Shown piece by piece: positions 1 to 64,000 of a stretch of 64,000 bases of DNA. The notes beneath the pieces were generated by a model. That model had not been told where the DNA came from. It did no database searches and saw only the letters and a list, made by a program, of their open reading frames with translations. The number at the start of each line of letters is the position of its first letter. Position 1 is the stretch's first letter. Source of the DNA: Psammoneis japonica (taxonomy: Eukaryota); the NCBI GenBank assembly GCA_008632985.1, contig QPGO01000112.1:124001-188000 (forward strand). Reading direction: 5' to 3'. Position numbers and translations under genes: made by a program.

Positions 1-1
1 C

Positions 2-250
2 AAGTCGTTCAAGGACAAGAAGAAGATCAAGGCAAGCCAACACACGGACAACAACTGCGAGTTCTACAACGACGGGTGCTTGGCAGTCACGAAGCGAATC
101 ATGCCCAGGGAGGAATTTCTCTGCAGATGCAACTTGGACGAATCGGAGAAGAAGAAGAAGAAGAGGAAGGTGACGTCGGGTGCCATGAATCGGAAGAAGA
201 AATCGCGTCTGCTCCCCAAGTCGGGGGGGAGAAGCTCTGCATCTGGCTGA
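2..250 (+). CDS. 3' end of a putative SET-domain lysine methyltransferase (5'-truncated by window edge; TA-mutated)
   Basis: Frame 2 reads KSFKDKKKIKASQHTDNNCEFYNDGCLAVTKRIMPREEFLCRCNLDE...*. This resembles the SET C-terminal pattern NC...l.a.r.I.pgEEl..dY if the final Tyr has become Cys (TAC->TGC). A Lys-rich tail follows. Not in the ORF track because it has no start codon. Confidence 0.5.
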   Translation, partial: KSFKDKKKIKASQHTDNNCEFYNDGCLAVTKRIMPREEFLCRCNLDESEKKKKKRKVTSGAMNRKKKSRLLPKSGGRSSASG

Positions 251-379
251 ACGTTTGCCGTGTAGTGTGCTCTGTAAATTAGCAGCACAGTGTGTTGGTG
301 TTTTTCAGCAAAACTGTGGCATTGGTTGGAAAGGCGTAGCCCCAGTTGTGGTTCGAAAAATGGGAACGAGGAAGAACAG

Positions 380-503
380 AAAGTCGGCAAATTTGCGCAA
401 ATCTGGCAAATTGGCAGGTGCCTGCACAGTCGCCTGAGTGCAGAAAGTCAGCAAATTTATGCAAATTTAGCAAGTTATTTTGCACTGTCACAGTCGCCTG
501 AGA
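380..503. repeat. Two-copy ~64 bp tandem repeat
   Basis: aaagtcggcaaatttgcgcaaatctggcaa...cacagtcgcctgag at 380 and aaagtcagcaaatttatgcaaatttagcaa...cacagtcgcctgag at 444. Confidence 0.75.
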
Positions 504-1624
504 ATGGTCTCTTCCTCTAGAGAAAGGGGGATTGAATTGTTGCTCTTGCCCACTGCAGCACTCTTCAGGCAGAGAGACACGCAGAAGAACTCGTCATTTG
601 AGTTTGTCCTGCTGGAGATGCAGTGGCACTTGGTGGGGTTAAAAATGATGACATCACCAAGCCGGAGTGCAACGGAGATGCCTTCGGCAGGGAAGCAGAA
701 GTGCGCCACAATCCCGTCATTCATGGTGTGGCTGCCGGACGGAGGGACTCCCACCACAGTGACCACTGACAGGAAGAAGTCCTGGTCCCGATGGGCGTTG
801 AGGAAGACATTGCGCCCAGCCGCCAGAGAGGAGAAAATGCCATCTGACCGCACCAGGGATTTCCAGTTGTGAAACTTTTTGACACGAGCAATGCCCTTGA
901 GGATGGCATGGTCCACGCACTCATTGACAAGGTGCTCCATGCGTGAAAGAAGTCTGGTGAGGTGGTGAGTGTGTTGGTCGGCTGTGCCAGGCTGCTTGCA
1001 AGAAATTCGAGCGTCTCTCGTGGCAGCCAGGCCAATCATGGAATGCTTGCTCCTGTCCGTCTCCATGAAGGTAACGTGTTGTTTGCCGCGCACGGTGGAC
1101 TGGGCGGTGCAGCATTCTAGTGCTTCGAGCGCTCGGCACTGAGCAACTGGTTCTGCTGGGTTGGGGGAGCTGAACACCACAGCAGAATGCGGCAGCAGGG
1201 TGCAGGTGTTGTCGCAGCGGCAACCGTCCAAGCCAAAGAAAGGCTTCAGATTGAGCACAGGGTCACAGACGACCAGAGGAGCCAATTCGGCAAAGTCAAT
1301 GTCAGCAAGACAAGGTGGTGCAGGCTGAGTGTAGTCGCCGTTGTGAACCAGAGTGCGGTTGGCTACGCAGCGCATGGAGAGACTCTCAGTGGCGCACGGT
1401 GCGAGTGGAACAAGGCGAGCAATCTTGGATGTTTTTGCACTGGCACGGCTGCGGATTCGCCTGCGGCTGCGGTGGGCCTTGCGAAGTGGCGGTTGAGCCC
1501 TCAACACATTCTCGCATGTCCTGGTGCGCATTGACGATGCGGTGTTCGCAGAGAACGTGTGTGCAAACTTGCCGGCAAATGTTCCGCTGCTTGACACTGT
1601 CACTGTCATCTCAACAGTGCCCAA
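488..1624 (-). CDS. TET/JBP-like 2OG-Fe(II) dioxygenase (TA-mutated, transposon-associated)
   Basis: C-terminal DSBH-like motif order: FSSLAAGRNVFLNAHRD (HxD, 785-793), HFCFPAEGISVALRLGDVIIFNP, distal His in KCHCISSR. Spacing is typical of TET/JBP-type oxygenases. Start codon uncertain. Confidence 0.6.
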   Translation of the reverse strand: MGTVEMTVTVSSSGTFAGKFAHTFSANTASSMRTRTCENVLRAQPPLRKAHRSRRRIRSRASAKTSKIARLVPLAPCATESLSMRCVANRTLVHNGDYTQPAPPCLADIDFAELAPLVVCDPVLNLKPFFGLDGCRCDNTCTLLPHSAVVFSSPNPAEPVAQCRALEALECCTAQSTVRGKQHVTFMETDRSKHSMIGLAATRDARISCKQPGTADQHTHHLTRLLSRMEHLVNECVDHAILKGIARVKKFHNWKSLVRSDGIFSSLAAGRNVFLNAHRDQDFFLSVVTVVGVPPSGSHTMNDGIVAHFCFPAEGISVALRLGDVIIFNPTKCHCISSRTNSNDEFFCVSLCLKSAAVGKSNNSIPLSLEEETILRRL

Positions 1625-1783
1625 AGCAGAACTCTTTCAACAGGGACCGGCGGACTCTAGGGGAGTGGGGTCAAAACCTGATCGAGAGATGTGTCTGCTT
1701 TCCGTTGCCTCAAGAGCACCCAAAGCAAAACTCTGTTGACAGGGACCGGCAGACTCCAGGGGAGTGGGGTCGAGACCCAATCG
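1620..1783. repeat. Two ~65 bp direct repeats, 99 bp period
   Basis: cccaaagcagaactctttcaacagggaccggcggactctaggggagtggggtc at 1620 vs cccaaagcaaaactctgttgacagggaccggcagactccaggggagtggggtc at 1719. Confidence 0.85.
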
Positions 1784-2302
1784 CAAGAAGCATTTGCTTG
1801 TTGTCGGGCTGCGAGCTGCATGTCCCAAACCCCCACACTGTTGAGACCGGCTGTAACTCGATCGCGACAAGTGCTTGTCGTTGGTGGGACGACGCAGCGA
1901 GGCACGAGGCAGTTGCAACATGGTGTGTCTCAATTTGAAATGTGTTTCAAAATGTGATGACGGAAGTGTTGTCGCGTTGTTTTTGTCTCCGCGGAGGGAG
2001 GATCATCCCACGGCAATCTCAGTGCGAGTTCTCGCGTAGAAGTGCGTTGCGTGCCGTGCCAGCTCGTGCGTTTGAATTGCACGGACAAACAAGTGCGGTG
2101 ACGATGAGAAGCAGGCCGAGATTCAAAACAAATTTTATCACCCAAAGGCGTCTCATCATTTCAACGCATCTGCACATCTGTTTAAAATGACTCCATGCGT
2201 CGCTCCATGCACAGGTAGAGGCAGCACGCTGCGTTTGAAAATTTCGCGCGCACAGAGGGCGCGACGGCAATTTTACGCATTCTGCGCACGTCACAGTTTG
2301 GT

Positions 2303-3052
2303 TTGGAAACGCGACGTCTGGTCGAACCCACTGCAAGCAAGGTTGATGTTGCCACAAGGTTGGATGCGATGAACCATCGTTGCAGAAGTGTTGGGGAGTT
2401 TCATCTTCAAACGGCTCCGGACTCCACGTTCCAGAGCAGGCATGTCTCTGGAGACGGAAGCGGATCTTCGCACGGCGGCGAAGTTGGCTTCGCTTTGAGC
2501 AGCGAAGTGTTTTTGAACGAATGCCTTCTTGGCGTGAATCACACCTGCGATGCATCTGTCGACATGGGCGGGGGAGTTGCCGGACCCAGCATCGGGCTCA
2601 AGTTACTTCGTCGCCGTTGCACCATGGTGAGCATCGAGGCCGACCACGATCGTCACCAAGAGGCTGTACGTTGGGCTCATCGTGCTGGCCTTCGCTCAAA
2701 CGGCGGGTTAGAGTTGATCAACAAGTCATTCTTGGACGAGAGGCTGGCTCCTTTGTGGAAAAAGAAAGGACTCAAGGTGTTCTTCAACAACTGCAACTCC
2801 CGCATGGTCGATGACAAGAACACACAGCAGAAGGCAGAGGCGGTGCTTTCGAAGTTGTGTTGTGCTGGGACCGTGGTGGTGGTGCTAGATCCGCTGTTCG
2901 CGTCGCACGCGGGAGAGTGGATGTGCGAGTCCTTCACGGCGGATCACCATGATGGCGACTTTTTGTGGCACAGCGGAGACGTGAAACATCTCGTCTTCCA
3001 CAAGTGCACCAAGAAAGAGGAGACTTCTCAGTCAACCAGCCAGCACATGTGA
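2303..3052 (+). CDS. DOT1-like class I SAM-dependent methyltransferase (TA-mutated)
   Basis: Motifs occur in DOT1 order: SHGGE (YGE), SVDMGGGVAGP (motif I, FxDLGSGxG), VSIE (motif II), INKSFL (GDFL), VFFNNC (IFVNNF/Y), GTVVVVLDPL (GxRIVSSKPF), FLWHSG...VFHK (VSWT...YYLH). Confidence 0.55.
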   Translation: METRRLVEPTASKVDVATRLDAMNHRCRSVGEFHLQTAPDSTFQSRHVSGDGSGSSHGGEVGFALSSEVFLNECLLGVNHTCDASVDMGGGVAGPSIGLKLLRRRCTMVSIEADHDRHQEAVRWAHRAGLRSNGGLELINKSFLDERLAPLWKKKGLKVFFNNCNSRMVDDKNTQQKAEAVLSKLCCAGTVVVVLDPLFASHAGEWMCESFTADHHDGDFLWHSGDVKHLVFHKCTKKEETSQSTSQHM

Positions 3053-3325
3053 CGTCCCAGTCCGACACACTTGGAACGGAAGTGTTTGCCCGTCGCGAAA
3101 CAGCCAATTTTACTTGAGAACTCAACTGAACTGTTTTTTTGCTGTCACTGCACTGGACGTCACACGCCAGTTGCTCCACTCAATTCGCCATTGCTTCGCG
3201 GTGATGACAAGTTGTCATCGGAGATGGCACATGCTTGAAGAGACAGAGGAAAGCTGAGTTGCAATCGACACTCAGTTTGCCAAACATTTACAAATTTACA
3301 CTGCACCGGCAAAAAAAAAAACAAC

Positions 3326-4198
3326 TCAGTCTTCGTCGCTGTCCTGAAGCACCAAGTCGTCATCGACGTTCAGGTCAACTTCGCAGTTGAGCTCGACATC
3401 ATCGTCGGCCTCTTCTCCAGCTTCTTCTGCCGGAGCTCCAATGAGACGACAGAGTTCCACAGGCAACGACCCCTCGTAGAAGCAACTGTGAAGTAAGTTC
3501 TTGTTTTGGGCGCACCAACCGATGTGAAACTGACCACCTTCCTTCTGAAGCTCGGCAAGCGCCGCCTCGTTGCCGATCACTTCGGACCAAACAGCATCCT
3601 TCATCCAGAAGAAGTTGTCTTCAACGAAGACCTCGGCGTTGTTCTCAGGGTCATCGTTGAGCTGCTTTGCAGTGCACTTCCCGAGGCCGGGCACTTTGGC
3701 ATTGGTTGGGACTTCTTCAAGGAAGATGAAGAAGAGACACACGGCGCAGTTCTTGGCGTTCGTCTGCAACTCGCCTTTGTGAACCCACCTGCCAGCGCAA
3801 GGGTGGAATCCGACTTGAACCGCCCACGGAGTCCTGCTGCGAAGGTTGTCAAACAGAACCTTCTCCGACCAAACATTGGTCAAAAGGGGATTCTTGGCTT
3901 GGAGACGAAAAACGATGCCTTTCTTGCGGCCGACAGTGACGGTGGCGCAGCGCAGGAGGGCGTCCTCATCGGAATGGCTGCCATCGTCAGAACCAGCGGA
4001 TTTGGAAAGCTTGAGCCCGTGCTTGGCAAGGCAGTCTTCCGGTCTAAGGTCGTCGTCGGTCAAGCCGTTGGTCTTGCGGGGCGGACTTGGTTTCTTCAAC
4101 AGAGCATCAGAAAACTTCATCTTTGCCTTCTTCTGTTTGGTTTCGGCGACTTTGGCTTTCGCAGCCGGGGAGGTCGTTGTGTTTCTTTTGTGTGCCAT
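3326..4198 (-). CDS. Unknown protein, Lys-rich N-terminus and acidic C-terminus (probable element cargo)
   Basis: About 290 codons from ATG 4198 (MAHKRNTTTSPAAKAK...) with a globular-looking core and a D/E-rich tail. No family recognised. Confidence 0.45.
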   Translation of the reverse strand: MAHKRNTTTSPAAKAKVAETKQKKAKMKFSDALLKKPSPPRKTNGLTDDDLRPEDCLAKHGLKLSKSAGSDDGSHSDEDALLRCATVTVGRKKGIVFRLQAKNPLLTNVWSEKVLFDNLRSRTPWAVQVGFHPCAGRWVHKGELQTNAKNCAVCLFFIFLEEVPTNAKVPGLGKCTAKQLNDDPENNAEVFVEDNFFWMKDAVWSEVIGNEAALAELQKEGGQFHIGWCAQNKNLLHSCFYEGSLPVELCRLIGAPAEEAGEEADDDVELNCEVDLNVDDDLVLQDSDED

Positions 4199-4743
4199 CG
4201 AATCAGTCAGAGAGAAATTGTGGGAACAAAAAGTGCGATCGTTCAGAAGTGCCAAGAAAGACCCAGCAGAGCTGCGTGCATCATGCCAAGGAGAACTGGC
4301 AATGTCAGCAACTAGATCCAAACACGTCGAACTGCAACAAGGCAACCTTCCAGGTGTCAGCACTTGCAAGTGGTGTGTGGATTCAATTTGAACAAAACAG
4401 GTGCAAGGATCGGAGCACGCAAAGTCACACCAAGTTTGCTGAAAATGCACAAAATCACGTGCAATTCCGTCCGCGCTTCGTGTGCATTTCAGCCGTTGCT
4501 GCCGCGCGGCCATCGCACACGAAATCTAGTCGCCAAACGGTCGACGCCATCGCTGTCACTGCTGCACCGGCAGTTAGCTAAGGTGGGCCCATCACCCATT
4601 TGGAGGATCCGCGCGCACTTTGGAAACACGAATGACGTCAATCGTGTTGTCATTGCCACATGACTGGCTCAACTGCCCCGCCACTCGTTAAAGCGTGATT
4701 CTGTGGAATTTGCGCAAAGCTGCGCCCACCACCAAGATTGCCG

Positions 4744-4844
4744 AAACAACTTGAACAAGATCCAAATCTCACCCCATGGAATGTTCAGAGCAGATGGTCA
4801 AAACAACTTGAACAAGATCCAAATCTCATCCCATGGGATGTTCA
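4744..4844. repeat. Tandem duplication, 57 bp period
   Basis: aaacaacttgaacaagatccaaatctca(c/t)cccatgg(a/g)atgttca at 4744 and 4801. Confidence 0.85.
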
Positions 4845-5035
4845 ACGTCGACGAAACCAAGCAGGATGTCATGCGTCTGGTGCGAAGAAGGACGTGGGAG
4901 GAACGCACACGTCACTCTTCCGTCGATGTGAAAGAGGCACACTTTCGTCTCACTTTTTTGTGACAGAACCTTTGCGCAAAGGGAGACGAAAAGCATCCAA
5001 CTGCGGTGATTGGGCCACACCGATCGTAGTTCTCA

Positions 5036-8000
5036 GTTCTCACAGTGACCTGGTGACGCAGGTTGTGAGATGACGCACAAGCTCAGCTGCGGTGACTGGA
5101 CGACACCAGCCACAGCTCTCACAGAGACCTGATCGCACAGGTTGTGAGAACACGACACAACGCTGCGGTGATCGGACAGCACCGACGCAAAACAAAACCA
5201 AAATTCTGCATTTATGGTGCTGCTGCGCTTCCACCCTGCAACTCCGGCAACAAGCCAACCCACACCCCCAGTGCACTAAAAGTGCGGCAGGAGCAAACAG
5301 TGGTCAGCCGAGATCGGCGTCACCCGAGGGTGACGCCGCGCCAAAATGACTTGCGATGGTTCTGGTGCCTCGTGCAGCCAAACGTTTGGCTTCGTGCATG
5401 CTTGATTTAAAGACTGGTTTGAACATGGCCAACCAGTTTCGAATCCGGTGAGTAGAGTGTGACAGGTGTTCTTCTACCGAATCAAGGAGGAGCGCCTTGT
5501 CTCTCGCAAGACAATCGTCTGTACGAGAACAAATGGCCTTGACCTCTGCTTCTGCGTCTCGTCTTTGAGACGACTTCCTCGTTTCCGAATCGTGTCCGTG
5601 TACAGCGTCGTTGTGAGCGTCCCAGAGGTCCCACCACTGCTCCCATGTGAAATTCCCAACAGTTGCAGCCCAATCCAGCCGTTTCTGTTGATCTGAGAGA
5701 GTCCGACAAATGCCGCTCGACGAAAGGCAAGAGGTTTGCGTCGCATTCCACTGGACAGAAAAACGGCCATTAAACAACTGACGCCAACCTGTTTCCCCTT
5801 GGGAATGAAATGCGGGCACGACGCTGTGATGAAATTGTTCCGAGCACAAAAGCTCGCCTTGAAACCATGCTTCAACAGCCAAAATTGTCAAGTCTCGTAA
5901 GGAAGGAGACGTGTGAATGTCATCGCACTTCTTGCGCAATCCTTGTAAAAATTTTCTGCGCCAGGCTTCATTGTGAGGGCAACGGAGAATGTGATCTCTA
6001 TCTTCCATGGGGTCCTGACAGTGAATGCAACAGTCCGGACGTGTCGGATTGTGTCTGTGTGCAATCTTGTTGGTGGGCAGAAGATCTTGAACCAGCTTGA
6101 CGGCACTGACTTTTCGACGAATGTTTCGTGACATCAATTTCGAATGAACGTCCCAATCAATCGATGCGTGTGCTTCGTCGGACCAACTGCATTTCTCTTT
6201 CATGTGCTGAACCAGTGCGGGACTTGACGCCTGACATCTGACAACCGGCTTGCATTTGGAAGAAACAGTGGCTCCTTGAAGAAGCAGGTTTGCTCGGCAA
6301 TGAGGCATGCGGGGAGCAGCAAGAGCATCGCCCGTAAATCGACCTTGGAATTGTCCAGCGAGTCTGTCGGCACGCATGTTCAACTTCGCCGCTTGAGAGA
6401 GAGAGTCAATGGGAAGGACATCGTCTTGGTGTCCCTTCACCCAGTGAATCTCGACTGTGGGACACAACAGTTCATCAGTGCGTGCTTCTGACAGCTGTCT
6501 TGGGGAATGGAAGACCTCATTGACAATGTCCCAATCCGGAGAGAGAGCACCAGCAATGTGAAAACGCCAGTGGAAGTCTCCTTGGATCTCCTCCTCGTCG
6601 GCAGGATGAGGAATCACCTGGAAATTCGAGATGGTGCGAATGAGAGCGGAATTGTCGCAATGCAAATCGGCGCCGCTGACCTGTGTGGAACAATGGTCTG
6701 ACAATCGGATCAGAAAACGGAGAAAAGACAGTAGACCGCATGCCTCCGCACGACAAGATGATGGGCGAAAACCGAAAACTGGACCAGCACAATCCACAAG
6801 AGGAACCCCGTCGACCGCAATCGTCCACCCGAATGCACCTTTGAAATGGAGGACCGAACCGTCGCCAGCTGCTGAAACCTTGTGGGCAACGAGGAGCTCA
6901 GCGATTTCAAACACAGACCGATGCAAGTGCAATTCTTTGAACAGAGCAGATTCCCACCGAGGAAGAGACCGCAGCACAGCCAAGAAATCATTCGGGACGG
7001 GAGGGACTGTCGGCAAGGATGCTGGAGAACCGAGTGACTTGATCCGCCACAAACCGGTTGCAGTCGCATCCACTGGCACAGGGGAAGCGGCTGGGGAAAG
7101 ATCTGGAACGTTTTCCAGAGCGGCAAGAGTCTCCGCACAACCTTGGTGCACTGGGAAAATCTCGAAACCCGAATCGCCACGAATGTGCAAGCAATCCTCG
7201 GAGGATTCGTAACACGCGACATGTGTCATGCACATTTCCGTAGCTGGTGCAACCCATTGACCTAAAGGGTGTCGTAGATCGAGCGAGTCTGGTTTGCAAA
7301 ACAAGGAACAGGCTCGACGCCACTGTTTCCATGCCCGAGCGGATGGACGTTGTTGTTCGACAGGATTCAGAGTGCTGCGACTGCTGAGAAGGAACGATCG
7401 GCCGTTCACTTTAAAGGGATCGAGCGAAAAACCATCCGGAGAGGCAACATCCGACAGAGTCAAAACATTTGGATAGAGACGACAGCAGTTGACCCACCGC
7501 ATCTCACGATCACTGAACGCCTGGGATTGAAGCACAACGTCCATGATGTGTTGGTCATTGTCTCGCTGGAGTGGAAGCACTCCAGCACAATCACAATCGA
7601 TGGTGGCATCGATCCGGGCCAAGAATGAACGTAAGGACACAAACCATTTCGATTCGGAATGAGGGAGCTTGGCATGGACGTCCTGAAGAAAACTCACACC
7701 TGTGCCAAGCTGCAACTGAATCCACGATGCAGCGATTCGCGACAACACCTGAGGTTGCCCAGAGCCCCGCCAGTGGGTGAGAAACTGTAGAACCTGCGCT
7801 GCACCCTGTTCCACGTCTAAAGAGCTGAAACCACGGACAGCACCGACGCAGTTCGTCAAGCAACTAATTCACTTGGCTGCGGTGACTGGACGACACCAGT
7901 CGCAGCTCTCACAGTGACCTGATTGCACAGGTTGTGAGCAAACAACACAGCGCTGCACCTCGCAATGTAGGTTGTGAGATGACGCACAAGCTCAGCTGCG

Positions 8001-8350
8001 GTGACTGGATGACACCAGTCGCAGCTCTCACAGAGACCTGATCGCACAGGTTGTGAGAACACGACACAACGCTGCGGTGATCGGGTGGCACCGACGCAGT
8101 TCGTCAAGCAACCAATTGACTCGGCTGTGGTGACTGGACAGCACCAGTTGCAGTGCTCACAGCGACCTGATTGCACAGGTTGTGAGAAGACGACACAGCG
8201 CTGCGGTGAACAGATGGCACCGACGCGGTTCGTTGATCAACTGGACAGAACCACTGCGGCGACTGGACGACACCAGTCGCAGTGCTGCAGGTGGTGAGAA
8301 AACACACATCGCTGTGGTGATTGGACAGCACCGATCGCAGCTTCACGGTG
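5036..8350. repeat. Degenerate ~120-130 bp minisatellite array (5036-5189 and 7834-8350) split by a LINE insertion
   Basis: Recurring gctgcggtgactggacgacaccag...ctcacag.gacctgat.gcacaggttgtgaga...gcaccgacgca. 5060-5189 is nearly identical to 7969-8098. Confidence 0.85.
5190..7833 (-). mobile_element. 5'-truncated non-LTR retrotransposon (RT C-terminal region + RNase H + Cys/His knuckle) with 17 bp TSD
   Basis: ORF 5304-7859 carries RNase H motifs (AGDGS, SSCRAEACG, HCDN, HWVKGHQD, NMRADRLA) and CIHC...EDRDHILRC. An exact direct repeat cggacagcaccgacgca lies at 5173-5189 and 7834-7850. Homologous to the element at 37-45 kb. Confidence 0.88.
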
Positions 8351-8427
8351 ATCGCACTGAAAAAACAACCATTTTTGCTGAGTGACTTCTTGAAATTTGT
8401 TGAGTTGAAGCATCAGCTTAAATTAAA

Positions 8428-11400
8428 ATGGACGAGGCCAACTCCCGTGTTTGCAATGCAATCAACAGAAAGTTTGAGATGCTTTGTCTGCACAGAGACG
8501 GAGAATTTAGACCACACCCATGTTCAGTCTGTGACGTTCTGCTGAAACCTAGAGAAGTTTGCCACTTGCCACTCGAAACATTGGAGTCAGCAAGAAACTT
8601 GCTCACCCCTTCAGACTGGAACAGCGCATCTGATTGTCTCAAGTCCTGCCACACTGTAGAGCATGAAGATGCTGATTGGATCAAAGACCTGCTGCTTTCT
8701 CCCCGCACCCAATGCGCAGCACAGGAAGACAGACGACGCGTCGACGGATTCACTTGCTGCAGCGAATGCCGAAGAAGCCTGGGAAGAGCCGTCACGCCAA
8801 TGTGCGCGACAGCGAACAACTGCTGTTTCGGCACCCCACCGCACAAACTGTTGTCTCTGACCGAAGTAGAGTTGGCAATGCTCACACCAGTGAAAACATG
8901 CGGGCGCTGCTTCAGTTGCCTTGGCGGCAAACAGAAGAAGCTTCAGGGAAGTCTGACATGCTACAAAGTCAAGATGCAAAGCATCGCAAGAGCTGTTGTG
9001 CACTTCGACGCACTGAATTTACATCAGAATGTGATTGCACTGATGACTGGAAAGATGACTCCGGAGCAAAGACAACTTGCACGTTCAAAGAACAGAATTA
9101 GGACGCACTGCATGCTGCGGGTGATGGAATGGCTGTTGCACCATGACCAAGAGTGGGTGTGCCAACAGACAAATCTAGACGAAGTCAGGCACAATCTGCG
9201 GAATCCCGCACTTGTCGATGGCACCAGCGAAGAAGAAGGAGAAAATGCGAACATTGAGACCTCAGAGTCATTTCATGTTTGCTTTCCTGATGGAACCATG
9301 TCTCCTGCGACCGGTGGTCAGCGCAACCTGGACTGCTTCAAAGATCTTGCACATGAAGCTGCTGCCAATGGATTTGATTTAGAGGTGCAAGCACAGTTGT
9401 CTGAAGAATCTGCGAGTGATTTCAAAGGCAACAACTTCATCAATGCGTGTCTGCTGCAGTTTCCTTTTGGCAGAGGAGGAATCAATGAGACGAGAATGAA
9501 GAAAGACGGAAGTCTCACAGATGGCACCAACCTTGCACACTGTGCCGACCACTTGGCATGGATTTCCCAGCCTCACTTCCACGAGCAGCTCTTTGTGTTA
9601 ACATGCTGCAACTTGACAATGAAGCAAAGGATGCCACAGAGTGCAGGGTGGAAAGTCAGGGACAAGAATCAGGCTGCACAGTTTGCAAACGAACCAACAG
9701 TGGACGACGTGGGTGGAGCTGTTTGTGATCGCAACTTGGGCGAGAGAAGAGATTGTGGACTCGGGCACCACTTTTTGCACGCACTCGACGTTGTGTCTGC
9801 GTCTCTGCCACACAGTGACGAAGCAGCAAAGAAAATGAGGAGAAATGCCGAAACTCATCAGCATCATTTTGGTCAGGGTGGCATTTTCTTAACCGTCAGT
9901 CCGGACGATGCAAATTCGTTTCTTGTGCAACTGCACTCGGGTGTCATCCTGGACCCAAACGAAGATGTGACACAACTGATGGACGAAATTCTTGCCAGCA
10001 GGGCTGAGCAACGTGATGAACTGCGTCTAAAGTTTCCCGGTCTAACAGCCTTTGTGTTCGAGTGCTTGTTTGACATTGCAATGGAAGAGGTGGTGGGTTG
10101 GGATCTGAGTGCCAACCAACCAAGAGAAAACTTTAACTTCTGCATTGGCAGGCCAGCCGCATTTTTAGCTGCAGTTGAGGAGCAGGGACGTCCAACAGCA
10201 CACGGACACATGCAGATCTGGTTTGCATCGATCAACAATGCAAGAGAGAAACTGCATTCGCCAATGAGACAGATCCGACGCGAAGGTGCTGAGCACCTTG
10301 CCAACATGGTTCAGAAGATCTGCAGCATGGAATTAATCTGCAGCGAGGACTTCAGCACTGGCGCGTTGCATGAAGCATTCGACCATGACTGCACAGTGCC
10401 AAAAATGTGTCGCACCTCTCCAAAAGTGGCAGACAACCAACAGCTAAGAAACCTGAGGCATGAAGACGGCCAGCAGTCGAAGAACGGAATGTTTGCTTGT
10501 TGTCATCACTGCACCAAGCACTGGACAAACGTCGAGTTTGTAGAAAGCTTTTTACAGTCACGGCACCGTGTGCCTGGCCTGACTCGCCATCCAGACAACC
10601 ATGCAAAGCGACTAAAAGCAATGTGTGTGCAACACCAGCGAAGTGGTCCGCAAGGGGCAACAGAGGCACACATGCCGGACGCAGCTTACAACCATCACAT
10701 GCACGTTACGAAGTCGTGTTTTCCCAAATGCGCAGAGTTGCGTAAAATGCGCAAAAAAACCCCACACGAGGAACTGGACATGCAGTCAAGGAAAAGGAAA
10801 CGAGAGGAGCTCAAACCAGGTGACTGCCGTCACAGGCAACCAGCTGCTTCATGTCCAAATAATTTGGCAAGGAACGCAGATGACACTCAGATGAAGTGGT
10901 TCAGCTGGGATGGAACTTTTGCATGTCGGTGCGTGAAGGAAGTTGTTCCGAAGAGGAGAAAGTGCGATGCTTTTCAAAATGTGTCGAGCCCTGCAACAAG
11001 CAGATCAAAACTGACATGCAACACAAACATTGCTTTGTTGATGCCTGGACCGTCCACTCAACACACGATTGAGCACATCCTAAAAGACACCCAGAAAGAT
11101 GACACTGCATCGTACGACGAAGTGCTTCAAACTACGAACAGGGTGGCGACGGAATTACGGAAACACGCATCTGATGCATCGGAAGCAATCAGACGTCTCA
11201 CATGGGGTGCTTGCTCGCATGACAAGACGAACATCATTGGACCACCACTTGCGTCTTGCATGACAAGGAACGGAAGCCGTTTCATCGAATCTCATTTGAC
11301 CGCATGGTGCCCCTTGAAAGACATTGTCAGCACACTGGAAAGAGACGAAGTGTCTGCGACTGCAGCCCATTTTGGCGATGCACCGTTCTTCCAATGCCAG

Positions 11401-14076
11401 GCCTTGCACTGCCCATGTCGTCCAACAGCACTGGAGAATCTCAGTCCGTTTGCATTTTTCAGTGAATGCAAAGTTCTTCGCAACACAAGGAAAAACGAAC
11501 ACGGCATGATGATGTTCGACAACAGAGCGCACAGGCACCCGTCTCACAATTCAACGAAGAATGAGTTTCTTCAAGGTGTCAGACAGCGACAGCAACCGCG
11601 ATTGTCAAAAGCACTTCAGTGTGATTTTCCTGATGCAGCCAAGTTTGGCAGTTGCCTCATAGATCCGCAGCAACCAACAACACTGGACAAAGAATTGCAC
11701 TGCAAGTTGGCATTGGCCTTGTTTGCGCCTTACAGAACAATGACGGAACTCAAACCAATGACCCGTGCACACCTGCATGAATTCCAACTCTCCGCAGTAG
11801 CCGGTGTTGTTGCAGAGGAAAACTTGAACTTCTTGCAGAACCCACAGGATGCTAAGTCCAACTGCCTTCGTCTCAAAAGTGCATCTGACGATCTGCAAAG
11901 AAAGACGGAGCAATTTAGACCTGCTGACGTTGCGTTTGACTGTTGCGAAAGTGACGAGGAAGAAGGTCTTTCAGGCGCCGTTCAGGGTCAACTGCTGGAT
12001 GCACTCTTGGAAGAAATGGCAGAGCAGCCAGAAGACGATGACATTGGGTTGAGCGACCAAGCAGTTGTTCCTGCACATTTGAGCGGCAAACATGCAAGAC
12101 AGAAAGGTTCACACATGGGTGGTTGCAAATGCTTGGCAGACACGCACACTGACCCACCAAACGAGGAAAGCCAGGTTGATGAACGACAACTTTTTGAGAA
12201 TCTAGAGGGCGGCGATGACACCGACGAGGAAGACCAGAATGAAGGAGTGCAACAACACATCCACAGCAGACCACTGTCAAGAGACGACATTGTTCGAGTG
12301 ACACTGACTAGAATGCAAAGAACAAGAAGGTTGTTTGAGGACATGACAGGTTTGGAAGAACACGTCGATGTACGTCAAGCAAACGGATCTGCAGCAAGCA
12401 TCGTAGACTGGGCTAGGAAAGCAAGACTGGACAGGCAACAGCAGCGTGCCTTTGAAATTCTAGCAGGAACCTTTGTGCTCACTTGCTGCCAAGACGCTCT
12501 TCAAGATGAGACGTCACACAATGGACTCAACAGGAGAAATGGCAGACACGAATTTGCAACAAACCTTCGCCGATTGAAGAAACTCGTGGAAGTGCAAAGA
12601 CGCAGAACGTTGCAACTTGTGTGTTTTTTACATGGTGCAGGTGGAAGTGGCAAATCAACCACAATGGACCTCGTCGTGGAGTGCGGAAGAGAGCATTGCT
12701 CGCTCATTGAGCAGCCGTTCACAACAAGCACAATCAGAGTGACTGCACTGACCAGAGTGGCTGCGACTGTTCTCAAAGGGGACACAATCCACCAAGTTGC
12801 ATGCCTCATGAGAAGAAAGCAAACAACCGAAGAGCAAATTGAAGCATGGTCAGACACGAGACTTTTGGTGGTGGACGAGATTTCTTTTGCAAGCAAGAGA
12901 GAACTAGAAAAACTCCATGAGAATTTAACAGCATTGAAGAGCGAACCAAGCAAGCCGCACGGTGGCATCAACATTGTTCTCGCAGGTGACCTCAGGCAAC
13001 TAGAGCCAGTTGGAAAAGGAGTGAAACCACCACACAAAGATGCATGTCCCGAGTTTCACGAGTGGATCAACTGCTGCATGGAACTTCGTGGTGCACACAG
13101 GTTCAAAGACGATCCATCATGGGGAAAACTGCTCAAGAGATTCCGCACTGGCAAGATTGCAGTTGACGACATGGAGCACATCAACGAACGAGCAGTTCAG
13201 AATGAAGATGATCTGCCCAGTGACCTCCGCTGTGCTGTGTGCGCAAATGAGGACAGAGATGCAATTGACACTGGCCTGTTCGAAAAAAGAGCAGAAACAC
13301 TGCACAGAAGAGATGGAGATGTCCTTGACTCAATGTTGATTTTCAGTGACGACTTGCAGGTGCAGAATGGCACGAGACTCTGCCAACCATTTCCGGTTTG
13401 CAACAGCTTCTGGAACAACTGTGGTGAAGGAGACGTTGTCATGCAATCAGGAAGAATGGATCCAGTCTTACGAATTTACAGAAGATGCAGAGTCATGACA
13501 CCTTTCAACGAAAATGTGGCAAACGGTCAAGCAAACGGAACGCAAGCCACTGTTGACAAGGTCGTTCTCAAACCAGGACAGGAACCAAGACAGTGACTTT
13601 AGACAACAACATTGGCATTCCTGCTGCACTTGCAGTCAGGTGGACCATGTTGCATTGGAACACTGCAACAAAAGCATCGACCCCGCGAAGTTTTTAGTTG
13701 AGCCAAAAACAAATGCTTTCAGGGCTTGCATCGCCAAGCCCAGCCTAATTTTAGAAGAAGGCGACAACAAAGGCACACTTTCCAACTGAAGGCAACCCAG
13801 CTGCCGTTTGTCATCAACAATGCCACTGCAGGGCACAAACTGCAAGGGAGTGGAGTCCCGCAGTTGTTTGTACACTCTTGGAGCTGCACTCAGAATTGGG
13901 TGCATGTTGTGCTCTCCAGAGTAAAGACCAGAGAAGGGCTGTTCATGCGAAAGCCACTGAGCAAGGACCTGCGAAAATGCAAGGTCCCAGAAGGCTACGA
14001 AGCCTTGACAAGACTCATGAAGGAGAGAAGCGCCACGCATTTTTCTCAGCAACAGTGCGCAGAAATGTCAATGTAG
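8428..14076 (+). mobile_element. Helitron-like Rep (HUH) / PIF1 helicase gene; frameshifts near 13595-13790; TA-mutated
   Basis: 1722-aa ORF plus shifted tail. Rep motifs: GGIFLTVSPDD, AVEEQGRPTAHGHMQIW (E.Q.R...HxH), HTIEHILK (YxxxYxxK with Y->H). PIF1 motifs: GAGGSGKS, VVDEIS, GGINIVLAGDLRQLEPV, HRFKDD, ANG, ATAGHKLQG, HVVLSRV. Termini not identified. Confidence 0.92.
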
Positions 14077-14222
14077 TGCGCAAACATTGGATTAGGATGC
14101 TCAACCACTGTGCAACTGTTTGGCGACCCCAACCGTAAAAATGCGGAAATTTCGTAAAATAAAATGTTTCGATTAGATCAGCACATTGCGCAGAAATCTG
14201 CACATGCGTCACACAACGTCGA

Positions 14223-14796
14223 ATGGATTTTAACCAACAAACCAAGAAACGCGAACGCAACCGTCACAGAAAACGCAGCAACAGAGAAAACATGGATTTG
14301 CAACAACAAACAAAGAAGGCAGACGAGCCAAAGAAAACTGGTGAGGACAAGAAAAAGGTGCAGACACATGCGGAACTTCTTCAGTCATTGATGAACAGGA
14401 AGACGAAGAGGAGATTACCTTGGAAGAAGCAAGAGCGGCGTTTGACCTTGCTCGGGAAATTTTGATGTCACTTCTGCACTTGTGCAAGACAACACGACAG
14501 TGGACAGTCATCATGTGGAAACAACAGTCACGCCCAAGGATGACTCAACCATGGAGGAGCTAAAGGCAGCATGTGCAGCGGTGATTCCACAGCGGTCGGG
14601 GAGATTTTTCACCGAGGAGGAGATGGCGGAGCAGGAGAAGGAGCAAGCAAAGTCCCTTCAGAAGAAGCATGGCCAGAAGAATGGAATTGAGCAAATTGCA
14701 AACAACCATTTGGTGAAGACAACCGCATCAATGCGCAAAATGCACGCACATGGACTTTCACTTGAGCCGCCGCGGATTGAGTGTGGCCACAAATGA
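14223..14796 (+). other. Possible frameshifted K/E-rich ORF downstream of the helicase
   Basis: Overlapping charged ORFs 14223-14465 and 14482-14796 within the TA-depleted block. No family recognised. Confidence 0.25.
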
Positions 14797-16024
14797 GGAC
14801 AACCTTTGCAAAGAAACTGCAACAATGCGCAAATTTCGCACATTTCCACATTCACTCTCAATCCAACGCAGCTTGCCTTGGACAACATCAACATGCACAA
14901 CTGGACAACATCAACACACACAGACAGCCTCATGAAACCTCACAGAAGACAGAACGGTCAGAAGCAAAACAACCAGCACCACGCACTGGCGCATGTTAGT
15001 CATGTCGCGTGGGTCGCGCAAAAGTGCGCACCGAAATGACCGTCATGTGTTGCAATTAATTCGAATGCCCGGCGCAAAATGCAGCAAAATGATTGGTGCA
15101 GGCAATCGTCATGGCTCTGTTTTCTGACAGCCCTGCTTGTGCACAGAAACGCGTGGCGAGGTCCTGAGCATTTTCGATGGCACAGAGCCTTGCCACGGGT
15201 TTCTGTGCCATCTGCGACAAAGCTGCGTAGATTTGCGCTGAAATAAATCTGAGTGCCGCATGTCTGCGGTAAGATCTGCGTGAAAAGAACTCGAAACCTG
15301 TCCACCGAGCCGGCGTCATGTGCCGGCCGTCGTGAAAAATGTGTTGTGTCTGAGAAAGAGTTCGTCAGGGCCGGCGAACAACACACCTCTACGATGCGAT
15401 TGGTGCAAAATCTACGTAAATGCACAGAAACCAACATGTGGCTTCTGTGCAAATTAGAGCTCGTGAAAAATAAGCAGGGACAGCAGCGAGGGCGGCAATC
15501 CAAAATCTTTCGGTTTCAGACTTCGATCTAGAGAGTTCCACCTAAAAGAGGAGGAACCAATTACTACGGATTTTTTTGCGCGGTGCGCGGAGGCCGTTTT
15601 TTTTCCCTCGACCTATCGCCAACAACCCACCATCACATCATCGGCGCTGCACCCCGACAGAGCCGCGTAGATGTTATTTCTTCGCCGTTGAGGCAGAACA
15701 ACCATTGCGGGTGATTTCCACCCTTTCCAACGCCATTTCTTATTTCATATTTATGCTTACTGTCGTTGCTGCTGTTTGTTCTGCGGCAATTGGCTCACAT
15801 GCATAAGGTTGCTATTGTTGCTGCTGTTGCAGATAATATTCTGGCTATGAATCACCAATGTGGGGGGCCAACGAGAAGAAGTATGCTTTGTTTAGGTGTC
15901 AATGTAAGTTACATTGTTATCTATCGCGTTGTTCTTTTTTACTCAATGCATTTCATGTAATGCCTTGGCATTACTTACTAACACGAGCACATTATCTGTC
16001 TTACTATTGTTTGCTTGTAGAGTC

Positions 16025-16284
16025 AGAATTCATTGAGAGTATACCGTTATGCCGTGGCAGCATCACAGCATTACGTTTTTCCCGGATTGAGGCGCCGGGG
16101 CCGATGCCAAAGGAATGGTGAGGGTACGCACACCAAGAATTTCATTGAGAGCATACCATTGTGCCGTGGTAGCATCACAGCATTACTTTTTTCTCGGATT
16201 TTTGGTAGCATCACAGTGTTACTTTTTTCTCGGATTGAGGCACCGGTGCCGATGCTAAAGGAATGGTGAGGGCACACACACCAA
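16025..16284. repeat. ~111 bp tandem duplication with an internal ~35 bp sub-duplication, 3' of the piggyBac ORF
   Basis: agaattcattgagag...ggaatggtgaggg.ac.cacaccaa at 16025 and 16136. Confidence 0.9.
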
Positions 16285-16445
16285 CAAAGCAATCATTCAT
16301 CAGTTGGAAAGAACACTGGGCAATGGGTATTGTGCATGAGGTTTTCCACCGGCATCTTCAAAGAGATAGGTGCAGGTAAGCTTGTGTCATGTTGTGGCAT
16401 CTAAGCAAGTTATGTTTTTGTCACTCACTAAGTTTTATGTAATGC

Positions 16446-19400
16446 CTACCTGTTCCTGATATGACCTAGGTGATCGTAATCTGGCCAGCACACTTTGCAA
16501 ATTGCTTCACCACATTTCCTACAGCCGTACAAAGATGTACGACTTCCTTTTCTCAAGGTAGCGTAATCGGCATCTGGCATCGTCAATCTGGCCTTCCTTA
16601 TGCAATCAATGCAGTCTTTGCTATGGTTCAGTATCTTGATTGCTTTCTTGTCGTGCACAATATCTTCTTCCCGTACAAGTCTCTTTCTCCCTTTCTTTGG
16701 CCGATGAGTCTTTCCATGCGTGAGGCCGTGCTTGCAGAAAAAGCATTCTCCACAGCCACAAGGTACGTACGGCTTCTGTCTGACCCATTTTGGCTTCGTG
16801 GTGGGGTCGTTTATGTTTGTCCAATCCATGCTAATGCCTTTGTTGATACACTGTATTCCCAGATCCATCATCCACTTGAACTTCCATCGTGTGGTCTTGG
16901 CATATTTTCAAAGGGGTGTCCCACTGTTGAGAGCTTTTTTGTGATCACTTTCATTGCGTGAGTTACCCCGTCCATGCAGTAGTACATGATGCGGAGGTAG
17001 TATCTGTTTCCCTTCAAGCTGATAGACCAGTCAGCAGTCTCCCTGTCTTCCCTGTCGACAGCACGCATGAACTTGATATAGTCGGGGATGACCGCATGGG
17101 ACGAGACTGGAACTCGGCTGTGCTCGTCGTTGTCCCACCGCAACGTTTTGTGATCCCCAGGTACGCCCACCATGTGGTTGTGCAACACGCCAACCTGTTT
17201 TCTGTCTTTCCAAGTTGTTGCCTGTACTACAAACCCAGCCGAATTGCTCTTGTCTCCTTGCACAGTCTTCTGAGCCCAGCGTAACCACCCACGAGGCACC
17301 TTGGACAATGCTCCGGATGACAGTTTGTGGAAGGGGAAGTCGGTTGCTGTTCGTGACTTCTTTTTCGTCATCTTCACGGTGCCCACCACCAACATGCCAT
17401 ACGTGTCATACACCAGTTTCATGAGCTGTTCCGATGTGTAGAAATTGTCGGTGTACAGCTTGCGTCCTTTTCCCGACAACACTAGTTCGGGGTCCATAGC
17501 CAACAACCTTGAAACAACTTCGAGTGGCGATGCATCATCATTGTCCTTGCCAGTGTAGACATAAAATGCATATAGATATCCGGTTTCTGCGCAGCACAAT
17601 GCCCACACTTTTATGCCGTGTTTGATGGGTTTAGCGGGCATGTATTGAACAAACTTTACAGCCCTTCCCTTGTAGAGAATCATGGACTCATCAACCGTTA
17701 GCTTCTCTCCAATCACCCACCCGGCCCTTAGCCTTTTGCCAACTTTGTTCACAAATGGGATTATCTTCTGCAATGGGTGCCATCTTGAAGTGCCGTGCCT
17801 TGGCAACTTTCTGTTGTCGACGAAATGGATGAATCTTCGAATCTGGGTGAAGGCATTTCGAGACATGGAGTGCTGAATCCATGGCACTGCCAAGTCATGA
17901 GTTTCCATCCACAGGAGGTCTTGCCACTGGAGTTTCATTGCAGCCAGAACAAACAAAACTCCAAACCAAGCAAGGAGGAACCCAGGAGTGACTTGGATCC
18001 AAGGCTTTTTTTTGTCCTTGTGTCTCTTCCTGCTGTCAGGGTGGTCCTCCTCACATGGAACCAACCTGGCTCTCCTCTTGGGCTCTTCCTCAAACTCATC
18101 CCCAAGCTCATCATCTGAGTTGCAGCCTTTGCTGCTGCCAACAGACCAGTTGGAAGAATCGCAAGAGGAGACAGAGCTCTCGTCATCAGAAACCATCCAA
18201 AAGCTCCCGTGCACCCCAAACGATGAGTCAGTGTCACTGGAGTGAGAGGACTGGTCGCTGGATTCAGAGGCGCTGCTGCTGCTGCTGCTGCACTTGTCAG
18301 GGTCAAAAATTGATCCACCAAAGAGGGAGTCTCCATCGTCCATAAAAAAGCCCGGCTGCCTTGCTCCATCAAATCAAAATCCAGCTCCAACTGATCACAA
18401 TCAGCCACAATCTCACAGTTGGTTGCATGCCCATGCTCCTCATCTTGCTCATTCTGATCTTTAATTTGTTGCCACTCTTGCTCAGTCACAGGCCTGACCC
18501 ACTCTTCGTTGGCACAAAAGTTGGTCTCCTTGGCAACCTCCTCTAAGTCGTCAACCGTGACAAAGAAGAGAAACAAGTCAACAAGAGACTTGCAGGCTTG
18601 CTTCACAGCCCATGATGGGCCACAAACACCCCCTCCACCAGGGCCTGCATAAGATCCAGACCATCCAGGTTCCCAGTTAGAGGACCCCTCATTCTCCCAC
18701 CCAGGTGGAACAGGCCTTTCAAGCTCGGAATCCAGCAGCTCTCTCTTCTTTCTCTTGGCAGCCCAAACATCAGATAGAAGCTCCATTCCCTTGCCTTTGT
18801 CCACAAATTTGAAGAGGCGATTGTCATTCACCACATCAGCTTGTGCCTTGGCATCAACAATGGAAGAGTGAGCTTCAGGAAGCACCTCCTTGTTCTTCAC
18901 ATGACACCAAATTTCTCCCAAGCTGTAGCCAACAACTTTGGATGTCTTGGCATTCAGGGCACAGGACTTGCAGTGCTCAATTGTCTTCCTTGGGTCACAA
19001 AAGTGCTTCAGCCCTTCAGGCATGGACAAGGTTTTGCGATGGGTGTCTTCAGCAAGACGAAACATGCACTCGCAATCACCTCCCTTGCCTCCCCATGCCG
19101 CCAGAATCCCAACCTTGGAGCCTGCATCCAACTTGTCTTCTACAAACTTGCAAAATCTTGGCCAAACCAATTCCATTTTATCAGCATTGGCCATGCGGGG
19201 ATCAGTGAGCTTGAGTTTGTGCGACTCCTGGGAGGCCCTCTCCATCTCGTCGGTCCACTTGGTTCCTTCTGGAGGCTTGATGTGCTCGTCAAATTCGCCG
19301 AGTGTAGACTTGTCATTTGGATCTACTGCAACAGCTGAGAGCTGCAGCATGCCACACTTCTTCCCTCCATGCTCCACATCAACATGAAAAAGTGCACATC

Positions 19401-19636
19401 GTCCTGCAATCCAATCATCATGGGCCACAGAATTTGTTTGACGAGGCGCTCTCTGAGCTGGTGCCGGCACGTCATCAGGTTGTTCAGCAGAGGCCAAGGG
19501 AGCAACGCCGGACTCCAAATCAGCATCCTCCACAGATGTGTCATCGGAGCTGAACGCAAGCATGGAGATGTCCATTGTCTCCATGATGTTGCCGACGCTC
19601 ATGTCACCAACACCGTGAAAGACGGTTGTTTTGCAC
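16446..19636 (-). mobile_element. piggyBac-family transposase with N-terminal DEDDh exonuclease domain and C-terminal Cys-rich domain; frameshifts near 18345 and 16870
   Basis: piggyBac motifs: DLFLFFVT...KETN, MSRNAF.QIRRFIHF, VDESM, YMPAKPIKHGIK, TDNFYTS, MRAVDREDR. C-terminal CxxC clusters at 16446-16871. N-terminal VDVEHGG...GDC...AHSSIVDA (DEDDh). Likely splice acceptor ttttcag at ~19637. TIR/TTAA ends not identified. Confidence 0.88.
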
Positions 19637-21310
19637 TGAAAAGAAAAAAAAATAGAGCAAAAAGAGCAAGGGTAAGCTGAGGGAATGTTGAATGGGAAAA
19701 AGGACACTCTGATGCAACAGAACAACAGCATTGTGTTGCATTCTTGCCGATTTGTTTGCTGTTCCACCAGATTCTGCCAGCAGGATGCCGAAAACGATGA
19801 CACCGTTTCTGTCAATGTCGGTCGGTCACGCCTGTCGTGATGCAAGAAATGCCGATACGACAGCAGGTAAGATGCGACGTGAAAAAACAACGCCAAGGCA
19901 ACAACAAACCAAACCAAGCTGTCGCAACACACCTTGCCGTGTTGACGATCACCCCGCATGGTGTTGGGGTGCCATCTGTTGCAATGACTCGGAACCGCGA
20001 CATTCCGTTTGTTGTGTTGTTGATGGTGGCCCCGTTTCAACGCACGCAAAAAAAAAAAAAAATTCGCGCGTGTCGCTGTGGCAAACAAAGAGTCAAAGTT
20101 AATTCGGGGTTTCGCGCGACAGTCTGGCAGGGTTGGGATGGCCATCGCAAACAGGAAGACACGTGGAATTTGCACCAGAACCTGCACATTTAAGTCAGAA
20201 ATTGAGGGAAGACATGCAGAACATGCACCAAAACCCATGCAGCTCGACATTTTTGATGGAAATGGGTGATGTCTGGCCGTTGTGCCTGCACAGTGCGTGG
20301 GCTGCGCATCGCTCAAATCCCCAGCACAGCTTCTGGTGCCAATTCTGCGTGCCCCCAATTTTTTGGCAGGCAGGCAGTGTTTCTGTCCACAATGTCATGC
20401 AAAACCCCGAATTGATTTTGGGCCGGTTAAGAATGGCACAGGGCAGGCGTGTTGTCCAAAACTTTGAGTGCGAGCAGAGATGTGTGCACTGCAAACTTGG
20501 CCGTTCATTTTGTGTCAAAGACAAATGTGTCCATTGACCAGAGCATGGACTGCAGAGCTTGTGCGCAGAATTCTGCAGGGCAAATGTCACAAAAAGTCCC
20601 GCCTGGGGCTGGAGCCCGTCTGTCGCAGGTCTTGTGCTGGGAGCCACGTTTTCCAACTCGCGCTTCTGCAGAATCAGCATTGTTGTTGTGGACAGCCCAC
20701 AGATGCAGGAATGCCCGCACTGCATTGCCCCCTGTGACAAGGTTGTGTGAGTGACAGAAGGTCCCACTGCTGGCAAGGGACTCTTTGACAGTGGATTTGA
20801 GAATGGCTGGTGCTGTCCCCCCCCCCCCCCCCCCCCCAAGAGCACTCGTTGACTGCAAAGTGCTTTTCCAGAACTTTTCTTGGAAATGGATGGCTTCAAC
20901 AAACAATCTTTGCAGCTTTGCATTGCCTGATTGTCATTCGCGATTACGTGTTGAATTACACGGGAGACACGGGAGAATCAACGTGGAAATCTTCCGCGCA
21001 TCCCGCCCATTTTTCAGATTTTCCGTCTGTCGTCTTCCGTTCAAAATGGTCACATTGGTTGGGAATCAGGAGTTTTGAAGTTTGGATCTGACGCGAGTGA
21101 ATGAGTCAATGGCAACCAAAGCAACGCTTCACGTGCGTGGTGACTGACTTCATCATCAAACATCCGCCACAGGTGTCACTGTCACACCGTACTATATCCT
21201 TGTTATTGTGTTGTCGACTATCCCACGACAACCTCTGCCACCGCAGCGATCTAACTTGTTATCGCCTTCCTCATAGCGCTTCTCATTATTCGTGTTGTGT
21301 TCTCTCTAAC

Positions 21311-22018
21311 ATGGTCAAGACTCAGCTAATCCTTGCTGCCGCCATGGCCGGGGCGGCTTCAGCGTTTTCAGCCACATCGATGAAAATGTCGGCATCGGTG
21401 AGTTGGACTTTGCGAACCGTGATTACCTGCTTGTGTTGGATCTTTCCCTCGTTCGCTTGATGACATGATCACGTTGCGCAGTCATGACACTGTACACATC
21501 TCTTTGATGCAGGCAGTCACATTCTCACTCGGTCTGTATCTTTGTCGTTGCAGGAAGGACTTACCTTCGGACGTCGCGACGCCATTAAATCGGCAGCTGC
21601 AAGCACTACCGCTGTTGTTCTGGGCATGCCCTTGATTGCTTCCGCCGAAGTCGAAGTCCCTGCGCAAAGCACGGAGTACACCTTTCCGGATAACTGGGGC
21701 TTGGATTTCAAGTACGAAGACGATGCTGCCAAGGTTCGGGAACACATGTTGATTGCTACAGGTCTCGCCAAGGGATCCGAAAACATGGAAGACTTTGGAA
21801 AGAATCTCAAGAAGGAAATGATTGACTTTGTTTCCTACTACAGGCGCTTTCCCAAGGTGGCTGGAAAGCCATCTTTCTCCACTCTTTACACCGCAATTAA
21901 CGTTTTGGCTGGACACTACACTTCCTACGGCTACAAGTACCCCCTTCCCGAGAAGAGACGCAAAAGGCTTTATCAAGAGTACAACGAAATTGCCAAGTCA
22001 CTTCGTCGCGGCCGTTAA
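21311..22018 (+). CDS. psb27: Photosystem II assembly factor Psb27; exons 21311-21397 and 21554-22018
   Basis: Signal peptide ending ASAF, GT-AG phase-0 intron, twin-Arg lumen signal GRRDAIK...IASA, then the Psb27 signature FVSYYRR...SFSTLYTAINVLAGHYTSYG...PLPEKRRKRL...RGR. Confidence 0.92.
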
Positions 22019-22161
22019 ATGGAGAACTGAAGTTTCAGTTTGATGCACGCATCCGGCAATCGATTCACCTAGCGGTTATGGCAATGAAGTTGTGGAGGAA
22101 GTCAAGCCAGTCTCCTGCTCCCATCATTAAACTAATAGCCGCATCGTATCCAGCAAAATTA

Positions 22162-22227
22162 GTATTATCTACGTTTTCTAGAGGTATGATACAGGTATTA
22201 TCTACGTTTTCTAGAGGTATGATACAG
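22162..22227. repeat. Perfect 33 bp tandem duplication
   Basis: gtattatctacgttttctagaggtatgatacag x2. Confidence 0.9.
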
Positions 22228-22599
22228 AAAGCCTTCAATGCCATTGAAAAGTACTGTCTACGCTGTCTAATAACGATGCAGAAAGCGCCCATTGCCATTA
22301 GAAGAACGCCTTTCGCAATGAAACGAACGTGCAATGACAACGACGTCTCGACTCCCCTACATTCGAGACCTAATGATAGCATATGTAGACGCGTAAACGC
22401 GGTTTTATGAGTGAGTAAAAGCCTTGTTGAAACTTTCATGACTGGTACAGCAAAAGCTTAATGGGGTGGCTTGCAAATGAAACCCACAAATAATATGTTT
22501 TCAAAACTGAAGAACGCCCGAGTTTCGCGCTTTTAAATCAGGTCTTGACAATTCGAAAACAACTAAGGTTATTAATCTTTTTAAATGCGCTGTTGCATT

Positions 22600-23418
22600 C
22601 TACTAAAGGACGAACTCAAGCGTTTGTGGCACCATGATCGAAGAATTACTGCACCGTCCATCCGTATCCACCATGTTATATCTAGTTGCCGTTCCTATTA
22701 AAGCTGTTCCTGGTGTTACCGTTCCCATTATTACCATTGCTGCCATTCCCGTTGCCGTTGTTGCTCTTGAGACCTTGGATACTAATCTTGAATTTAATCT
22801 TGCCTCTCATGCAAAAGTTGGACTTGGACTTGTCGTCAACAAATTTCTGAAGGTCTTTCTCAACATTTTTCCAACATTCTTGTCAGCCTCGGTTTCTTCT
22901 TCATTTACCTCTGCCAACCCTCGGGACTGGGGTACTAGGAACCTTTCCCTATCATGATCGTCGCATGAAGTATGTTTGCTACCGCCACATGCATGTCCGC
23001 CTGTAAACGAAACGAGGTAGCAACATGAATTGTAAGTAAAGGTCTGAGGGTGTCCTCGTCATTGCAGCAATTTCTCTGTACCAACCTCCCCAACCACTAC
23101 CCCAGTTAGGAAGTCTGCGCCTGTTCTGATCTTCCGGATCTTCTCCAATGTCTAAGCTTGTTACAACAAAACGAATAACATCTTCATCTCCCGCACGTTG
23201 CATTTCCTGCAGCAGACGAGTTCCCAACATGCCCCAAAGGGCATCTCGAAGCTCTTCTATGTCGCCAGATTCACATTCTTAGTGTTTCCGGTGGCTTTAA
23301 TCGTGAAGGAGAACGTGACGTCGTCCTCTTCAACTCGACGAGCGCTCCTGAGCCCTGTGCCGCCACACGTGCCTAGCAGAAGCAACAATGCTGAAAGAAT
23401 CTTTGTCAAGTACACCAT
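22600..23418 (-). other. Probable secreted-protein gene broken by frameshifts
   Basis: MVYLTKILSALLLLLGTCGGTGLRS signal-like start at 23418. Coding-like segments continue in shifted frames (RRRLPNWG...; N/G-rich tail near 22690-22760). Confidence 0.35.
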
Positions 23419-24246
23419 GTTGCTCAAGTTTGCGGCAAGAAGTGCAACGACAGTCTCGCAAAGACTTGTGGAACTGCTTAAAATGGCGATTTGTGGGTTA
23501 GTGAACGATTCTATCCACGGCTAGCAATGCCCGCAAAAGCGTTGGATGCGACGAAATTGTGTGAGACCCGTCATGTCGAGAATCGCTCACTGACATTGTT
23601 CTATAAATGCCCTTATAAAATGGCATTGTCTTGAAATGATATCTTAAGGAGGACACACTCCCAACATAATAAGTAAGAGTCACAGTCTCTTCCACGTCAC
23701 TATCCTACCAGCCCAGCGGTGACGTCAAACAAGACCTGATTTAAAGCTGACATCTTCAACGCATCCAAACTGTTAAATAAATTGTGACTTCTTCATTCAC
23801 AAAGTGTCTTGCGTATTTTATTGTCATTTTTTTATTAATGCCTTCGAAGAAGGAATTTGTCACAGACCAAGTATCGTGTTTTATGGAAAGATCAATGACT
23901 TTCTCTTCTCAACGGCTAGATTGGCGGCACGCCACAGCTAACGGCAGGTCCAAAGGCCCTAGAGAGAGGCGGAAGTACTGTAGGCCCTTTCTCTCTACTC
24001 CTTCTCTCTCTAGCTCTCTAGAGTAGCTAAGTAAGAGTAGAGAGCTAGCTATAGAAAGAAGGCCTACCAGGTATTTATGTAGTGTAGGGCCTAGTAGGCT
24101 CTAGGGTAAGAGGGTAGGTGCGACTCCGAGGACCTGAGGACCAAACGCGACGGAAGCAAATCATGGGTGATCACGAGCACTAACAAAAGGAATGCTAGAT
24201 GAGTGTCCTTTTCTTTGTCGTCTCTGACTTTCTACAATACCCTGAT

Positions 24247-24284
24247 GAAGCGAACTGTCTAAATGGAAGCGAACTGTCTAAATG
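24247..24284. repeat. 19 bp tandem duplication
   Basis: gaagcgaactgtctaaatg x2. Confidence 0.85.
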
Positions 24285-24613
24285 TCCTTTGTAGAAATTC
24301 TTTCCAGAAATCCGAAATAGGATGAGTCCACGACGCCACTAGAGTCAAAAGTTCTAATGGCGCCCATTCTCGTGTTTTTCCAAGAATTTGGCAACTGTGC
24401 CAGATAACTTCAAGAACAACCCATCAATTCTCTTGGCACGCTCGAGAAATGGTAGCAAGAATGCTATTCGAAAACTAAAAGGTAAGCTAGTTTTGTGAGC
24501 TACTTCGAGTAGAATACAGAGTGCTAAGAAAGAAAGCAAGAACAGTCATACATTCCAACAATTCTAAGTATTTCCTCTCTCATCTACTGTACAACGATAA
24601 GCTTATAATCCAT

Positions 24614-25455
24614 TTAATTGCCGGTACCAAAAGAAAACCATGATGAGGATTCACTGCCTTTGTCGCTGCTGCTACTGTCTTCTGTCGAAAAGGTGGTTTC
24701 TCCCATGGACGCATAAGGATCATTCAATGTTGGAGGCGCCGTGTCTGCTGGTGGCGAAGACGAGGAGGAGGATGGCATCAAGGATGGAATCATGCTAGCG
24801 GTCCAGCAGTGGGTGGCGCGGTTGGATCCTGTTGCATTGCCCGTTCATAATCTTCAGCTGTTGGCACCGCCGGAGCCATGCCTTGGTAAACATGATACCC
24901 ATGCCTTCAATCAGTGCCACAACACGCCACCTACAACAGCAGCAGAAGCCATGGCACGAGGACCAGCACGTGCGCCAAGACTCCTCCTGTGCAGCGCCAC
25001 TAATGATGGAATTCCAAGGGTCCTCCTGTAGAATAAGAAAGTGGAAAAAGCATTCAGATACTCTGTCAAAACAGAGATTACACGAAATTACGTATCAAAT
25101 GATCTATGACAAAACATACCTTTTGACGCAATGCCGTGAGAGTGCAATCGCAAGTGGCAAACAGTCCCCCCAAACGGCAAACTGCCCACCCAACACGGGA
25201 GCACGTGCTTTGACTGCCGAGAAGCTTCCAATCATTCGTGCGCCACTAGGAGCCAATCTTGCCCCTTGACCGAGTGCCAAATCCCTCCACCAATGGCCCC
25301 CATACAATAGGCGCCACCTACATCGTCCACTATCCTCCACTACAATTACAGAAAAAAATAAGGGACGCGGCATGAACAATTAGATATAGGAACTCATAAC
25401 TTAGCAGGAAGCAAAGAGCAGGTTGACTTACAGGACACGGCTCACGGTCCGCCAT
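24614..25455 (-). CDS. TIM17: Mitochondrial inner-membrane translocase Tim17; 3 exons (25455-25432, 25339-~25120, 25025-~24614), several 1-bp deletions
   Basis: Reconstructed as [124 protein letters not shown]. Donors gtaagt/gtatgt and ag acceptors present. Stop position uncertain. Confidence 0.9.
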
Positions 25456-26150
25456 TCCACTTTGTCTAGGCATGGTTGATAATATACAAGGTCTTGAGTT
25501 GCAGTTTTGCTGGGTGTGGTGGTTGAATTCTGATACAGCAAAGTGATAACTCTGCTGGTGTACACTTGTTTCGTTGTTTCTCCGAAGAATTTCCTCTAGT
25601 TTCTCGCTTCTGTTTTCAAGGAATTGGAAACAGTGAACTGCTACAGCAACTCGTCAAACGCTCTCTCGCCGACGTTTCCAAAGTAATAGGTCTTGTTCGC
25701 AGCCGAGTTCCAATTGCTTCTGCAGTCGTCTAATGCGGCGGTGTTTGCCACATGCTCTTGCGTGTTGAGTGTTGCTCGTCGGTGTTCGGCGGTGTGTGGT
25801 GGTGTGGTCGTGGCGCGCGGGTTTTCGCGCCAAAAAAGGCGACCGAAAACAGACGGCGGCACGAACAGGAAAGTAAGTGTAAAGATAGAACAATGGGCCC
25901 TAATTTCCATGCAGAGCCGTAATAACACTATCTAGACTACTCTACTCTAAAGAGAGTAGAGCTAGAGTGCTAAGGTTCGGCTAAAATTTTTGTATGTATC
26001 AAAAAAATTTGCACCGGCCAGATTCCAGATACACATATTATCGGTACAAAACCAATGTCGTAGCTCATCTTTACAAACTACACCATACAGTACGGTACTT
26101 TCCGCCACAGCACTCTACTACACAGGCACACTCACTTTATTCAACAAAAC

Positions 26151-27121
26151 CTAGTTCATGGCCTTGAGTTGTTGAACCGTCCTGTTGAGACGATGCTGCA
26201 TTTGGTTGCACAAATCAAAGTTTTGCTTTCCAACTTTGTGATAAGGCATGGCGAGAACAGTCTTGCAATCCTGCAGGGCAAAGCGATAACGCTCAACTCC
26301 CTCAAACGCTTGAGCTCTGCGAATCAAGGCCTTGACGTTATCGGGTTCCACTTCCAGAACGGCAGTACAGTCGGAAATGACTCCGTCAAAGTTGGAAATC
26401 TGCTTGTAGCACGCGGCACGATTGGCGTACGCCTTGAGTGCCAGCGGCGTGTCCTGCTTGTGTGCCTTTTCGAGCGCGTCCAAGCATTTGGTGTAGTGTT
26501 CAATCGCCCCCTCAAAGTTGGCTTGTTTGTAGGCATCGTCTCCACGCTCCTTGTGCAGTTCCGTGGGACTGAGAGCGGCCTTACGCTTTGCTTCCAGCTG
26601 TTCCCACTTTGGCTTGACGGTTTTCATGAGTCTCTCAATGTCTGGATTTCCTGCATCGAGACGCGAGGCCATATCGAGCGTCTTGTAGGCTCCAGCAATG
26701 TCTCCGTTTTGCATTTGTTCCTGCGCCTTGGAGCAGTACGACGCAACTTGTTCTGCTCTCTGAAGCTCCACCACTTCTTTCTTCATTCGCTTGAGATCCG
26801 CGTTGCTCGACTGAACCGCGAGTCCGCTCTCCAACGTCTTGATGCACCCCGATAAGTCTCCGAGCGCTTTCTGAGCGGTGGCCAGACGGAAATATCCCTT
26901 GACAAAGTTGCGGTCCGCCTTGATGCAGTTTCGACCCGCCTCGGCCATTTCTCGTATTGCTTGAGCTTCTCGTGACAGGCCGCCATGTTGGACCAGTACG
27001 CAGGAACAGACGCATCCAGCGCAGCCGCTTCTTTGTACTTTTCAATCGCCTCGGCGTACTTGCCGCTCTTGAAGAACGCATTGCCCTGTGCTTTCAGGGC
27101 TTCCGCTTGGGCGTTAGGCAT
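26151..27121 (-). CDS. Multi-TPR co-chaperone-like protein (STI1/HOP-type TPRs); one frameshift near 26950
   Basis: AEALKAQGNAFFKSGKYAEAIEKY...YWSNMAAC, KGYFRLATA, KERGDDAYKQANFEGAIEHY...YANRAACY...NVKALIRRAQA. Confidence 0.85.
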
Positions 27122-27727
27122 TGTGACGGTGTGCTATGGATGATATAAACACTGCTTTATTGCTGCTGCTGTGCTAGGATCGAAGGCAAACGAAGCTTTT
27201 CGTCAAGCACGATGAACTCCGTGGCGGCAGATCCTGTAGAATTTGTACGGAGATCTACATGGATCTTTTTGCGTGGTTCTCGTACCTGCTTGTGCCTCAG
27301 AAATTGAGAAAGTACGAAAGAGATGATACTGAGATTCCGTATTCTGTTTCTTACAGTACGTACGTACTGTCATGAACAGTAATGTCATACAACTCATTTT
27401 GAAATCCAATGTATTGTTAATTAAATTTATTCAGTACTGGTAGTTGCATCAATGCGTTCCTTCACAAGACTAGACGGAGTCTCTTTTAATCAACATTTCG
27501 ATTTTATGAAAATTCATGAATCTTTTTTTCTTCATTGATCAATTTGTATCCATTTTTGTAGATAAATATTGATTGTTTATTTTTCACGCACGATCGAACA
27601 TCGGCACAGAAAACGCGCACGAAACACGCGACGGTTCCTCATTCAAGAGTTGAAAGTGATCTCACAACACACAACACACAACACTTCTATCTGAACGAAG
27701 AAGAACAGTCAATACCGTTTGAAAACC

Positions 27728-28973
27728 ATGACGACGAGCTACAGCAGCACCAAGAACGAGATTTCTCTCGAAGAGGGAAATCCTGTCTCTGCTTCAGCTA
27801 CTGCTACTACCGTAAGCCGAGACGAGGAAGATTTTGAGCCGAGCGTTAGCGATTTCGGCCGCGACGAAACTTCCTTTATGCAGATTCCTCCTGTGATAAG
27901 AAAGTGGAGAACATTCGCCGCCGTCTTTCCTCCATTTCAAAAATGTACGATGTTGACGGTGATGGAGTCTTAGACGAGTATGAGCAAGCGCTGAGGGACA
28001 TGGATCAGACTGGCCGCGGCTTTATCAGCAATGCCCAGGCCGTAAGTCTCCTGAAAGAACAAGTTCAGCTGCAAAAGTCTCTGCTCAACTTCAAGAAAAT
28101 CATTCTTGTTCTGGTCATTTTTACTCTCATCCTTGCTCTATCCAACCTGGGCACGGCGTGGGCTGCTGCTACGCTTGCGAAGGATACCACGGTACAAGAC
28201 GGAGCTCTTGTGTCTAAAAAGGACTCTCAAGTTGTGGTGACGGGAGATAATGTTCTTACCGTTCAAGCCGAGACCTTCAAGAATGATCAAGTGAACAAGA
28301 ATCCATCGGGCCGTCACCTCGTGCCCGTTGTCAATAACTTCCAGGCCACGGTCTCGACCTTGCCAAAAATTTGGGCTCAGGGTCTCTTTGCCACTGTCCG
28401 AATCCAGCAAATGTACAACGAGTTTTTCCCATGGGTGGTATTCACAACATTCAGGTATGCCCCGGCGTTGACACTGGCTCATCAACGGTGCTAACTTTGG
28501 GTGGTACGGTTGACGTCTATACCTTTGACATGTACGATAACGAACAATTGGTGGTGTCCTGTCCTGCGAATCTACCGGATTGCACAATGTCTGGCAACGC
28601 TCTACTCCTGTCGGCCTACAAGGAGTGTATTGACCATACCGACTGCCGCTCGGGATCGTGTACGCAAAAGCTCTCTGGCGCATTCTCGTGCGATGAATGC
28701 AACCCTGAATCCGCCACCAATTCCGGATGTGACGCTCCATTCCAGTGCTTCTCCATGGGCGAAATTACGGATATTGCCGCAATTGCCGATGCTCCGCCCC
28801 AGTGCCTTATCCCTTTTAATGGGGATTGTTCGAACAATCAGTATTCGTGCGTCACGAATGAATGTCACAATGGAATCTGTCTTTGCAACACTCTCACGAA
28901 TTTTGGATGCGCCGCTGGAGAAATCTGTGAGGTTGACAGCACAAGTGGTTATCCCGCGTGCGTATCGAGTTAG
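27728..28973 (+). CDS. EF-hand-like + single TM + extracellular Cys-rich membrane protein; frameshifts near 27903 and ~28390
   Basis: YDVDGDGVLDEYE and DMDQTGRGFIS loops, TM IILVLVIFTLILALSNLG, Cys-rich C-terminus, across three overlapping ORFs. Confidence 0.65.
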
Positions 28974-29397
28974 AATAAGCATCTTTCTTACTTTTCCTAT
29001 AAATACGAAAGAATAAGCAGCCGTGTATTATATCTCAGTCATGTTTTATCCATCTTTCTTACTGTTCCTACTACTGGTTCCTATAAATACGTACCGGTAA
29101 ATTAGGTAGCAGTGCTGTCGGCAGTCCCAAATACCGGTAGAATACCTCCGCATGCTCTAGACCAACAGACATCACCTACTGTACATTATATAGGTAAGTC
29201 CACACGTACTCGTTTCTGGTGCCGTATTCGAAATCAAAATTCTAAGCCAATCGTGAGAGCGCTTTGGTCGTGTGGTGTAGTGTACCGGTGTTTGACAGCC
29301 TCTCGCACGAACATTGATGGCAAGCTTCTTCTAGAGAGAAACAAAGAATGACGGCGAGTGCAATAGCAAAACGCCGCACCAATACTCAAAGTCTGTC

Positions 29398-30602
29398 TCA
29401 ATTGCATTTCCGCCCGGACCATGTCCATTCGCAAACATCGGACTGGCATGCCGAGGGCTTGTTGCACGTTGCTCCTTTTGGTAACTTTCGCTTGCACGTG
29501 CCATCACAACGACCAGACAGACAGTCACAGTCCTCGTCGCACTCTTCGTCAATTTCAAGGCCACGGGAGCACTTTCCTCTGATGCAAACGTGCGGAGCTT
29601 CGCATTCGCTATCTAGATTGCTACAGTCACTACCAACTGCCCAACCATCTAAGCCAATCTCGTGAGACAAAGAGGGCTTGACCTCGAGATTTTCAAGCCG
29701 TTGCTGGTAGGAGGACATTGAGTGCACGTCGGCGACACTGAAGAAAGCCCATTCAGAGCTAGAGATGGAAGGCGCTTGGCTCTCTCTGTAATGTACCACA
29801 TTCTTAGTATCTTCTCCAAGCGTGAAAAGATGACCGACGTGCTTCGTGATATCACCCATGCCCAAATAAGGAACCGGATCATAGCGCAGGTCACCGTTTA
29901 CAACTTTTGTGTTGACAAATCGATAAACTTTGGATGTGTCGTACGCCGTACAAGGCACTTTCTGCACGCACCAAAGATTTTATGCATGTAAAACAAATCA
30001 CCAAGGTGAGAAAAGAAGATCGAAAAGCAACTCAGTTGAAGATTTCCTTGTTCTACTTCATAGTGCCCAGTTAAAACAACTGGACAATCTTGACCGTGGC
30101 AACGAGTTGTTTTGCAGTTCTCCAATGCGTCTTCAAAGTCTTGCACATACGAAGTACCGATGTATCCATCACGGAATCCCTGTCGAGACGGAGCGCACCT
30201 GTTGTTCAACGGGGAACACACATCTAATGAGACTCCCGAGTCAAGATTTTGCCCCCAATCTGGCCCGTTCCTCATGGTGGCCTGAAAAGAGCCAAAGCAA
30301 ATGCCACCAGAGAATACAACTAATGCTCTGTCGGGGCTCCACACCGAGTCGAACAATTTTGCACCGTCACAGCCATCCATAGATGCAGGGTCGGATTCGA
30401 CTTCGTTGACACATCCCGCCACCTTGGCGGCTAGGATGGATAGATCGACAAAGTTTTGGTCCATACCCGTGAACCAAGCGGGCACTGTTAGAGGTTGGTT
30501 CAGGCGGCGATGTTGCTTCTCTCCTCCGCCCCGCAAAGCAGAGTTTGCTGCAGATGCCACGAGTGGCATCATTAGGAAAGCTGATATTGCGTGCCTCATC
30601 AT
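29398..30602 (-). CDS. Secreted class-3 lipase-like protein with Cys-rich C-terminus; middle disrupted
   Basis: Signal peptide; lipase-3-like motifs SFQAT...DW.QNL, QGFRDGY, VVLTGH, FGA, YRFVN...DPVP...HVGH; C-terminal Cys cluster. The nucleophile elbow reads GHY rather than GHS. Confidence 0.6.
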
Positions 30603-31599
30603 TTCTTGGTCTTTATTTCCCAGGATACTAATAGAGGAGTGACTGAAGAATGAACAGCGATGATGAGAGCATGGGAACGAAAGAGGCGAAAGAATGATGA
30701 GTCTTGATGAGATTGATGAGGCTCATATAATGATCTTCTTCAAGAATGTATGCTTTATCGCAATACACGAGTCGATGCCACGTATGAATCATCGTTTATT
30801 CCAATGTAATTGCCCCTAAAATTCAAAATTTCAAAAAAACGCATTCTTGTGACCATCGTCTTTACGTGCCGCACACGTTGAAGATCGAAACCAAGGGTGC
30901 GACGCCACAAGCTGGAGAAAAGCCTGTGGTGCAACACAATGATTGGTGCTGCCAACTCTTGGTGGCATGGCAAAATTCACAGCAATGCTTTTTGGCTCAC
31001 TCTCTTGCCAAAGAACTGTGGCGGTCTGCTGATGCTCCACTCTCTCAGCCTCTTGTCATGTCAAAGTCTTGGACCAAAAATTGATCTTGCCAATGAAATG
31101 GTGCTGCGCCAAACTGCTCCACCCTTCAAAGCTGGTTTTTCTTCTTCCTTCTCCACTTCACTCTGATCATCTTCACAAGATCATAAAATTTTATTTGCTG
31201 ATGATCAGCACCATGCCTCCATGTGTGTGGTGTGTGCTCACTCCACCCCACACAGAGACGCTGGTGCAGAGGAGAAAACAGCCACACTGCTGCATGTTTT
31301 TGCACCCCAGGCCAGAAATTTGTGAATGAGAAAAACCTCCCAACTGAGAAGATGCGCATCAATGTGAAATGGAGAAGGATGTGGTGAGCCATTGGCTCGG
31401 ATGCTGTCAAGGCATCAGTGCTGTTTTTTGGCAAAATGACCCAAAGAGCTGAGCCGGTCAAGTTCGTTGCATTTGTTCCCAGCTTGGAAGCTGTGTTCCC
31501 TGGCTTGGGCAGGGCAGAGAGTGAGTTGTGCTCGACATTTGTCAAACAAGAGCCTGTCATCTCTAATCTCTGACATTGTCTTTGTCATTTGGCAAAGCA

Positions 31600-31827
31600 G
31601 GTCGGCCTGTTCCAGCTCCAGGTGCTCCGCGTGGGTTCGATTCCCATCATTTGGAAATTTGTGCATTTGGCGCAATTGGCTTTTTCCAAATCCGTTTTTT
31701 GCCAAATCGAAGGGTGAGTGCACACTTTACATGTGTTTTTGGGTGTACACTCACCTTTCGATTTTCGAAACGATCAAAATTGAAGGAGTCAATTGCGCCA
31801 AGCTGCGCAGAAAATCGGCCTCTCGCG
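31600..31827 (+). repeat. Copy of a ~250 bp element, inverted relative to 48771-49028
   Basis: ttttcgaaacgatcaaa.ttgaaggagt...gccaa.ctgcgc.gaaaat.ggcctct matches the reverse complement of 48807-48894; shared end ggcctgttccagctccaggtg. Confidence 0.75.
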
Positions 31828-34800
31828 TGATGAAAAGCAGATCACAAAGGTTTCTCTTGTTCAGAGCTTTCCAAATGACAGCTGTGCCCAAGTTGTCCTT
31901 CTGTCTTGTGCTGCCTGCAGCAAATGTCTTGCATTTTTGTGTGTCTGTGAAATGCTGAGGAGCTCTTTGCTCTTTGCAGACTGACAACTTGTCTCCAGTG
32001 GCGTCAATGAGGAGCACCAAGAAGCAAGCAAAGCCTTGGCAGGCAAGCAGCTGTTTGGGGCATTGACAAAGTCTTGTTTTTCATTTGACCCAGTTGTGCC
32101 AACAAACATTGCATCAACTCAGCCCAGCGCAGCCTTTCAATCACTTGTCTTTTGTTGGGCAGGCAGGTGTGTGGATGAACAGCCACAAAAATCTCCCTGT
32201 TGTTTGGAGTTGCAAAGGGTCAAAGATCTTTGATGGGAGCTCCATCTCTTCACAATGAGCGCCAAAGTTAATGTTTGCCCAGTCATGCACAGGCCCCTTC
32301 TTGTTCTTGTGGCTGGGGTGGCATCAGCAAGCGCCAACTCTGCTCATGTTGCAGAGCTCCATTTTTGCAGTTTGTGGCTGCAGCCGGGTCATGTGCACCC
32401 ATGCAGTGGGGCCAGATGCACTTGGCAATGGCTCAACATGTGTGCAAGAGTCTGTGCATTGATTGGTGGGGCTCCAAGTTTGTGCCATGCACGCAGAAGA
32501 TGAGCAAATCTTCCATCAACTGAGCAAGCTGGTGAGCATGCTGTGTGGCTCAGTGGCTTGAACATGTGTTTTTCTGCTGGCATGCATTGTCATTCCAGCC
32601 TGTCTGTCTTTGTCCTGCTCTTGGTCTTTGATGGCATTGATGTTGATGTCTCTTTGTTGTGTTGTTGTCTTTGCCAATGGTGTTGTCATCAAGTGTTTTG
32701 CTGCTCCAGGCTTGGCATGAGATGAGCCGCGGGAGGTGCAGTCTTGTCCTCCTCATTGTTTCTGGATTTGCACATTTTGTTGTTGGGTGCATCTGCCTCA
32801 CCATTGTCACACAACTCCATTGATGAAAGAGATGTGTCATCCCCATCTTTTTCATTGGATGAAGACATGGGTGGTGTGCATGTGGGTGTGTGGTTGGCAG
32901 AAAAATGGCTGATGCTGAGCCTGGAACACCCCTGTTGTCAGGCCCAGAAGCTCTTGGCTTTTGCATCTTCACCCAAGCACCCTTGCTTGTCTGAGAACCA
33001 GTTGGAAGACAAGCACCATTCCCACCCAGCAATGAGAGCCAAGGAAGGTGAGCAAGGTGGTGCCTCCTTTCAAGCTGAGGCTCTGGCTGTCAACCTTGTC
33101 TTGGCACTTGTCTTGACGACTGCAGATGTGGACAGCAGCAGGCAGGTCAAACACCAGCTGTTGGCATTTCCCAGAAAGCTGCTCATCTCCCACAAGAAGG
33201 CCCGCTGCATTGGAAAAACATGAAGATTTTTCCAGCTGCCCTGATGGCTGGGCACAGGCCAGTGAGTGGCTTTTAAAGCACCAAATGCGCAGCTTTCTTT
33301 TGTTGTTTGCTTTTTATTTTCAAGGCATGAAAGTGGCCATTGGACAAAATGTTTGTGGTGCTGAGCAAAGAAGTGGCCCACGGCATTTGTTTTCAAGCAA
33401 AAAGGGGCATGTGTGTGCAGCTGAGTCTGGAACAAGCAAAGTCCATTGTGCTCTTCAATGTGGTTCTGCATGGTTGAAGTTGAGAAGAGCCAGCAAGAAC
33501 ATCACAAAACAAAAGAGTTGCCAAATGCTCTTGTGACAACATGAACAAGATGCTTCCAACAGGCAAGCTCCTCATGCAAGCTGGCCTCTGTCAAGCAAGT
33601 GCAGCTGGGAGGGTGTGTGCAAAGACTGTGCAAAAACATGTGCCCTGCACCATGGGGTTTGCAAATGTGGTGCAAGCAACACTTCTGCAGCACTGACAAG
33701 AACCACCAGTCATGCCTGGCTTGCACCCATCAATGCAAAAAGGAACACTGTCACACAGTCATCAGCAAAATTTCAATGAATGGCAAGCAAGCAGGAGGGC
33801 ATCATCCAAAGCTGTTTGAGACTTGAGCCAGACTTTGGTGTTTTTGTTTTCCTTTTTCTTGCATGTTTGAGCTTCAGTCATGATCATGGCATTCATGACA
33901 CAAACAATTGTTGCAATGAACAGAAAAATCTTCAAGATCAAAACTCAGGGTACGATGTTGCAAGCTGCCTGGGGACAAGCTGGAGACAAGCCTGCTGCAA
34001 CAAGTGGCTGCTGCCAACTCTCAGACAGTCACACTCGAAAATTCACAGCAGCTCTTTTCAACTCACTCTCTCCATCTCACCAGGCAGATTGTGATCTTCT
34101 CCCACTTGGCCTCTGTCTTTTCTCAAAAAAGTTTTCATTGTGAAAAAAGTTGAGATCTTTGCTGCTGATGAAGTGGCGCACTGCACCAGACTGCCATTTT
34201 CCCCCAAAGCTCATTTTTTTTCTTCCATCTTTTGCTTGACTTTGACCCTCTCAACAAGATTAAGAAATTTCATTTGCGCTTGACAGCGCTTGTGCACACA
34301 GTCATGTGCACCCACCACAATGGCTCTGTCCCTCTCCAGCTTCCAACAGAAACACACAGGCACAGTCACACAAAGCTGATCTTGCCAACAAAGTGGCGCC
34401 AAACATGCCAAACCAGTGTTCCCCTCAAAGCTCACTTTTTTTCTTCCAGCCCTCACCGCTTCAGCACTTTGACCTTTCTCACAAGATCAGGAAGCAAATC
34501 TCATTTGCTGGTCAGTGGCCATGTGCATGGCATGCTGGCAAAGCTGCTTTGCTCCTGTCTCCTGGCGGCACAGACATGTGGGAGAGTGCAGTTGCACAAA
34601 ACCAATCTTGCCAACAAAGTGGCGCTGCAGCGCCAAACTGCTGTTTGCCTCAAAGCTTGCTTTTCTTCTTCTTGCATCCTCTGCTTCATTTTGATCTTTG
34701 ATCATCTTTGCAACATTGCTTTCTTTGTGTGCACCATTTGCAGCAACTTTGCTGTCCCCAGCAGAGACACACAGGAAAGCACAGTCACACCGCCACAAAA

Positions 34801-36235
34801 CACATTTCATCATGCACAGCTCTGTGTGCTTTTTGTGCATTTTTGGCACCCAGCCCATGCAAGAAAATTCAAGAAGAACACACTAAAAACAGTGCCATCT
34901 GTGCAGCTCTGGGCAAGAAGAATGCAATGACAGGCAAACAAGAATGTGGTCAGCATGGCTGCATTTTTTCAACTGTTTTGATTTTTGCTGTGGCAAAATT
35001 TCTCAAATGATGCTCTTTTCTCTGTCAACTTGGGGCTGAACAACAAGAGCTGCGCATGTCTTTGTGGTGTGTTGGGGTGTTTTCTGAGACATCATGATCC
35101 ACCTGTTTTGAGCTCTTGCCAGTGATGCCTTTGCTTTTGATGGGTGCCACACACACACACACAAAAAACACAGCTCAGTCTTGAAGGGGGGGGGGGGGGG
35201 GGCAAATGATCAAAAAGCTCAAACACAAGTGAAGCAGGTCAAAAAACCCAAGTCCAGAATGACTGCTTTGGCACTAGCAACACAACACAAAATTGACGCA
35301 ACCATTTTGGTTCCTTCTGAGCAGCACACCTTCTTCTCATTTGAGCATTTGAACGCTGTTGTTGTTGACAAACCACCCTCACCTCTGTTCCCACAATTCA
35401 TCAAAGATTGGTGGGGTGGCACTGCTGCATCCAAAGTCATTTCCCCAAGATTCTTCTCTGTCCACCAAAATGATTTTCTCAACACTGCTCTTGTTCTGCA
35501 TGAGCTCTTCACATGTGCAATGAAGAGTGAGTGCATGTCTTTCAAAACACCCAAACATGGTGCAGCAAAAGAGATTGCAAAGCAATCTCTCTCAAATGTG
35601 CCTGAAAAATGAGAGCTTGCAGAGCTGCACAAAACTCAAGGCTGTTGTTGAAAGTGATCTGAGAAAAGAAACAATCAAAAAATTGGGGAGGGGGGGGGGG
35701 TTGTTCCACCAGATCTGTTCAGACACAAAAACAAGTGGCTGCAGAGGGAGGACACAGACACAGTGCCTGACCTTGGCACGTGTGCATTTCTGACATCAGG
35801 GGGGGGGCAAATCACCAATGAGCCGTTGCATCAGCAGATGACCAGACCCCAGCGGTCTCCCCCAACAAAAAAAGCCCAGCCAAGATTTTCAATCAAGATG
35901 TTGTCAACCCAGTCAGAAAAGTGAAATTCAACAAGTTTGAAACCACGCAAAATGTTCAATGTGACAGTTGCCATCTAAATGGCAGCTTCTGCAATGGAGT
36001 GTTTTTGTGAAATCTTGCATTGAACAATGAAAAACAACTCTGCTCATGGTTTTTTATCTGCTGAGCTGCCATCAACTCCAGCTTGCAAATCCTGGTGCAG
36101 CCCACCATGTGGGCTTCTTCATCACCCAAGTCATCAAATCCTTCCCCTGCTTGCTTTGGCTGCCATGGCTGGTTGCAGCTGCTTTGCACAAATCTCCCCA
36201 CTGGCCAAGTCATGCACTCATGATGATGCAACACA

Positions 36236-36644
36236 CAGCTGCCAACAAGAGCCAATGCATCACAGCGACGTGTTGCAGCCTTTAAATGTCACAAAGGGCG
36301 TGACAAAAACAACCTTTTGTCTGCATGCATGCTGCACAACCATTGTGCAGGAGGCCAGGGGTTCGAAACCCTGAGTGGGAGTTGTCTGCAGCAACGTTGA
36401 TCACTGTCGAATGCGCAAAACTCTGTGCAGTTCTGTGTGTTCCTTCGCAGGTGCCCACACTGTTCCACCAAAACCATGCCGTGTCAGCACACGTTGGCAA
36501 AGTGCCGCATGGACGCGTGACACATGGGGAGGAGTGCAATGTGCAGCTGCCAATGAGAGTCAATGCATCACGGCGACGTGTTGCAGCCTTTAAATGTCAC
36601 AAAGGGCATGACAAAAATGACCTTTTGTCTGCATGCATGCTGCA
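36236..36644. repeat. Two ~100 bp direct repeats (36236-36336, 36544-36644)
   Basis: cagctgccaa..agag.caatgcatcac.gcgacgtgttgcagcctttaaatgtcacaaagggc.tgacaaaaa..accttttgtctgcatgcatgctgca. Confidence 0.88.
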
Positions 36645-37080
36645 ATGATGTTTCACCACCTGATCTCCACGACTGGCTCCTTGAAGAGCTTCTTGTGTTG
36701 GCCAGTCTCTTGCTCTTCCTTGGCATTGCATCATGTCCTGTGCCTGTTCCTGTGCCTTCCTTTGCTGGGGTTGAGCTGCTCAGTGCCAAGTGCTTGAGTC
36801 ATCTGGCTCACTTTTCTCTTCTTTCCAATGACCTCCTGCTCTGCAAGCCCCTTGTTGTTGGCGATGCTCTCAAGCAACAACATCTCTCAGAGCTGAGAGC
36901 TGCTCCTTTCTTTTTGTTGTGAGATGCCCCTGTGTCATTGGAAACAGTGCAGGAGTGCTGCTGGCATCAGTTTTGCACATTGCTCAAATCATCAATGCCT
37001 GTGCAAGACAGCACACAAAATCCAAAATGATTTGGTCAGCCTCATGGGGCAAGAATGGCCGTGTGCTTGCTGGAAAAAGG

Positions 37081-40000
37081 GGGACACTTTTCTGCGCAAG
37101 CACCTGTTGATGGCTTCTGTGTGGAACTCTGCACAAAATTTGTGCTGAAAATTCATCGCCATGACGAACCCTCCACCGCCACAGGTTGGCCACACCAGTG
37201 ATCCTCAGTCTGATCCCCCCTGTTTTGGATGATGCTCCACCCACACCCGCCAGAACTGGGCCCGGAAAACCTGAAAGCACTGCGCTTGAGGAAATTGCCA
37301 CCCGTTTTGAGTTGACCTCATCTGACGACAACGCATCCACGGTTTTGGCCATGGGTCATGCTGCCATCCTCAACACCCTCCAACAGAAAGCCTCCCAAGA
37401 CCCACAGATGAATCAGATGTTGATTCTGTCAAACCGTGGCCTGAAAATTCCCAAAATCAACATTGTGGAGTGGGCTGCCAGACTTGCTCACTCTCAACAC
37501 TTTGTTGTGCACTGCATCGGAGGTTCGCGCCGTCGTTCCCCAACGTTTGTCATTGCACACTGCACCCGAACATCCTTGTCCCTTGCTGATGTTAGGAACA
37601 CTCCTTTCATCAACAAGGCATTGAAAGACAATGGCGTCCATGTGCGCCGTCACCATTGGGATGAGACAGTTGTTGATCTTGCTCTCATGGCTCTTCTTGT
37701 TGACTTGCTGCCAAAGCACCATCCAGAAGATGTGGCTCAAAAATCATTGATGGCCCTTCTTCCTCAACACAGCTGCTCGAAAGTGCCCTTCTGGTTGACA
37801 GTCCAGCTGGCTTCATCTCCGAAAGATCCATCTCTTCGGACCAACTTTTGTGCTGTCGAAACACCCCGCAACCACATGAAAGATGCGATCCACGCCCTGT
37901 TGGAAGTTCTGAAAGAGCACCCACTTGCAATGGTCCCATCCCGCTGGTGTTGTTTGCAACCAGAAGCTTTTGACAAAGCAGTCTGCAAACAACATAAGAT
38001 GAGCGCAAAGACTCACGTCATTCCGTTGCTTCACCACACGGAAGCCCATTCGTTCTGTTTGACCAACACAATTAAAAAGGTGAGTGGTGTGCTTGATGTC
38101 GTTCCATCGAAAAACACATCCGCGGTTCAGCGGCACAACATTCTTGTTGACAAGGATTGTTCTCATCAAGCAAAACATTGCATTGCAGAGCACCTTCCAG
38201 AGTGGTTCCAAGCAATTGCAGCAGAGGCAGGAACACCGGACAGTCAACCAAAACCTTTGATCCCCGGCATCAGTGACGACATGTCCGATGCGGTTCAATC
38301 CATCTCATCCACAAGCACTCAAAGTTGGGCATCTCTTGCCATTTCAGACATTTCCCCAGTGGCTTCCATTGCCCCTCCTCCAGAGACAGACTCCAAAGGA
38401 CCTCCAGCACCAAAGAGCATTGGAGTGCATGCAGGTTTTCCTGCACATTCCCAAGTTTTGAAGAACACACCCGGGCAGTCATTCCAGGTGCCATTCCTGT
38501 TTCGGACATGTTGAACCAGTCTACGGAAATTGCTGAATTGCAACAACCAGTTCGTCAAAACCAACAAGCTCAAGAAAAACGTTTTGCAGACCCAGAACAG
38601 AAACATCAAGAATCCATTTCGGCTCGTTCAACTCAGTTGCAGCAGGCACAGTTGCGCCCCAGTTACAAACCACTCTTGCTGCTCAGATGCAGACTGTGAT
38701 GCAAGAGACGTTTGCCTCAGTCGTTCCAGATGTTCCAGTCTCCCCTCATTGCAAGAAGCCAGCTGCGTCGGCTCCAGCAGGTGCTTCCTCTCCCAATCCT
38801 CCTGAGGACACTTTGATGACTGAAGTGGACAATTTGGATTTTCTGCAAGGCAGGCCCAGTCATCCCACCTGCCATTTTCAATGACGCAGACGAAAGTCTT
38901 CCTCCAGTCTTCCTTTGAGGAAGCATGGCATGCTCATGAGGGGTGACACCCCTTTGCATGCAGATGATCCCACTGCTCAGCAGCGGACCCAGTCATTGTC
39001 AGAACGAAATTGTGCCCCACCCTCTGCTTCCATCGATTGCTCCAGATTGTCATCAAATGACCCAGTTGGCGACCATCTCCTCCCCAAATCGTCCGGACAC
39101 ACAAGATCACACACGTTCAATGCCAACGGTTGTTCATTTGACCACTGCGGCAGAGACTTTAATGATCACACACAAGTGGCCATGGAAATCCAAGCCGATG
39201 TCATGGGAATCTCCGAGACGTGTTTGGATGCAACACAATTTCAAGTTCGCCACAGCTGCATGGCAGCAGTGAAACGATCACTCCATCATGGTGGAATCAC
39301 CTGTTCAGCATCCAAGACTCCCTTCTCTGTCCCATGCAAACCAGGGGGTGCTGCTTTAATGTCGTGCAACTCCCTTTCCGCGAGGCATCGAACTCAACAT
39401 GAAGACCCCTTGGGCCACTGGTCTACACAGATTTTTGACGGGAAGCATGGACGTCAAGTTGTGTTTGCATCATGTTGCCGAGTGTGCTCCAATTCGTCGT
39501 CCATTGCTGGCAAGACAACCGCACATGCTCAGCAAGTGGCTTTGCTCCATCAACAAGGCCGAGCAAATCCTGACCCTCATCGCGCTTTCTGCACTGATCT
39601 GACACGCATCCTAGAACAATTTTTGGATGAACAGAATCGCGAAGTGATCCTGGTTGGTGATTTCAATGCAGACTTCTGCCACGATTCTGACACCCCAGCA
39701 TCGATGGCTCAACGATTTAACATGTTGGATGTCATGCATCATCAGTGTGAAGATTTAGACTTCACCACTTGCCTGCGAGGCTCCAGACGTTTGGATTGTG
39801 TTCTGGCAACACCAGGTGCTCTTGCAGCCGCACGGCTCTGTGGGTGCAAGCCACTTGGTTGTTGTGTGTCTTCAGACCACCATGCTTGTTTCGTGGACTT
39901 TGACACAGTTGCCCTGTTTGGCAGCCTGTCAGTGGACCTGCCTCAACCTCAGTTCAGGGATCTTCAAGCTTTGTCGCCCAAGCACATTGCCATGTGTCTT

Positions 40001-43000
40001 GAAACCATGGCACCCATGATCAACAGTCGGAATCTTCAAGAACAAGCAGAAGCTCTGTTTCTTTCAGACACTCCCAATCATGGCCTTGCAGAGCAACCAG
40101 ACCGAGACATGACGCAGTTCTTGCTGGCAGCAGCCAAACATTGCAAATGTTGCAAAGAACCGGAGTGGTCTCTCAAACTGTCTGACCTTTGCAAACAAGT
40201 TTTTGTTTTGTCCAGGATGATGTCCATGTTCTGCAACTGCAAGGATGTGGTGTGCAAACTTTCGTCCTCTTCCTTTCTTCTTCCCATGATGATCCAAGAA
40301 TGCCCAGATGCATTGCGCCGTGCCAAATCAGAATGCCATCAGGTTGCTAAAGAGAGTCAGAAACACCGGGATGCAGAACAAGACACCAAGATTGTGGAGT
40401 TGGAGCTAGAAGGCACCAAAGCATCTGTGGCTCATGCAAATGTTTTGCGCAATCTACGATGCGAGGAAGAGACCAAGAGAGTGCTCCGAAAGATTGACGC
40501 TTGCAAGGAGAAAGCAGACTTGAGCATCAAGACTGTTCAAGTGCCAGCCAACCCTCAAGACAATCCGAAGACATGTGAACATTGGAGGACAGCCGATGCT
40601 CCAGAGGATGTAGCAGCAGCACTTCAGACACGGAATCAATGTCATTTTGGCCAGGCCAAAGGTGCGCCACCCACTGTCCCTCCCCTGTCTGTGGACTTGG
40701 GGCATGAAGGGAACATCATTGTGGTGGAGCTTGTGTTGGATGGGGAACATGACACCAGTCAATTGAATCTTGCCACCTCGTTGCTTGTCCAGCACCTCCG
40801 TAGACACACACCTCCAGCTGTGAGCAATTGTTTGTCTTTGCCACTTTGTTGTCTAAACTGAAGATGTGGCCCAGATCAATGTCTGCCTTGCTGAAATCAG
40901 GATTGCATCTTGGCCATTGGAAGGCTCTGTGTGCCCCTCATTCACACTCCAAAGATCAAGACGCTCAAGGAAATCTGACTCCAAAGAAACCACACCTGGG
41001 CCAGGTGCAGCAAACCTTGTTTGCGACGGGATGCTCGTGCGACCGTTGGAAAGACATCTTCAATGTGATGATCTTTAAAGAGCCAGGGAACAACAAAATC
41101 CATTGACTGCAGGTCATGCACACATGCAAAGCAGACCATCAAATCATCACGAGTGTGAAATGGCAAGAATTGGCACAGCACATGGAGCACCACCGGATGC
41201 ATGATCCCGGCATTTGTGGATGCGCTCATTCCTTTCTGCTCAGAAATGTCACGAGCTTCTCAAAAGATGATGCTGATGAGCAATGATGATTGCACCTCTT
41301 GCTTTGACAGAAATGTTCCCACACTGGTTGGACTTTGCTCTCGGAGCAATGGTGTGCACTCACAAGTTGTTGAAGTTAACGTGGGCACTCCACATCACGC
41401 TGGGTGCTGGCTGCGAACCCTGCTGGGCTTGGCTCAGCGGAGTCATTCCCACACAGAAGATTTGCCTCTGTGCGGCACAGGGCAAGGCAGTGGAAATTCC
41501 CTGTGGCATTGGAACACCCTCTGCAGCCGTCTTTTTGACATTTTTGATTCCAGAGCAATTGGAGCTCATTTCGAAACCCCTGACGGCCGATTTTACATCC
41601 GAGTCTTTAATTGAGGATGCACAGATGACACGTCCAAACAAGTCAATGACTTCCGAGCAAGTCCTCAACCTTCGGTGTTTGATCTGTCCTTTTCTTTACA
41701 ACAGGACAACCAACTCTGGTGTGATTCATTGGATGCAGCTGGGCATGAACTTGAGCTGCCAAAGTGTTCTTTCCATGCCGTTGAGTGGGATTTCACTGAG
41801 TGTGGAGAGCCACACATTCGCCCTTGCCATGAAGACCTTGATGTTGAAATCTTCTCCACAGACAGGTCCAAGTCCGTTCCAGCACACAACTGTCAGCTTG
41901 TGCTCCGCACAAAACCCTCGGACACTGCATGGCTCCAGTTGGTGCCCAGAAGACTCAGCCAAAGAAACTCCAACACAAGAGCGACACTGCAGCTCTTTTC
42001 CTTGGGTTTGATCTTGTCCACTTGATCATGCCAAAACATGGAGATGCTGCCATGCATGTCATCCCTCCTTGATGACCTGTGTTCTCCCCAACTTGACCTT
42101 TCTCCCCAAAGAGTTGCTCACCGTTCAACAGAAAGCAATTCGGGCCACATTTGCCAAATGTGGGTGCAACCGAAACACAAAACGACTCATCTTGTGTGGT
42201 CCACAAGCTCTTGGCGGTGGCAGTTTTTGATCACCAGATGTTGAACAAGGAGTTGCTCAATTGCAAATGCTGCTCAAGCATTCCAGAGGTGTCACAAATC
42301 TTCACCTGGGAGAGGATCAACCCTGCAAATTGCTGCACATTGCAGTCTCATGGATCCAACTGAACTTGGGGACAGGTGTGAGCTTCCTGTGGGATGCAGA
42401 CACTGTCCTCCCACATGTGGAATCGTGTTGGTTTGCTTCCATTCGTGCACTCTTACACAGAATTCAAGGGAAAGTTTGTTTGACACATTCTGGAGGCCTC
42501 CCTCTCCAATGAGACAATGACCAGCACATCATGGATGCTGTCCTCCAGTCCCAACTCTTTTCTCACCGTGAAGTCCGATGGATCAATTGTTGTCGTTTGC
42601 ATCTGCAGGGTGTTGTCCGTGTCTGATGTCACTCTGTCAGATGGCTTGACATTGGATGCTGCAAAGATGGCAGGAGATCCTTTGCTCCAGAACAGCACTG
42701 GCACTTTGAACAACATCAAACAGCAGAAACCAGGAACAAGAGCTTGGACAGCGTGGAGAAAGTTCTGTGCTTTCTTGTGTCATCTGGCATCACAGACTCT
42801 CAAGGAACCTCTTGGCAACTGGTTGGCACCTCCTTCTCGCATGCACATGCAAGCATCAGCATGCTTTGCCCCTTCTGAAGATTGCTTGCACGTCCGATCT
42901 GCCAATGGATGTCAAATTTTTCAAGCAAATGGCACAAGAACTGACTCCATCACAGAGTTGGAGACAGCTCCAACTCCTTCCGAAGAATCTTTCCCTGCAG

Positions 43001-44855
43001 AGCTGTCCACTGCAGAAGATGGTCGATGGGTCTTCACTTTGCCCTGCACTTCATCATCCAACCTTCCGCAGCCCAGGCTGCCAGACACCTTTCAAGACAT
43101 GTTACAATCGCTCTCCCAATGGGAAGCCAAGTTGTCCAAACAACTGGATTTTCATGCATCACCCCAGGTGCTGATTCATCACTTCAAAAACTCAACGTTA
43201 ACCACCGGAAGCGACGGATTTCTTAAAGAAGGTGCTGCATTTGGGTGGACGATCACCCTGGCAGGGACACCACTGGTGGATTGTGCTGGCCCAGTCTTTG
43301 GCAGACGACTGTCATCACATCGGGCAGAGGCTCATGGCATTCTGTCTCTCCTTTGCTTTGTTTGCCGGTTCATGGAATGCTGCAGGTTAGAGAGTTTTCC
43401 AGAGATGGAATTGCTCTGTGACAACAAAGCTTTGGTGTCTTGTCTGGATCAGTTGACTTTTGCCCTTCAGGCACCAACCTCAGAAGACCAGTCAGACAAA
43501 GCAAGAGACTTTCATGTCAGACACCACAGCGCCAACAGTGTGTCCTCTGATTGGGACATTGTCAATGAGATGTTGCGCACCAGTTTGGAAATGGAGAGGA
43601 CACACTCAACAGGTTCACTTGCACCACCGTCACCCATCAAATGGGTGAAAGGCCACCAAGATGGACGTGCTCCAATTCACACACTGCCACTCAACATGAG
43701 AGCAAACATCCATGATGATCGTCCAGCTGGTGCACATCAAGACCAGCACATGTGGGACACTGCCATGGTGATGCCCTTTCCTCACTGTCACTCTTGTTTG
43801 AGTGTTCAAGACGGCATGCTGATGGCAGGTTACAAGCAGCACATCAGACATGCAGCCACCGCCCCACAACTCCTGCAACACATTAGAGAACACAGCCAGT
43901 GGCAACCAGAGGTGATTGACTTGACAGATTGGGAAGCTCATGCCACCCTCATCAAACATCACTCCAAGCAACATGTCGGGACAGTCAAGCCAGTTCACGA
44001 TCTCCTCCCAACCAACAAGATTGTCTGCCAATGCAACTCGGTTTGACCACACCAATGTCTGCACTGCAAGCATCCAATGGAAGATTGGGGCCACATGCTT
44101 CGATGTCCACATGATGAACCTTGGCACAGAAAGTTTTTGCAAGGATTGAGGAGATGTTGTGACCGCATCAATGCCATGCCCACTCTTTGAGATTTCTTGT
44201 TGCATTCCATCGAAGCATGGTTTGCCGGAGAAATGGCGCACCTTGAAGAGGCAGATTGCAGATGCAGATCCCTGTGGCAAGTGCAAACACAGATGTGGGT
44301 TGGAGACAAGTGTTTGGTGGATGGCACTCCTCCCTGTGGAACATCATTCAGTCCGGATGTCTGCAAGATTCAGGTGTTCTTCGTCAGCACCAAGAAGAGA
44401 ACGAACAACCACCAAACTGGACAGTCCAGACAGGGTTGTTTGTCTGGCAGCAATGGCGGGCTTTGTGGGAAGAGCACAACCAGCATGCACATGGACACGA
44501 TGCAGACACTAGAAAATCCACTCAGAGATGAAAAGTGAAGGCCAAATTGACAGCCACATGCAACAAACGTCAGGGGTGCTTGGCACTTGGCAAAAGACCA
44601 AGGGGCATTGCTTGATTCCGCAGAGGAGCATCAGACCTTTGCCATGACACGCATTCAAAATTGGGTCAATGTGGTCAAGCCCAGACCAAAGGAAAGCCTC
44701 AAGGAAGCCAAGAGGCTAACGACTTGCAGCACGCGCACCATTGCCAGTCATTTCTGCCGCATCTCCAAGTGGGGTGTGCTGGAAGTGTGGGTCAGCCGGC
44801 ACCGGTGTTGCTGGGCAAAGGTGCAATGGCACTTAAAATTGGGTTTGTTTTTTTT
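37081..44855 (+). mobile_element. Apparently full-length decayed non-LTR retrotransposon (ORF1 ~37161-38880; ORF2 APE-RT-RNase H ~38915-44780), candidate 10 bp TSD
   Basis: APE: FNANG, GISET, LVGDFNA, RLDCVL, SDH. RT: DCTSCFDR, GTGQGSGNS, GCTDD (YxDD->C, ~41616). RNase H: GSDG, SHRAEAHG, CDN, WVKGHQD. tggaaaaagg at 37071-37080 and 44856-44865. Architecture resembles diatom Ambal-type LINEs (inference). Confidence 0.88.
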
Positions 44856-44865
44856 TGGAAAAAGG

Positions 44866-47800
44866 TGGAACAAAAACAAACTCAGGAAAACGCCAATGAG
44901 GGAGCCTGCGTTTCAATCAGCAGAGAGGAGCAGCACACAATGAATGCACCAAGTGTGCACACACCAGTGCAATGCAAGAGAGCAGAGCACAGAGGCAATG
45001 ACAAACTCCAAACAAAATCTGAAGATGACAACAATGAAGTCATGAACCCTCCAGACTGTGAAGTGCAGCACAAATGGCAAAGCTGACAGCAAAGATGTCA
45101 ACTCCTGTGGCCAGCCCTCAGGCACTCTCCCTTGTCAGAACAGAGGGAAAGAGTTGCCTCGGTGGGGCTCTTGGGAGAAAAGCAAGTGACAAGATTGTGG
45201 GCATCAAATTGCTTGGCTTTGCCAGAAAAGATCTTTGAGACCTTGGCTCTCCTTTCTCAAAATGAGAGAGCAGCACAATTTGTGCGTCAAACCTGCAGGC
45301 TTTTTCAGGGAAAACAACAGAGCATCTTTGCCTGACTTGAGAACATTGACACCATCACTCAGACATGTTCTCTCATCATCACTCAGCGACGTGTGGAAAA
45401 TGTGATTGGGCCCTGCTCTTGTTGTTCAGAGCTGAGCAAGTTTGCTTGATGAGAAACACACCTGTTTGCTTGTCAAGTGCTCATTCTAAGTGGGTCATTT
45501 TAAAAAAAATTTGGCCAAATCAACAATGTGGGAAACCAGGTGCTCAAGGACATTTGGTCTCACAGAGCATGGGCTCCTGACAAGATTTGCTTTGAACTCA
45601 ACCATCACAGCACAACAATTGAAAATGCCAGAGCATCAGTTGTCAACTGAGTTGGCAAAGCAGGGGACTGCACAGTGAGCAAAATGTGATTTGTTTCCAT
45701 GATCACACACACCCAAGTTGATCCAGCCAACCTCCGGCCATTGTTCTTGTTCATCACTGGCTGGAGTGCACTGCTGACAATTTTGGTTGTGTTCCCTTGT
45801 CCGCTGGCTCTCATTTTGCAACTTTGGTCTCTGCTGAATGACTTTTGCTTTCTGTCCTGGCAATGTTCAACATTTGGTGCGTGCTCTCCTCCTGCTTCAT
45901 TTCTGCACACTGTCACTTTGCCACCTTTGCCCCCTCTGTTGTCCAAGCCTTTCTGTCCTGCTGTCTCTTGCAGCCTGTGTCTTGCATCTTGGCATCTGTG
46001 TCTTGCATCTTGGCATTCTTGGCTGTGCTGGCATTGACTCATGCTCCAATCTTTTGTGCTTTAAAGTGAGTCAGTTGCCATGGCAGCTTTTTTGTGGCAA
46101 GATGTGAGAACAAAATCCCTGCAGCAGCAAACTTGACCCTCCCAACCCCAGAGTGCAAGGGACCTCATGATGAAAACAGTTGCCCCCTGACAGCCTGCAA
46201 GAAGCTGAGGGCGCTGGCAGCATTGGGCACATCCCAGGTGTGACTTCAAGAGCTTTGGCTGAGCATCACAAGGCTGATCTCTTGTGGTGACGTGGCTCTT
46301 TGTCACCTTGTCCCCAAGAGCACCTGCCAACTTTCCCATCTGCTCCCATGTGCAAGGATCCCACAGTGTGGCACATGGCACTGACCAGCCTGACAGCTGC
46401 AAGCTGAGGATTGTGGCATCATCTGGAAGACCCCAGGTGCAACACTTTAAAAGAACAGTTGCTGGGCATCAGTGCAAGAGGTTGCTCTTGAAGTGTTGTG
46501 GCCCCGTGTCATGCTGTGGCCAACCACAGCTGACTTGAACTTCCCAACTCCAGAGTCTGGAGACACCGGCAAGCTGAGGACACTGTGGCATCATCTGGTG
46601 AACTCCAGGCAACACCCTTTGGGAGCTGTGGCTGAGCAGCAAGTTTGATCATCTGGTGCTGTGGTGCCAAAGATTTGGTTGCTGAGTGGCAGCAGGTGAG
46701 CAAAACTTCAAAAAGCAAAGCACTGGGAGTGCCAGAAATGCTGAGTTGTTTTGCAGTGGCAAAATGGCTTGAAAAAGAGTTTGGCTTTTTGAGGAAGACA
46801 TGACTTTCAATGCACCCGCTTTCAACGTGTCAGTGACAAATCTTCTCAAGTGCTGAAGATTGAGAGGGCAGTGTCAAATTTCAGAGTGCAAGCAGGCTGT
46901 CAATCCACATGAACAAAGCTTGACAAATGGGCTCATTGTGACACACCTGCTTGCAAGATGTGCAGGCCACGATCATGCCAGGATGATGACCTCCAAACTC
47001 CTCTCAACAAACACTTTTGAGACACCAGCTCTCCCAGATGCTGAAAAATCTTTTTGCACAAAAAAAACTGACACAGAATTCCTTGAAATTGATGCAGAAG
47101 TGGCTGCATGTGTGATGCAAAGGGTGCATTGTCAAAATGCTGTCAAAGTCACAGTTCAGCAGCACAAGCCCCCCCTCCTGGAGAGCTCAAGTGTGTGTCA
47201 ATGAACAGCACATTAAAAAAGGAACATTGCCACAAATGGGCATCATCTTGATGAAGCCCCCTGTTCTTTGTTGGCGTCAAGAAAGAACCAACCCTCCTCT
47301 CCATTGTGCCCTGAGTCATGAGTCTTGAGACCCAGGCAACCCACTTGACTCAAACTTTTTGGAAGCATCATCTGGGCTTTGTCCCCTGTTGGAGACAAAA
47401 ACACCAAAGATGGTGCAAGCATTGTTGTTTTGCAAGAGTGGGACAGGCATGTGCTGCTGGCAGCATTGGGCATTTGGGGCTAGAGCTGGCTTCTGGCACT
47501 GGGTGGAACACACACCTTTCTTCTTGCTGTCTTGCTGGAAAGCACAGTGGGGGGACAAATTTTGGCAATGACAGCTCTCCATGGCTGATGTGACCATCTG
47601 CTTGTGACCCCAAAACTTGTCAAGCTAGAGCTTTGCAAATTGGTGTAACAACATGAGTTGGCTGGAGTGTGCAACACGCTGAAATTGGGGGGCTTGCAAT
47701 TGCATGATGTGGCAGTGCACAAAGCAGCCCAGACCAAGACACCAACAGCTTCTTTGTCCCCTCTGTCCAAGAAAGAAACTTCAAGAAGTTTGACGATGTG

Positions 47801-49650
47801 TCACTCAAAATGTTTTTAGATCTGCGACTGCATTCACGGCCAGTGCAAGTTCTTTGCAGCACTTGCTTGCCCAGCAGCTGCGCCAGTGCGCCAACACCCA
47901 ACGCTGTCATTCAAGGTGAGGCATGCAGGCAGTGCACTTGCAGCATCAGAGCATTGTTTGTGCGTGGCACAATGCACCAACAACATGTGCAACAGACAGC
48001 CAAATGGATCTCTCTTGGATCTCTCAGTTGTCATTGCCGTCCCAGCACATTGGTCAGATTGCACCCTCAGGCTGTTGGCTCAGAGTGCTTTCTTCACCCA
48101 CCAAGGTTTGCAGCAACATGTGGGGCAATGTTTCTCACAGTCACAAAGGTTGGGGGGGGGCATCTCATGGCACGTGATTTTGTCTCCAGCAACAAGAAAG
48201 GAGGGGCACCCACAGCATGAACGTTCTTTTGTTGTCTGAGGCACAATCCTGTGGCATCCACCCACTCACACCCTCTGCGTGTGTTTCTGGGGGTCCGTCA
48301 CAACCTCCGGCTCAATAGATTCTGACATCTCAAGCACTTGTTGAACTTTGAGTTTGATTCCAATCACCCACAGCCATTGCATTTGGGGCCTCATGGCAAA
48401 GCACGTTGAACAATTTGAACAATGTGACTGAATGAAAAAGACTGGCACACCGACTCCTTGTGGGTCACATGCTTGTTGATCGTTTTCGGCATTGCTGGGC
48501 AAAGGTGCAGCAGCACTTGAAAAGTGAAAAAAATGCTGAGAGAAAACTCTTCTCAATTGCTGCACTCTGCACACATTGAAGAATTGCTGCACCCAAAACA
48601 GCAAAAGCTTTGTCAAACAACTGCACACCGCAAACTGACACAAAATGCCACCAAAGTTGCTCAGAAATGTGCGCACATGACAGTCAGCACATGCGTTGTC
48701 AAAAACACACCAACGTTGCACCCCAGCAGTGTGGAGCCCTGTTGCTTGGAGCAAGGGCCATGTTGAAAAATGGCCTGTTCCAGCTCCAGGTGACGTGCAA
48801 TCCACAGCGCAAGAGGCCAATTTTCGGCGCAGTTTGGCACATTGAACACTCCTTCAAATTTGATCGTTTCGAAAATTGAAAGGCAAGTGCACACAAAAAA
48901 ATAAAATTTTATGTGCTCTTGCCCTTCGACTGTGAAAAAAATTGATTTTGAGCAAGTTTGGTTTGCCAAGCGGGCCTGTGGTGGGAATTGAGCCCGCCCA
49001 GCGCATCACCTGGAGCTGTGGCAGGCCAAATGACAAATTGCAAAACAATGAGCACTGCTGCAAAACAAGCAGTTTGTGTTGACGCCATTGTCTGTCTTGT
49101 TTTTCATGCCCCGAGTTTTCACGAAGGTTTTGAAACCCACGCAGCCAACTTTTCTGAGCAACAACTCGAGAGCTTTTTGGAAGTGTTGTTTGGCCTTCTG
49201 ATGCTTTGTGGCCCTTGGTGGAGACAAAAATGCTTGTGGCACAAGTGTTGCCAGTGTCCCACTCTTTGAGCTGATGTTCTGCAGGAGCAGAACAGCCGTG
49301 TGTTGCTCACAGCATTGAGTGTTTGATGGCAGAGCTGGCTTTTCATGGGGAGAGCACCTTTGCCACGTGGGAAAGTGCAGGGTGGGGGCAATTTTTCAGT
49401 GGTGACAACAGCTCTGTGTGAGAGACTGACATGACTCTCTCTGCTTGCGTCGAGAACTTCACATTGGTGTGACATCAGTCGGTTGATGTGAGCAAGTTCT
49501 TGAAAATTGAAAAGGGGGGTTTTGTGATTGCGAGTGGCAGAGCTTCGTACGTGCTGCTGCGCACGCACGTGGCAATTTCCCTCCGAGAAACAAACTTCAA
49601 CCTCGATGATGTGTCACACCTCTCCAGAGCGCTGACATTCAAGACGAGAC
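44866..49650. mobile_element. Heavily decayed repeat-derived DNA (TA- and CG-depleted), continuing the block that hosts the LINE
   Basis: Same dinucleotide signature as 30.9-37 kb; no recognisable protein. Confidence 0.6.
48771..49028. mobile_element. MITE-like ~260 bp element with ~22 bp imperfect terminal inverted repeats
   Basis: tggcctgttccagctccaggtg at 48771 and cacctggagctgtggcaggcca at ~49006-49028; second, inverted copy at 31.6-31.8 kb. Confidence 0.5.
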
Positions 49651-50041
49651 ATAGGGGCAGCGCACCCTCTAGCATGTATGCGCAGACATGTGCAATCGTA
49701 CGTCAGCACAACATCAATCAAAGAACGCGTCAACGATGACCACGCACCGTAGACTCCAGCCACGTCATTTATGGCTTTCGAAATCAATAATATAGATACG
49801 AATATTCGAATGCTTCGCCAAGGACATCTGATTGGTCACATTTTCGGAAGATTGTTGTTTTCGTTCTACGTAGTCGTGATGGCACGTCGTACCGCACCGG
49901 TACGTACCACCTCTTCGACTTCACTTTCACCCTTCCTTCCTCCTTCCACATTTCTCACAATTTTCAATAGAGTCGTTTTCACTCCGGCGACCCTTATTTC
50001 AACTCGACTTTTGCCAAGAAGGCTTTAACTACATCGCACCC

Positions 50042-50536
50042 ATGAAGACACCTGTGATTGGCGGCTTGGCCATTTTCAACCTGGCCATGTATGCATCCCG
50101 TGCTGGCGTCGGCGGTGCGATTTTGAACGATGTGTTCAACGGAGTCGAGAGGACGGACCTGAACGTTGTCAGCAGCACACTTGTGACGGTCACGCTTGTC
50201 ATGTGTGTCATTGGCGTCGCCGTGTCCGTGGCGCAGATGGTTCACGTCTTGGAGTGGAGCAACGCCACGCGCGTCACGGGATGGGCTGCGGGTGCGATTG
50301 TTCTCTTGCTTGACTTTTTGTGCATGGGTTTGGCGATCAAGCAGTGGCAGGTGGGCGGAGATCTTGGAAGTCAGGCCAACTTCCTTGGAGCTGGTTCAGT
50401 GATTTGTGTCGTCACCATGCTTCTGCAGTTTTTAATCATCTTCACTCTCCAGGTGGACGAAGAAAGTCCTCATCCTCCTACAGCCGTGAAGGTGGCTCCT
50501 CGCGAAGAACAAGGACTACCGGTTGAGGAGGCCTAG
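50042..50536 (+). CDS. AWPM-19-like four-TM membrane protein
   Basis: Intact 164-aa ORF: FNLAMY...LNDVFNG...VIGVAVSVAQMVHVLEW...LCMGLAIKQWQVGG parallels the plant AWPM-19 pattern LNLIMY...LNHFING...VVG.AS..AG.HHVR.W...LAFGLACKEIHIGG (recalled from memory). Confidence 0.7.
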   Translation: MKTPVIGGLAIFNLAMYASRAGVGGAILNDVFNGVERTDLNVVSSTLVTVTLVMCVIGVAVSVAQMVHVLEWSNATRVTGWAAGAIVLLLDFLCMGLAIKQWQVGGDLGSQANFLGAGSVICVVTMLLQFLIIFTLQVDEESPHPPTAVKVAPREEQGLPVEEA

Positions 50537-51507
50537 GAGGCAAGAATTTATTACTCTGAAAAACCTCTCACGACGAGATGATGAGGTTAAGACCTAGCTA
50601 GCTGAAGTAATTTATTAGCGAACTTGCTCTGTGCAATTTATGTGACACAAAAATTTTCAAAATGGTTGTGAATAGCAACTCGACTGGCTTGGACCAAGTT
50701 GGTCCCTCTTACTGACTCCAACCATGCGTGCGTTTTCCGAATAAAAAGAGACGGACCATCCAAACATGCTCACATATGCATTACCGTTCAAACCTGATCC
50801 CATTCCATCGTATTATCTCCATCATACTGATCGATTCCAATGCGACCAGCGCTTTTCAAGCTACCAGTCACATAAAGCAAAACGATTGGCTACGCCAGGA
50901 CGTTTCTATATGAGCTTAGTGAGACAGCATTTCAAATCGTTCCTTTCGTTTGGCAACGTTGCGTGGTCATGCTCGTAAACGAAAGCTCTCCCTTGGAATA
51001 CAGTTTCTGTCCATGCTTGGTTCCTCACAGAAGCCGTATGGTCCGATAATCAAGATAATCGATATCTGTAAGCAAGTCAGTCCCATCGGATCAGCGGACT
51101 GCGGAGTACAAATTATTTCCGTCGACTTCGATGCTATCTACCGGTATGACATCTCATTTTTTTTGAATTGGAAACGTTACTTACTTTTGGTTTCGATCCA
51201 CGTCTGTCCATCGACTTCGTGGGTCGAAAGTTCCCTCCAACGCAACGCGCGCCAATGACGCGATGCCGACCGCAAAACGCGATGACCAATAACCATCTTC
51301 ATCGCGTTTGTTACCACTACCGCTCTCACCCACCTCCAACCTTCATAGGAGGCAGCCTCTTGAGCGAGACAAACCTTTAAAGTTCGCTCTACAAGACACA
51401 CCTACTTTCGGCTTCATCGCTGTGTGTACATGCTCAGTAACAAAAGCGCATTCTCTGTCTTTCTCGTGGTCGCATACTTTGCAACATTCTTACAAGAAAA
51501 AAACAAA

Positions 51508-52422
51508 ATGTTTGTTCGGTGCTTCCAACGCAAAGCAGCGACAAAAATCTTGACATCAAGACAAGCTCAGCGACTCGTACCGCTTCTGAATCAAGCAAGT
51601 TATACGATGAAATCTCAAGAGCAAAAAGCATCTTGTTTTTCCAGCACCAGCGCCGCTGTGTCTCCTCTCAGCGGGCACGAGGTGATGAAGGCCCTGAACG
51701 ACGACAAAACCTTTGTTGGTAACGCGGTGCCAGAAGCCATGGAAGCTCTTGTCAACGCCAGTGCTGTTTGCTTTGATGTCGATTCCACTGTCATCACGGA
51801 AGAAGGTATTGACGTTTTGGCCGATTTCCTAAACAAGGGCGAAGAGGTAGCAGCTTTGACAGCCTCGGCCATGTCTGGAGATACAAAGTTCGAAGATGCC
51901 CTCGAGGCACGCCTTAGCTTGTTGCAGCCGTCTCGACAGAATATTGAAGATTGTATAAAGGAGCATCCGTTGGAACTATCGCCAGGCATTGAAGAGTTGG
52001 TTGAAGCGCTTCATGAAGCAATGGTGGATGTCTATTTTGTTTCAGGAGGCTTTCGAATCATGATTGAGCCACTTGCCAAGATGCTCTGCGTTGGCAAAGC
52101 AAATATTATCGCCAACACTATTTTTTTTGATGAGAACGATGGGAGCTATGCTGGTTTTGATGCTTCGGAGCCAACCTCGGCCGACATGGGAAAAGCCAAG
52201 GCGTTGACGAAATTACAAAAGGAGAACGGGTATGAAACCATGGTTATGGTGGGGGATGGTGCCACCGATGCACAAGCGAGGCCTCCAGCTCGTTCATTTA
52301 TTGGATTTGGTGGCGTCATTTCGAGACCTGCTGTTCAAGCTAAGGCCTGCTGGTACGTCAATGACTTTGACGACATGACATACATCGTCAAGAACTTTCA
52401 CAAGAACCACGTGAAGAAGTAA
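51508..52422 (+). CDS. PSPH: Phosphoserine phosphatase (HAD), probable mitochondrial-type presequence
   Basis: FDVDST (DxDxT), EGIDVLA, VSGGF, GKAKA, MVGDGATD, FIGFGG; R/K/S-rich N-terminus lacking acidic residues from ATG 51508. Confidence 0.93.
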   Translation: MFVRCFQRKAATKILTSRQAQRLVPLLNQASYTMKSQEQKASCFSSTSAAVSPLSGHEVMKALNDDKTFVGNAVPEAMEALVNASAVCFDVDSTVITEEGIDVLADFLNKGEEVAALTASAMSGDTKFEDALEARLSLLQPSRQNIEDCIKEHPLELSPGIEELVEALHEAMVDVYFVSGGFRIMIEPLAKMLCVGKANIIANTIFFDENDGSYAGFDASEPTSADMGKAKALTKLQKENGYETMVMVGDGATDAQARPPARSFIGFGGVISRPAVQAKACWYVNDFDDMTYIVKNFHKNHVKK

Positions 52423-52669
52423 TTGATAGTGAATTAATAAAGTTGTCAACAACATGTCCAAGACGATGCCACATAAATGCTATTGCCGCTACCAAGCTTC
52501 TCCGTTAGAGCTAGACGTTTATACAGGCGCACGGTGTGCATCAAGCTGAGGATGCACGCGTGGGGCTAGGATAGACGGGAGCTGTGCACTGGTCATCCGT
52601 GACATTTGCTGCATGAATACTCGTTACTTATCAAATGGAGCCCCGCTTTGACTGCAATAGGTCAATAAT

Positions 52670-54389
52670 TCACATTTGCGTGTCGTTTCTCTTGTCTCTC
52701 GCCATGTCGGCAATGAGGGTGCGTTGGACACGATACTCGTCTTGTAGCACCGTGGTAAAGATCGCCAGATTCAACAAGCCACAGAGAACCCATCCGAACG
52801 TACCAATGTTAAACGCTGCGGTCCTCCCTCCAGTGACCTTGATAAGCATGGCAATAAACACTGGCCCAAGTCCACGACCAAAATCGTCAAAGGTGTTGGC
52901 GAGCGCAAAAGCTTGCCCTCTCATGGTGGGAAGAGTGACATTTTGTAATGTTGCTTTGACGATGGGACCAGTCACACCGGATCCCATGCCAGCAGCAAAT
53001 GCTGTACCAACAACGATTAGAACGAAGGTGTTTGAATCGACGCCATTCAAAAGAAACCAAAACGGAAAGCAGGCCAAGATAGCACTTAATCCAGAGAGAA
53101 GAGCAGGATACCTAGGATCTTTTCCGTACAAATGCTTTCCTGCGCCACCTCCTGCCAACATCCCGAGAAAGTTACCGCAGCCAAACCAGAGCAAAATAAA
53201 CGTAGCAAACTACGTATACAAACGAGGACAAGGGAAATAAAGTTTGAAAGTAAGAATAGAATGAAACCAGAGAAAACTAGGCGGCACATGCACTTACCTC
53301 AACAGACATGCCCCGGTCTTCAGATAGAAAGTCGTTGAGATACGTGCCGACAATACCCCAAGGAATGCACCCGGGAACCCCTTGGATTATGGCGAGCAAT
53401 ACTGTGGGACTTGAAAATAGAGTGCAAAAGCTATGAATGAGATCTAAAGGTGTCTCGATTTTTGTCGCCACATGATCCTTATCGAAAGCGGTGTCATGAG
53501 TTTCTGTTCGATATAGCAGATCGGAGTCGTCGTCAAATAGTTTTGCCGATTTTTCGTCGGGTAGACTTGCATCACGGTAAGGTAGTGCTTCTGCCATCAA
53601 GTTGTTGCTCCCTGCATAAACCCCACCTGGTTCTAATTTAACGCGAGGCTCAAGAGATGTAAGCTCAATTTGGGGCTGAGTATAAGGCTCATCGTCGTCT
53701 CCTTGAGGTAGGCTCGCCCATTCTTCGTTACTCCTTTCTTGACTCCTCTGGTTTAAAACGGCAGTCTCCATACCGCCACGTTCGGGATCTTGAACAGAAA
53801 AGAGAACTAGAGCAGCCAGAAGAAGAGCAGGTAGACTGGCAACCAAAAAGGGCAGTCTCCATCCAAAGGTTGGTCCTAAAAAGCCGGCAAGTCCCTGTCC
53901 GAGCGCAATCCCTAATCCCGAACCCATTGCAATCAGTGCGTTTACGCCGTGTCGCTCATTCGGTTGAAACAGGTCCCCCATAACTGAATAAATAACCGGC
54001 ATGGCTCCTCCCAAACTAAAGCCAGTAATTGCCCGACATGCGTATAACTGCCAATAGCTCGTTGTAAAGTACGTTAAGAAACAAGCTCCTTCCCCAATCC
54101 ACACAGTCAAGGCGAATAACACAGAACGGTTGTGTCGGTCTGCTAAGCACCCAAAGAGCATCGTAGCTGGTACACCCGTCATCCAGAATGCTAGAGCAAT
54201 ATCACCACCCAGTTTCTGATCACGTTCCAAGTCTGTAAACCCAAACTCTTTTGCCATGGCTGACAGATTCGGTGACATGAGATTTTGATCGGCATACAAT
54301 AGCACAGTTGTCGCGGCATAACAAGACATTGCCCAACGGCGACGAGGAGAGCCTTCCGTCTCCAGCGAGGATGGTTCCGATGCTTCCAT
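52670..54389 (-). CDS. MFS transporter (Spinster-like); exons 54389-53298 and 53209-52670
   Basis: LLYADQNLM, FGCLADRHNR (MFS motif A), RAITGFSLGG, GWRLPF, RGQAFAL; gtaagt...tag phase-0 intron joining VE|FATFILLWFG. Confidence 0.9.
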
Positions 54390-54896
54390 CTTTTGTAGTC
54401 AGGTTTAAACTAGCTTCTATTGCAGGTCAAAACATGCTCTTTCTGAGCCTACTATCATCCTCTTGTCCCCTGCTTTCTTCGATTCAATCGCCATTGTTAT
54501 AACATCCATTCTAATGGGTAACTCGCGGAACAACGCCGAGGCGAAAATCGAAAATTCCAAAATCTCGCTCGCGCGCGTCTTTGGATTTGCCAGTCCGTAC
54601 GTCGTAGGAGCGTGTTCCAGTTGCCCGCAGTTTCGCGCGCTTTTTTGTCACGCCTCAGAGCATGCACGATTGACGCGACTGACATCATTGAGACATCTGA
54701 CATCATCATCACATGCAACAATCGATCACTCGCCGTGGCGTGCTATGGTGTCATTCATCGTCTTTCTGTGTATCCTGCATTGCGTCTGAAATAACCCAAA
54801 GCTGATTGGGTTTGCTGTGCCGCCCCTGTTTCGTTCGTGGGTGTTGGTGTTGCTTCAATATACTTGCTACAGTCATCAAAGAATCGCAGCAACAAA

Positions 54897-55939
54897 ATGT
54901 CAACGAAAAAGGTCGCGTACGTACTGCTATTTCTTGTAACAACGCTGTCAGCTTTTCAAGTGCCCAACGATGTGCGACAATCCCAATCGGGCATCATAAC
55001 AGGTGTGGAAGCCTACCCGAATCGCTTATCTCTTACTCTACTCGAGTCAAAGCCGAATGACGCACGGGATGTTGCAGATATATCTAAGAACAACGATGAA
55101 AAAGAGCAGGAAAGACGAACAGATTATGAGAGACGTCGACGTCTCTGGGAAGAGCGATATGGTTCAGTAGAGGCGTTGAAACGGAGCTTTGGTGACACGT
55201 CACGATGGGGCGACTTAGATCCCGAATCAACGCGACTTCTATACCACACTCTTTTGCCGAGATCCTTGTTGGGATTGCACGAAGCCGGATTAATGAGACC
55301 AGATGAACTGGCACCACTGGCTTACCAAGCACGAGTGGCAGCCAAAGAATATGCTCGATATAGATCACGAGTTCCAGGACGGATTGTTGCCATGGCATAT
55401 GATGGATACCGGAGTTTTCGTCGCTATGGGACATTTCGTACAAAGGGCGTCAGCTGGGAGCAGCTCTGGGACAAGTACGAAGCTCAAATTGTAGAGGAGT
55501 GTGTTGACGAGCTGTCGGAAGGAAACGAAATCGACAAGGATGCTCTGACGGCTCGAATATACCTTCGAATCTTGGAGCGGAGTTGCGCAACAAATCAAGC
55601 GTTTGACAGAATGTTTCTCAAATCGAGCGATAACAATGAGGAATTCGAGGATTTGGATGATATAGCCAAGCAGCTTGACCACGATGTTAGGGAGATCCTT
55701 CTTCATCCCAAGGGTGCAAAGAAATGAGAAAGTACAAAATCAAGGCGGAAAAGCGGCAAGAGAAGGTTGCCAGGAAGGTAGCTTCGAAACAAAGAGCGCA
55801 GGAGGAAAAAGCGGAAAAGAAGCGTTTGAGACAGGAGCAGAAACGAGAAAAGGCCGCAGAAAAGGCACGAACAAGAGCAGAAAAGGAAGAACGAAAGCGC
55901 TTAAAGGCAGAGAGGAAAAAGGCAGAACGACAGAGCTAG
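54897..55939 (+). CDS. Probable plastid-targeted protein of unknown function; K/E/R-rich tail after a frameshift at ~55725
   Basis: Signal peptide ending LSAF-QVP, ~277-aa ORF, then an overlapping coiled-coil-like ORF 55724-55939. Confidence 0.65.
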
Positions 55940-56577
55940 CTAAGCCGGGACACTAACCATCATCCCGTCGGATTTGTCAATCCTTTTTAATTCGCTCGAG
56001 GCGTCAGGGTTAAGGAAGCTAACGGTTTACACCTCAGAATCCGCCTCAATCTCTAATGCCAAATCGCACGAAAGTGGGCTTTGAGATGCATCAGACATAT
56101 TTGCTTATGTTGGACAGACCTTGACTTGTTCAACATGATGGCAAGATTAAATGGCTGCAATGTTAGAGGAATCCAATTGACTGGAAGACTCTTGTGTAAC
56201 GATGAGCTTCGACATGGCGACCATGCTCTGCCCTAAAAATGCCGGTACCATGTTGTTTCGAAACAAGACATACGTTGTTAGATTGTCCGCTAAAGAAATG
56301 ATTGTTGTGAAGACTCTATGCCGAGCAACAGCTTCGAACGAATGTTGCACACTCAATAGTCGACGCCGTGGTTTAAGGTCGAGATACGACCAAGGTTGAG
56401 GATCGATTCGACCATGGGGCCCAAAGCAGTAGCGCTATTTTTCACAGGCACATGTCAAAACGCGCATCGAAAACCTTGATGCTATCCTCGCTCTACCGGT
56501 ATAAGGTATAAGTCGTATGAATAATGCACATCCCTGTGCATTCTCTTTCTTCAACTATTCAATTTCTTCATCCAGGT

Positions 56578-57260
56578 GTCGTCGTTCCTTCTTGTTTGTA
56601 GCAAGTCGCGCTTTTGCAGACTCATCAACCTACGAAGCATTACAGGATGGGTTCTCACGTCTCTCCCATCTTTCACAATAGCCGGTGTCTTAAGGATGAA
56701 AGTTACTGGAGGCACATCTCAATTTCAAACAACTACAAGCTCCGGCACGTGCATATTCATTTCTAGTCTGAAAAGAAAAAGATGGCACTTTTGATAATGA
56801 TAAGTGTTGGTAGTGGTTTCCTTTCTTTTCTTAGTATCTGGAGAGTTTTCTGAATTCTGTGATTCGATGAGGTTGAGGATTGAGTCGACTAGGGCGCCTT
56901 GATAATGTCCTTATATCTTTCTTCAAGTGTTCAATTTCTTTCTCCAAGTAGTGTCGTCATTCCTTCTCGGTTGTAGCAAGTCGTGCTTTTGCAGAAAACG
57001 GCGAAGAATGCAGGGTTGGGTTCGGCGTCGCTCCCAGTTTTGACAATTGCCGGAGCCGAAACCCTGCTAAGATGCCCTGTTTTAAACAACGAGAATAACA
57101 AAGGAATGGAAAAAGTTCAATCTTTGACACAGACGAATTCATTTCTACTTCGTAGTCTAAAAAGGAACGGATGGCAACATTGATTTGACAAGGGGTGCCA
57201 TGGTTTTCTCCTTTCTCATTCTTATTTCTGGGAGAGTCTTCTGAATTCTATGATTGGTGA
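56578..57260. repeat. Diverged ~375 bp-period tandem duplication (possibly a broken minus-strand gene)
   Basis: gtcgtc.ttccttct...ttgtagcaagtcg.gcttttgcaga at 56578 and 56953; gagagt.ttctgaattct.tgatt at ~56841 and ~57232. Confidence 0.7.
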
Positions 57261-57279
57261 GTTGGTCATAACCTGCTGG

Positions 57280-58050
57280 CACTTCAGTTGGTTGCCCCAC
57301 CACAGAGAATCAAGACACAGCACATGCTTCTGCCACACAGTGGAACTCTTCCACTTGACTTCTCCCCAACAAGGGACAATGACCAAAATCGCATTGAACC
57401 CCATGATTCGATGAGTTGGTTGGTCGCGACCAACTGGCTCGTCATCGGTTGCCCCACCATGCCACACAGCAAATCAAGGCACAGCATGTGCCTCTGGTTG
57501 GACAGCGAAGCACTTCCTCTTGTCGTCTTCTCCACAATGATGCAAGATTGCATCTTGCAACATTGTGCCACTTTGCCCAGAAGGGGGGTTGAGACTAAAA
57601 GAAAGGCTTGCAACATTGTGGGCTGCCACTTTTCCAGAAGTGAGATCTAAACCTGGGGAACCGCTGTGTGCCCAATTGCCAATGACAAAGCACACCAAAC
57701 CAACTCGAGTTGATCATGTGGCAAATTCTTCAGTCCCCTCAAATCAAGTCGATGAATTGGACAATGAGTCGGCTTGACCCAATTTGCTCTCCGGCCGCAT
57801 TTGGTCACTCTCTGGCGTGACAAGGAAACTCTAGTGACCTGCAACAAACCCCATGGGCAAAAGGGAGCTAGGTGTGACAGACGATCAGTCTTCACAGATG
57901 TCGTGGAGGAGAAGCACCCGCCCCCACAAGCCCACCTCGCTTCATGCCACCACACATGATCTTAGTTGCGAGATCCACTGGATTGCGTTCCGAGCGGATT
58001 TGTCCAGAGTGAGTGACTCACCCATTTTGCCACCGACTCTCGCACAGCGT
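57280..58050. repeat. Short TA-depleted, probably repeat-derived insert
   Basis: Few TA relative to flanks; internal repeat aatcaag.cacagca..tgc at ~57310 and ~57472. Confidence 0.4.
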
Positions 58051-58744
58051 GGCAGCAAATGGAGTTACTTCTACTTTGAGTGTTCAGTTCATTAAACCTC
58101 ACAAACATGAGTGTAACAAACTTAAACATTTGTGCACGGCACTGTGCATGTGGGATAACAAGCTTCTTTTCGGTGTGCCCGCGCGCTGGAGTCTGTGAAG
58201 TCGCTCGCTCGCGCGTAATTTTTTGGAAAAGAGCATGGAGCCAAATCGGATAAAGTGATTTGTGACCACAATCTAAAAAATCGGGCATCGGGCAACAATG
58301 ACAGAGACGCTCAGCGCACCGCCGTTTCCAAAAGCATAAGAGCTAATTGGGCTGCACTCTAGTCGAAAGCAACTCTTTGACGCATAAGTGAACTCAGTAT
58401 AGTACTCTCTCTATAGGATAGCGAAGTAAACGAACAAATAAGCAACAGAAAATGCAGACGGGAATTCCAGACGTGAGAGGAACGGCGCAGGAGCTGTTCA
58501 ACAACGTTTGCCAGTTTGTACAGGAGATGAAGTCTTCTCTGGAACTCCCTTCGTTTTCTGAGTATGGGTCTCATATCAACGGCGGCTCTTGATGTCGTCG
58601 CTGCAAGCAAGAGCGTCAGCTACGCCGCATACATGACGTTTCGCCCGATAATTTTGTTCTGGCGTTTTTATCAGGCAAACTCTGGATCGTCTTTCGATTC
58701 CTTGCCATTCAGCTGTTTGGTCAATTATATATCTCGTTGAAAAC

Positions 58745-60563
58745 ATGGATATCGACAGTTGAAAGTAGGGGCTGTCATGTTTGTCTCGTGGCAACGGTCT
58801 CTCTCCAGAGCTGCGTTGGGATTGGAGATCTGCGTTCTCGGATTGATTACGTTGTGCTTTCTATTGAGGCGCTGGATCATACAAAATAGATATGTTGAAC
58901 GAACGACTCAGTGGTACAAAGGCCGGAAGCGTGCCGTCAGAAAGGTAAGTATTGATTGGTGTGGTTGCTGTTTTTTTTTGTGTAATGGCAGATGGCAGAC
59001 CACCTCTCAAATAATTTCATGTCTTCTCATCTCTCCATACCTACACTATAGAAATACAATCGGCTGGTCCGTCGCATATCGCATACGTCTCTCTTTTTGG
59101 CCATGCTGCTTCCCCATGCTATCTTTTTGACAGGAGCTGTCTGTTTCAAGTTCCTACTACCTCAAGTCGTCACATGGCTAGTAAACGACACGCCTGCTAC
59201 TTCTGCCTTGTCCTTGTGGTATCCGTTTGTAGCAACCTCTTCTCTTCTTCGAAAGTGTCGTGCGCAGCAACGGCAGATTACCAATAATGAAGCGGATGCA
59301 CCTCCCAGGCAATCCCAACGAAGCGGAACAGGAACGGGTCTCTACCCGAGAACAACGCCCAGAAATGGCACCTCTCAGTCATTACAAGAACAGGACCGCC
59401 CCTCAGCCGCACAAAGACATTGGCGTCGTGCAAGAGCCGCTTTTCAAAATGCCATGACTTTGATTTAGTCGAGTGTGCCGAATATTGGCTACAGTACTGG
59501 GTAGTGTATTCGCTCGTGTCGTCGACAAGTCATGTCTTGGTCCTCATTCCCATTGTGGGGCGGATCCTCTCACGCCTTTCCGCGGTTGCGGGGATTCTGC
59601 CGCAGCTAGAGTTTCTATTCTACTTGTGGATAAATGTGGTTCCTCTCATGGTGTCAGGTGATAGTGCCGCCAATGCTTTGGAACGTGAAAACCGACCTTT
59701 GCAACTTCTCTACCAGAGAATTGCGCCACTTGCTGAAGCACTTGTAAACTCCATCAGCCACGCCATCCCGGCACCGTTATGGGAAAGAGCGGTATCTACC
59801 ACGGGTTCTGTTCTGGCGTCTTTGTCATGCTCAAGATCTTTTCCTCTGACACACGAGACAGAATTCTCCATATCGTGGAAAATAGTGCGCCATTCTTGCC
59901 ACCCGGCATTACACTCTTCATGCCATCATTCATTACGGCGTTTGGTGTGGTCTATTGCAAGTCTGTAGTCCCATCGCACGATCGATACACGCTTTGGAGT
60001 CATCTGCCAACAGGAACAACAATGATGCCGTCGTTTCCGTGCTGGAATACTGGGTGTTACATTGCGTGCTTGCTTGGTTTTTGCGTAGGTTGTCAGGCAT
60101 TTTGTGGTGGATACCTTTTTCTACCCACGCTACCCTTTGCGTCTGGTGTCTATTGCAAATGCCCCAGACAACCGCGGCGTGGTACGACAAGTGGGAAGAA
60201 GAACTTATTAGCTTTGGTTTGATGGCGCGGCACGATGGTAGTAGCGATGTTGAAGTCGAGAAGACCATCACAGCGAAATTTGTACGATACCTGTTGACCA
60301 AGTTGCCTTCTGCATCAGCCAAGGACGGGATTGAACAAAACGGAGTTTCGGGAGTAAGCTTGACGGAGGGGGGGCGGGGATGGAAACGGGTGGCAACATT
60401 GGAGGGATGCAGCAAGCTTGCGTACATTAGGTACGGTATGGATGGTTCACTCTTCGATACACGTAGTCTGCCAACTGGTGTCGGACTTCCTGAAGCAACA
60501 ATGATTCTCATCTTGGTAACACCGCATCTACCGCATCTCAGTGTTTGGGAGAAATCTAGCTAG
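58745..60563 (+). CDS. Membrane protein with two TB2/DP1/HVA22 (REEP/Yop1)-like domains; intron ~58944-59050; several frameshifts
   Basis: EYWLQYWVVYSLV...LEFLFYLWI and VLEYWVLHCVL...ILWWIPFS....VWCLLQMPQT; gtaagt donor at 58944. 3' end uncertain. Confidence 0.65.
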
Positions 60564-60789
60564 ATGTGCAAAGAACATGGATGTAGCGCTTAAAGCTTCT
60601 TTTTCGGGGACAACCCCATTATGTCCTCTAACCATTCGCTTTTGACGAGACTCTTGCTAGAGCCACACGGCCAATCCTTTACGCTCTCTTCAGCTACAAC
60701 CCGTGGTTTGATTCAGGGGTGCTGCCACTCACATCTGGGTTGTAAATCAAGTCTTCCGTGCAAGACTTTTGCAATTTCTGTCTCTAAGA

Positions 60790-63700
60790 CTTTGCTTTGC
60801 ATCCTAAAAGTTCCATTTTGCATTGCGACATGCAGAGTGGCTGTTTGCAGGCATCGCAACTGGTGTTCTGAAACAGTGCTGGTCCGGTTGCTGAGCCCAT
60901 TGTGACCCTTGTCATGTCACTTTGCTTCTTGATCAGCAACAGCAAAATCTTGTGGCATGTGTTTCTCATAATTGCCACATTGCTTGTGCAGCAATGCCCA
61001 CATCTTTCTGCTTGAGTGTTTTGGACAATTCCACATTGAGCTGGTGATGGCAACAAGTGGATTCAAGTTCACCATTTCTGCAATGCTGGCAACAAGAAAT
61101 GTGTGCAAAATGATTTGTGCACAGCCATCTGTCTTCCTGGGGGCAGCTGTGGATTTCACTGTGCTTTGCATTGCAGCCAATTAAAAACTCTGAGTGAACA
61201 ACAAATGCCCCATGATCAAATGCATTGGTGCAGCACTCTGGCAATTTGTTGCAACCGTGCCTGTCAAGGAGGGGACAAATGCAAAAGTGAGCAAGGAAGA
61301 TGCAATTGTGATCAGTGGCACAACAGCAAAGAAAAAAGCATTGTGCCCACCAAATGAGAAGAAGAGCCCTTTTGAAACAGTTTTGAGTTAAAAAGAAATC
61401 AATGTGCAGGCACAGTTGAAAACATTTGGATTGCAAATGAGGCCCAGTGTGACAATGAGCAGCATGTGAAAAACCAAGAGTGGAGCTCTTGGTCGCCACA
61501 CACAACTTGCCACCACCAGCCTCTTTGTTGTCATGCTGGGGCAGTGCATCACATTTTGTTGGAGGTGTGTCATTGTTTTTGTGAGGGGCAAGAGATGTGA
61601 AGTCCAAGAAGGAAAAGCATGTGAGAAGTTGCAAATGAGAACCTTTTCTGCTGGTGTCAGCTCCTTGCACATTCTGCACAGCTGCCAAAACCACACCAAT
61701 GTCTGCAACTGGCTTGAATTTGTCATTGATCTCACAGCTGAAGGGCCAATGCAGTGACATCAAATCAAACCAAGGATTTGTGCTGAGCATTGAGCTCATG
61801 ACTTGCACTCCAAAAACAGCCGCATTGATGCACTGCCAAAATTGCCAGAAACAAGGAAATGTGGCAATGGCAGGTTGCCCTGGCACATCAACTCATTAGA
61901 GACTCCAATGCATCGCAGGAGTGACCACCCAAGTTTGCATTGAAAACGCTCAAGGGCGGTGTCGAAACGCTCATGCAAAAGAGGTTTGGTTGCGCAGGGA
62001 GGTTTCAGAGGCACTGTGCAATGGCAAAGGTCAACACAGGCTCACAACCTGTTAGAGACTCCAATGTGTTGCAGGAGCGACCTCTTCCACTGACACAACT
62101 TGCTTTTTTTGCAGAAATCCAAGATTGCCAGCACCCTCATTTGCTGTGCATGCCTTTGGGCTTCACAATTTTCTGAAAATCTGACTCTGAAATGTCTGTG
62201 GAAATTGAGGTCATGCAGCTGCAGAAGTGCGTGGCAAAAAAGTCATGCTGGCTTCCACTGTGGAAAGCCAGTGCAGAAATCACAGCAGGTTTTCTGCTGG
62301 CAGGCAGAAAGCTTGGCCCAGGAGTCATGATCCAGCACCAGCACCCAATGGAAAACTGCAAAAAATGCAAAATCATGCTGGGTTGATGACAAAAGGTGGT
62401 GTTTTCCAGATTTTGGGGATCTTGCCCAGCACTGAGTCTCAGCAGCACAGAGTTGTCATGGAGCTGTGCACAGGCATGAGTGGAGCAATTTTCAATGCCT
62501 GGGTGTGATTCCTGATTGCCACCTGAGGTGCACAGACACACTGCAGCACTGTGGCATGCCAGGTGCGATGGCAAGCTCAAACAGTGGCTGACAATGCACA
62601 TCACTCTCAAATGCAATGAGGGGTGACCTGTCTTAGCTGTGAAAAGTGACAATGCCATGGGGCCAAGTGTGCAATGTGCAACAAGGAAAAAAACATTTGC
62701 AACAAACCTCAACTTTTTTTTCACCCACTCAGCTGCCACACCCAAACAAAATTTTCAACCATCACAGAAAATGCCAAGTCAAATGATGAAATTTCTTTGT
62801 TCAAACACATGGTGGTGTGATCTTTTTCAGCCACAAAAAAGTCAAAAACAAGTGCTGCTCCAATTGTTTCTTGTCCCCTCCAGCCCACAAAACACAAAAA
62901 GTTGAGCTGATCTTCATGGATTCCAAATGAAAGCACCTGGCATTCTGTCAGAAACTCTGGCCCTTTGCCCAGCCCTTGCCCTTGGGTTTGGCCTGTGGTG
63001 CACTGGCCCACATTTCACACAGAATTTCTTGGAGTCACCACCACCTCCAGCATGCTCTGCACTTGTTGGGAGCAGCTCCTTGCTGCAAATTGCAAATTCC
63101 AGCTGTGGGTGTGTGGCAGGGTGCTTTCTTGTCACAAAACAGCAGACTTGCAGCAGCTTGATCATTGTCATTTGCACACACATGTGAGGCACTGGAAGGA
63201 CTTGGGTTGCTCAGAGGTTCACTTGACAATCACTGGAGGCTCCTTGTGCAACAGCCTGTCATGCTTCCCAACTCTCCAGTGGCAGCCTGTGCAGTCAATG
63301 AGTGTGCTCAATCTTTTTCTCTTGCAAGCCACAGCAAGGTGTCATGATCAAGACAGTCAACTGCTGACAAGAGAGAGTGAAGCACAGAGGTGGTGTGGTT
63401 CAGGCAACAAGGGAAGTGAAATGCCTTGTGCCTGCTTGTGCACACTTTCATGTGTGTGTGCCACACACAAGGGTTCCTTGTTTTCAGCACAATTGTCACA
63501 CAAAGGCTTGCTGCTGTCTGACTCATGCCAACTTTGTGCGCAGGCCTGTGTGCTGCTGTCATCTGTCTTCTGAGCTGTGCCTCCTTTTTTTTGATGAAGT
63601 GGCAATGTGTTCAGCAAGTTGTGGTGCTTTTGCTGTCATGGTGGCAAGCCTCCTCTGCTGCTCTGTTGTTGTCATCAGAGCCATGCCAGCATCTGCAACA

Positions 63701-64000
63701 AGGAGATGGCGGTGAGTTGTTGTCATCATCAAAGTCACACTGTCTTTTTCTTCTCTTGAGTTGCTGAGTCATGGATGTCCACTGCCTCCCATTTTCCTGG
63801 CACTTCTTCTTTGGCATTTCTTTGTGGCCCATGGCAACAACGACCAGCTCTTTTCTTTCAAATCAGCATGGTGTCTTGTGTGCCTGGGAGGAAGCTCATT
63901 GCACCCACCATCATGCATGACTTGTGGATGAACCAAGTGCACTCAACTTTTTTGTTGTGTTGTTGCTTTTCCTTTTTTCCATTTCTTCTTTTGTCTTTAG
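60790..64000. mobile_element. Heavily decayed repeat-derived DNA (TA- and CG-depleted), runs off the window
   Basis: Near absence of TA and CG, excess TG/CA; no recognisable protein. Confidence 0.6.

Follow-up and report, generated by a model that had tools for sequence, protein, structure and literature searches.

The 64-kb stretch of DNA analysed here (the window) carries a genuine signature of TpA hypermutation targeted at repeats or foreign DNA, and probably records a host process that converts TpA to TpG or CpA in those domains of a diatom nuclear genome that contain transposon DNA. The window is predicted to belong to a diatom nuclear genome on the basis of its host genes: Psb27 matches are 64-86% identical, and every named match comes from a diatom. 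Five transposon-derived blocks, covering 39.2 of the 64 kb, have observed/expected (o/e) TA ratios of 0.02-0.22, compared with 0.43-0.81 in the host-gene blocks (0.58-0.65 when the window is segmented). Pooled, the TA-poor blocks (39,200 bp) retain 194 TA against 1660 expected from the host-block rate of 991 TA in 23,400 bp. Borders between TA-poor and TA-normal DNA are sharp, within 300 bp, and the evidence supports a signature limited, in the window, to transposon-derived DNA. The depletion is a real and exact observation: the counts in the sequence-only reading of this DNA, 5, 0 and 25 TA per 600 bp at 9001-9600, 32401-33000 and 55021-55620, were reproduced exactly, and the blocks that it listed at 17.8-20.9, 30.9-49.6 and 60.8-64 kb have TA o/e of 0.10, 0.05 and 0.03. 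All five protein motifs that it quoted were located in the window. The features are as follows.

1-5300: repeat of unassigned class, TA-poor and high-copy, with long ORFs overlapping on both strands; TA o/e 0.09-0.22, CG o/e 0.64-1.13
601-13501: TA-poor segment; TA o/e 0.14, CG o/e 0.83
5304-7868, minus strand: C-terminal part of a LINE-type retroelement (RNase H-like region and zinc motifs), hypermutated and low-copy
6735-6761, minus strand: SSCRAEACG
8422-13596, plus strand: Helitron Rep/PIF1-helicase ORF, 1724 aa; Pfam Helitron_like_N, PIF1 and DUF6570
11062-11085, plus strand: HTIEHILK
13597-15300, plus strand: frameshifted Helitron C-terminal tail and end of the high-copy repeat; HVVLSRV at 13903-13923
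14301-15101: TA-poor segment; TA o/e 0.09
15301-17762: TA-normal interval; TA o/e 0.61
16871-18373, minus strand: piggyBac-like ORF; DDE_Tnp_1_7, E=5e-41
17763-21000: TA-poor block (segment 17801-21001), with its border within the piggyBac-like ORF; TA o/e 0.10, CG o/e 0.50
21001-30869: host-gene block, internal control; TA o/e 0.65, CG o/e 0.96
21488-22015, plus strand: Psb27 (Pfam)
26154-27041, minus strand: TPR protein (Pfam)
30870-49550: largest TA-poor block (segment 30901-49501); TA o/e 0.05, CG o/e 0.30, TG+CA o/e 1.74
38885-40858, plus strand: LINE-type endonuclease ORF; Exo_endo_phos, E=1.5e-8
41618-41629, plus strand: CTDD
42484-44043, plus strand: LINE-type RNase H-like ORF of the same element as the endonuclease ORF
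43312-43338, plus strand: SSHRAEAHG
49551-57269: host-gene block, internal control (AWPM-19-like, HAD hydrolase, MFS transporter); TA o/e 0.58, CG o/e 1.01
57270-57960: TA-poor island within the host-gene region (segment 57301-57901, 4 TA in 601 bp), small and absent from the sequence-only reading; TA o/e 0.11, CG o/e 0.43
60810-64000: TA- and CG-poor block continuing past the window end (segment 60901-64000); TA o/e 0.03, CG o/e 0.09, TG+CA o/e 1.91

The dinucleotide frequency ratio of TA-poor to host DNA is 0.12 for TA, 0.59 for CG and 1.39 for TG and CA, with every other dinucleotide within 0.80-1.18; only TA and CG drop and only TG/CA climb. Per 1000 dinucleotides, 37.5 TA and 22.2 CG (together 59.7) are lost and 57.4 TG+CA are gained, and GC content is 50.1% in TA-poor DNA versus 47.5% in host DNA. 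Ordinary CpG decay supplies part of the TG/CA excess and forms a second layer, with CG o/e of 0.09-0.50 in four TA-poor blocks and values down to 0.05 in the oldest ones. It is separable from TpA loss because CpG is intact at 1-8 kb, where 80-95% of TA is lost while CG o/e is still 0.64-1.13, and in a partly mutated environmental Helitron copy, L057, in which one tract lost 33 of 39 TA while 57 of 60 CpG sites stayed unchanged over the aligned region. Both cases speak against TA to TG being a by-product of methylation, whereby a Pol-eta-like polymerase would mis-insert opposite T at WA during error-prone patch repair of deaminated 5-methylcytosine. CpG depletion is frequent in TA-poor blocks, as this would predict, and the immunoglobulin hypermutation literature describes a WA hotspot for polymerase eta, but AA/TT is undepleted (ratio 0.97), and we consider such an origin very unlikely.

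The direction of change was read from conserved residues. The Helitron ORF, which contains 5 Tyr (about as many as first estimated), 76 Cys and 79 His, was aligned to 20 homologues and scored at columns conserved in these relatives. At 31 conserved-Tyr columns it has Cys in 14, His in 8, Tyr in 4, Phe in 4 and Arg in one (codons TGC 12, TGT 2, CAC 8, TAC 4, CGC 1, TTY 4), whereas control columns are largely retained (Trp 14/14, His 18/18, Arg 46/51, Cys 19/23, Phe 35/45). Conserved Ile is kept in 12 of 27 columns and otherwise changed to Val (6), Met (5) or Thr (3), as expected for codons that contain or span TA. Both Rep tyrosines, present in 19 of the 20 homologues, are His, in keeping with the claim that catalytic tyrosines were destroyed; the frame is open, yet its product is predicted to be catalytically dead. 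The LINE-type copies, compared with 35 homologues, behave alike: the copy at 5304-7868 has 4 Cys, 4 His and 1 Tyr at 13 conserved-Tyr columns, and the one in 30870-49550 has 4 His, 2 Cys and no Tyr at 9. Tyr makes up 0.2% of the former, against a median of 3.45% among 150 relatives (about 1900 aa, with an Exo_endo_phos endonuclease domain and RVT_1 matches under the Pfam curated cut-off) and 2.6-4.5% in the host ORFs of the window. The CTDD motif is present, as had been noted, but its proposed derivation from the YxDD of reverse transcriptase is ambiguous; in relatives of that LINE family, among the 21 motif carriers in the 35 homologues examined, 19 have FVDD and 2 YVDD, so CTDD need not come from Tyr.

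Conserved-Tyr columns in these two unrelated families, checked against control residues, and the outgroup-polarised copy comparisons described below show TA to be ancestral and TG/CA derived, the direction originally proposed. They leave next to no room for inherited composition, meaning that the elements were acquired horizontally from a donor poor in TA or that selection acts against TA in them. Nothing specific favours that origin beyond a TA o/e of about 0.6 in the host blocks themselves, TA being mildly under-represented in most genomes. Replacement of conserved, including catalytic, Tyr means that the change is not a neutral compositional choice, unrelated families show an equal effect, and close copy pairs differ almost exclusively by one-way changes at TA sites. 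Moreover, Tyr below 1.7% was found in none of the 150 LINE relatives, and just one of the 20 database Helitron proteins is Tyr-poor, with the same signature.

Helitron copies in metagenomes capture the process at partial completion. The TA-loss signature was detected at 4 of 74 loci, in samples other than that of the window. Between L069 and L026, 50 TA sites comprise 17 changed to TG, 16 to CA and 15 unchanged, and the reverse change is seen at 1 of 16 sites. With L023 as outgroup, 20 of the 32 changes on the L057 lineage are at TpA; the L035 lineage has 10 changes, none of them at TpA. In these copies TA to TG and TA to CA are about equal with 0-1 reversals, which supports the proposed action on both strands, and the choice of strand along the sequence is random (17 runs in 33 hits, P=0.5, in both pairs). 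Mutated sites cluster regionally: in L057, the first 56 TA are untouched before the heavily changed tract begins, placing its sharp border inside the element. The hit rate varies with the nucleotide that follows the edited A (T 25/71, C 19/63, A 13/98, G 7/54; p=0.001), making 5'-T[A]Y-3' the preferred site. An additive model with weights T 2.63, C 1.44, G 0.77 and A 0.34 fits the ten NTAN classes of the window and ranks the 3' bases in the same order; at the extremes, TA-poor versus host DNA retains 0 versus 110 ATAT and 78 versus 88 TTAA.

These patterns make it very improbable that an ADAR- or APOBEC-like enzyme edited the elements before integration, as LINE RNA or cDNA or as single-stranded Helitron circles. 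If a single-stranded intermediate were edited, changes would be expected on one strand, but TG and CA are equal and randomly interleaved; DNA transposons and retroelements are hit equally; and the 3' preference for a pyrimidine is unlike the preference of ADAR for G. Borders would be expected to match element ends, as they do at about 15.3 kb (15.2-15.4 kb from TA positions), where the shift in TA density coincides with a fall in read depth from about 3900 to about 200 across 15.3-16.0 kb, and ADAR-type enzymes do prefer a U preceding the edited A (Mettrop et al., bioRxiv 10.64898/2026.01.13.699255, 2026). Other borders, however, lie inside elements, in L057 and in the piggyBac-like ORF, the 3' two-thirds of which fall in the TA-normal interval, with all 15 of its Tyr at residues of at least 234, and the remainder of which enters DNA with zero TA at 17762-18343. 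Two genomic copies also diverge, with CAC in the window and TGC in the other copy, at a column where 21 of 35 homologues have Tyr, which likewise speaks for alteration in place.

The border within the piggyBac-like ORF suggests that a chromosomal domain, and not the identity of the element, sets where the change occurs. Read depth in a DNA run is 2650-5870 at 1-5300, about 100-330 in single-copy DNA and 320-510 over the LINE-type copy at 5304-7868; by this measure the TA-poor stretches at 5.3-7.3 and 17.8-20 kb are low-copy. TA loss in such stretches makes a strict repeat trigger less likely and speaks against the RIP-like dependence on duplication suggested earlier; that part of the proposal is weakened while the hypermutation itself is unaffected, and "repeat-restricted" holds only in the sense of confinement to transposon-derived DNA. 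None of the 14 ORFs in the repeat at 1-5300 had a Pfam match above the curated cut-off (one faint match, E=0.02). Among the 443 differences between genomic copies, the 40 best supported were grouped into 31 events, of which 16 are CG<->TG/CA, 5 are TA<->TG/CA and 6 are runs of TG<->CA swaps with either CG or TA as possible origin; the predicted enrichment for TA to TG/CA is seen in the metagenomic Helitrons, and CpG differences dominate these best-supported differences between genomic copies.

A sequencing or assembly artefact, in which a modified base in silenced DNA, such as the T or A of TpA, is miscalled and the true DNA reads TA, is extremely unlikely. The best DNA run may consist of the reads used for the assembly itself, and run X1 may come from the sample that yielded the window, in which case it is not independent. 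Run X2, labelled "DNA?", is taken to be RNA on the evidence of a single contig, which matches a plus-strand spliced transcript with four GT..AG introns at 15301-17762; its contigs of about 280 nt agree with TA-poor DNA at 17784-18939, with 1-3 differences each. As TA is palindromic, symmetric modification would produce strand-conflicting calls rather than a stable TG or CA at each site, and the choice between TG and CA varies between copies. Unrelated metagenome assemblies and proteins from databases also carry the signature, and a comparable case in the alga Bigelowiella natans was called from Illumina reads (Mettrop et al.).

We propose that DNA in domains holding Helitrons, LINE-type elements and unclassified repeats would be altered in place, on both strands and site by site, up to a TA loss of 80-98%, with a slower CpG to TpG/CpA decay enlarging the TG/CA excess in older blocks. 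The preferred T[A]Y site is exactly a Tyr codon, so in coding sequence Tyr would become Cys (TGY) or His (CAY), while ATA codons would become ATG or ACA. Stop codons TAA and TAG would be removed and new ones could not form, which would let long open frames persist in dead elements. Most likely, adenine in DNA would be deaminated to hypoxanthine by an enzyme, perhaps a TadA/ADAT2-like one or another nucleic-acid deaminase that is guided to silenced chromatin; a process acting on the T of the other strand would leave the same sequence. A defence role and continuing action in this genome would be compatible with this scheme.

Fungal RIP changes C to T, mainly CpA to TpA, creating TA and stop codons and lowering GC. 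Like RIP, the process seen here involves irreversible transitions with strong dinucleotide context in repeat or transposon DNA, hits both strands and inactivates element genes; unlike RIP, it runs in reverse, loses TA and stops, raises GC and reaches low-copy DNA. Deamination of 5-methylcytosine in methylated transposons likewise yields TG and CA but cannot remove TA. ADARs are animal enzymes that act on double-stranded RNA, whereas the apparent substrate here is double-stranded DNA of the chromosome, with changes on both strands. The reading of A as G through inosine and the T/U directly 5' of the target are shared with TadA/ADAT2-3, ADAR and adenine base editors. A TadA-derived editor is said in a review to favour "YAC" (PMC13109818), whereas the best 3' base here is T rather than C.

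The claim that no pathway of this kind has been described is out of date, although our full-text literature search found no report of such hypermutation in diatoms. The preprint on B. natans, in the text available, describes hypermutation that strikes viral DNA integrated in the genome at TpA: in a mutation-accumulation experiment, 230 of 231 mutations in two viral regions were A to G or T to C, and the authors place all GC-biased mutations of viral regions at TpA (10.64898/2026.01.13.699255). They also report TpA-poor coding sequences enriched in DDE, RT and endonuclease-RT domains, a giant-virus insert with TA o/e of 0.45, and cite ADAT2 DNA editing in amphioxus and trypanosomes. The signature in the diatom is the same as that measured as ongoing there: almost exclusively A to G and T to C, at TpA only, giving TpG or CpA by strand, in foreign-DNA regions only, with long-term TpA loss and CpA+TpG gain (in clustered 1-kb windows there). 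It differs in its host, a diatom (Stramenopila) rather than a chlorarachniophyte (Rhizaria); in being a fossil footprint where new mutations were measured in B. natans; in nearing saturation (TA o/e 0.02-0.2); and in its main targets in the window, a Helitron and LINE-type elements. The T[A]Y preference, random strand choice and intra-element borders are absent from the preprint text available, in which the words trinucleotide, tetranucleotide, flanking and diatom do not occur. This rare mutation pattern thus entered the literature in 2026 with B. natans, an alga distantly related to the diatom studied here.

Loss of TpA divides the window into two kinds of DNA. The observed/expected (o/e) ratio of TA per kilobase is 0.02–0.22 at 1–15, 18–21, 31–49 and 61–64 kb and 0.43–0.81 in the host-gene kilobases; the TA counts per 600 bp on which the sequence-only reading had relied were reproduced, with 5, 0 and 25 in the three samples quoted. 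Simple segmentation of the window yielded six TA-poor segments, which represent five blocks with a total length of 39.2 kb.

TA-poor segments of the window
601–13501: TA-poor segment, TA o/e 0.14, CG o/e 0.83
14301–15101: TA-poor segment, TA o/e 0.09, CG o/e 0.73
17801–21001: TA-poor segment, TA o/e 0.10, CG o/e 0.50
30901–49501: TA-poor segment, TA o/e 0.05, CG o/e 0.30
57301–57901: TA-poor island of 0.6 kb, absent from the sequence-only reading, TA o/e 0.11, CG o/e 0.43
60901–64000: TA-poor segment, TA o/e 0.03, CG o/e 0.09

Together, these segments retain 194 TA dinucleotides, as compared with 1660 expected at the rate of the TA-normal host-gene blocks. The ratio of dinucleotide frequencies between TA-poor and host DNA is 0.12 for TA, 0.59 for CG, 1.39 for both TG and CA, and 0.80–1.18 for all others, and the balance per 1000 dinucleotides nearly closes, with losses of 37.5 for TA and 22.2 for CG and a combined gain of 57.4 for TG and CA. 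GC content is higher in the TA-poor DNA than in the host blocks. The TA-poor blocks contain a Helitron, LINE-type elements and repeats, the host-gene blocks are TA-normal, and the borders between them are sharp, placed to within 300 bp (TA positions at 17762 then 18343; at 30863 then 31184; and at 60805, 60969 and 61182). The island, which extends over 0.6–0.7 kb (57270–57960), is poor in both TA and CG, although the host-gene DNA around it is normal. It probably derives from a small piece of a transposon, which shows that short inserts, too, are marked.

The following features were recognized by Pfam.

Elements and host genes in the window
8422–13596, + strand: Helitron Rep/PIF1 ORF
16871–18373, − strand: piggyBac-type transposase ORF (DDE_Tnp_1_7, E=5e-41; 6x67-like)
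38885–40858, + strand: LINE endonuclease ORF
Host blocks: Psb27, TPR protein, AWPM-19-like protein, HAD hydrolase, MFS transporter and TB2/DP1 protein

Two further ORFs, 5307–7868 (− strand, 854 aa) and 42484–44043 (+ strand), had no match in Pfam. Both align to the C-terminal third of endonuclease-domain proteins of about 1900 aa, which also have reverse-transcriptase matches below the Pfam curated cut-off, and from the domains of these relatives we read the two ORFs as parts of LINE-type retroelements. A search of solved structures with the LINE endonuclease ORF returned no matches. The Psb27 ORF is 64–86% identical to its best 120 matches, all organism-named ones of which are from diatoms, as are the named matches of the MFS transporter, so the host is a diatom, one not represented by its own proteins in the database. 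Comparison of the window with itself revealed only 12 short repeats. A 130-bp direct repeat (5060–5189 and 7969–8098, 95% identical) lies on either side of the low-copy LINE fragment. Several more diverged copies of this unit are found at 7840–8286, and the LINE fragment seems to sit within a short tandem array.

The direction of the change can be read from residues that are conserved in relatives. The Helitron ORF was placed in an alignment with 20 homologues from the database (32–45% identity), in which conserved-Tyr columns were those with Tyr in at least 60% of the homologues. At the 31 columns so defined, the window Helitron has Cys (14), His (8), Tyr (4), Phe (4) or Arg (1), encoded by TGC (12), TGT (2), CAC (8), TAC (4), TTY (4) and CGC (1). 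Among control residues, Trp is retained at 14/14 positions, His at 18/18, Arg at 46/51, Cys at 19/23, Phe at 35/45 and Ile at 12/27. Since Arg is retained, CGN codons are not the source of the additional Cys and His, and the replacement of lost Ile by Val (6), Met (5) and Thr (3) is what is expected when ATA, or a T followed by AT, loses its TA. The scarcity of Tyr in the Helitron ORF, estimated earlier at about five residues, was confirmed (5 Tyr, 76 Cys and 79 His in 1724 aa), and so was the destruction of catalytic Tyr, because the two Rep columns that have Tyr in 19 of the 20 homologues both have His in the window (HTIEHILK). One of those database homologues, the 2012-aa protein P0123, has 0.8% Tyr, 3.7% Cys and 3.8% His, against 2.7–3.9% Tyr in the other 19, and is itself another hypermutated Helitron, present in a public assembly.

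For the LINE-type elements, we used 35 homologues that cover most of the query, chosen among the 150 relatives listed. One window copy retains Tyr at 1 of 13 conserved-Tyr columns (Cys at 4, His at 4) and the other at none of 9 (His at 4, Cys at 2); Tyr content is 1.7–4.9% in all 150 relatives listed and 0.2% in the window copies. Two of the motifs cited in the sequence-only reading as examples of lost Tyr could be compared with these homologues. That of SSCRAEACG and SSHRAEAHG stands, as the LINE-type homologues read SYRAExYG at this place, but the change of the reverse transcriptase motif from YxDD to CTDD is a weaker case, since 19 of the 21 homologues with the motif have FVDD and 2 have YVDD. 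The two RNase H-like LINE ORFs of the window are too diverged from one another (37% identity) for a direct comparison, their alignment having 5 Cys/His pairs among 297 differences.

Scanning metagenome contigs with the Helitron alignment produced 74 loci, four of which have TA o/e below 0.2 (L004, 0.03; L019, 0.09; L069, 0.17; L063, 0.19); most of the others fall at 0.45–0.96. The match in L004 (1–7761) is full-length, covering query residues 10–1722, and is depleted like the window copy, the match in L019 spans 500–3907, and all four loci come from other samples. Close TA-normal relatives exist for two loci that are TA-poor (L069) or partly TA-poor (L057). At the 50 TA sites of L026, which is 91% identical to L069, the latter has kept 15 and has TG at 17 and CA at 16, while in the reverse direction one of the 16 TA sites of L069 differs in L026; CG has become TG or CA at 13/55 sites. 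L057 and L035 are 96% identical, and L023 serves as the outgroup. There are 32 changes in the L057 lineage, 26 of them A→G or T→C, with 20 of those 26 at TpA, as opposed to 0 of 10 changes at TpA in the L035 lineage; in all, 33/95 TA sites have been converted in L057 and 0/61 in the reverse direction. These polarised relatives, together with the conserved-Tyr columns of the Helitron and the LINE-type elements, bear out the direction TA→TG/CA.

When the TA sites of L057 are taken in order, the first 56 are unchanged and 33 of the following 39 are mutated. The mutated tract begins about 1.3–1.5 kb into the locus, 3′ of the Helitron ORF, whose region is TA-normal, and spans approximately 1300–2709; apparently, this is a case of recent, partial hypermutation with a sharp edge. 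Inside the tracts of both pairs of loci, TG and CA follow one another at random (17 runs among 33 hits, P=0.5). The pattern resembles numerous single-site events, independent of each other and falling on either strand within a bounded region, and does not resemble a processive pass along one strand. The action on both strands that had been proposed for the window is thus upheld in both pairs by outcomes that are strand-symmetric and interleaved. The same observation disposes of ADAR-type editing fixed via retrotransposition, which would leave one-strand clusters of A→G in RNA-passing elements only; moreover, the effect is as strong in a DNA element, the Helitron, as in the LINE-type elements.

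Decay of CpG is present as a separate layer, with an overall CG ratio of 0.59 and CG o/e of 0.05–0.3 in the oldest blocks, but it does not explain the loss of TA. At 1–8 kb, TA o/e is 0.04–0.22 while CG o/e is 0.64–1.13, and in the other blocks the respective values are 0.02–0.10 and 0.05–0.6, consistent with loss of TA that is much faster than CpG decay. In the comparison of L057 with L035, CpG is unchanged at 57/60 sites, so that the TA process can proceed without CpG decay. Several other explanations were rejected: mutagenesis of the Pol-eta type at WA for lack of AA depletion, biased gene conversion for lack of a general AT→GC shift beyond TpA, and also inherited composition. The C→T change of fungal RIP (CpA→TpA) raises both TA and AT, in contrast to the removal of TA and higher GC found here.

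The sequence context of the change was examined for 66 hits, each oriented to the strand with A→G. The hit rate depends on which base lies directly 3′ of the edited A (T, 25/71; C, 19/63; A, 13/98; G, 7/54; chi-square p=0.001) and, less strongly and in another way, on the one directly 5′ of the T (p=0.04). Survival of NTAN words in the window, relative to host DNA, ranges from 0 against 110 for ATAT and 1 against 129 for ATAC/GTAT to 78 against 88 for TTAA, and all ten NTAN classes are fitted by a model that assigns each 3′ base a single cumulative hazard (T, 2.63; C, 1.44; G, 0.77; A, 0.34). The preferred site is therefore 5′-T[A]Y-3′, that is, the tyrosine codon; the surviving conserved Tyr residues of the Helitron are encoded by TAC (4) and never by TAT (0). 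TAA and TAG present unfavoured contexts, yet they are 4- to 6-fold less frequent (2.3 and 1.6 per 1000 trinucleotides in TA-poor blocks versus 10.3 and 10.1 in host DNA), with TGA unchanged.

With the exception of TAA→TGA, the change of TA to TG or CA cannot produce stop codons, which accounts for a Helitron that is catalytically dead yet retains an open frame of 1724 codons, and also for the long ORFs that overlap on opposite strands in TA-poor DNA. One such pair of long opposite-strand ORFs without a family match is 3329–4525 (−) and 3497–4312 (+), and there are many more in the TA-poor blocks. Among 71 ORFs from these blocks compared with Pfam, one match was above the curated cut-off (the known endonuclease) and four were faint.

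Reads from this genome were drawn from a DNA sequencing run (X1), which contained 93% of the sampled words, and another run on that sample (X2), which contained 26% and was taken as RNA because a 1184-nt contig assembled from it has four GT..AG gaps. The summed depth in X1, followed over 1–20 kb, is 2500–5900 at 1–5.3 and 7.3–15.3 kb and 160–510 at 5.3–7.3 and 16–19.3 kb, so that the Helitron and the repeat 5′ of it are multi-copy and two TA-poor stretches are low-copy. This low-copy TA-poor DNA speaks against a strict copy-number rule such as the triggering of fungal RIP by duplication in the sexual phase. Differences between copies in X1 comprise 393 transitions and 43 transversions (393/436). 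The best-supported 40 of 443 differences correspond to 31 events: CG elsewhere against TG or CA in the window (16), TA against TG or CA, in both directions (5), runs of TG against CA (6) and other kinds (4). These best 40 are dominated by CpG decay, and taken alone a swap between TG and CA has no single interpretation. An unambiguous swap occurs in the LINE fragment at residue 555, a column with Tyr in 21/35 homologues: the window has CAC and another genomic copy has TGC, as expected if a TAC ancestor was duplicated and the two copies were then hit independently. Contigs from X2 agree with the TA-poor DNA at 17784–18939, with 1–3 differences each, which argues against miscalled modified bases; a sequencing artefact is very unlikely.

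The border at 17762/18343 cuts through the piggyBac-like ORF. All 15 Tyr residues of this ORF fall within residues 234–465, on the TA-normal side, and none within residues 1–233; this copy may have been domesticated or protected in part. The 1184-nt X2 contig (15668–17263, + strand) omits 15889–16021, 16373–16468, 16760–16861 and 17157–17263, all with GT..AG ends, which indicates a spliced host transcript of the + strand that runs antisense to the piggyBac ORF at its 3′ end. The longest exon ORF of this transcript (16470–16958) had no match in Pfam. It is the TA-normal side of the border that the transcript covers. This border and the tract edge in L057 suggest that the target is a chromosomal state, such as silent chromatin, and not element identity or copy number.

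The sequence-only reading knew of no described pathway of this kind, which is not borne out: a matching process was reported in 2026 for the chlorarachniophyte Bigelowiella natans (Mettrop et al., bioRxiv 10.64898/2026.01.13.699255), and our finding accordingly has a precedent. According to that preprint, two integrated viral regions received 231 of the 302 nuclear point mutations in 15 mutation-accumulation lines, and 230 of these 231 mutations changed A→G or T→C, in every case at TpA. This occurred in only 11 of the lines, at a rate of about 6e-7 per site and generation, and new TpA mutations arose at a roughly 1000-fold higher rate in the experimental lines. The same source describes 124 clusters of 1-kb windows that are poor in TpA and rich in CpA+TpG, and a set of TpA-poor coding sequences enriched for DDE, reverse transcriptase and endonuclease-reverse transcriptase domains; its authors propose deamination of adenine by an ADAT2-like enzyme (10.64898/2026.01.13.699255). 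The likeness to the window lies in the near-exclusive A→G/T→C change, its restriction to TpA and its confinement to integrated foreign or mobile DNA in clusters. Neither diatoms nor flanking-base context are mentioned in its text, and our full-text literature search did not find the TpA signature in diatoms or elsewhere beyond this preprint. A TadA-derived editor is described in a review as preferring a 'YAC' context, close but not identical to T[A]Y (PMC13109818).

The finding is real, its direction is proven, and we class it as a diatom case of the B. natans-type process. What the present case adds to the description is saturation, a T[A]Y motif, random choice of strand, borders that fall inside elements, a process separable from CpG decay and occurrence in environmental samples. 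We tentatively put forward, as a possibility, that diatoms and chlorarachniophytes, and perhaps much of SAR, have a natural chromosomal adenine-deaminase defence that acts at 5′-T[A]Y-3′ in silenced-chromatin domains, is heritable and is chemically opposite to RIP. With tyrosine codons as its preferred site, such a deaminase would deprive transposon and viral enzymes of their catalytic tyrosines while erasing stop codons, and the pathway would correspond in nature to the adenine base editors used in the laboratory. DNA editing by wild-type TadA was reportedly described by Ranzau et al. in 2023.

Should the process rest on an adenine deaminase that works on chromosomal DNA, biotechnology would have a clear interest in it. 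The T[A]Y preference, the site-by-site random strand, the tract borders that cut elements and the independence from CpG decay are handles for a candidate enzyme. There are also consequences for annotation. TA-poor DNA is almost devoid of TAA and TAG, giving false long ORFs on both strands, and real domains in it drop under the Pfam thresholds; gene finders would over-call genes there, and the repeat and gene annotation of diatoms would be biased unless such DNA is recognised. The sole earlier report is a 2026 preprint on one chlorarachniophyte. A saturated footprint of the same kind in a diatom and in 4/74 environmental Helitron loci would mean that the process extends beyond one strain and beyond viral inserts.

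Follow-up and report, generated by a model that had tools for sequence, protein, structure and literature searches.

The window, a 64,000-nucleotide stretch of Psammoneis japonica DNA (GCA_008632985.1 QPGO01000112.1:124001-188000), opens with 4.5 kb packed with four long ORFs in mixed orientation, upstream of a Helitron Rep-helicase (RepHel) pseudogene (Table 1). Among these ORFs, a relic of a DOT1-family gene lies 5' of the RepHel within one unbroken hypermutated block. Three of the four were correctly placed by the original prediction, made from the sequence; the remaining one, of no known family, reaches 4513 rather than 4198, the latter position being an internal Met.

Table 1. Features of the hypermutated block, in window coordinates
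Feature	Coordinates	Strand	Basis or remark
ORF fragment, 82 aa, SET-like motif pair	2-250	+	open at window start
ORF of 378 aa, oxygenase-like	488-1624	-	length beyond shuffles, motifs
Tandem repeat, 99 bp, 1.8 copies	1620-1799		between oxygenase-like ORF and DOT1-like gene
DOT1-family SAM methyltransferase relic	2369-3091	+	homology, profile, structure model
ORF of 395 aa, basic N-terminal part and acidic tail	3326-4513	-	length beyond shuffles
Tandem array, left part, ~120-130 bp units	5033-5189		cut by LINE-like insertion
LINE-like (non-LTR retrotransposon) fragment, secondary insertion	5190-7834	-	16-bp target-site duplication
Tandem array, right part	7851-8340		directly upstream of RepHel start codon
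Helitron Rep-helicase pseudogene	8428-14076	+	Pfam matches above cut-offs
Hairpin-rich segment, 357 bp	15128-15484		absent from part of other copies
Right edge of TpA-depleted, high-depth block	15500-15560		TA o/e and depth

The DOT1-like ORF (2303-3052, plus strand, 249 aa) has its probable start at Met23, position 2369. A phmmer search of 1.84 billion representative proteins returned 12 relatives at E<=1e-3, which makes this family a rare one; the closest of them, P0001 (E 7e-71, 55% identity), is a stand-alone 244-aa protein known from one 10.7-kb contig only. Because the ORF aligns end to end and without introns to residues 1-243 of P0001, it is not a fragment, and the likeness continues past an in-frame TGA (3050-3052) through 13 further codons, up to 3091. 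A second methyltransferase-like domain is present in some of the relatives; P0002, P0004 and P0005 are two-domain proteins of 606-640 aa.

Although the ORF itself has no Pfam match, three of its 12 relatives reach the 23-bit cut-off of the Pfam DOT1 family (PF08123; 29.6, 23.5 and 23.0 bits), with two more below the cut-off and seven lacking a DOT1 row. Of the 38 PDB sequences that the family profile matched at E<=1, 20 belong to DOT1 enzymes, with 9ne1 (E 5e-8) ranking first overall, and the profile's alignment to human DOT1L spans the GE..F, DxGxGxG, VE, DF and FxNN motifs. The window ORF carries the full set of DOT1 signature motifs (GE..F, DxGxGxG, an acidic residue after strand 2, DF and FxNN); the residue that follows NN is Cys, where five of ten relatives have Phe or Tyr. 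When its AF2 model (pLDDT 79, pTM 0.78) was compared with known structures, Foldseek ranks 1-10 were all Dot1/DOT1L (E 1.0e-8 to 8.8e-8, TMq 0.55-0.63) and VIA-align ranks 1-30 were all DOT1 (Z 16.8-19.9, the next family scoring 16.7), while a BFVD search yielded generic methyltransferases only, at TM-scores below those of the PDB DOT1 matches. By profile and structure model, then, the ORF is a DOT1-family SAM methyltransferase in both fold and family, as had been predicted. It resembles the DOT1/DOT1L H3K79 methyltransferases in fold, SAM-binding motifs and active-site motifs, yet structural alignment leaves it only 11-18% identical to solved DOT1 chains. Its predicted size of ~230 aa is close to that of 9ne1, a small bacterial DOT1L-like protein (227 aa), and of Trypanosoma brucei DOT1A (257 aa), and it has no counterpart of the long extension with which human and yeast Dot1 bind nucleosomes and DNA. 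Unlike the known enzymes, the window copy is mutationally dead and multi-copy.

In the C-terminal third of the 378-aa ORF, an HxD (residues 278-280; 785-793), a distal His (residue 334; 623-625) and a G-D-x3-F stretch resemble the motifs of 2OG/Fe(II) oxygenases, so that the HxD...H pair is present as predicted; the expected 2-oxoglutarate-binding Arg site, 13 residues past the distal His, is a Cys. A pattern of this motif written after seeing the sequence recurred in 4 of 400 shuffle replicates in its relaxed form (R or C) and in 0 of 400 in its strict form. The narrower assignment to TET/JBP found no backing: neither the whole ORF nor its C-terminal 193 aa matched any Pfam family at E<=10, Tet_JBP (PF12851) included, phmmer gave no PDB match at E<=10, two database searches retrieved no relatives, and the single-sequence AF2 model, for which there were no relatives to align, is unusable (pLDDT 33). 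The SET assignment fared similarly, with neither a SET (PF00856) row in Pfam at E<=10 nor a PDB match for the 82-aa fragment. A relaxed version of the C-terminal SET motif pair (NHS..PNC-like, then EEL.Y.Y-like), likewise formulated with the sequence in view, has one match in the window and none in 400 shuffle replicates. By motif, the two ORFs are thus candidates for an oxygenase and for the C-terminus of a SET-type methyltransferase, respectively; contigs of DNA run X1 extend upstream of window base 3, beyond the SET-like fragment, where an N-terminal SET core would be expected. The 395-aa ORF has no relative in Pfam, the PDB or viral contigs. An antisense ORF of 269 aa is found at 3506-4315. 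The sole motif match among the viral contigs was a wrong-frame chance match.

The RepHel consists of a main ORF (8428-13596), with the helicase C-terminus in another frame (13702-14076), and Pfam places a Rep (HUH) domain fused to a PIF1-type helicase within it (Helitron_like_N 39.5 bits, PIF1 52.4, AAA_30 53.5, DUF6570 37.0; all above cut-offs). Between the gene cluster and the RepHel, the predicted LINE insertion lies between two identical 16-bp direct repeats (5174-5189 and 7835-7850), and its excision restores the unit of the tandem array that it splits. This shows that cluster and RepHel were contiguous before the insertion, the distance from 4198 to the RepHel ATG then being about 1.6 kb, as claimed. 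The insert has a weak zf-RVT match, under the Pfam cut-off, and a relative, 36-58% identical, at 42225-44775 of the window. Near the right edge of the block, the hairpin-rich segment contains inverted repeats and is possibly a small non-autonomous insertion; the joint from 15127 to 15485 that bypasses it has a depth of 480.6 in run X1. Inspection of 4500-5340 and 13500-16100, together with an inverted-repeat scan, gave no convincing Helitron end (5'-TC, 3' hairpin and CTRR), the left end lies outside the window, and neither the cluster nor the RepHel has a second copy within it.

All 31 bins of 500 bp over 1-15500 have a TA o/e of 0.00-0.32, as against 0.63-0.76 in the next three, the step falling between 15001-15500 (0.32) and 15501-16000 (0.76). 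The depletion of TpA is accompanied by an excess of TpG/CpA, CG o/e stays at 0.48-1.24 across the block, and by composition no host-like DNA separates the ORFs of the cluster, in agreement with the signature originally described. Stops on both strands number 46 per kb in 1-5276 versus 80 per kb in host-like DNA. Tyr is nearly absent from all ORFs and mostly replaced by Cys or His, another feature that had been anticipated: its share is 0-0.3% in the long ORFs as against 1.4-4.1% in the proteins related to the DOT1-like ORF, and it amounts to 5 of 1722 residues in the RepHel and none of 249 in the DOT1-like ORF, where Cys or His stands in place of six of the eight Tyr that P0001 has at aligned positions. 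This loss of Tyr shows that the window copy is mutationally dead; judged by its sequence, the DOT1-like gene in particular is not an intact, potentially active gene. Differences between copies, as seen in run X1 contigs, are transitions at 401 of 442 places. Since the LINE-like insert has the same TA signature and CpG level as the surrounding block, the TA/CpG signature does not mark one element, and the preserved CpG, previously put forward as a possible sign of anti-silencing, is unspecific.

The loss of TA matches the TpA-to-TpG/CpA hypermutation by the host that a 2026 preprint describes for Bigelowiella natans (bioRxiv 10.64898/2026.01.13.699255), where integrated giant-virus and virophage regions are hypermutated at TpA and where transposase and reverse-transcriptase domains are enriched among TpA-poor coding sequences. 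Both systems have mobile DNA that is depleted in TpA and contains TpG/CpA in excess; the main text of that preprint mentions 'Helitron', 'DOT1', 'methyltransferase' and 'dioxygenase' 0 times each.

Depth was summed over short contigs of run X1, which may be the sample from which the window derives; these sums, which are not copy numbers, are 2744-4297 over 1-4806 and 2359-5280 over 8011-15486, making cluster and RepHel similar to each other and about 30-45x deeper than the unique flank contig on 15560-16000 (about 101). The LINE-like part reaches 371-636, versus thousands on either side. Many variant contigs of 85-99% likeness cover the block, and single near-identical contigs reach a depth of about 1069 at 3366-3658, within the cluster, and of about 1024 at 9548-9965, within the RepHel. 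From this similar high depth it follows that the cluster genes are multi-copy, rather than the single-copy host loci that would have counted against the original prediction, and that they were probably co-amplified with the Helitron.

The explanation that we propose, and consider about evenly balanced between right and wrong, is that the cluster represents accessory genes of the RepHel repeat unit, that is, of a Helitron family carrying chromatin-modifying genes. Bases 1 to about 15500 would form one block of repeated mobile DNA, hypermutated by the host at TpA, in which, once the later LINE-like insertion is removed, four former genes would precede the broken RepHel: a ~230-aa DOT1-type methyltransferase, a 2OG/Fe(II) oxygenase candidate, a SET-type candidate and one gene without a known family. 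In intact copies, the DOT1-like enzyme may have methylated a nucleosomal histone lysine (H3K79-like) around the element, opposing heterochromatin, and the oxygenase may have removed or altered a methyl mark. It is in this sense that we infer the cargo status of the cluster, the substrates of its enzymes and its anti-silencing role.

At the level of single genes, it might be objected that only the DOT1-like gene is real and that the other three ORFs (the oxygenase-like one, the SET-like one and that of 395 aa) are frames opened by the loss of TpA, a change that removes TAA and TAG codons without being able to generate a stop. The reduced density of stops would fit this, the 269-aa antisense ORF illustrates that long spurious frames occur, and the three ORFs had neither homologue nor profile match in the searches made. 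Nevertheless, in 300 dinucleotide-preserving shuffles of 1-5276, which keep its TA-poor content, only 2 contained a frame of at least 378 codons and none a frame of at least 395 (observed frames, 382 and 399 codons for the 378-aa and 395-aa ORFs), and frames of at least 240 codons averaged 0.33 as opposed to the four observed; the oxygenase and SET motif sets are also rare in shuffles, as reported above. Because both long ORFs exceed what TA-poor sequence yields by chance, they are probably former genes, and we regard their spurious origin as improbable.

Concerning the block as a whole, the cluster could belong to another multi-copy element, be it a transposon or an endogenous viral or virophage-like piece, that came to abut the Helitron by nested or neighbouring insertion, with host TpA hypermutation giving any foreign DNA the same appearance. 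The TA/CpG signature is indeed shared by the LINE-like insert, which is clearly a separate element, no Helitron 5' end was located, a tandem array separates cluster and RepHel, integrated DNA of giant viruses and virophages bears the same mutation signature in Bigelowiella natans, and Mimiviridae have DOT1 and SMYD homologues according to the accessible part of 10.1101/2021.11.30.470311. This possibility is nonetheless somewhat unlikely: depth is about equal in cluster and RepHel but differs about tenfold in the LINE-like element, P0001 and the oxygenase-like and 395-aa ORFs have no relatives in 2.9 million viral contigs, and the BFVD matches argue in the same direction. A host origin, with the block being a segmentally or tandemly duplicated region that includes a Helitron and its genes being former host genes or functionless captures, seems quite improbable. 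Gene capture by Helitrons is well known, and a single domain could have been taken from two-domain proteins such as P0002, P0004 and P0005; against this, the full-length, intronless match to stand-alone P0001 is not that of a fragment, four long ORFs fill 4.5 kb, and high depth with variant contigs fits dispersed, diverging copies.

The proposed accessory genes of a Helitron have partial precedents, since transposon-borne TET/JBP genes, including those of fungal Helitrons, and SET genes are already in print. According to the accessible text of Kojima 2025 (PMC12730594), 11 lineages of fungal DNA transposons carry TET/JBP genes, Helitron1 and Helitron2 among them, for which the same purpose, escape from epigenetic silencing, has been proposed. 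These elements and the window have in common a RepHel and a neighbouring ORF with 2OG/Fe(II)-oxygenase-like motifs; they differ in that the window ORF has no Tet_JBP match or relatives, the host is not a fungus, and a DOT1-like, perhaps also a SET-like, gene lies alongside, of which that text reports none. The same text cites Kojima and Jurka 2014 for HarbingerS and MuDR transposons of oomycetes (Phytophthora) that carry SET histone methyltransferase genes; there, too, a histone methyltransferase gene travels with a DNA transposon, whereas here the confirmed enzyme is of DOT1 type, the SET-like piece is a putative one of 82 aa at the window edge, and the neighbouring element is a Helitron, of another superfamily. 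We found no DOT1-like gene in a comparable transposon block in the literature.

The remains of a DOT1-like gene and of two less certain enzyme genes beside a Helitron hint that this element was formerly equipped with chromatin-modifying enzymes of its own. In its fullest form, this idea would have an autonomous Helitron lineage, in a protist that hypermutates foreign DNA at TpA, carrying SET-type and DOT1-type lysine methyltransferase genes and a TET/JBP-like oxygenase gene as a counter-defence cassette acting on chromatin and DNA marks, which we hold to be fairly improbable. If true, such a cassette would keep the chromatin of the element open, or remove a mark by which silencing or the TpA mutator is recruited, and it would be the first known case of a DOT1-type enzyme among transposon cargo and, outside fungi, of a multi-enzyme epigenetic cassette in a Helitron.

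The DOT1-like ORF of the cluster is confirmed as a member of the DOT1 family, an assignment made in the original prediction and now borne out by its relatives, by a family profile compared with the PDB, and by a predicted structure and the fold searches run with it. The window ORF itself had no match in direct Pfam or PDB sequence searches; a phmmer search of 1.84 billion representative proteins retrieved 12 relatives at E≤1e-3, six of them at E≤1e-10, the best being P0001, a protein of 244 aa (55% identity, E 7e-71). Pfam DOT1 reaches its gathering score in three of these 12 proteins and falls below it in two, the remaining seven having no DOT1 row. At E≤1 the profile of the family alignment, A1, matched 38 PDB sequences, 20 of which are DOT1 enzymes, headed by the bacterial DOT1L-like enzyme 9ne1 (E 5e-8) and including human DOT1L (about 6e-5); the GE..F, DxGxGxG, VE, DF and FxNN motifs all lie inside the profile alignment to the human protein. 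With an AF2 model generated from A1 (pLDDT 79, pTM 0.78), Foldseek ranks 1–10 are Dot1/DOT1L without exception, and VIA-align ranks 1–30 are all DOT1 chains from human, yeast, trypanosome and bacteria (Z 16.8–19.9), followed by the next family at Z 16.7; among viral structures, generic methyltransferases are the sole matches.

The gene probably starts at Met23 (position 2369) and aligns with residues 1–243 of P0001, the similarity passing through the TGA at 3050–3052. The database search with P0001 returned that protein alone, with one member on one contig of 10692 bases, and no relative of it was found in viral contigs; its sole metagenome-scan match, L001, was rejected as a weak similarity over 40 residues with nothing else related. 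Three further relatives of the window ORF (P0002, P0004 and P0005; 606–640 aa) combine a DOT1-like domain with a conserved C-terminal region, which has weak matches to methyltransferases and a second SAM-type motif rich in glycine, and constitute a rare two-domain family without Pfam assignment.

For the oxygenase-like ORF, the proposed TET/JBP identity drew no support from Pfam, the PDB, the protein index or motifs. The ORF matches no Pfam family at E≤10 and no PDB entry (phmmer), and among 5.8 billion proteins searched by word index (near-length class) it has no relative at E≤0.01 and, for residues 185–378, none at E≤10; its single-sequence AF2 model (pLDDT 33) is too low in confidence for a fold search. 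It contains HxD at residues 278–280, His 334 and G-D-x3-F before that histidine, with Cys at the expected 2-oxoglutarate-binding Arg position, motifs that presumably resemble those of animal TET enzymes. A relaxed oxygenase pattern has a single occurrence in the window and turns up in 4 of 400 shuffle replicates (62 kb), a stricter one in none of 400; because both were composed after viewing the sequence, they lend weak support to the ORF as a candidate 2OG/Fe(II) oxygenase. A viral-contig scan with it reported one “relative” without a locus, and an exact 36-base pattern from it had no viral-contig match; L002, a phage-like contig picked up by a degenerate oxygenase motif, was discarded as a chance match, the motif lying in a non-ORF frame.

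The SET call could not be confirmed, the fragment having 82 aa inside the window and neither a Pfam nor a PDB match. A relaxed C-terminal SET motif pair, again composed after viewing the sequence, is present a single time in the window and absent from all 400 shuffle replicates; contigs of X1, a DNA sequencing run matching the window, extend upstream of base 3. The fourth ORF had no relevant match in Pfam, the PDB or viral contigs, and its extent had been misplaced (it is actually 3326–4513, 395 aa), the predicted positions of the other three being correct.

Positions of features in the window, with dinucleotide ratios and X1 contig depth
Feature	Position	Strand	TpA o/e	CpG o/e	Summed X1 depth
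SET-like fragment	2–250	+
Oxygenase-like ORF	488–1624	−
DOT1-like ORF	2303–3052	+
Unknown ORF	3326–4513	−
Segment with the cluster	1–4806				2744–4297
Bin with tandem array					6608
LINE-like insert	5190–7834				371–636
RepHel main ORF	8428–13596	+
Helicase C-terminus, other frame	13702–14076
Segment with RepHel	8011–15486				2359–5280
One unique flank contig (depth)					101
Hairpin segment	15128–15484
Second LINE-like ORF copy	42225–44775	+
10-bp palindrome	392–401, 4709–4718, 4971–4980
Mobile blocks	1–15500, 18001–20000, 30001–50000, 60001–64000		0.02–0.29
Lowest-TpA stretches (2-kb steps)	1–14000, 18001–20000, 32001–50000, 62001–64000		0.02–0.18
Host-like stretches (2-kb steps)	22001–30000, 50001–60000		0.44–0.78
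Strong CpG depletion	32–36 kb, 42–48 kb, 62–64 kb			0.05–0.29
Left end, for comparison	1–8000			0.74–1.02

The base composition of the window bears on how these frames are to be read. It is eukaryotic DNA in which mobile blocks are interspersed with host-like stretches, the blocks being poor in TpA in a dinucleotide scan, with an excess of TpG and CpA at every low-TpA stretch; some blocks are also strongly depleted in CpG. This TpA loss with TpG/CpA excess matches the pattern reported for Bigelowiella natans in a 2026 preprint, where mutations in integrated viral DNA fall almost only at TpA, producing TpG or CpA, and TpA-poor coding sequences are enriched for transposon domains (10.64898/2026.01.13.699255); in the host of the window, too, foreign DNA seems to be mutated at this dinucleotide. 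Since the process destroys TAA and TAG and never makes a stop from a sense codon, long open frames are cheap here: stops on both strands number 46 per kb in 1–5276 versus 80 per kb in host-like DNA. Spurious long frames are present in several frames of 1–5276, for example a 269-aa ORF (3506–4315, +) on the strand opposite the 395-aa ORF; in such TpA-poor DNA, gene finders would report too many ORFs and profile searches too few, with Tyr replaced by Cys or His. Four frames of at least 240 codons are nevertheless observed in 1–5276 versus a mean of 0.33 per dinucleotide-preserving shuffle (n=300), and the longest shuffled frame reached 378 codons in 2 of 300 replicates and 395 codons in none; because shuffles rarely or never attain such lengths, the 378-aa and 395-aa ORFs are probably former genes.

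The copy of the block in the window is a dead relic. Tyrosine is nearly absent from its products (0/249 residues in the DOT1-like ORF, 1/378 in the oxygenase-like ORF, 1/395 in the unknown ORF, 2/851 in the LINE-like ORF and 5/1722 in RepHel, the Helitron Rep-helicase gene) and makes up 1.4–4.1% of the relatives of the DOT1-like ORF. At six of the eight Tyr positions of P0001 covered by the alignment, the window ORF has Cys or His, in agreement with the predicted Tyr-to-Cys/His change. The RepHel frame breaks at 13596 and the conserved helicase C-terminus resumes in another frame, and RepHel is therefore a pseudogene even apart from its Tyr loss.

Whether cluster and RepHel belong to one element is not a matter that composition can settle. 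In 500-bp bins, TA o/e is ≤0.32 in all 31 bins of 1–15500 and 0.63–0.76 in the next three, and CpG o/e in 1–15500 is 0.48–1.24, so that the ORFs are indeed TA-depleted and CG-retaining without host-like DNA between them; as the mark of a single element, the signature fails, because the LINE-like insert, a separate element, has TA/CpG values equal to those of the surrounding block. That insert is a true secondary insertion: an exact 16-bp repeat lies on both of its flanks, and its excision restores one unit of a tandem array of 120–130 bp units directly upstream of the RepHel ATG. Before it arrived, cluster and RepHel were contiguous, the ATG lying ~1.25 kb from 4513 and ~1.6 kb from 4198, the latter being the distance originally proposed after LINE removal. 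A single contig (depth 63) joins 5276 to 7537; it was rejected as the empty site, as the target duplication sets the insert boundaries. Nine contigs end loosely at 5217, which was rejected as an element boundary: compared by eye, their consensus agrees with window 5187–5216 at 21 of 30 letters, a case of local divergence. The second, diverged LINE-like ORF copy has 36–58% protein identity to ORF 5304–7859.

Abundance argues for a common unit. X1 is a single run that may derive from the window's own sample, and 4155 of its short contigs were placed on 1–16000 at ≥85% likeness. The cluster is multi-copy, at roughly 30–45 times the flank and about the abundance of RepHel, summed contig depth not being equivalent to copy number; single near-identical contigs reach depths of 1069 (3366–3658) and 1024 (9548–9965), and of the 442 places at which copies differ, 401 show transitions. 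By summed depth the LINE-like element has about a tenth of this abundance, which, together with the roughly equal depth of cluster and RepHel, argues for their co-amplification as one unit, the depths being summed over short contigs. No contig bridging cluster and RepHel was present among those of X1, and the 64-kb window holds no second copy of either.

The right end of the block lies near 15500–15560; no Helitron ends were recognised by inspection of 4500–5340 and 13500–16100 with an inverted-repeat scan. Close to this end lies a segment of 357 bp in which several hairpins share one motif. X1 contigs of depth about 480 skip it, so that part of the other copies lack it; it may be a small insertion of non-autonomous type or a 3' module that varies within the element. 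The 10-bp palindrome TTTGCGCAAA recurs in cluster spacers, and the octamer TGCGCAAA has eight of its ten window occurrences in 1–16000 and two in the remaining 48 kb. This enrichment was considered insufficient for linking cluster and RepHel; the octamer could, like the palindrome, serve the element in regulation or protein binding.

Some retrotransposons carry DNA methyltransferases, and in yeast overexpression of the founding Dot1 disrupts silencing, which offers a testable anti-silencing mechanism for DOT1-type cargo. TET/JBP genes are reported aboard 11 lineages of fungal DNA transposons, Helitron1 and Helitron2 included, and SET genes in oomycete Harbinger and MuDR elements (PMC12730594); a survey lists 823 gene models fusing chromatin and transposon domains and describes DOT1 homologues in Mimiviridae (10.1101/2021.11.30.470311), and lineage-specific links of H3K79 methylation to repression extend to B. 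natans (10.1101/2025.03.17.643675). A description of DOT1-type transposon cargo, Helitron cargo included, was not found in the literature as judged by titles and abstracts, and could exist in print.

In summary, the original observation holds for the most part, one of its enzyme calls is proven, and a Helitron cassette of chromatin-modifying cargo genes is a plausible hypothesis. With Tyr codons and the majority of stops removed by TpA loss, routine annotation misses such genes and calls false long ORFs. Since the host apparently mutates foreign DNA at TpA, the locus lets one ask whether the cargo interacts with that defence. Epigenetic enzymes encoded by transposons testify directly to an arms race against host silencing, and a DOT1-type enzyme, if it is indeed carried as multi-copy mobile cargo, would add a new histone-writer class to those already known from transposons.

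Follow-up and report, generated by a model that had tools for sequence, protein, structure and literature searches.

Why should transposon DNA be nearly devoid of the dinucleotide TA when the host genes beside it are not? This is the question raised by the interval 8428–14076 of the window, by which the whole stretch of 64,000 nucleotides analysed is meant. Over the entire window the observed/expected ratio (o/e) is 0.29 for TA, 1.48 for TG and 1.46 for CA, and in 1-kb windows TA o/e falls to 0.02–0.26 in 1–15000, 18001–21000, 31001–49000, 57001–58000 and 61001–64000, against 0.43–0.81 in the windows outside these depleted blocks. In the transposon DNA TG or CA has replaced nearly all TA steps, and the depletion is as deep in unannotated non-coding flanks as in the elements themselves. 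Host genes are spared, the effect being regional, with a TA o/e of 0.58–0.74 right beside the blocks (Table 1). Contigs of run X1, possibly the sample from which the window itself comes, reach a summed depth of 2,000–6,000 over most of block A1, compared with ~280–530 over 16009–19343.

Table 1. Features of the 64-kb window, in order of position.
Feature	Position	Strand	Remarks
Block A1	1–15300		TA-depleted, multi-copy, contains the Helitron; TA o/e 0.04–0.26, CpG near normal
Helitron Rep/helicase ORF	8428–13596	+	1722 codons, still open; Pfam DUF6570, Helitron_like_N, PIF1/AAA_30
Rep nuclease catalytic two-tyrosine motif	11062–11076	+	both Tyr to His (CAC 11062–11064, 11074–11076); QYxFKYxxK in homologs
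Block A2	17751–21000		TA-depleted, from windowed TA o/e
Host-gene control DNA	21488–30500		TA o/e 0.58–0.74
Psb27	21488–22015	+	host gene in control DNA
TPR protein	26151–27041	-	host gene in control DNA
Block B1	31001–49500		TA- and CpG-depleted; TA o/e 0.00–0.13 (500-base bins), CG o/e 0.09–0.6
Two 101-base copies	36236–36336, 36544–36644	+	93 % alike; TTTAAA in both
Non-LTR retrotransposon ORF, endonuclease (EEP) part	38885–40861	+	Pfam Exo_endo_phos, E 1.5e-8
C-terminal part of the same LINE-like protein	42484–44046	+	homolog search
Host-gene control DNA	49601–57000		includes AWPM-19-like; TA o/e 0.59
Phosphoserine phosphatase	51364–52422	+	host gene in control DNA
MFS transporter	53277–54398	-	host gene in control DNA
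Small TA-depleted islet	57001–58000		within host DNA; TA o/e 0.22
Block B2	60961–64000		TA- and CpG-depleted; TA o/e 0.03, CG o/e 0.09

The TAs that survive are not a random remainder. When sorted into YTAR, a single favourable flank (RTAR or YTAY) and RTAY, in which order all counts are given, the 225 TAs in 40,000 bp of depleted DNA divide as 114/102/9, and the 932 TAs in 21,500 bp of neighbouring non-depleted host-gene DNA as 180/496/256 (chi2 115.9, p 6.9e-26), the ancestral state being represented in such comparisons by a proxy (host DNA or ORFs of relatives) rather than a reconstruction. The excess of YTAR among residual TAs, reported in the preliminary description of this DNA, therefore holds, as do its count of four in five at 9001–9600 (TTAC, TTAG, CTAG, TTAG, TTAA) and its observation that TTTAAA is kept in both copies near 36.2 and 36.6 kb (at 36283 and 36591). 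Within 8428–14076, the 53 TAs (28/22/3) depart from a first-order Markov expectation for the same DNA (31/49/19 %; p 0.0011), and those of the Helitron ORF (24/19/2) differ from those of ten undepleted metagenomic Helitron ORFs (369/1216/663; p 1.1e-10). The deeper the depletion, the higher the YTAR share: 0.46 in 1–15000 (n=125, 57/62/6), 0.62 in 31001–49000 (n=60, 37/21/2) and 0.70 in 61001–64000 plus 57001–58000 (six of the seven TAs in block B2; 8/6/0 in the islet), while in the small block 18001–21000 (20 TAs, 6/13/1) the bias is not significant. A context-free model, in which all 16 NTAN contexts are equally depleted, is rejected by a likelihood ratio test (chi2 194.3, 3 df, p 7e-42), so that the flank bias is confirmed as real and far above chance.

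What this loss has done to coding sequence is best seen in the interval itself, a dead Helitron inside a transposon block. Its ORF contains 45 TAs, compared with 205–288 in equally long relatives that are not depleted, and its product has 0.29 % Tyr, 4.59 % His and 4.41 % Cys, against means of 3.35, 2.92 and 2.63 % in 47 homologs. At the 31 columns where at least 60 % of 45 homologs have Tyr, the window carries Cys 14 times, His nine, Phe four, Tyr three and Arg once. Both columns of the catalytic two-tyrosine motif, 100 % Tyr in the 45 homologs, have changed (the window reads QHTIEHILK, and the metagenomic Helitron L002 reads QCNFKHVLK), with the HxH motif retained; because both catalytic tyrosines are replaced, the loss is mutational rather than selected.

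The same columns indicate which base was mutated, once the base preceding each codon is recorded as purine or pyrimidine. In the window Helitron, changes to His (T>C) follow purines and pyrimidines in a ratio of 7/2 and changes to Cys (A>G) in a ratio of 4/10 (p 0.036); the corresponding values are 5/0 and 3/8 for L002 (p 0.026), and 17/4 and 8/22 for five elements pooled (p 1.9e-4). This asymmetry, repeated in an unrelated metagenomic Helitron, supports the A of 5'-TAY as the mutated base, which reads equally as T>C at RTA of the other strand. A mirror model, with A mutated if a purine lies 5' of the T, accounts equally for the survivors but would reverse the Tyr outcome, and the His/Cys data reject it. 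The codon examples given earlier for this asymmetry stand in part: the conserved-Tyr columns include caa CAC, gag CAC, aac TGC, ttg CAC, gag CAT and tct TGC but not gtg CAT or tcg CAC, and the TCG TAC at 11113 has kept its Tyr. The exception already acknowledged, gct CAT at about 43333, is indeed a conserved-Tyr column that is now His after a pyrimidine.

A multiplicative maximum-likelihood model that treats both strands as independent and allows one rate per base 3' of the A orders the contexts as TAT > TAC > TAG > TAA, about 8:4:2:1, with cumulative doses (bootstrap range) of 2.56 (2.15–3.26), 1.40 (1.14–1.72), 0.74 (0.52–1.00) and 0.33 (0.12–0.51), respectively, an order stable in 300 of 300 bootstraps. 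The model does not fit perfectly (Pearson chi2 24.2, about 12 df, p 0.02), there is some strand asymmetry against the model (e.g., GTAG 24 versus CTAC 12), and a crude product count gives a TGT gain of only 3.2 per kb for a TAT loss of 10.3 per kb; the +2 position also has an effect, conversion being probably faster when the base after the 3' neighbour is a pyrimidine than when it is a purine. The gain of TG falls mostly on TGC, with none for ATG, and together with the survivor model and the Tyr outcomes it backs the original proposal of A>G at 5'-TAY on either strand. That proposal is right in that TAY is converted fastest, but a strict TAY target does not hold: the preference is graded, not binary, and YTAR is slower rather than immune, all seven conserved Asn/Lys codons after T (context T-AA) having been converted in the window. 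YTAR, especially TTAA, CTAA/TTAG and CTAG, would be the last to vanish because its flank is unfavourable on each strand.

As to the chemistry, adenine deamination is proposed tentatively. Natural TadA acts on RNA, and the nucleotide that follows A34 in natural substrates of ADAT2/3 is G, A or C but is not known to be U. The likeness of the present pattern to TadA/ADAT2 and TadA-derived adenine base editors lies in a deaminated A preceded by U/T, whereas here the 5' base must be T and the best context is TAT, not TAC; the TadA-like preference for UAC/TAC invoked earlier is thus borne out only so far as TAC, in second place, is among the preferred contexts. The overlap with TAC extends to ABE10 (ABE8e A48E), for which a review passage states a preference for 'YAC' (PMC13109818).

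A>G at TAY and T>C at RTA on the opposite strand look alike in sequence, every test being symmetric in this respect. A TET/JBP-type dioxygenase, or another enzyme that modifies the T of 5'-RTA-3' where DNA is silenced, would leave the strand-complement of the same footprint if its product, for instance 5-hydroxymethyl- or 5-formyluracil, gave T>C through mispairing with G or through faulty repair. In kinetoplastid telomere repeats base J occupies the T of TpA steps, the 5-hydroxymethyluracil of dinoflagellates favours TpA and TpC, and 5-formyluracil promotes A:T>G:C transitions; moreover, enzymes acting on 5-methylpyrimidines are plausibly present because CpG decay of the methylation type occurs in the same blocks. 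Against this, the context in which base J is placed (TTAG in GGGTTA) is here the most resistant. The authors of a study of Bigelowiella natans prefer adenine deamination, albeit as a proposal only (10.64898/2026.01.13.699255). Thymine modification thus appears unlikely.

Error-prone repair of the polymerase eta type, recruited to silenced DNA and misincorporating opposite T, would produce A>G at WA, the hotspot of this polymerase in somatic hypermutation, and the CpG decay could supply G:T mismatches triggering patch repair. However, at conserved Ile/Met/Thr/Asn/Lys columns of the window Helitron and L002, first-position A has become G in 16 cases and been kept in none after T, compared with 0 changed and 41 kept after A, 0 and 67 after C, and 4 and 42 after G. 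The change is strictly TpA-specific, not WA-specific, AA o/e is 1.2 in the window, and a loss of TA that is almost total (o/e as low as 0.02) and cleanly ranked by the 3' base resembles direct enzyme specificity, which leaves such repair disfavoured and highly improbable.

CpG decay itself accompanies the loss of TA, mean CG o/e (1-kb windows) being 0.50 in depleted DNA and 0.94 elsewhere, and correlated with TA o/e (rho 0.78). This decay is of the kind that 5-methylcytosine deamination causes in methylated transposons. It occurs in the blocks that have lost TA and likewise ends in TpG/CpA, but it cannot remove TpA, and is a second, separate process inflating the TG/CA excess. Comparison with other copies gives CG there against TG/CA in the window at 18–21 of 40 visible window-private differences. 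TA is still present in other copies at 4 of 40 visible window CA/TG sites (3 CA/TG swaps excluded), which shows that part of the change postdates the divergence of the copies. Ancestral CpG can also yield CA/TG differences between copies, which makes swaps ambiguous; the 101-base copy pair differs at two CA/TG swaps and two CG/CA sites.

It might be argued that there is no mutator at all, the DNA being TA-poor through selection against TA/UA, or through origin in a TA-poor donor genome, or appearing so because modified bases produce errors in the consensus or in base calling. The metagenomic Helitrons give a mixed picture. L002, from an independent metagenome assembly, repeats both the TA loss (TA o/e 0.03, two Tyr in 1882 residues) and the Tyr asymmetry, and L049 repeats the YTAR bias (13/3/0), which is missing in two of the four other TA-poor metagenomic loci: L013 (1/8/2) and L043, where, contrary to the model, mostly CTAT/ATAG are kept (2/19/1). 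Although TA-poor, L043 retains four to six conserved tyrosines and a different set of TA contexts, which might be expected of an element still active in a genome that is itself poor in TA. Selection, on the other hand, would not permit replacement of both catalytic and 28 of 31 conserved tyrosines, and the pattern is common to unrelated element classes and absent from adjacent host genes. Furthermore, 1210 of 4549 contig pieces of run X1, with the reservation on its origin made above, are at least 99 % like the stretch, their contig word depths ranging from tens to roughly a thousand, and de novo TpA mutations occur in short-read data from B. natans (10.64898/2026.01.13.699255). The absence of a mutator is accordingly very improbable.

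The second element class is represented by the LINE-like protein, whose C-terminal part, the site of the exception at 43333, has one Tyr in 520 residues and 1085 homologs (E <= 0.001), the best being proteins of 1500–1900 aa with EEP and weak RVT_1. At its conserved Tyr columns (at least 40 % Tyr) the window has His six times, Cys twice, Tyr once and other residues four times, and this ORF alone shows no His/Cys asymmetry (purine/pyrimidine: His 4/2, Cys 2/0). With a DNA transposon and a LINE both affected, the process is DNA-level. ADARs are not known outside animals, and prefer a 3' G, opposite to the order T > C > G > A found here. ADAR-type A-to-I editing of transposon double-stranded RNA, fixed in DNA via reverse transcription, is extremely improbable: ADARs do favour U 5' of the edited A (10.64898/2026.01.13.699255, Discussion) and a LINE is among the affected elements, but such editing is already disfavoured because the best-studied element is a Helitron, with no RNA copying step, unannotated non-coding flanks are as depleted as the elements, and the two strands are affected about equally.

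Among known systems, the repeat-induced point mutation (RIP) of filamentous fungi converts CpA/TpG to TpA, making DNA AT-rich and creating stop codons. It resembles the present case in that transitions at one kind of dinucleotide, in what looks like genome defence, wreck transposons and show up as a dinucleotide skew, but the direction here is the opposite (TpA to TpG/CpA), G+C is gained and no stop can be created. ADAR hyper-editing and APOBEC3 restriction in animals are deaminase-based, as is supposed here, and leave clustered transitions in selfish elements, although they act on RNA or single-stranded retroelement cDNA, in contrast to a DNA transposon hit on both strands with a 3' pyrimidine preference. 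The one published parallel found is the TpA hypermutation of B. natans (Mettrop et al., bioRxiv 2026, 10.64898/2026.01.13.699255), where, according to the preprint, 230 of 231 changes gained by mutation-accumulation lines within integrated viral DNA were A>G or T>C, every one of them at TpA, low-TpA coding sequences were enriched for transposase and reverse-transcriptase domains, and an adenine deaminase was proposed as the agent. Shared with that system is a regional change of foreign or selfish DNA, almost only A>G/T>C at TpA giving TpG/CpA, with adjoining host DNA spared. The differences are a diatom-like host (Stramenopiles) instead of a chlorarachniophyte, near saturation (TA o/e 0.02–0.26) instead of a Rho of 0.45 in its giant-virus region, multi-copy DNA with a Helitron and a LINE as targets instead of integrated viral DNA, and a footprint in sequence instead of mutation-accumulation measurements.

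Taken as a whole, the earlier interpretation is partly supported. That a context-dependent TpA mutational process has been at work is very probable. It would be a region-targeted, DNA-level mutator, run almost to completion, that changes the A of 5'-TpA-3' to G at a rate that depends on the base following it (TAT > TAC > TAG > TAA), independently on both strands, so that TA would become TG or CA. Such a mutator would erase TAA and TAG and create no stop codons, and elements would therefore be killed by missense (Tyr to Cys/His, catalytic Tyr included) while their ORFs stay open. Its target is probably silenced, methylated transposon chromatin, because methylation-type CpG decay accompanies the loss of TA, and the agent may be a deaminase recruited to silenced DNA, converting adenine to hypoxanthine, which is read as G; no deaminase gene is encoded within the 64-kb window. 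What the sequence shows directly is the footprint with its restriction to TpA, the ranking by 3' base, the identity of the mutated base, the escape of host genes, and damage to a DNA transposon as well as a LINE; the deaminase is inferred. The whole explanation, comprising mutator, context and deaminase on silenced DNA, is judged rather probable. The ranking by 3' base and the resolved direction seem to be new, as the main text of the B. natans preprint has no flanking-base analysis, though its Fig. 2B ('specific mutation motif') or Table S2 might hold flanking bases. The flank preference, with the A of TA fastest when followed by T or C, is a fingerprint for finding the enzyme.

Over the whole window, the dinucleotide TA stands at an observed/expected ratio (o/e) of 0.29, with TG at 1.48 and CA at 1.46. 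In 1-kb steps, the blocks 1-15000, 18001-21000, 31001-49000, 57001-58000 and 61001-64000 have a TA o/e of 0.02-0.26, with TG and CA reaching an o/e of 1.2-2.3 and G+C at 0.47-0.57, whereas TA o/e outside them is 0.43-0.81. Along the edges of the blocks the loss is partial, with a TA o/e of 0.3-0.5. The loss is confined to selfish DNA, namely blocks with a Helitron and a LINE (non-LTR retrotransposon), and the neighbouring host genes are spared, with a TA o/e of 0.58-0.74 in the adjoining regions that encode Psb27, the TPR protein, the phosphoserine phosphatase and the MFS transporter. The host is taken, from two genes, to be a diatom or near relative of diatoms, and not Bigelowiella. All eight legibly named organisms among the 120 phosphoserine phosphatase homologs listed are diatoms (Stephanopyxis, Asterionellopsis, Pseudo-nitzschia, Ditylum, Odontella, Coscinodiscus and two Chaetoceros), top identity among these 120 being 71 %; the nearest Atlas cluster of Psb27 is mostly Bacillariophyta. 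The Atlas look-up of the MFS transporter leads to Chlorophyta, with the phylum known for only five members, and was set aside in assigning the host. Most other long open reading frames (ORFs) of the depleted blocks lack a Pfam family, and an Rfam search of the window gave no match.

Features of the window, with the state of TA in the surrounding DNA where assigned
Feature	Position	Strand	DNA	Remarks
PSII Psb27	21488-22015		undepleted	
TPR protein	26151-27041		undepleted	
AWPM-19-like protein			undepleted	
Phosphoserine phosphatase	51364-52422		undepleted	
MFS transporter	53277-54398		undepleted	
HVA22-like protein			undepleted	
Helitron Rep/helicase ORF	8428-13596		depleted	Pfam DUF6570, Helitron_like_N, PIF1
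Non-LTR retrotransposon, EEP endonuclease	38885-40861		depleted	
Non-LTR retrotransposon, C-terminal part	42484-44046			homologs of 1500-1900 aa with EEP and a weak RT match
ORF without Pfam match	5304-7859	-		851 aa
ORF without Pfam match	17935-20394	-		
ORF without Pfam match	488-1624	-		
ORF without Pfam match	3326-4513	-		
piggyBac-like transposase ORF	16868-18373	-		DDE_Tnp_1_7, E 5e-41; 15 Tyr in 502 residues kept
Tandem units of about 120 bases	7840-8290			directly upstream of the Helitron ORF
Extra 130-base copy of the tandem unit	5060-5189			95 % alike
146-base inverted repeat	31685-31827 and 48808-48951			77 % alike

In the piggyBac-like ORF, TA is near normal over 16868-17750 and vanishes from about 17751 onwards; this ORF is possibly a recently inserted element or a domesticated gene next to hypermutated DNA. 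The inverted repeat flanks the whole of the 17-kb TA- and CpG-depleted block B1 and may represent the ends of one large composite element.

The TAs that survive are not a random sample. They can be divided by their flanks into YTAR (unfavourable on both strands), single-flank (RTAR or YTAY) and RTAY (favourable on both), and counts separated by slashes follow this order. The preliminary description had claimed for 8428-14076 that survivors are mostly YTAR, implying a 5'-TAY target, and the bias is borne out: 40 kb of depleted DNA holds 225 TAs split 114/102/9, against 180/496/256 for the 932 TAs of 21.5 kb of host-gene control DNA (chi2 115.9, p 6.9e-26). Within 8428-14076 itself, the 53 TAs comprise 28 YTAR, 22 single-flank and 3 RTAY, compared with a first-order Markov expectation of 31/49/19 % from the same DNA (p 0.0011). 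Survival per kb relative to the control is 0.34 for YTAR, 0.10-0.12 for the single-flank classes and 0.019 for RTAY, and the YTAR share climbs with the depth of depletion (0.46, 0.62 and 0.70 in three block sets); in the small block 18001-21000, with 20 TAs, the bias is not significant. To allow for host DNA being a possibly inadequate proxy of the ancestral state, the comparison was repeated against ten undepleted Helitron ORFs, full-length matches with TA o/e 0.51-0.71 drawn from 80 metagenomic loci, whose TAs split 369/1216/663 versus 24/19/2 in the window's ORF (p 1.1e-10). The finer details of that first account hold as well: four of the five residual TAs at 9001-9600 are exactly of the kind it described, TTTAAA is retained in both copies at 36.2 and 36.6 kb, and GCT CAT at 43333 is indeed an exception to histidine following a purine. 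An exploratory look at all depleted blocks taken together indicates that the +2 position 3' of the A matters as well: survivors are enriched for A there (ratio 1.73), TACA and TACG persist with TACC and TACT almost lost, and TCTAAA, TGTAAA and TTTAAA are the hexamers most often left.

A simple model describes this hierarchy: each strand is attacked on its own, the base 3' of A determines the rate, and survival of xTAy equals f(y) x f(complement of x). Under a Poisson fit, the cumulative doses come to 0.33 for TAA, 0.74 for TAG, 1.40 for TAC and 2.56 for TAT, with bootstrap intervals over 1-kb chunks of 0.12-0.51, 0.52-1.00, 1.14-1.72 and 2.15-3.26, respectively, and the order TAT > TAC > TAG > TAA is kept in 300 of 300 resamples. 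The fit is fair and imperfect (Pearson chi2 24.2, about 12 df, p 0.02), and equal depletion of all contexts is rejected by comparison with a context-free model (likelihood ratio chi2 194.3 on 3 df). The process is confined to particular regions and acts strictly at TpA, and its preference for a pyrimidine 3' of the A is a graded one.

Survivors alone cannot discriminate between the TAY model and its mirror, in which A is mutated when a purine lies 5' of the T, since both predict the same survival; it is the products that tell them apart. At tyrosine codons, His results from T>C and Cys from A>G on the coding strand, the 3' base of the latter always being a pyrimidine, so that a TAY target with A mutated predicts His after purines and Cys after pyrimidines, and the mirror model the reverse. 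The window's Helitron protein has five tyrosines in 1722 residues (0.29 %) versus a mean of 3.35 % in 47 homologs, His and Cys being raised by about the missing amount. It was aligned with 45 of these homologs, the other two (P0009 and P0017) being excluded from the reference as Tyr-poor themselves. In the 31 columns with at least 60 % Tyr, the window has 14 Cys, 9 His, 4 Phe, 3 Tyr and 1 Arg; seven of the nine His follow a purine and ten of the 14 Cys a pyrimidine (Fisher p 0.036). The 14 Cys versus 9 His also indicate that the strands are hit about equally; TG and CA number 463 and 548 in the Helitron ORF, in whose relatives the coding strand is already rich in A. Product accounting, in which xTGy gain is set against xTAy loss with host DNA as the ancestor stand-in, is only roughly consistent and was used solely against the mirror model. 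The proposed TAY target on either strand is thus supported by the contexts of Tyr>His and Tyr>Cys, and refined by the graded 3' order. The two excluded homologs, public proteins at 0.8 and 1.04 % Tyr with His and Cys raised, show that other assemblies carry the same footprint.

A scan of metagenome contigs yielded 80 Helitron loci, four of them with a TA o/e below 0.2 (L002 0.03, L013 0.09, L049 0.17 and L043 0.19). L002, 44 % identical to the window's Helitron protein, has two tyrosines in 1882 residues and carries 11 Cys, 5 His, 4 Phe and 1 Leu at conserved Tyr columns; all five His follow a purine, and the Cys divide into three after purines and eight after pyrimidines (p 0.026), so that the tyrosine asymmetry is repeated. 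The YTAR bias is repeated in L049 (13/3/0, p 3.8e-11) and not in the depleted part of L013 (1/8/2), and the survivors of L043 (2/19/1) run contrary to it. L043, a fragment of 2053 bases in which CTAT/ATAG make up 10 of 22 surviving TAs and four to six conserved tyrosines are kept, may represent a different situation. The LINE ORF of the window, with one Tyr in 520 residues, was aligned with 37 hit pieces (39 of the 150 hits listed covered most of the query, and two with Tyr below 2 % were dropped), and on its own it displays no asymmetry in columns with at least 40 % Tyr (purine/pyrimidine 4/2 for His and 2/0 for Cys). When five elements are pooled, the counts are 17/4 for His versus 8/22 for Cys at the 60 % threshold (odds ratio 11.7, p 1.9e-4) and 21/7 versus 16/26 at the 40 % threshold (p 0.0033).

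At the level of sequence, an A>G change at TAY is the strand complement of T>C at RTA, and the footprint fits both; modification of the T of RTA is an alternative, though a less probable one, to attack on the A of TAY. Other mutational sources fare worse. In the window Helitron and L002, first-position A was followed at columns where Ile, Met, Thr, Asn or Lys is conserved in at least 50 % of homologs: after T, 16 became G and none was kept, compared with 4 changed and 150 kept after the other three bases together (0 and 41 after A, 0 and 67 after C, 4 and 42 after G). The changes consist almost entirely of A>G and T>C, and TpA is the sole site at which they occur. Even the slowest context, T|AA, was converted in seven of seven window cases, indicating that YTAR is slow rather than immune. 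Polymerase-eta-type WA mutagenesis would produce A>G at both AA and TA and is rejected by the 41 unchanged As preceded by A and by an AA o/e of 1.2. ADAR-type RNA editing fixed by retrotransposition would likewise yield A>G and is expected in RNA-copied elements only, whereas the Helitron ORF belongs to a DNA transposon and ranks with the most heavily affected; moreover, ADAR prefers G as the 3' neighbour, and the fit here gives T > C > G > A. Since Helitron and LINE are both hit, DNA is the level at which the process operates. At least one test contradicts selection against TA, and the same is true of assembly artefact; fungal RIP (C>T at CpA, TpA excess, AT-rich DNA and new stops) does not match a TA o/e of 0.02-0.26, a G+C of 0.47-0.57 and reduced TAA and TAG.

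On the preferred reading, attack on the A of TAY would have left a dead element with an open frame. The window element is identified as a Helitron by its Helitron_like_N and PIF1 matches (Pfam) and by a two-tyrosine motif that is still recognisable at the sequence level. The catalytic tyrosines of the Rep nuclease lie in QYxFKYxxK in homologs, at columns that are 100 % Tyr; in the window both are His (11062-11064 and 11074-11076), and in L002 they are Cys and His, the HxH motif being kept in both. With both tyrosines replaced, the window copy is inactive, and selection as the cause of Tyr loss is rejected. The Helitron ORF also ends about 150-190 residues before its relatives, and other copies in the sequencing run X1 have an extra T after 13591, so that the window copy probably carries a frameshift at 13591-13596.

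By the genetic code, no stop codon can arise from TA>TG or TA>CA: TAA turns into TGA or CAA, TAG into TGG or CAG, and no other codon yields a stop. This explains why a dead element keeps an ORF of 1722 codons. Per kb and strand, TAA and TAG fall from 9.9 and 10.0 to 2.4 and 1.7 in depleted DNA, and TGA stands at 21.8 versus 17.2. The erasure of TAA and TAG results in long unannotatable ORFs on both strands of the depleted blocks. Those without Pfam match, of which the four in the table span 378-851 aa, often overlap opposite-strand ORFs; they are the expected outcome of this erasure and may not be genes. For annotation, this means that dead elements retain very long ORFs, and that spurious ones on both strands may mislead gene callers.

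The same blocks have lost CpG. Mean CG o/e is 0.50 in depleted 1-kb windows versus 0.94 elsewhere, and it follows TA o/e with a Spearman coefficient of 0.78 overall and 0.74 within depleted windows; CpG depletion is strong (CG o/e 0.05-0.3) in 31001-37000, 45001-48000 and 61001-64000. Contigs of run X1, one of three runs of a single sample that is possibly the window's own source, were aligned to 1-20000 at 80 % likeness, giving 4549 pieces whose depths add up to 2,000-6,000 across most of 1-15300 versus about 280-530 over 16009-19343, which indicates that the block 1-15300 is multi-copy. Of the differences tallied by kind, 1232 of 1604 are transitions. Among 40 of 1608 differences listed, 18-21 are CG in other copies and TG/CA in the window, 4-7 are TA in other copies and TG/CA in the window, two are TA in the window and CA/TG in other copies, three are CA/TG swaps, and the remainder are other changes. 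Methylation-type CpG decay thus acts here too, and the pattern suggests that the transposons of the depleted blocks are cytosine-methylated. Such decay adds to the surplus of TG and CA and blurs the origin of CA/TG swaps, but it cannot remove TA. Repeats within the window amount to 13 pairs, all short, and the few differences within the two best could go back to either a TA or a CG ancestor.

Mechanistically, adenine in silenced transposon DNA would be enzymatically deaminated to hypoxanthine. If the agent is TadA/ADAT2-like, the genome should hold a gene of deaminase fold (HxE, PCxxC), ideally one that also has a chromatin-targeting domain; the 114 window ORFs scanned against Pfam, of 154 with at least 110 aa, contain no deaminase domain. 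The only literature found on this mutation type is a 2026 preprint on Bigelowiella natans. According to its main text, two integrated viral regions gained 231 de novo changes, of which 230 were A>G or T>C, every one at TpA, and ADAT2 is put forward as a candidate (10.64898/2026.01.13.699255). As in that alga, the changes in our window are TpA-specific A>G/T>C that hit selfish DNA and spare host genes. The phenomenon is therefore of a kind known, within the literature found, from that one preprint, here in a new lineage and in new detail. The words trinucleotide, tetranucleotide, context, flanking and neighbo- are absent from the preprint's main text, although information on neighbouring bases may be contained in its Fig. 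2B and Table S2 (10.64898/2026.01.13.699255). The present analysis contributes a probable diatom host, near-saturated transposon footprints and the 3'-base hierarchy, together with the direction of change from Tyr>Cys/His, frame preservation and the link with CpG decay. It is possible, if rather doubtful, that diatoms carry a dedicated 5'-TAY adenine deaminase of silenced double-stranded transposon or viral DNA as a genome defence, as perhaps does much of the SAR supergroup, an extension made because of the Bigelowiella case. Such a natural DNA adenine editor would be fungal RIP in reverse, killing elements by missense with their frames left open. The analogy with TadA is partial: the preferred context of one TadA-derived editor is given as 'YAC' in a review (PMC13109818), whereas TAT exceeds TAC in the window. 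Compared with the U-A-C of the tRNA anticodon loop (TadA/ADAT2-like), the 5' T is obligatory here and TAC is second best.

The agent can be characterised by its flanking-base hierarchy, a quantity open to measurement that can be set beside the de novo changes published for Bigelowiella and beside candidate deaminases or thymine-modifying enzymes produced in a test host. If true, an obligatory 5' T, a 3' order of T > C > G > A and a favoured +2 pyrimidine would provide a fingerprint by which to identify the enzyme. To our knowledge, no natural enzyme turns A into G in double-stranded DNA, which would make the agent of interest to builders of base editors. Equally, if true, TpA hypermutation would not be peculiar to one chlorarachniophyte, and would shape transposon DNA in a diatom-like alga, a member of a group of major ecological weight.
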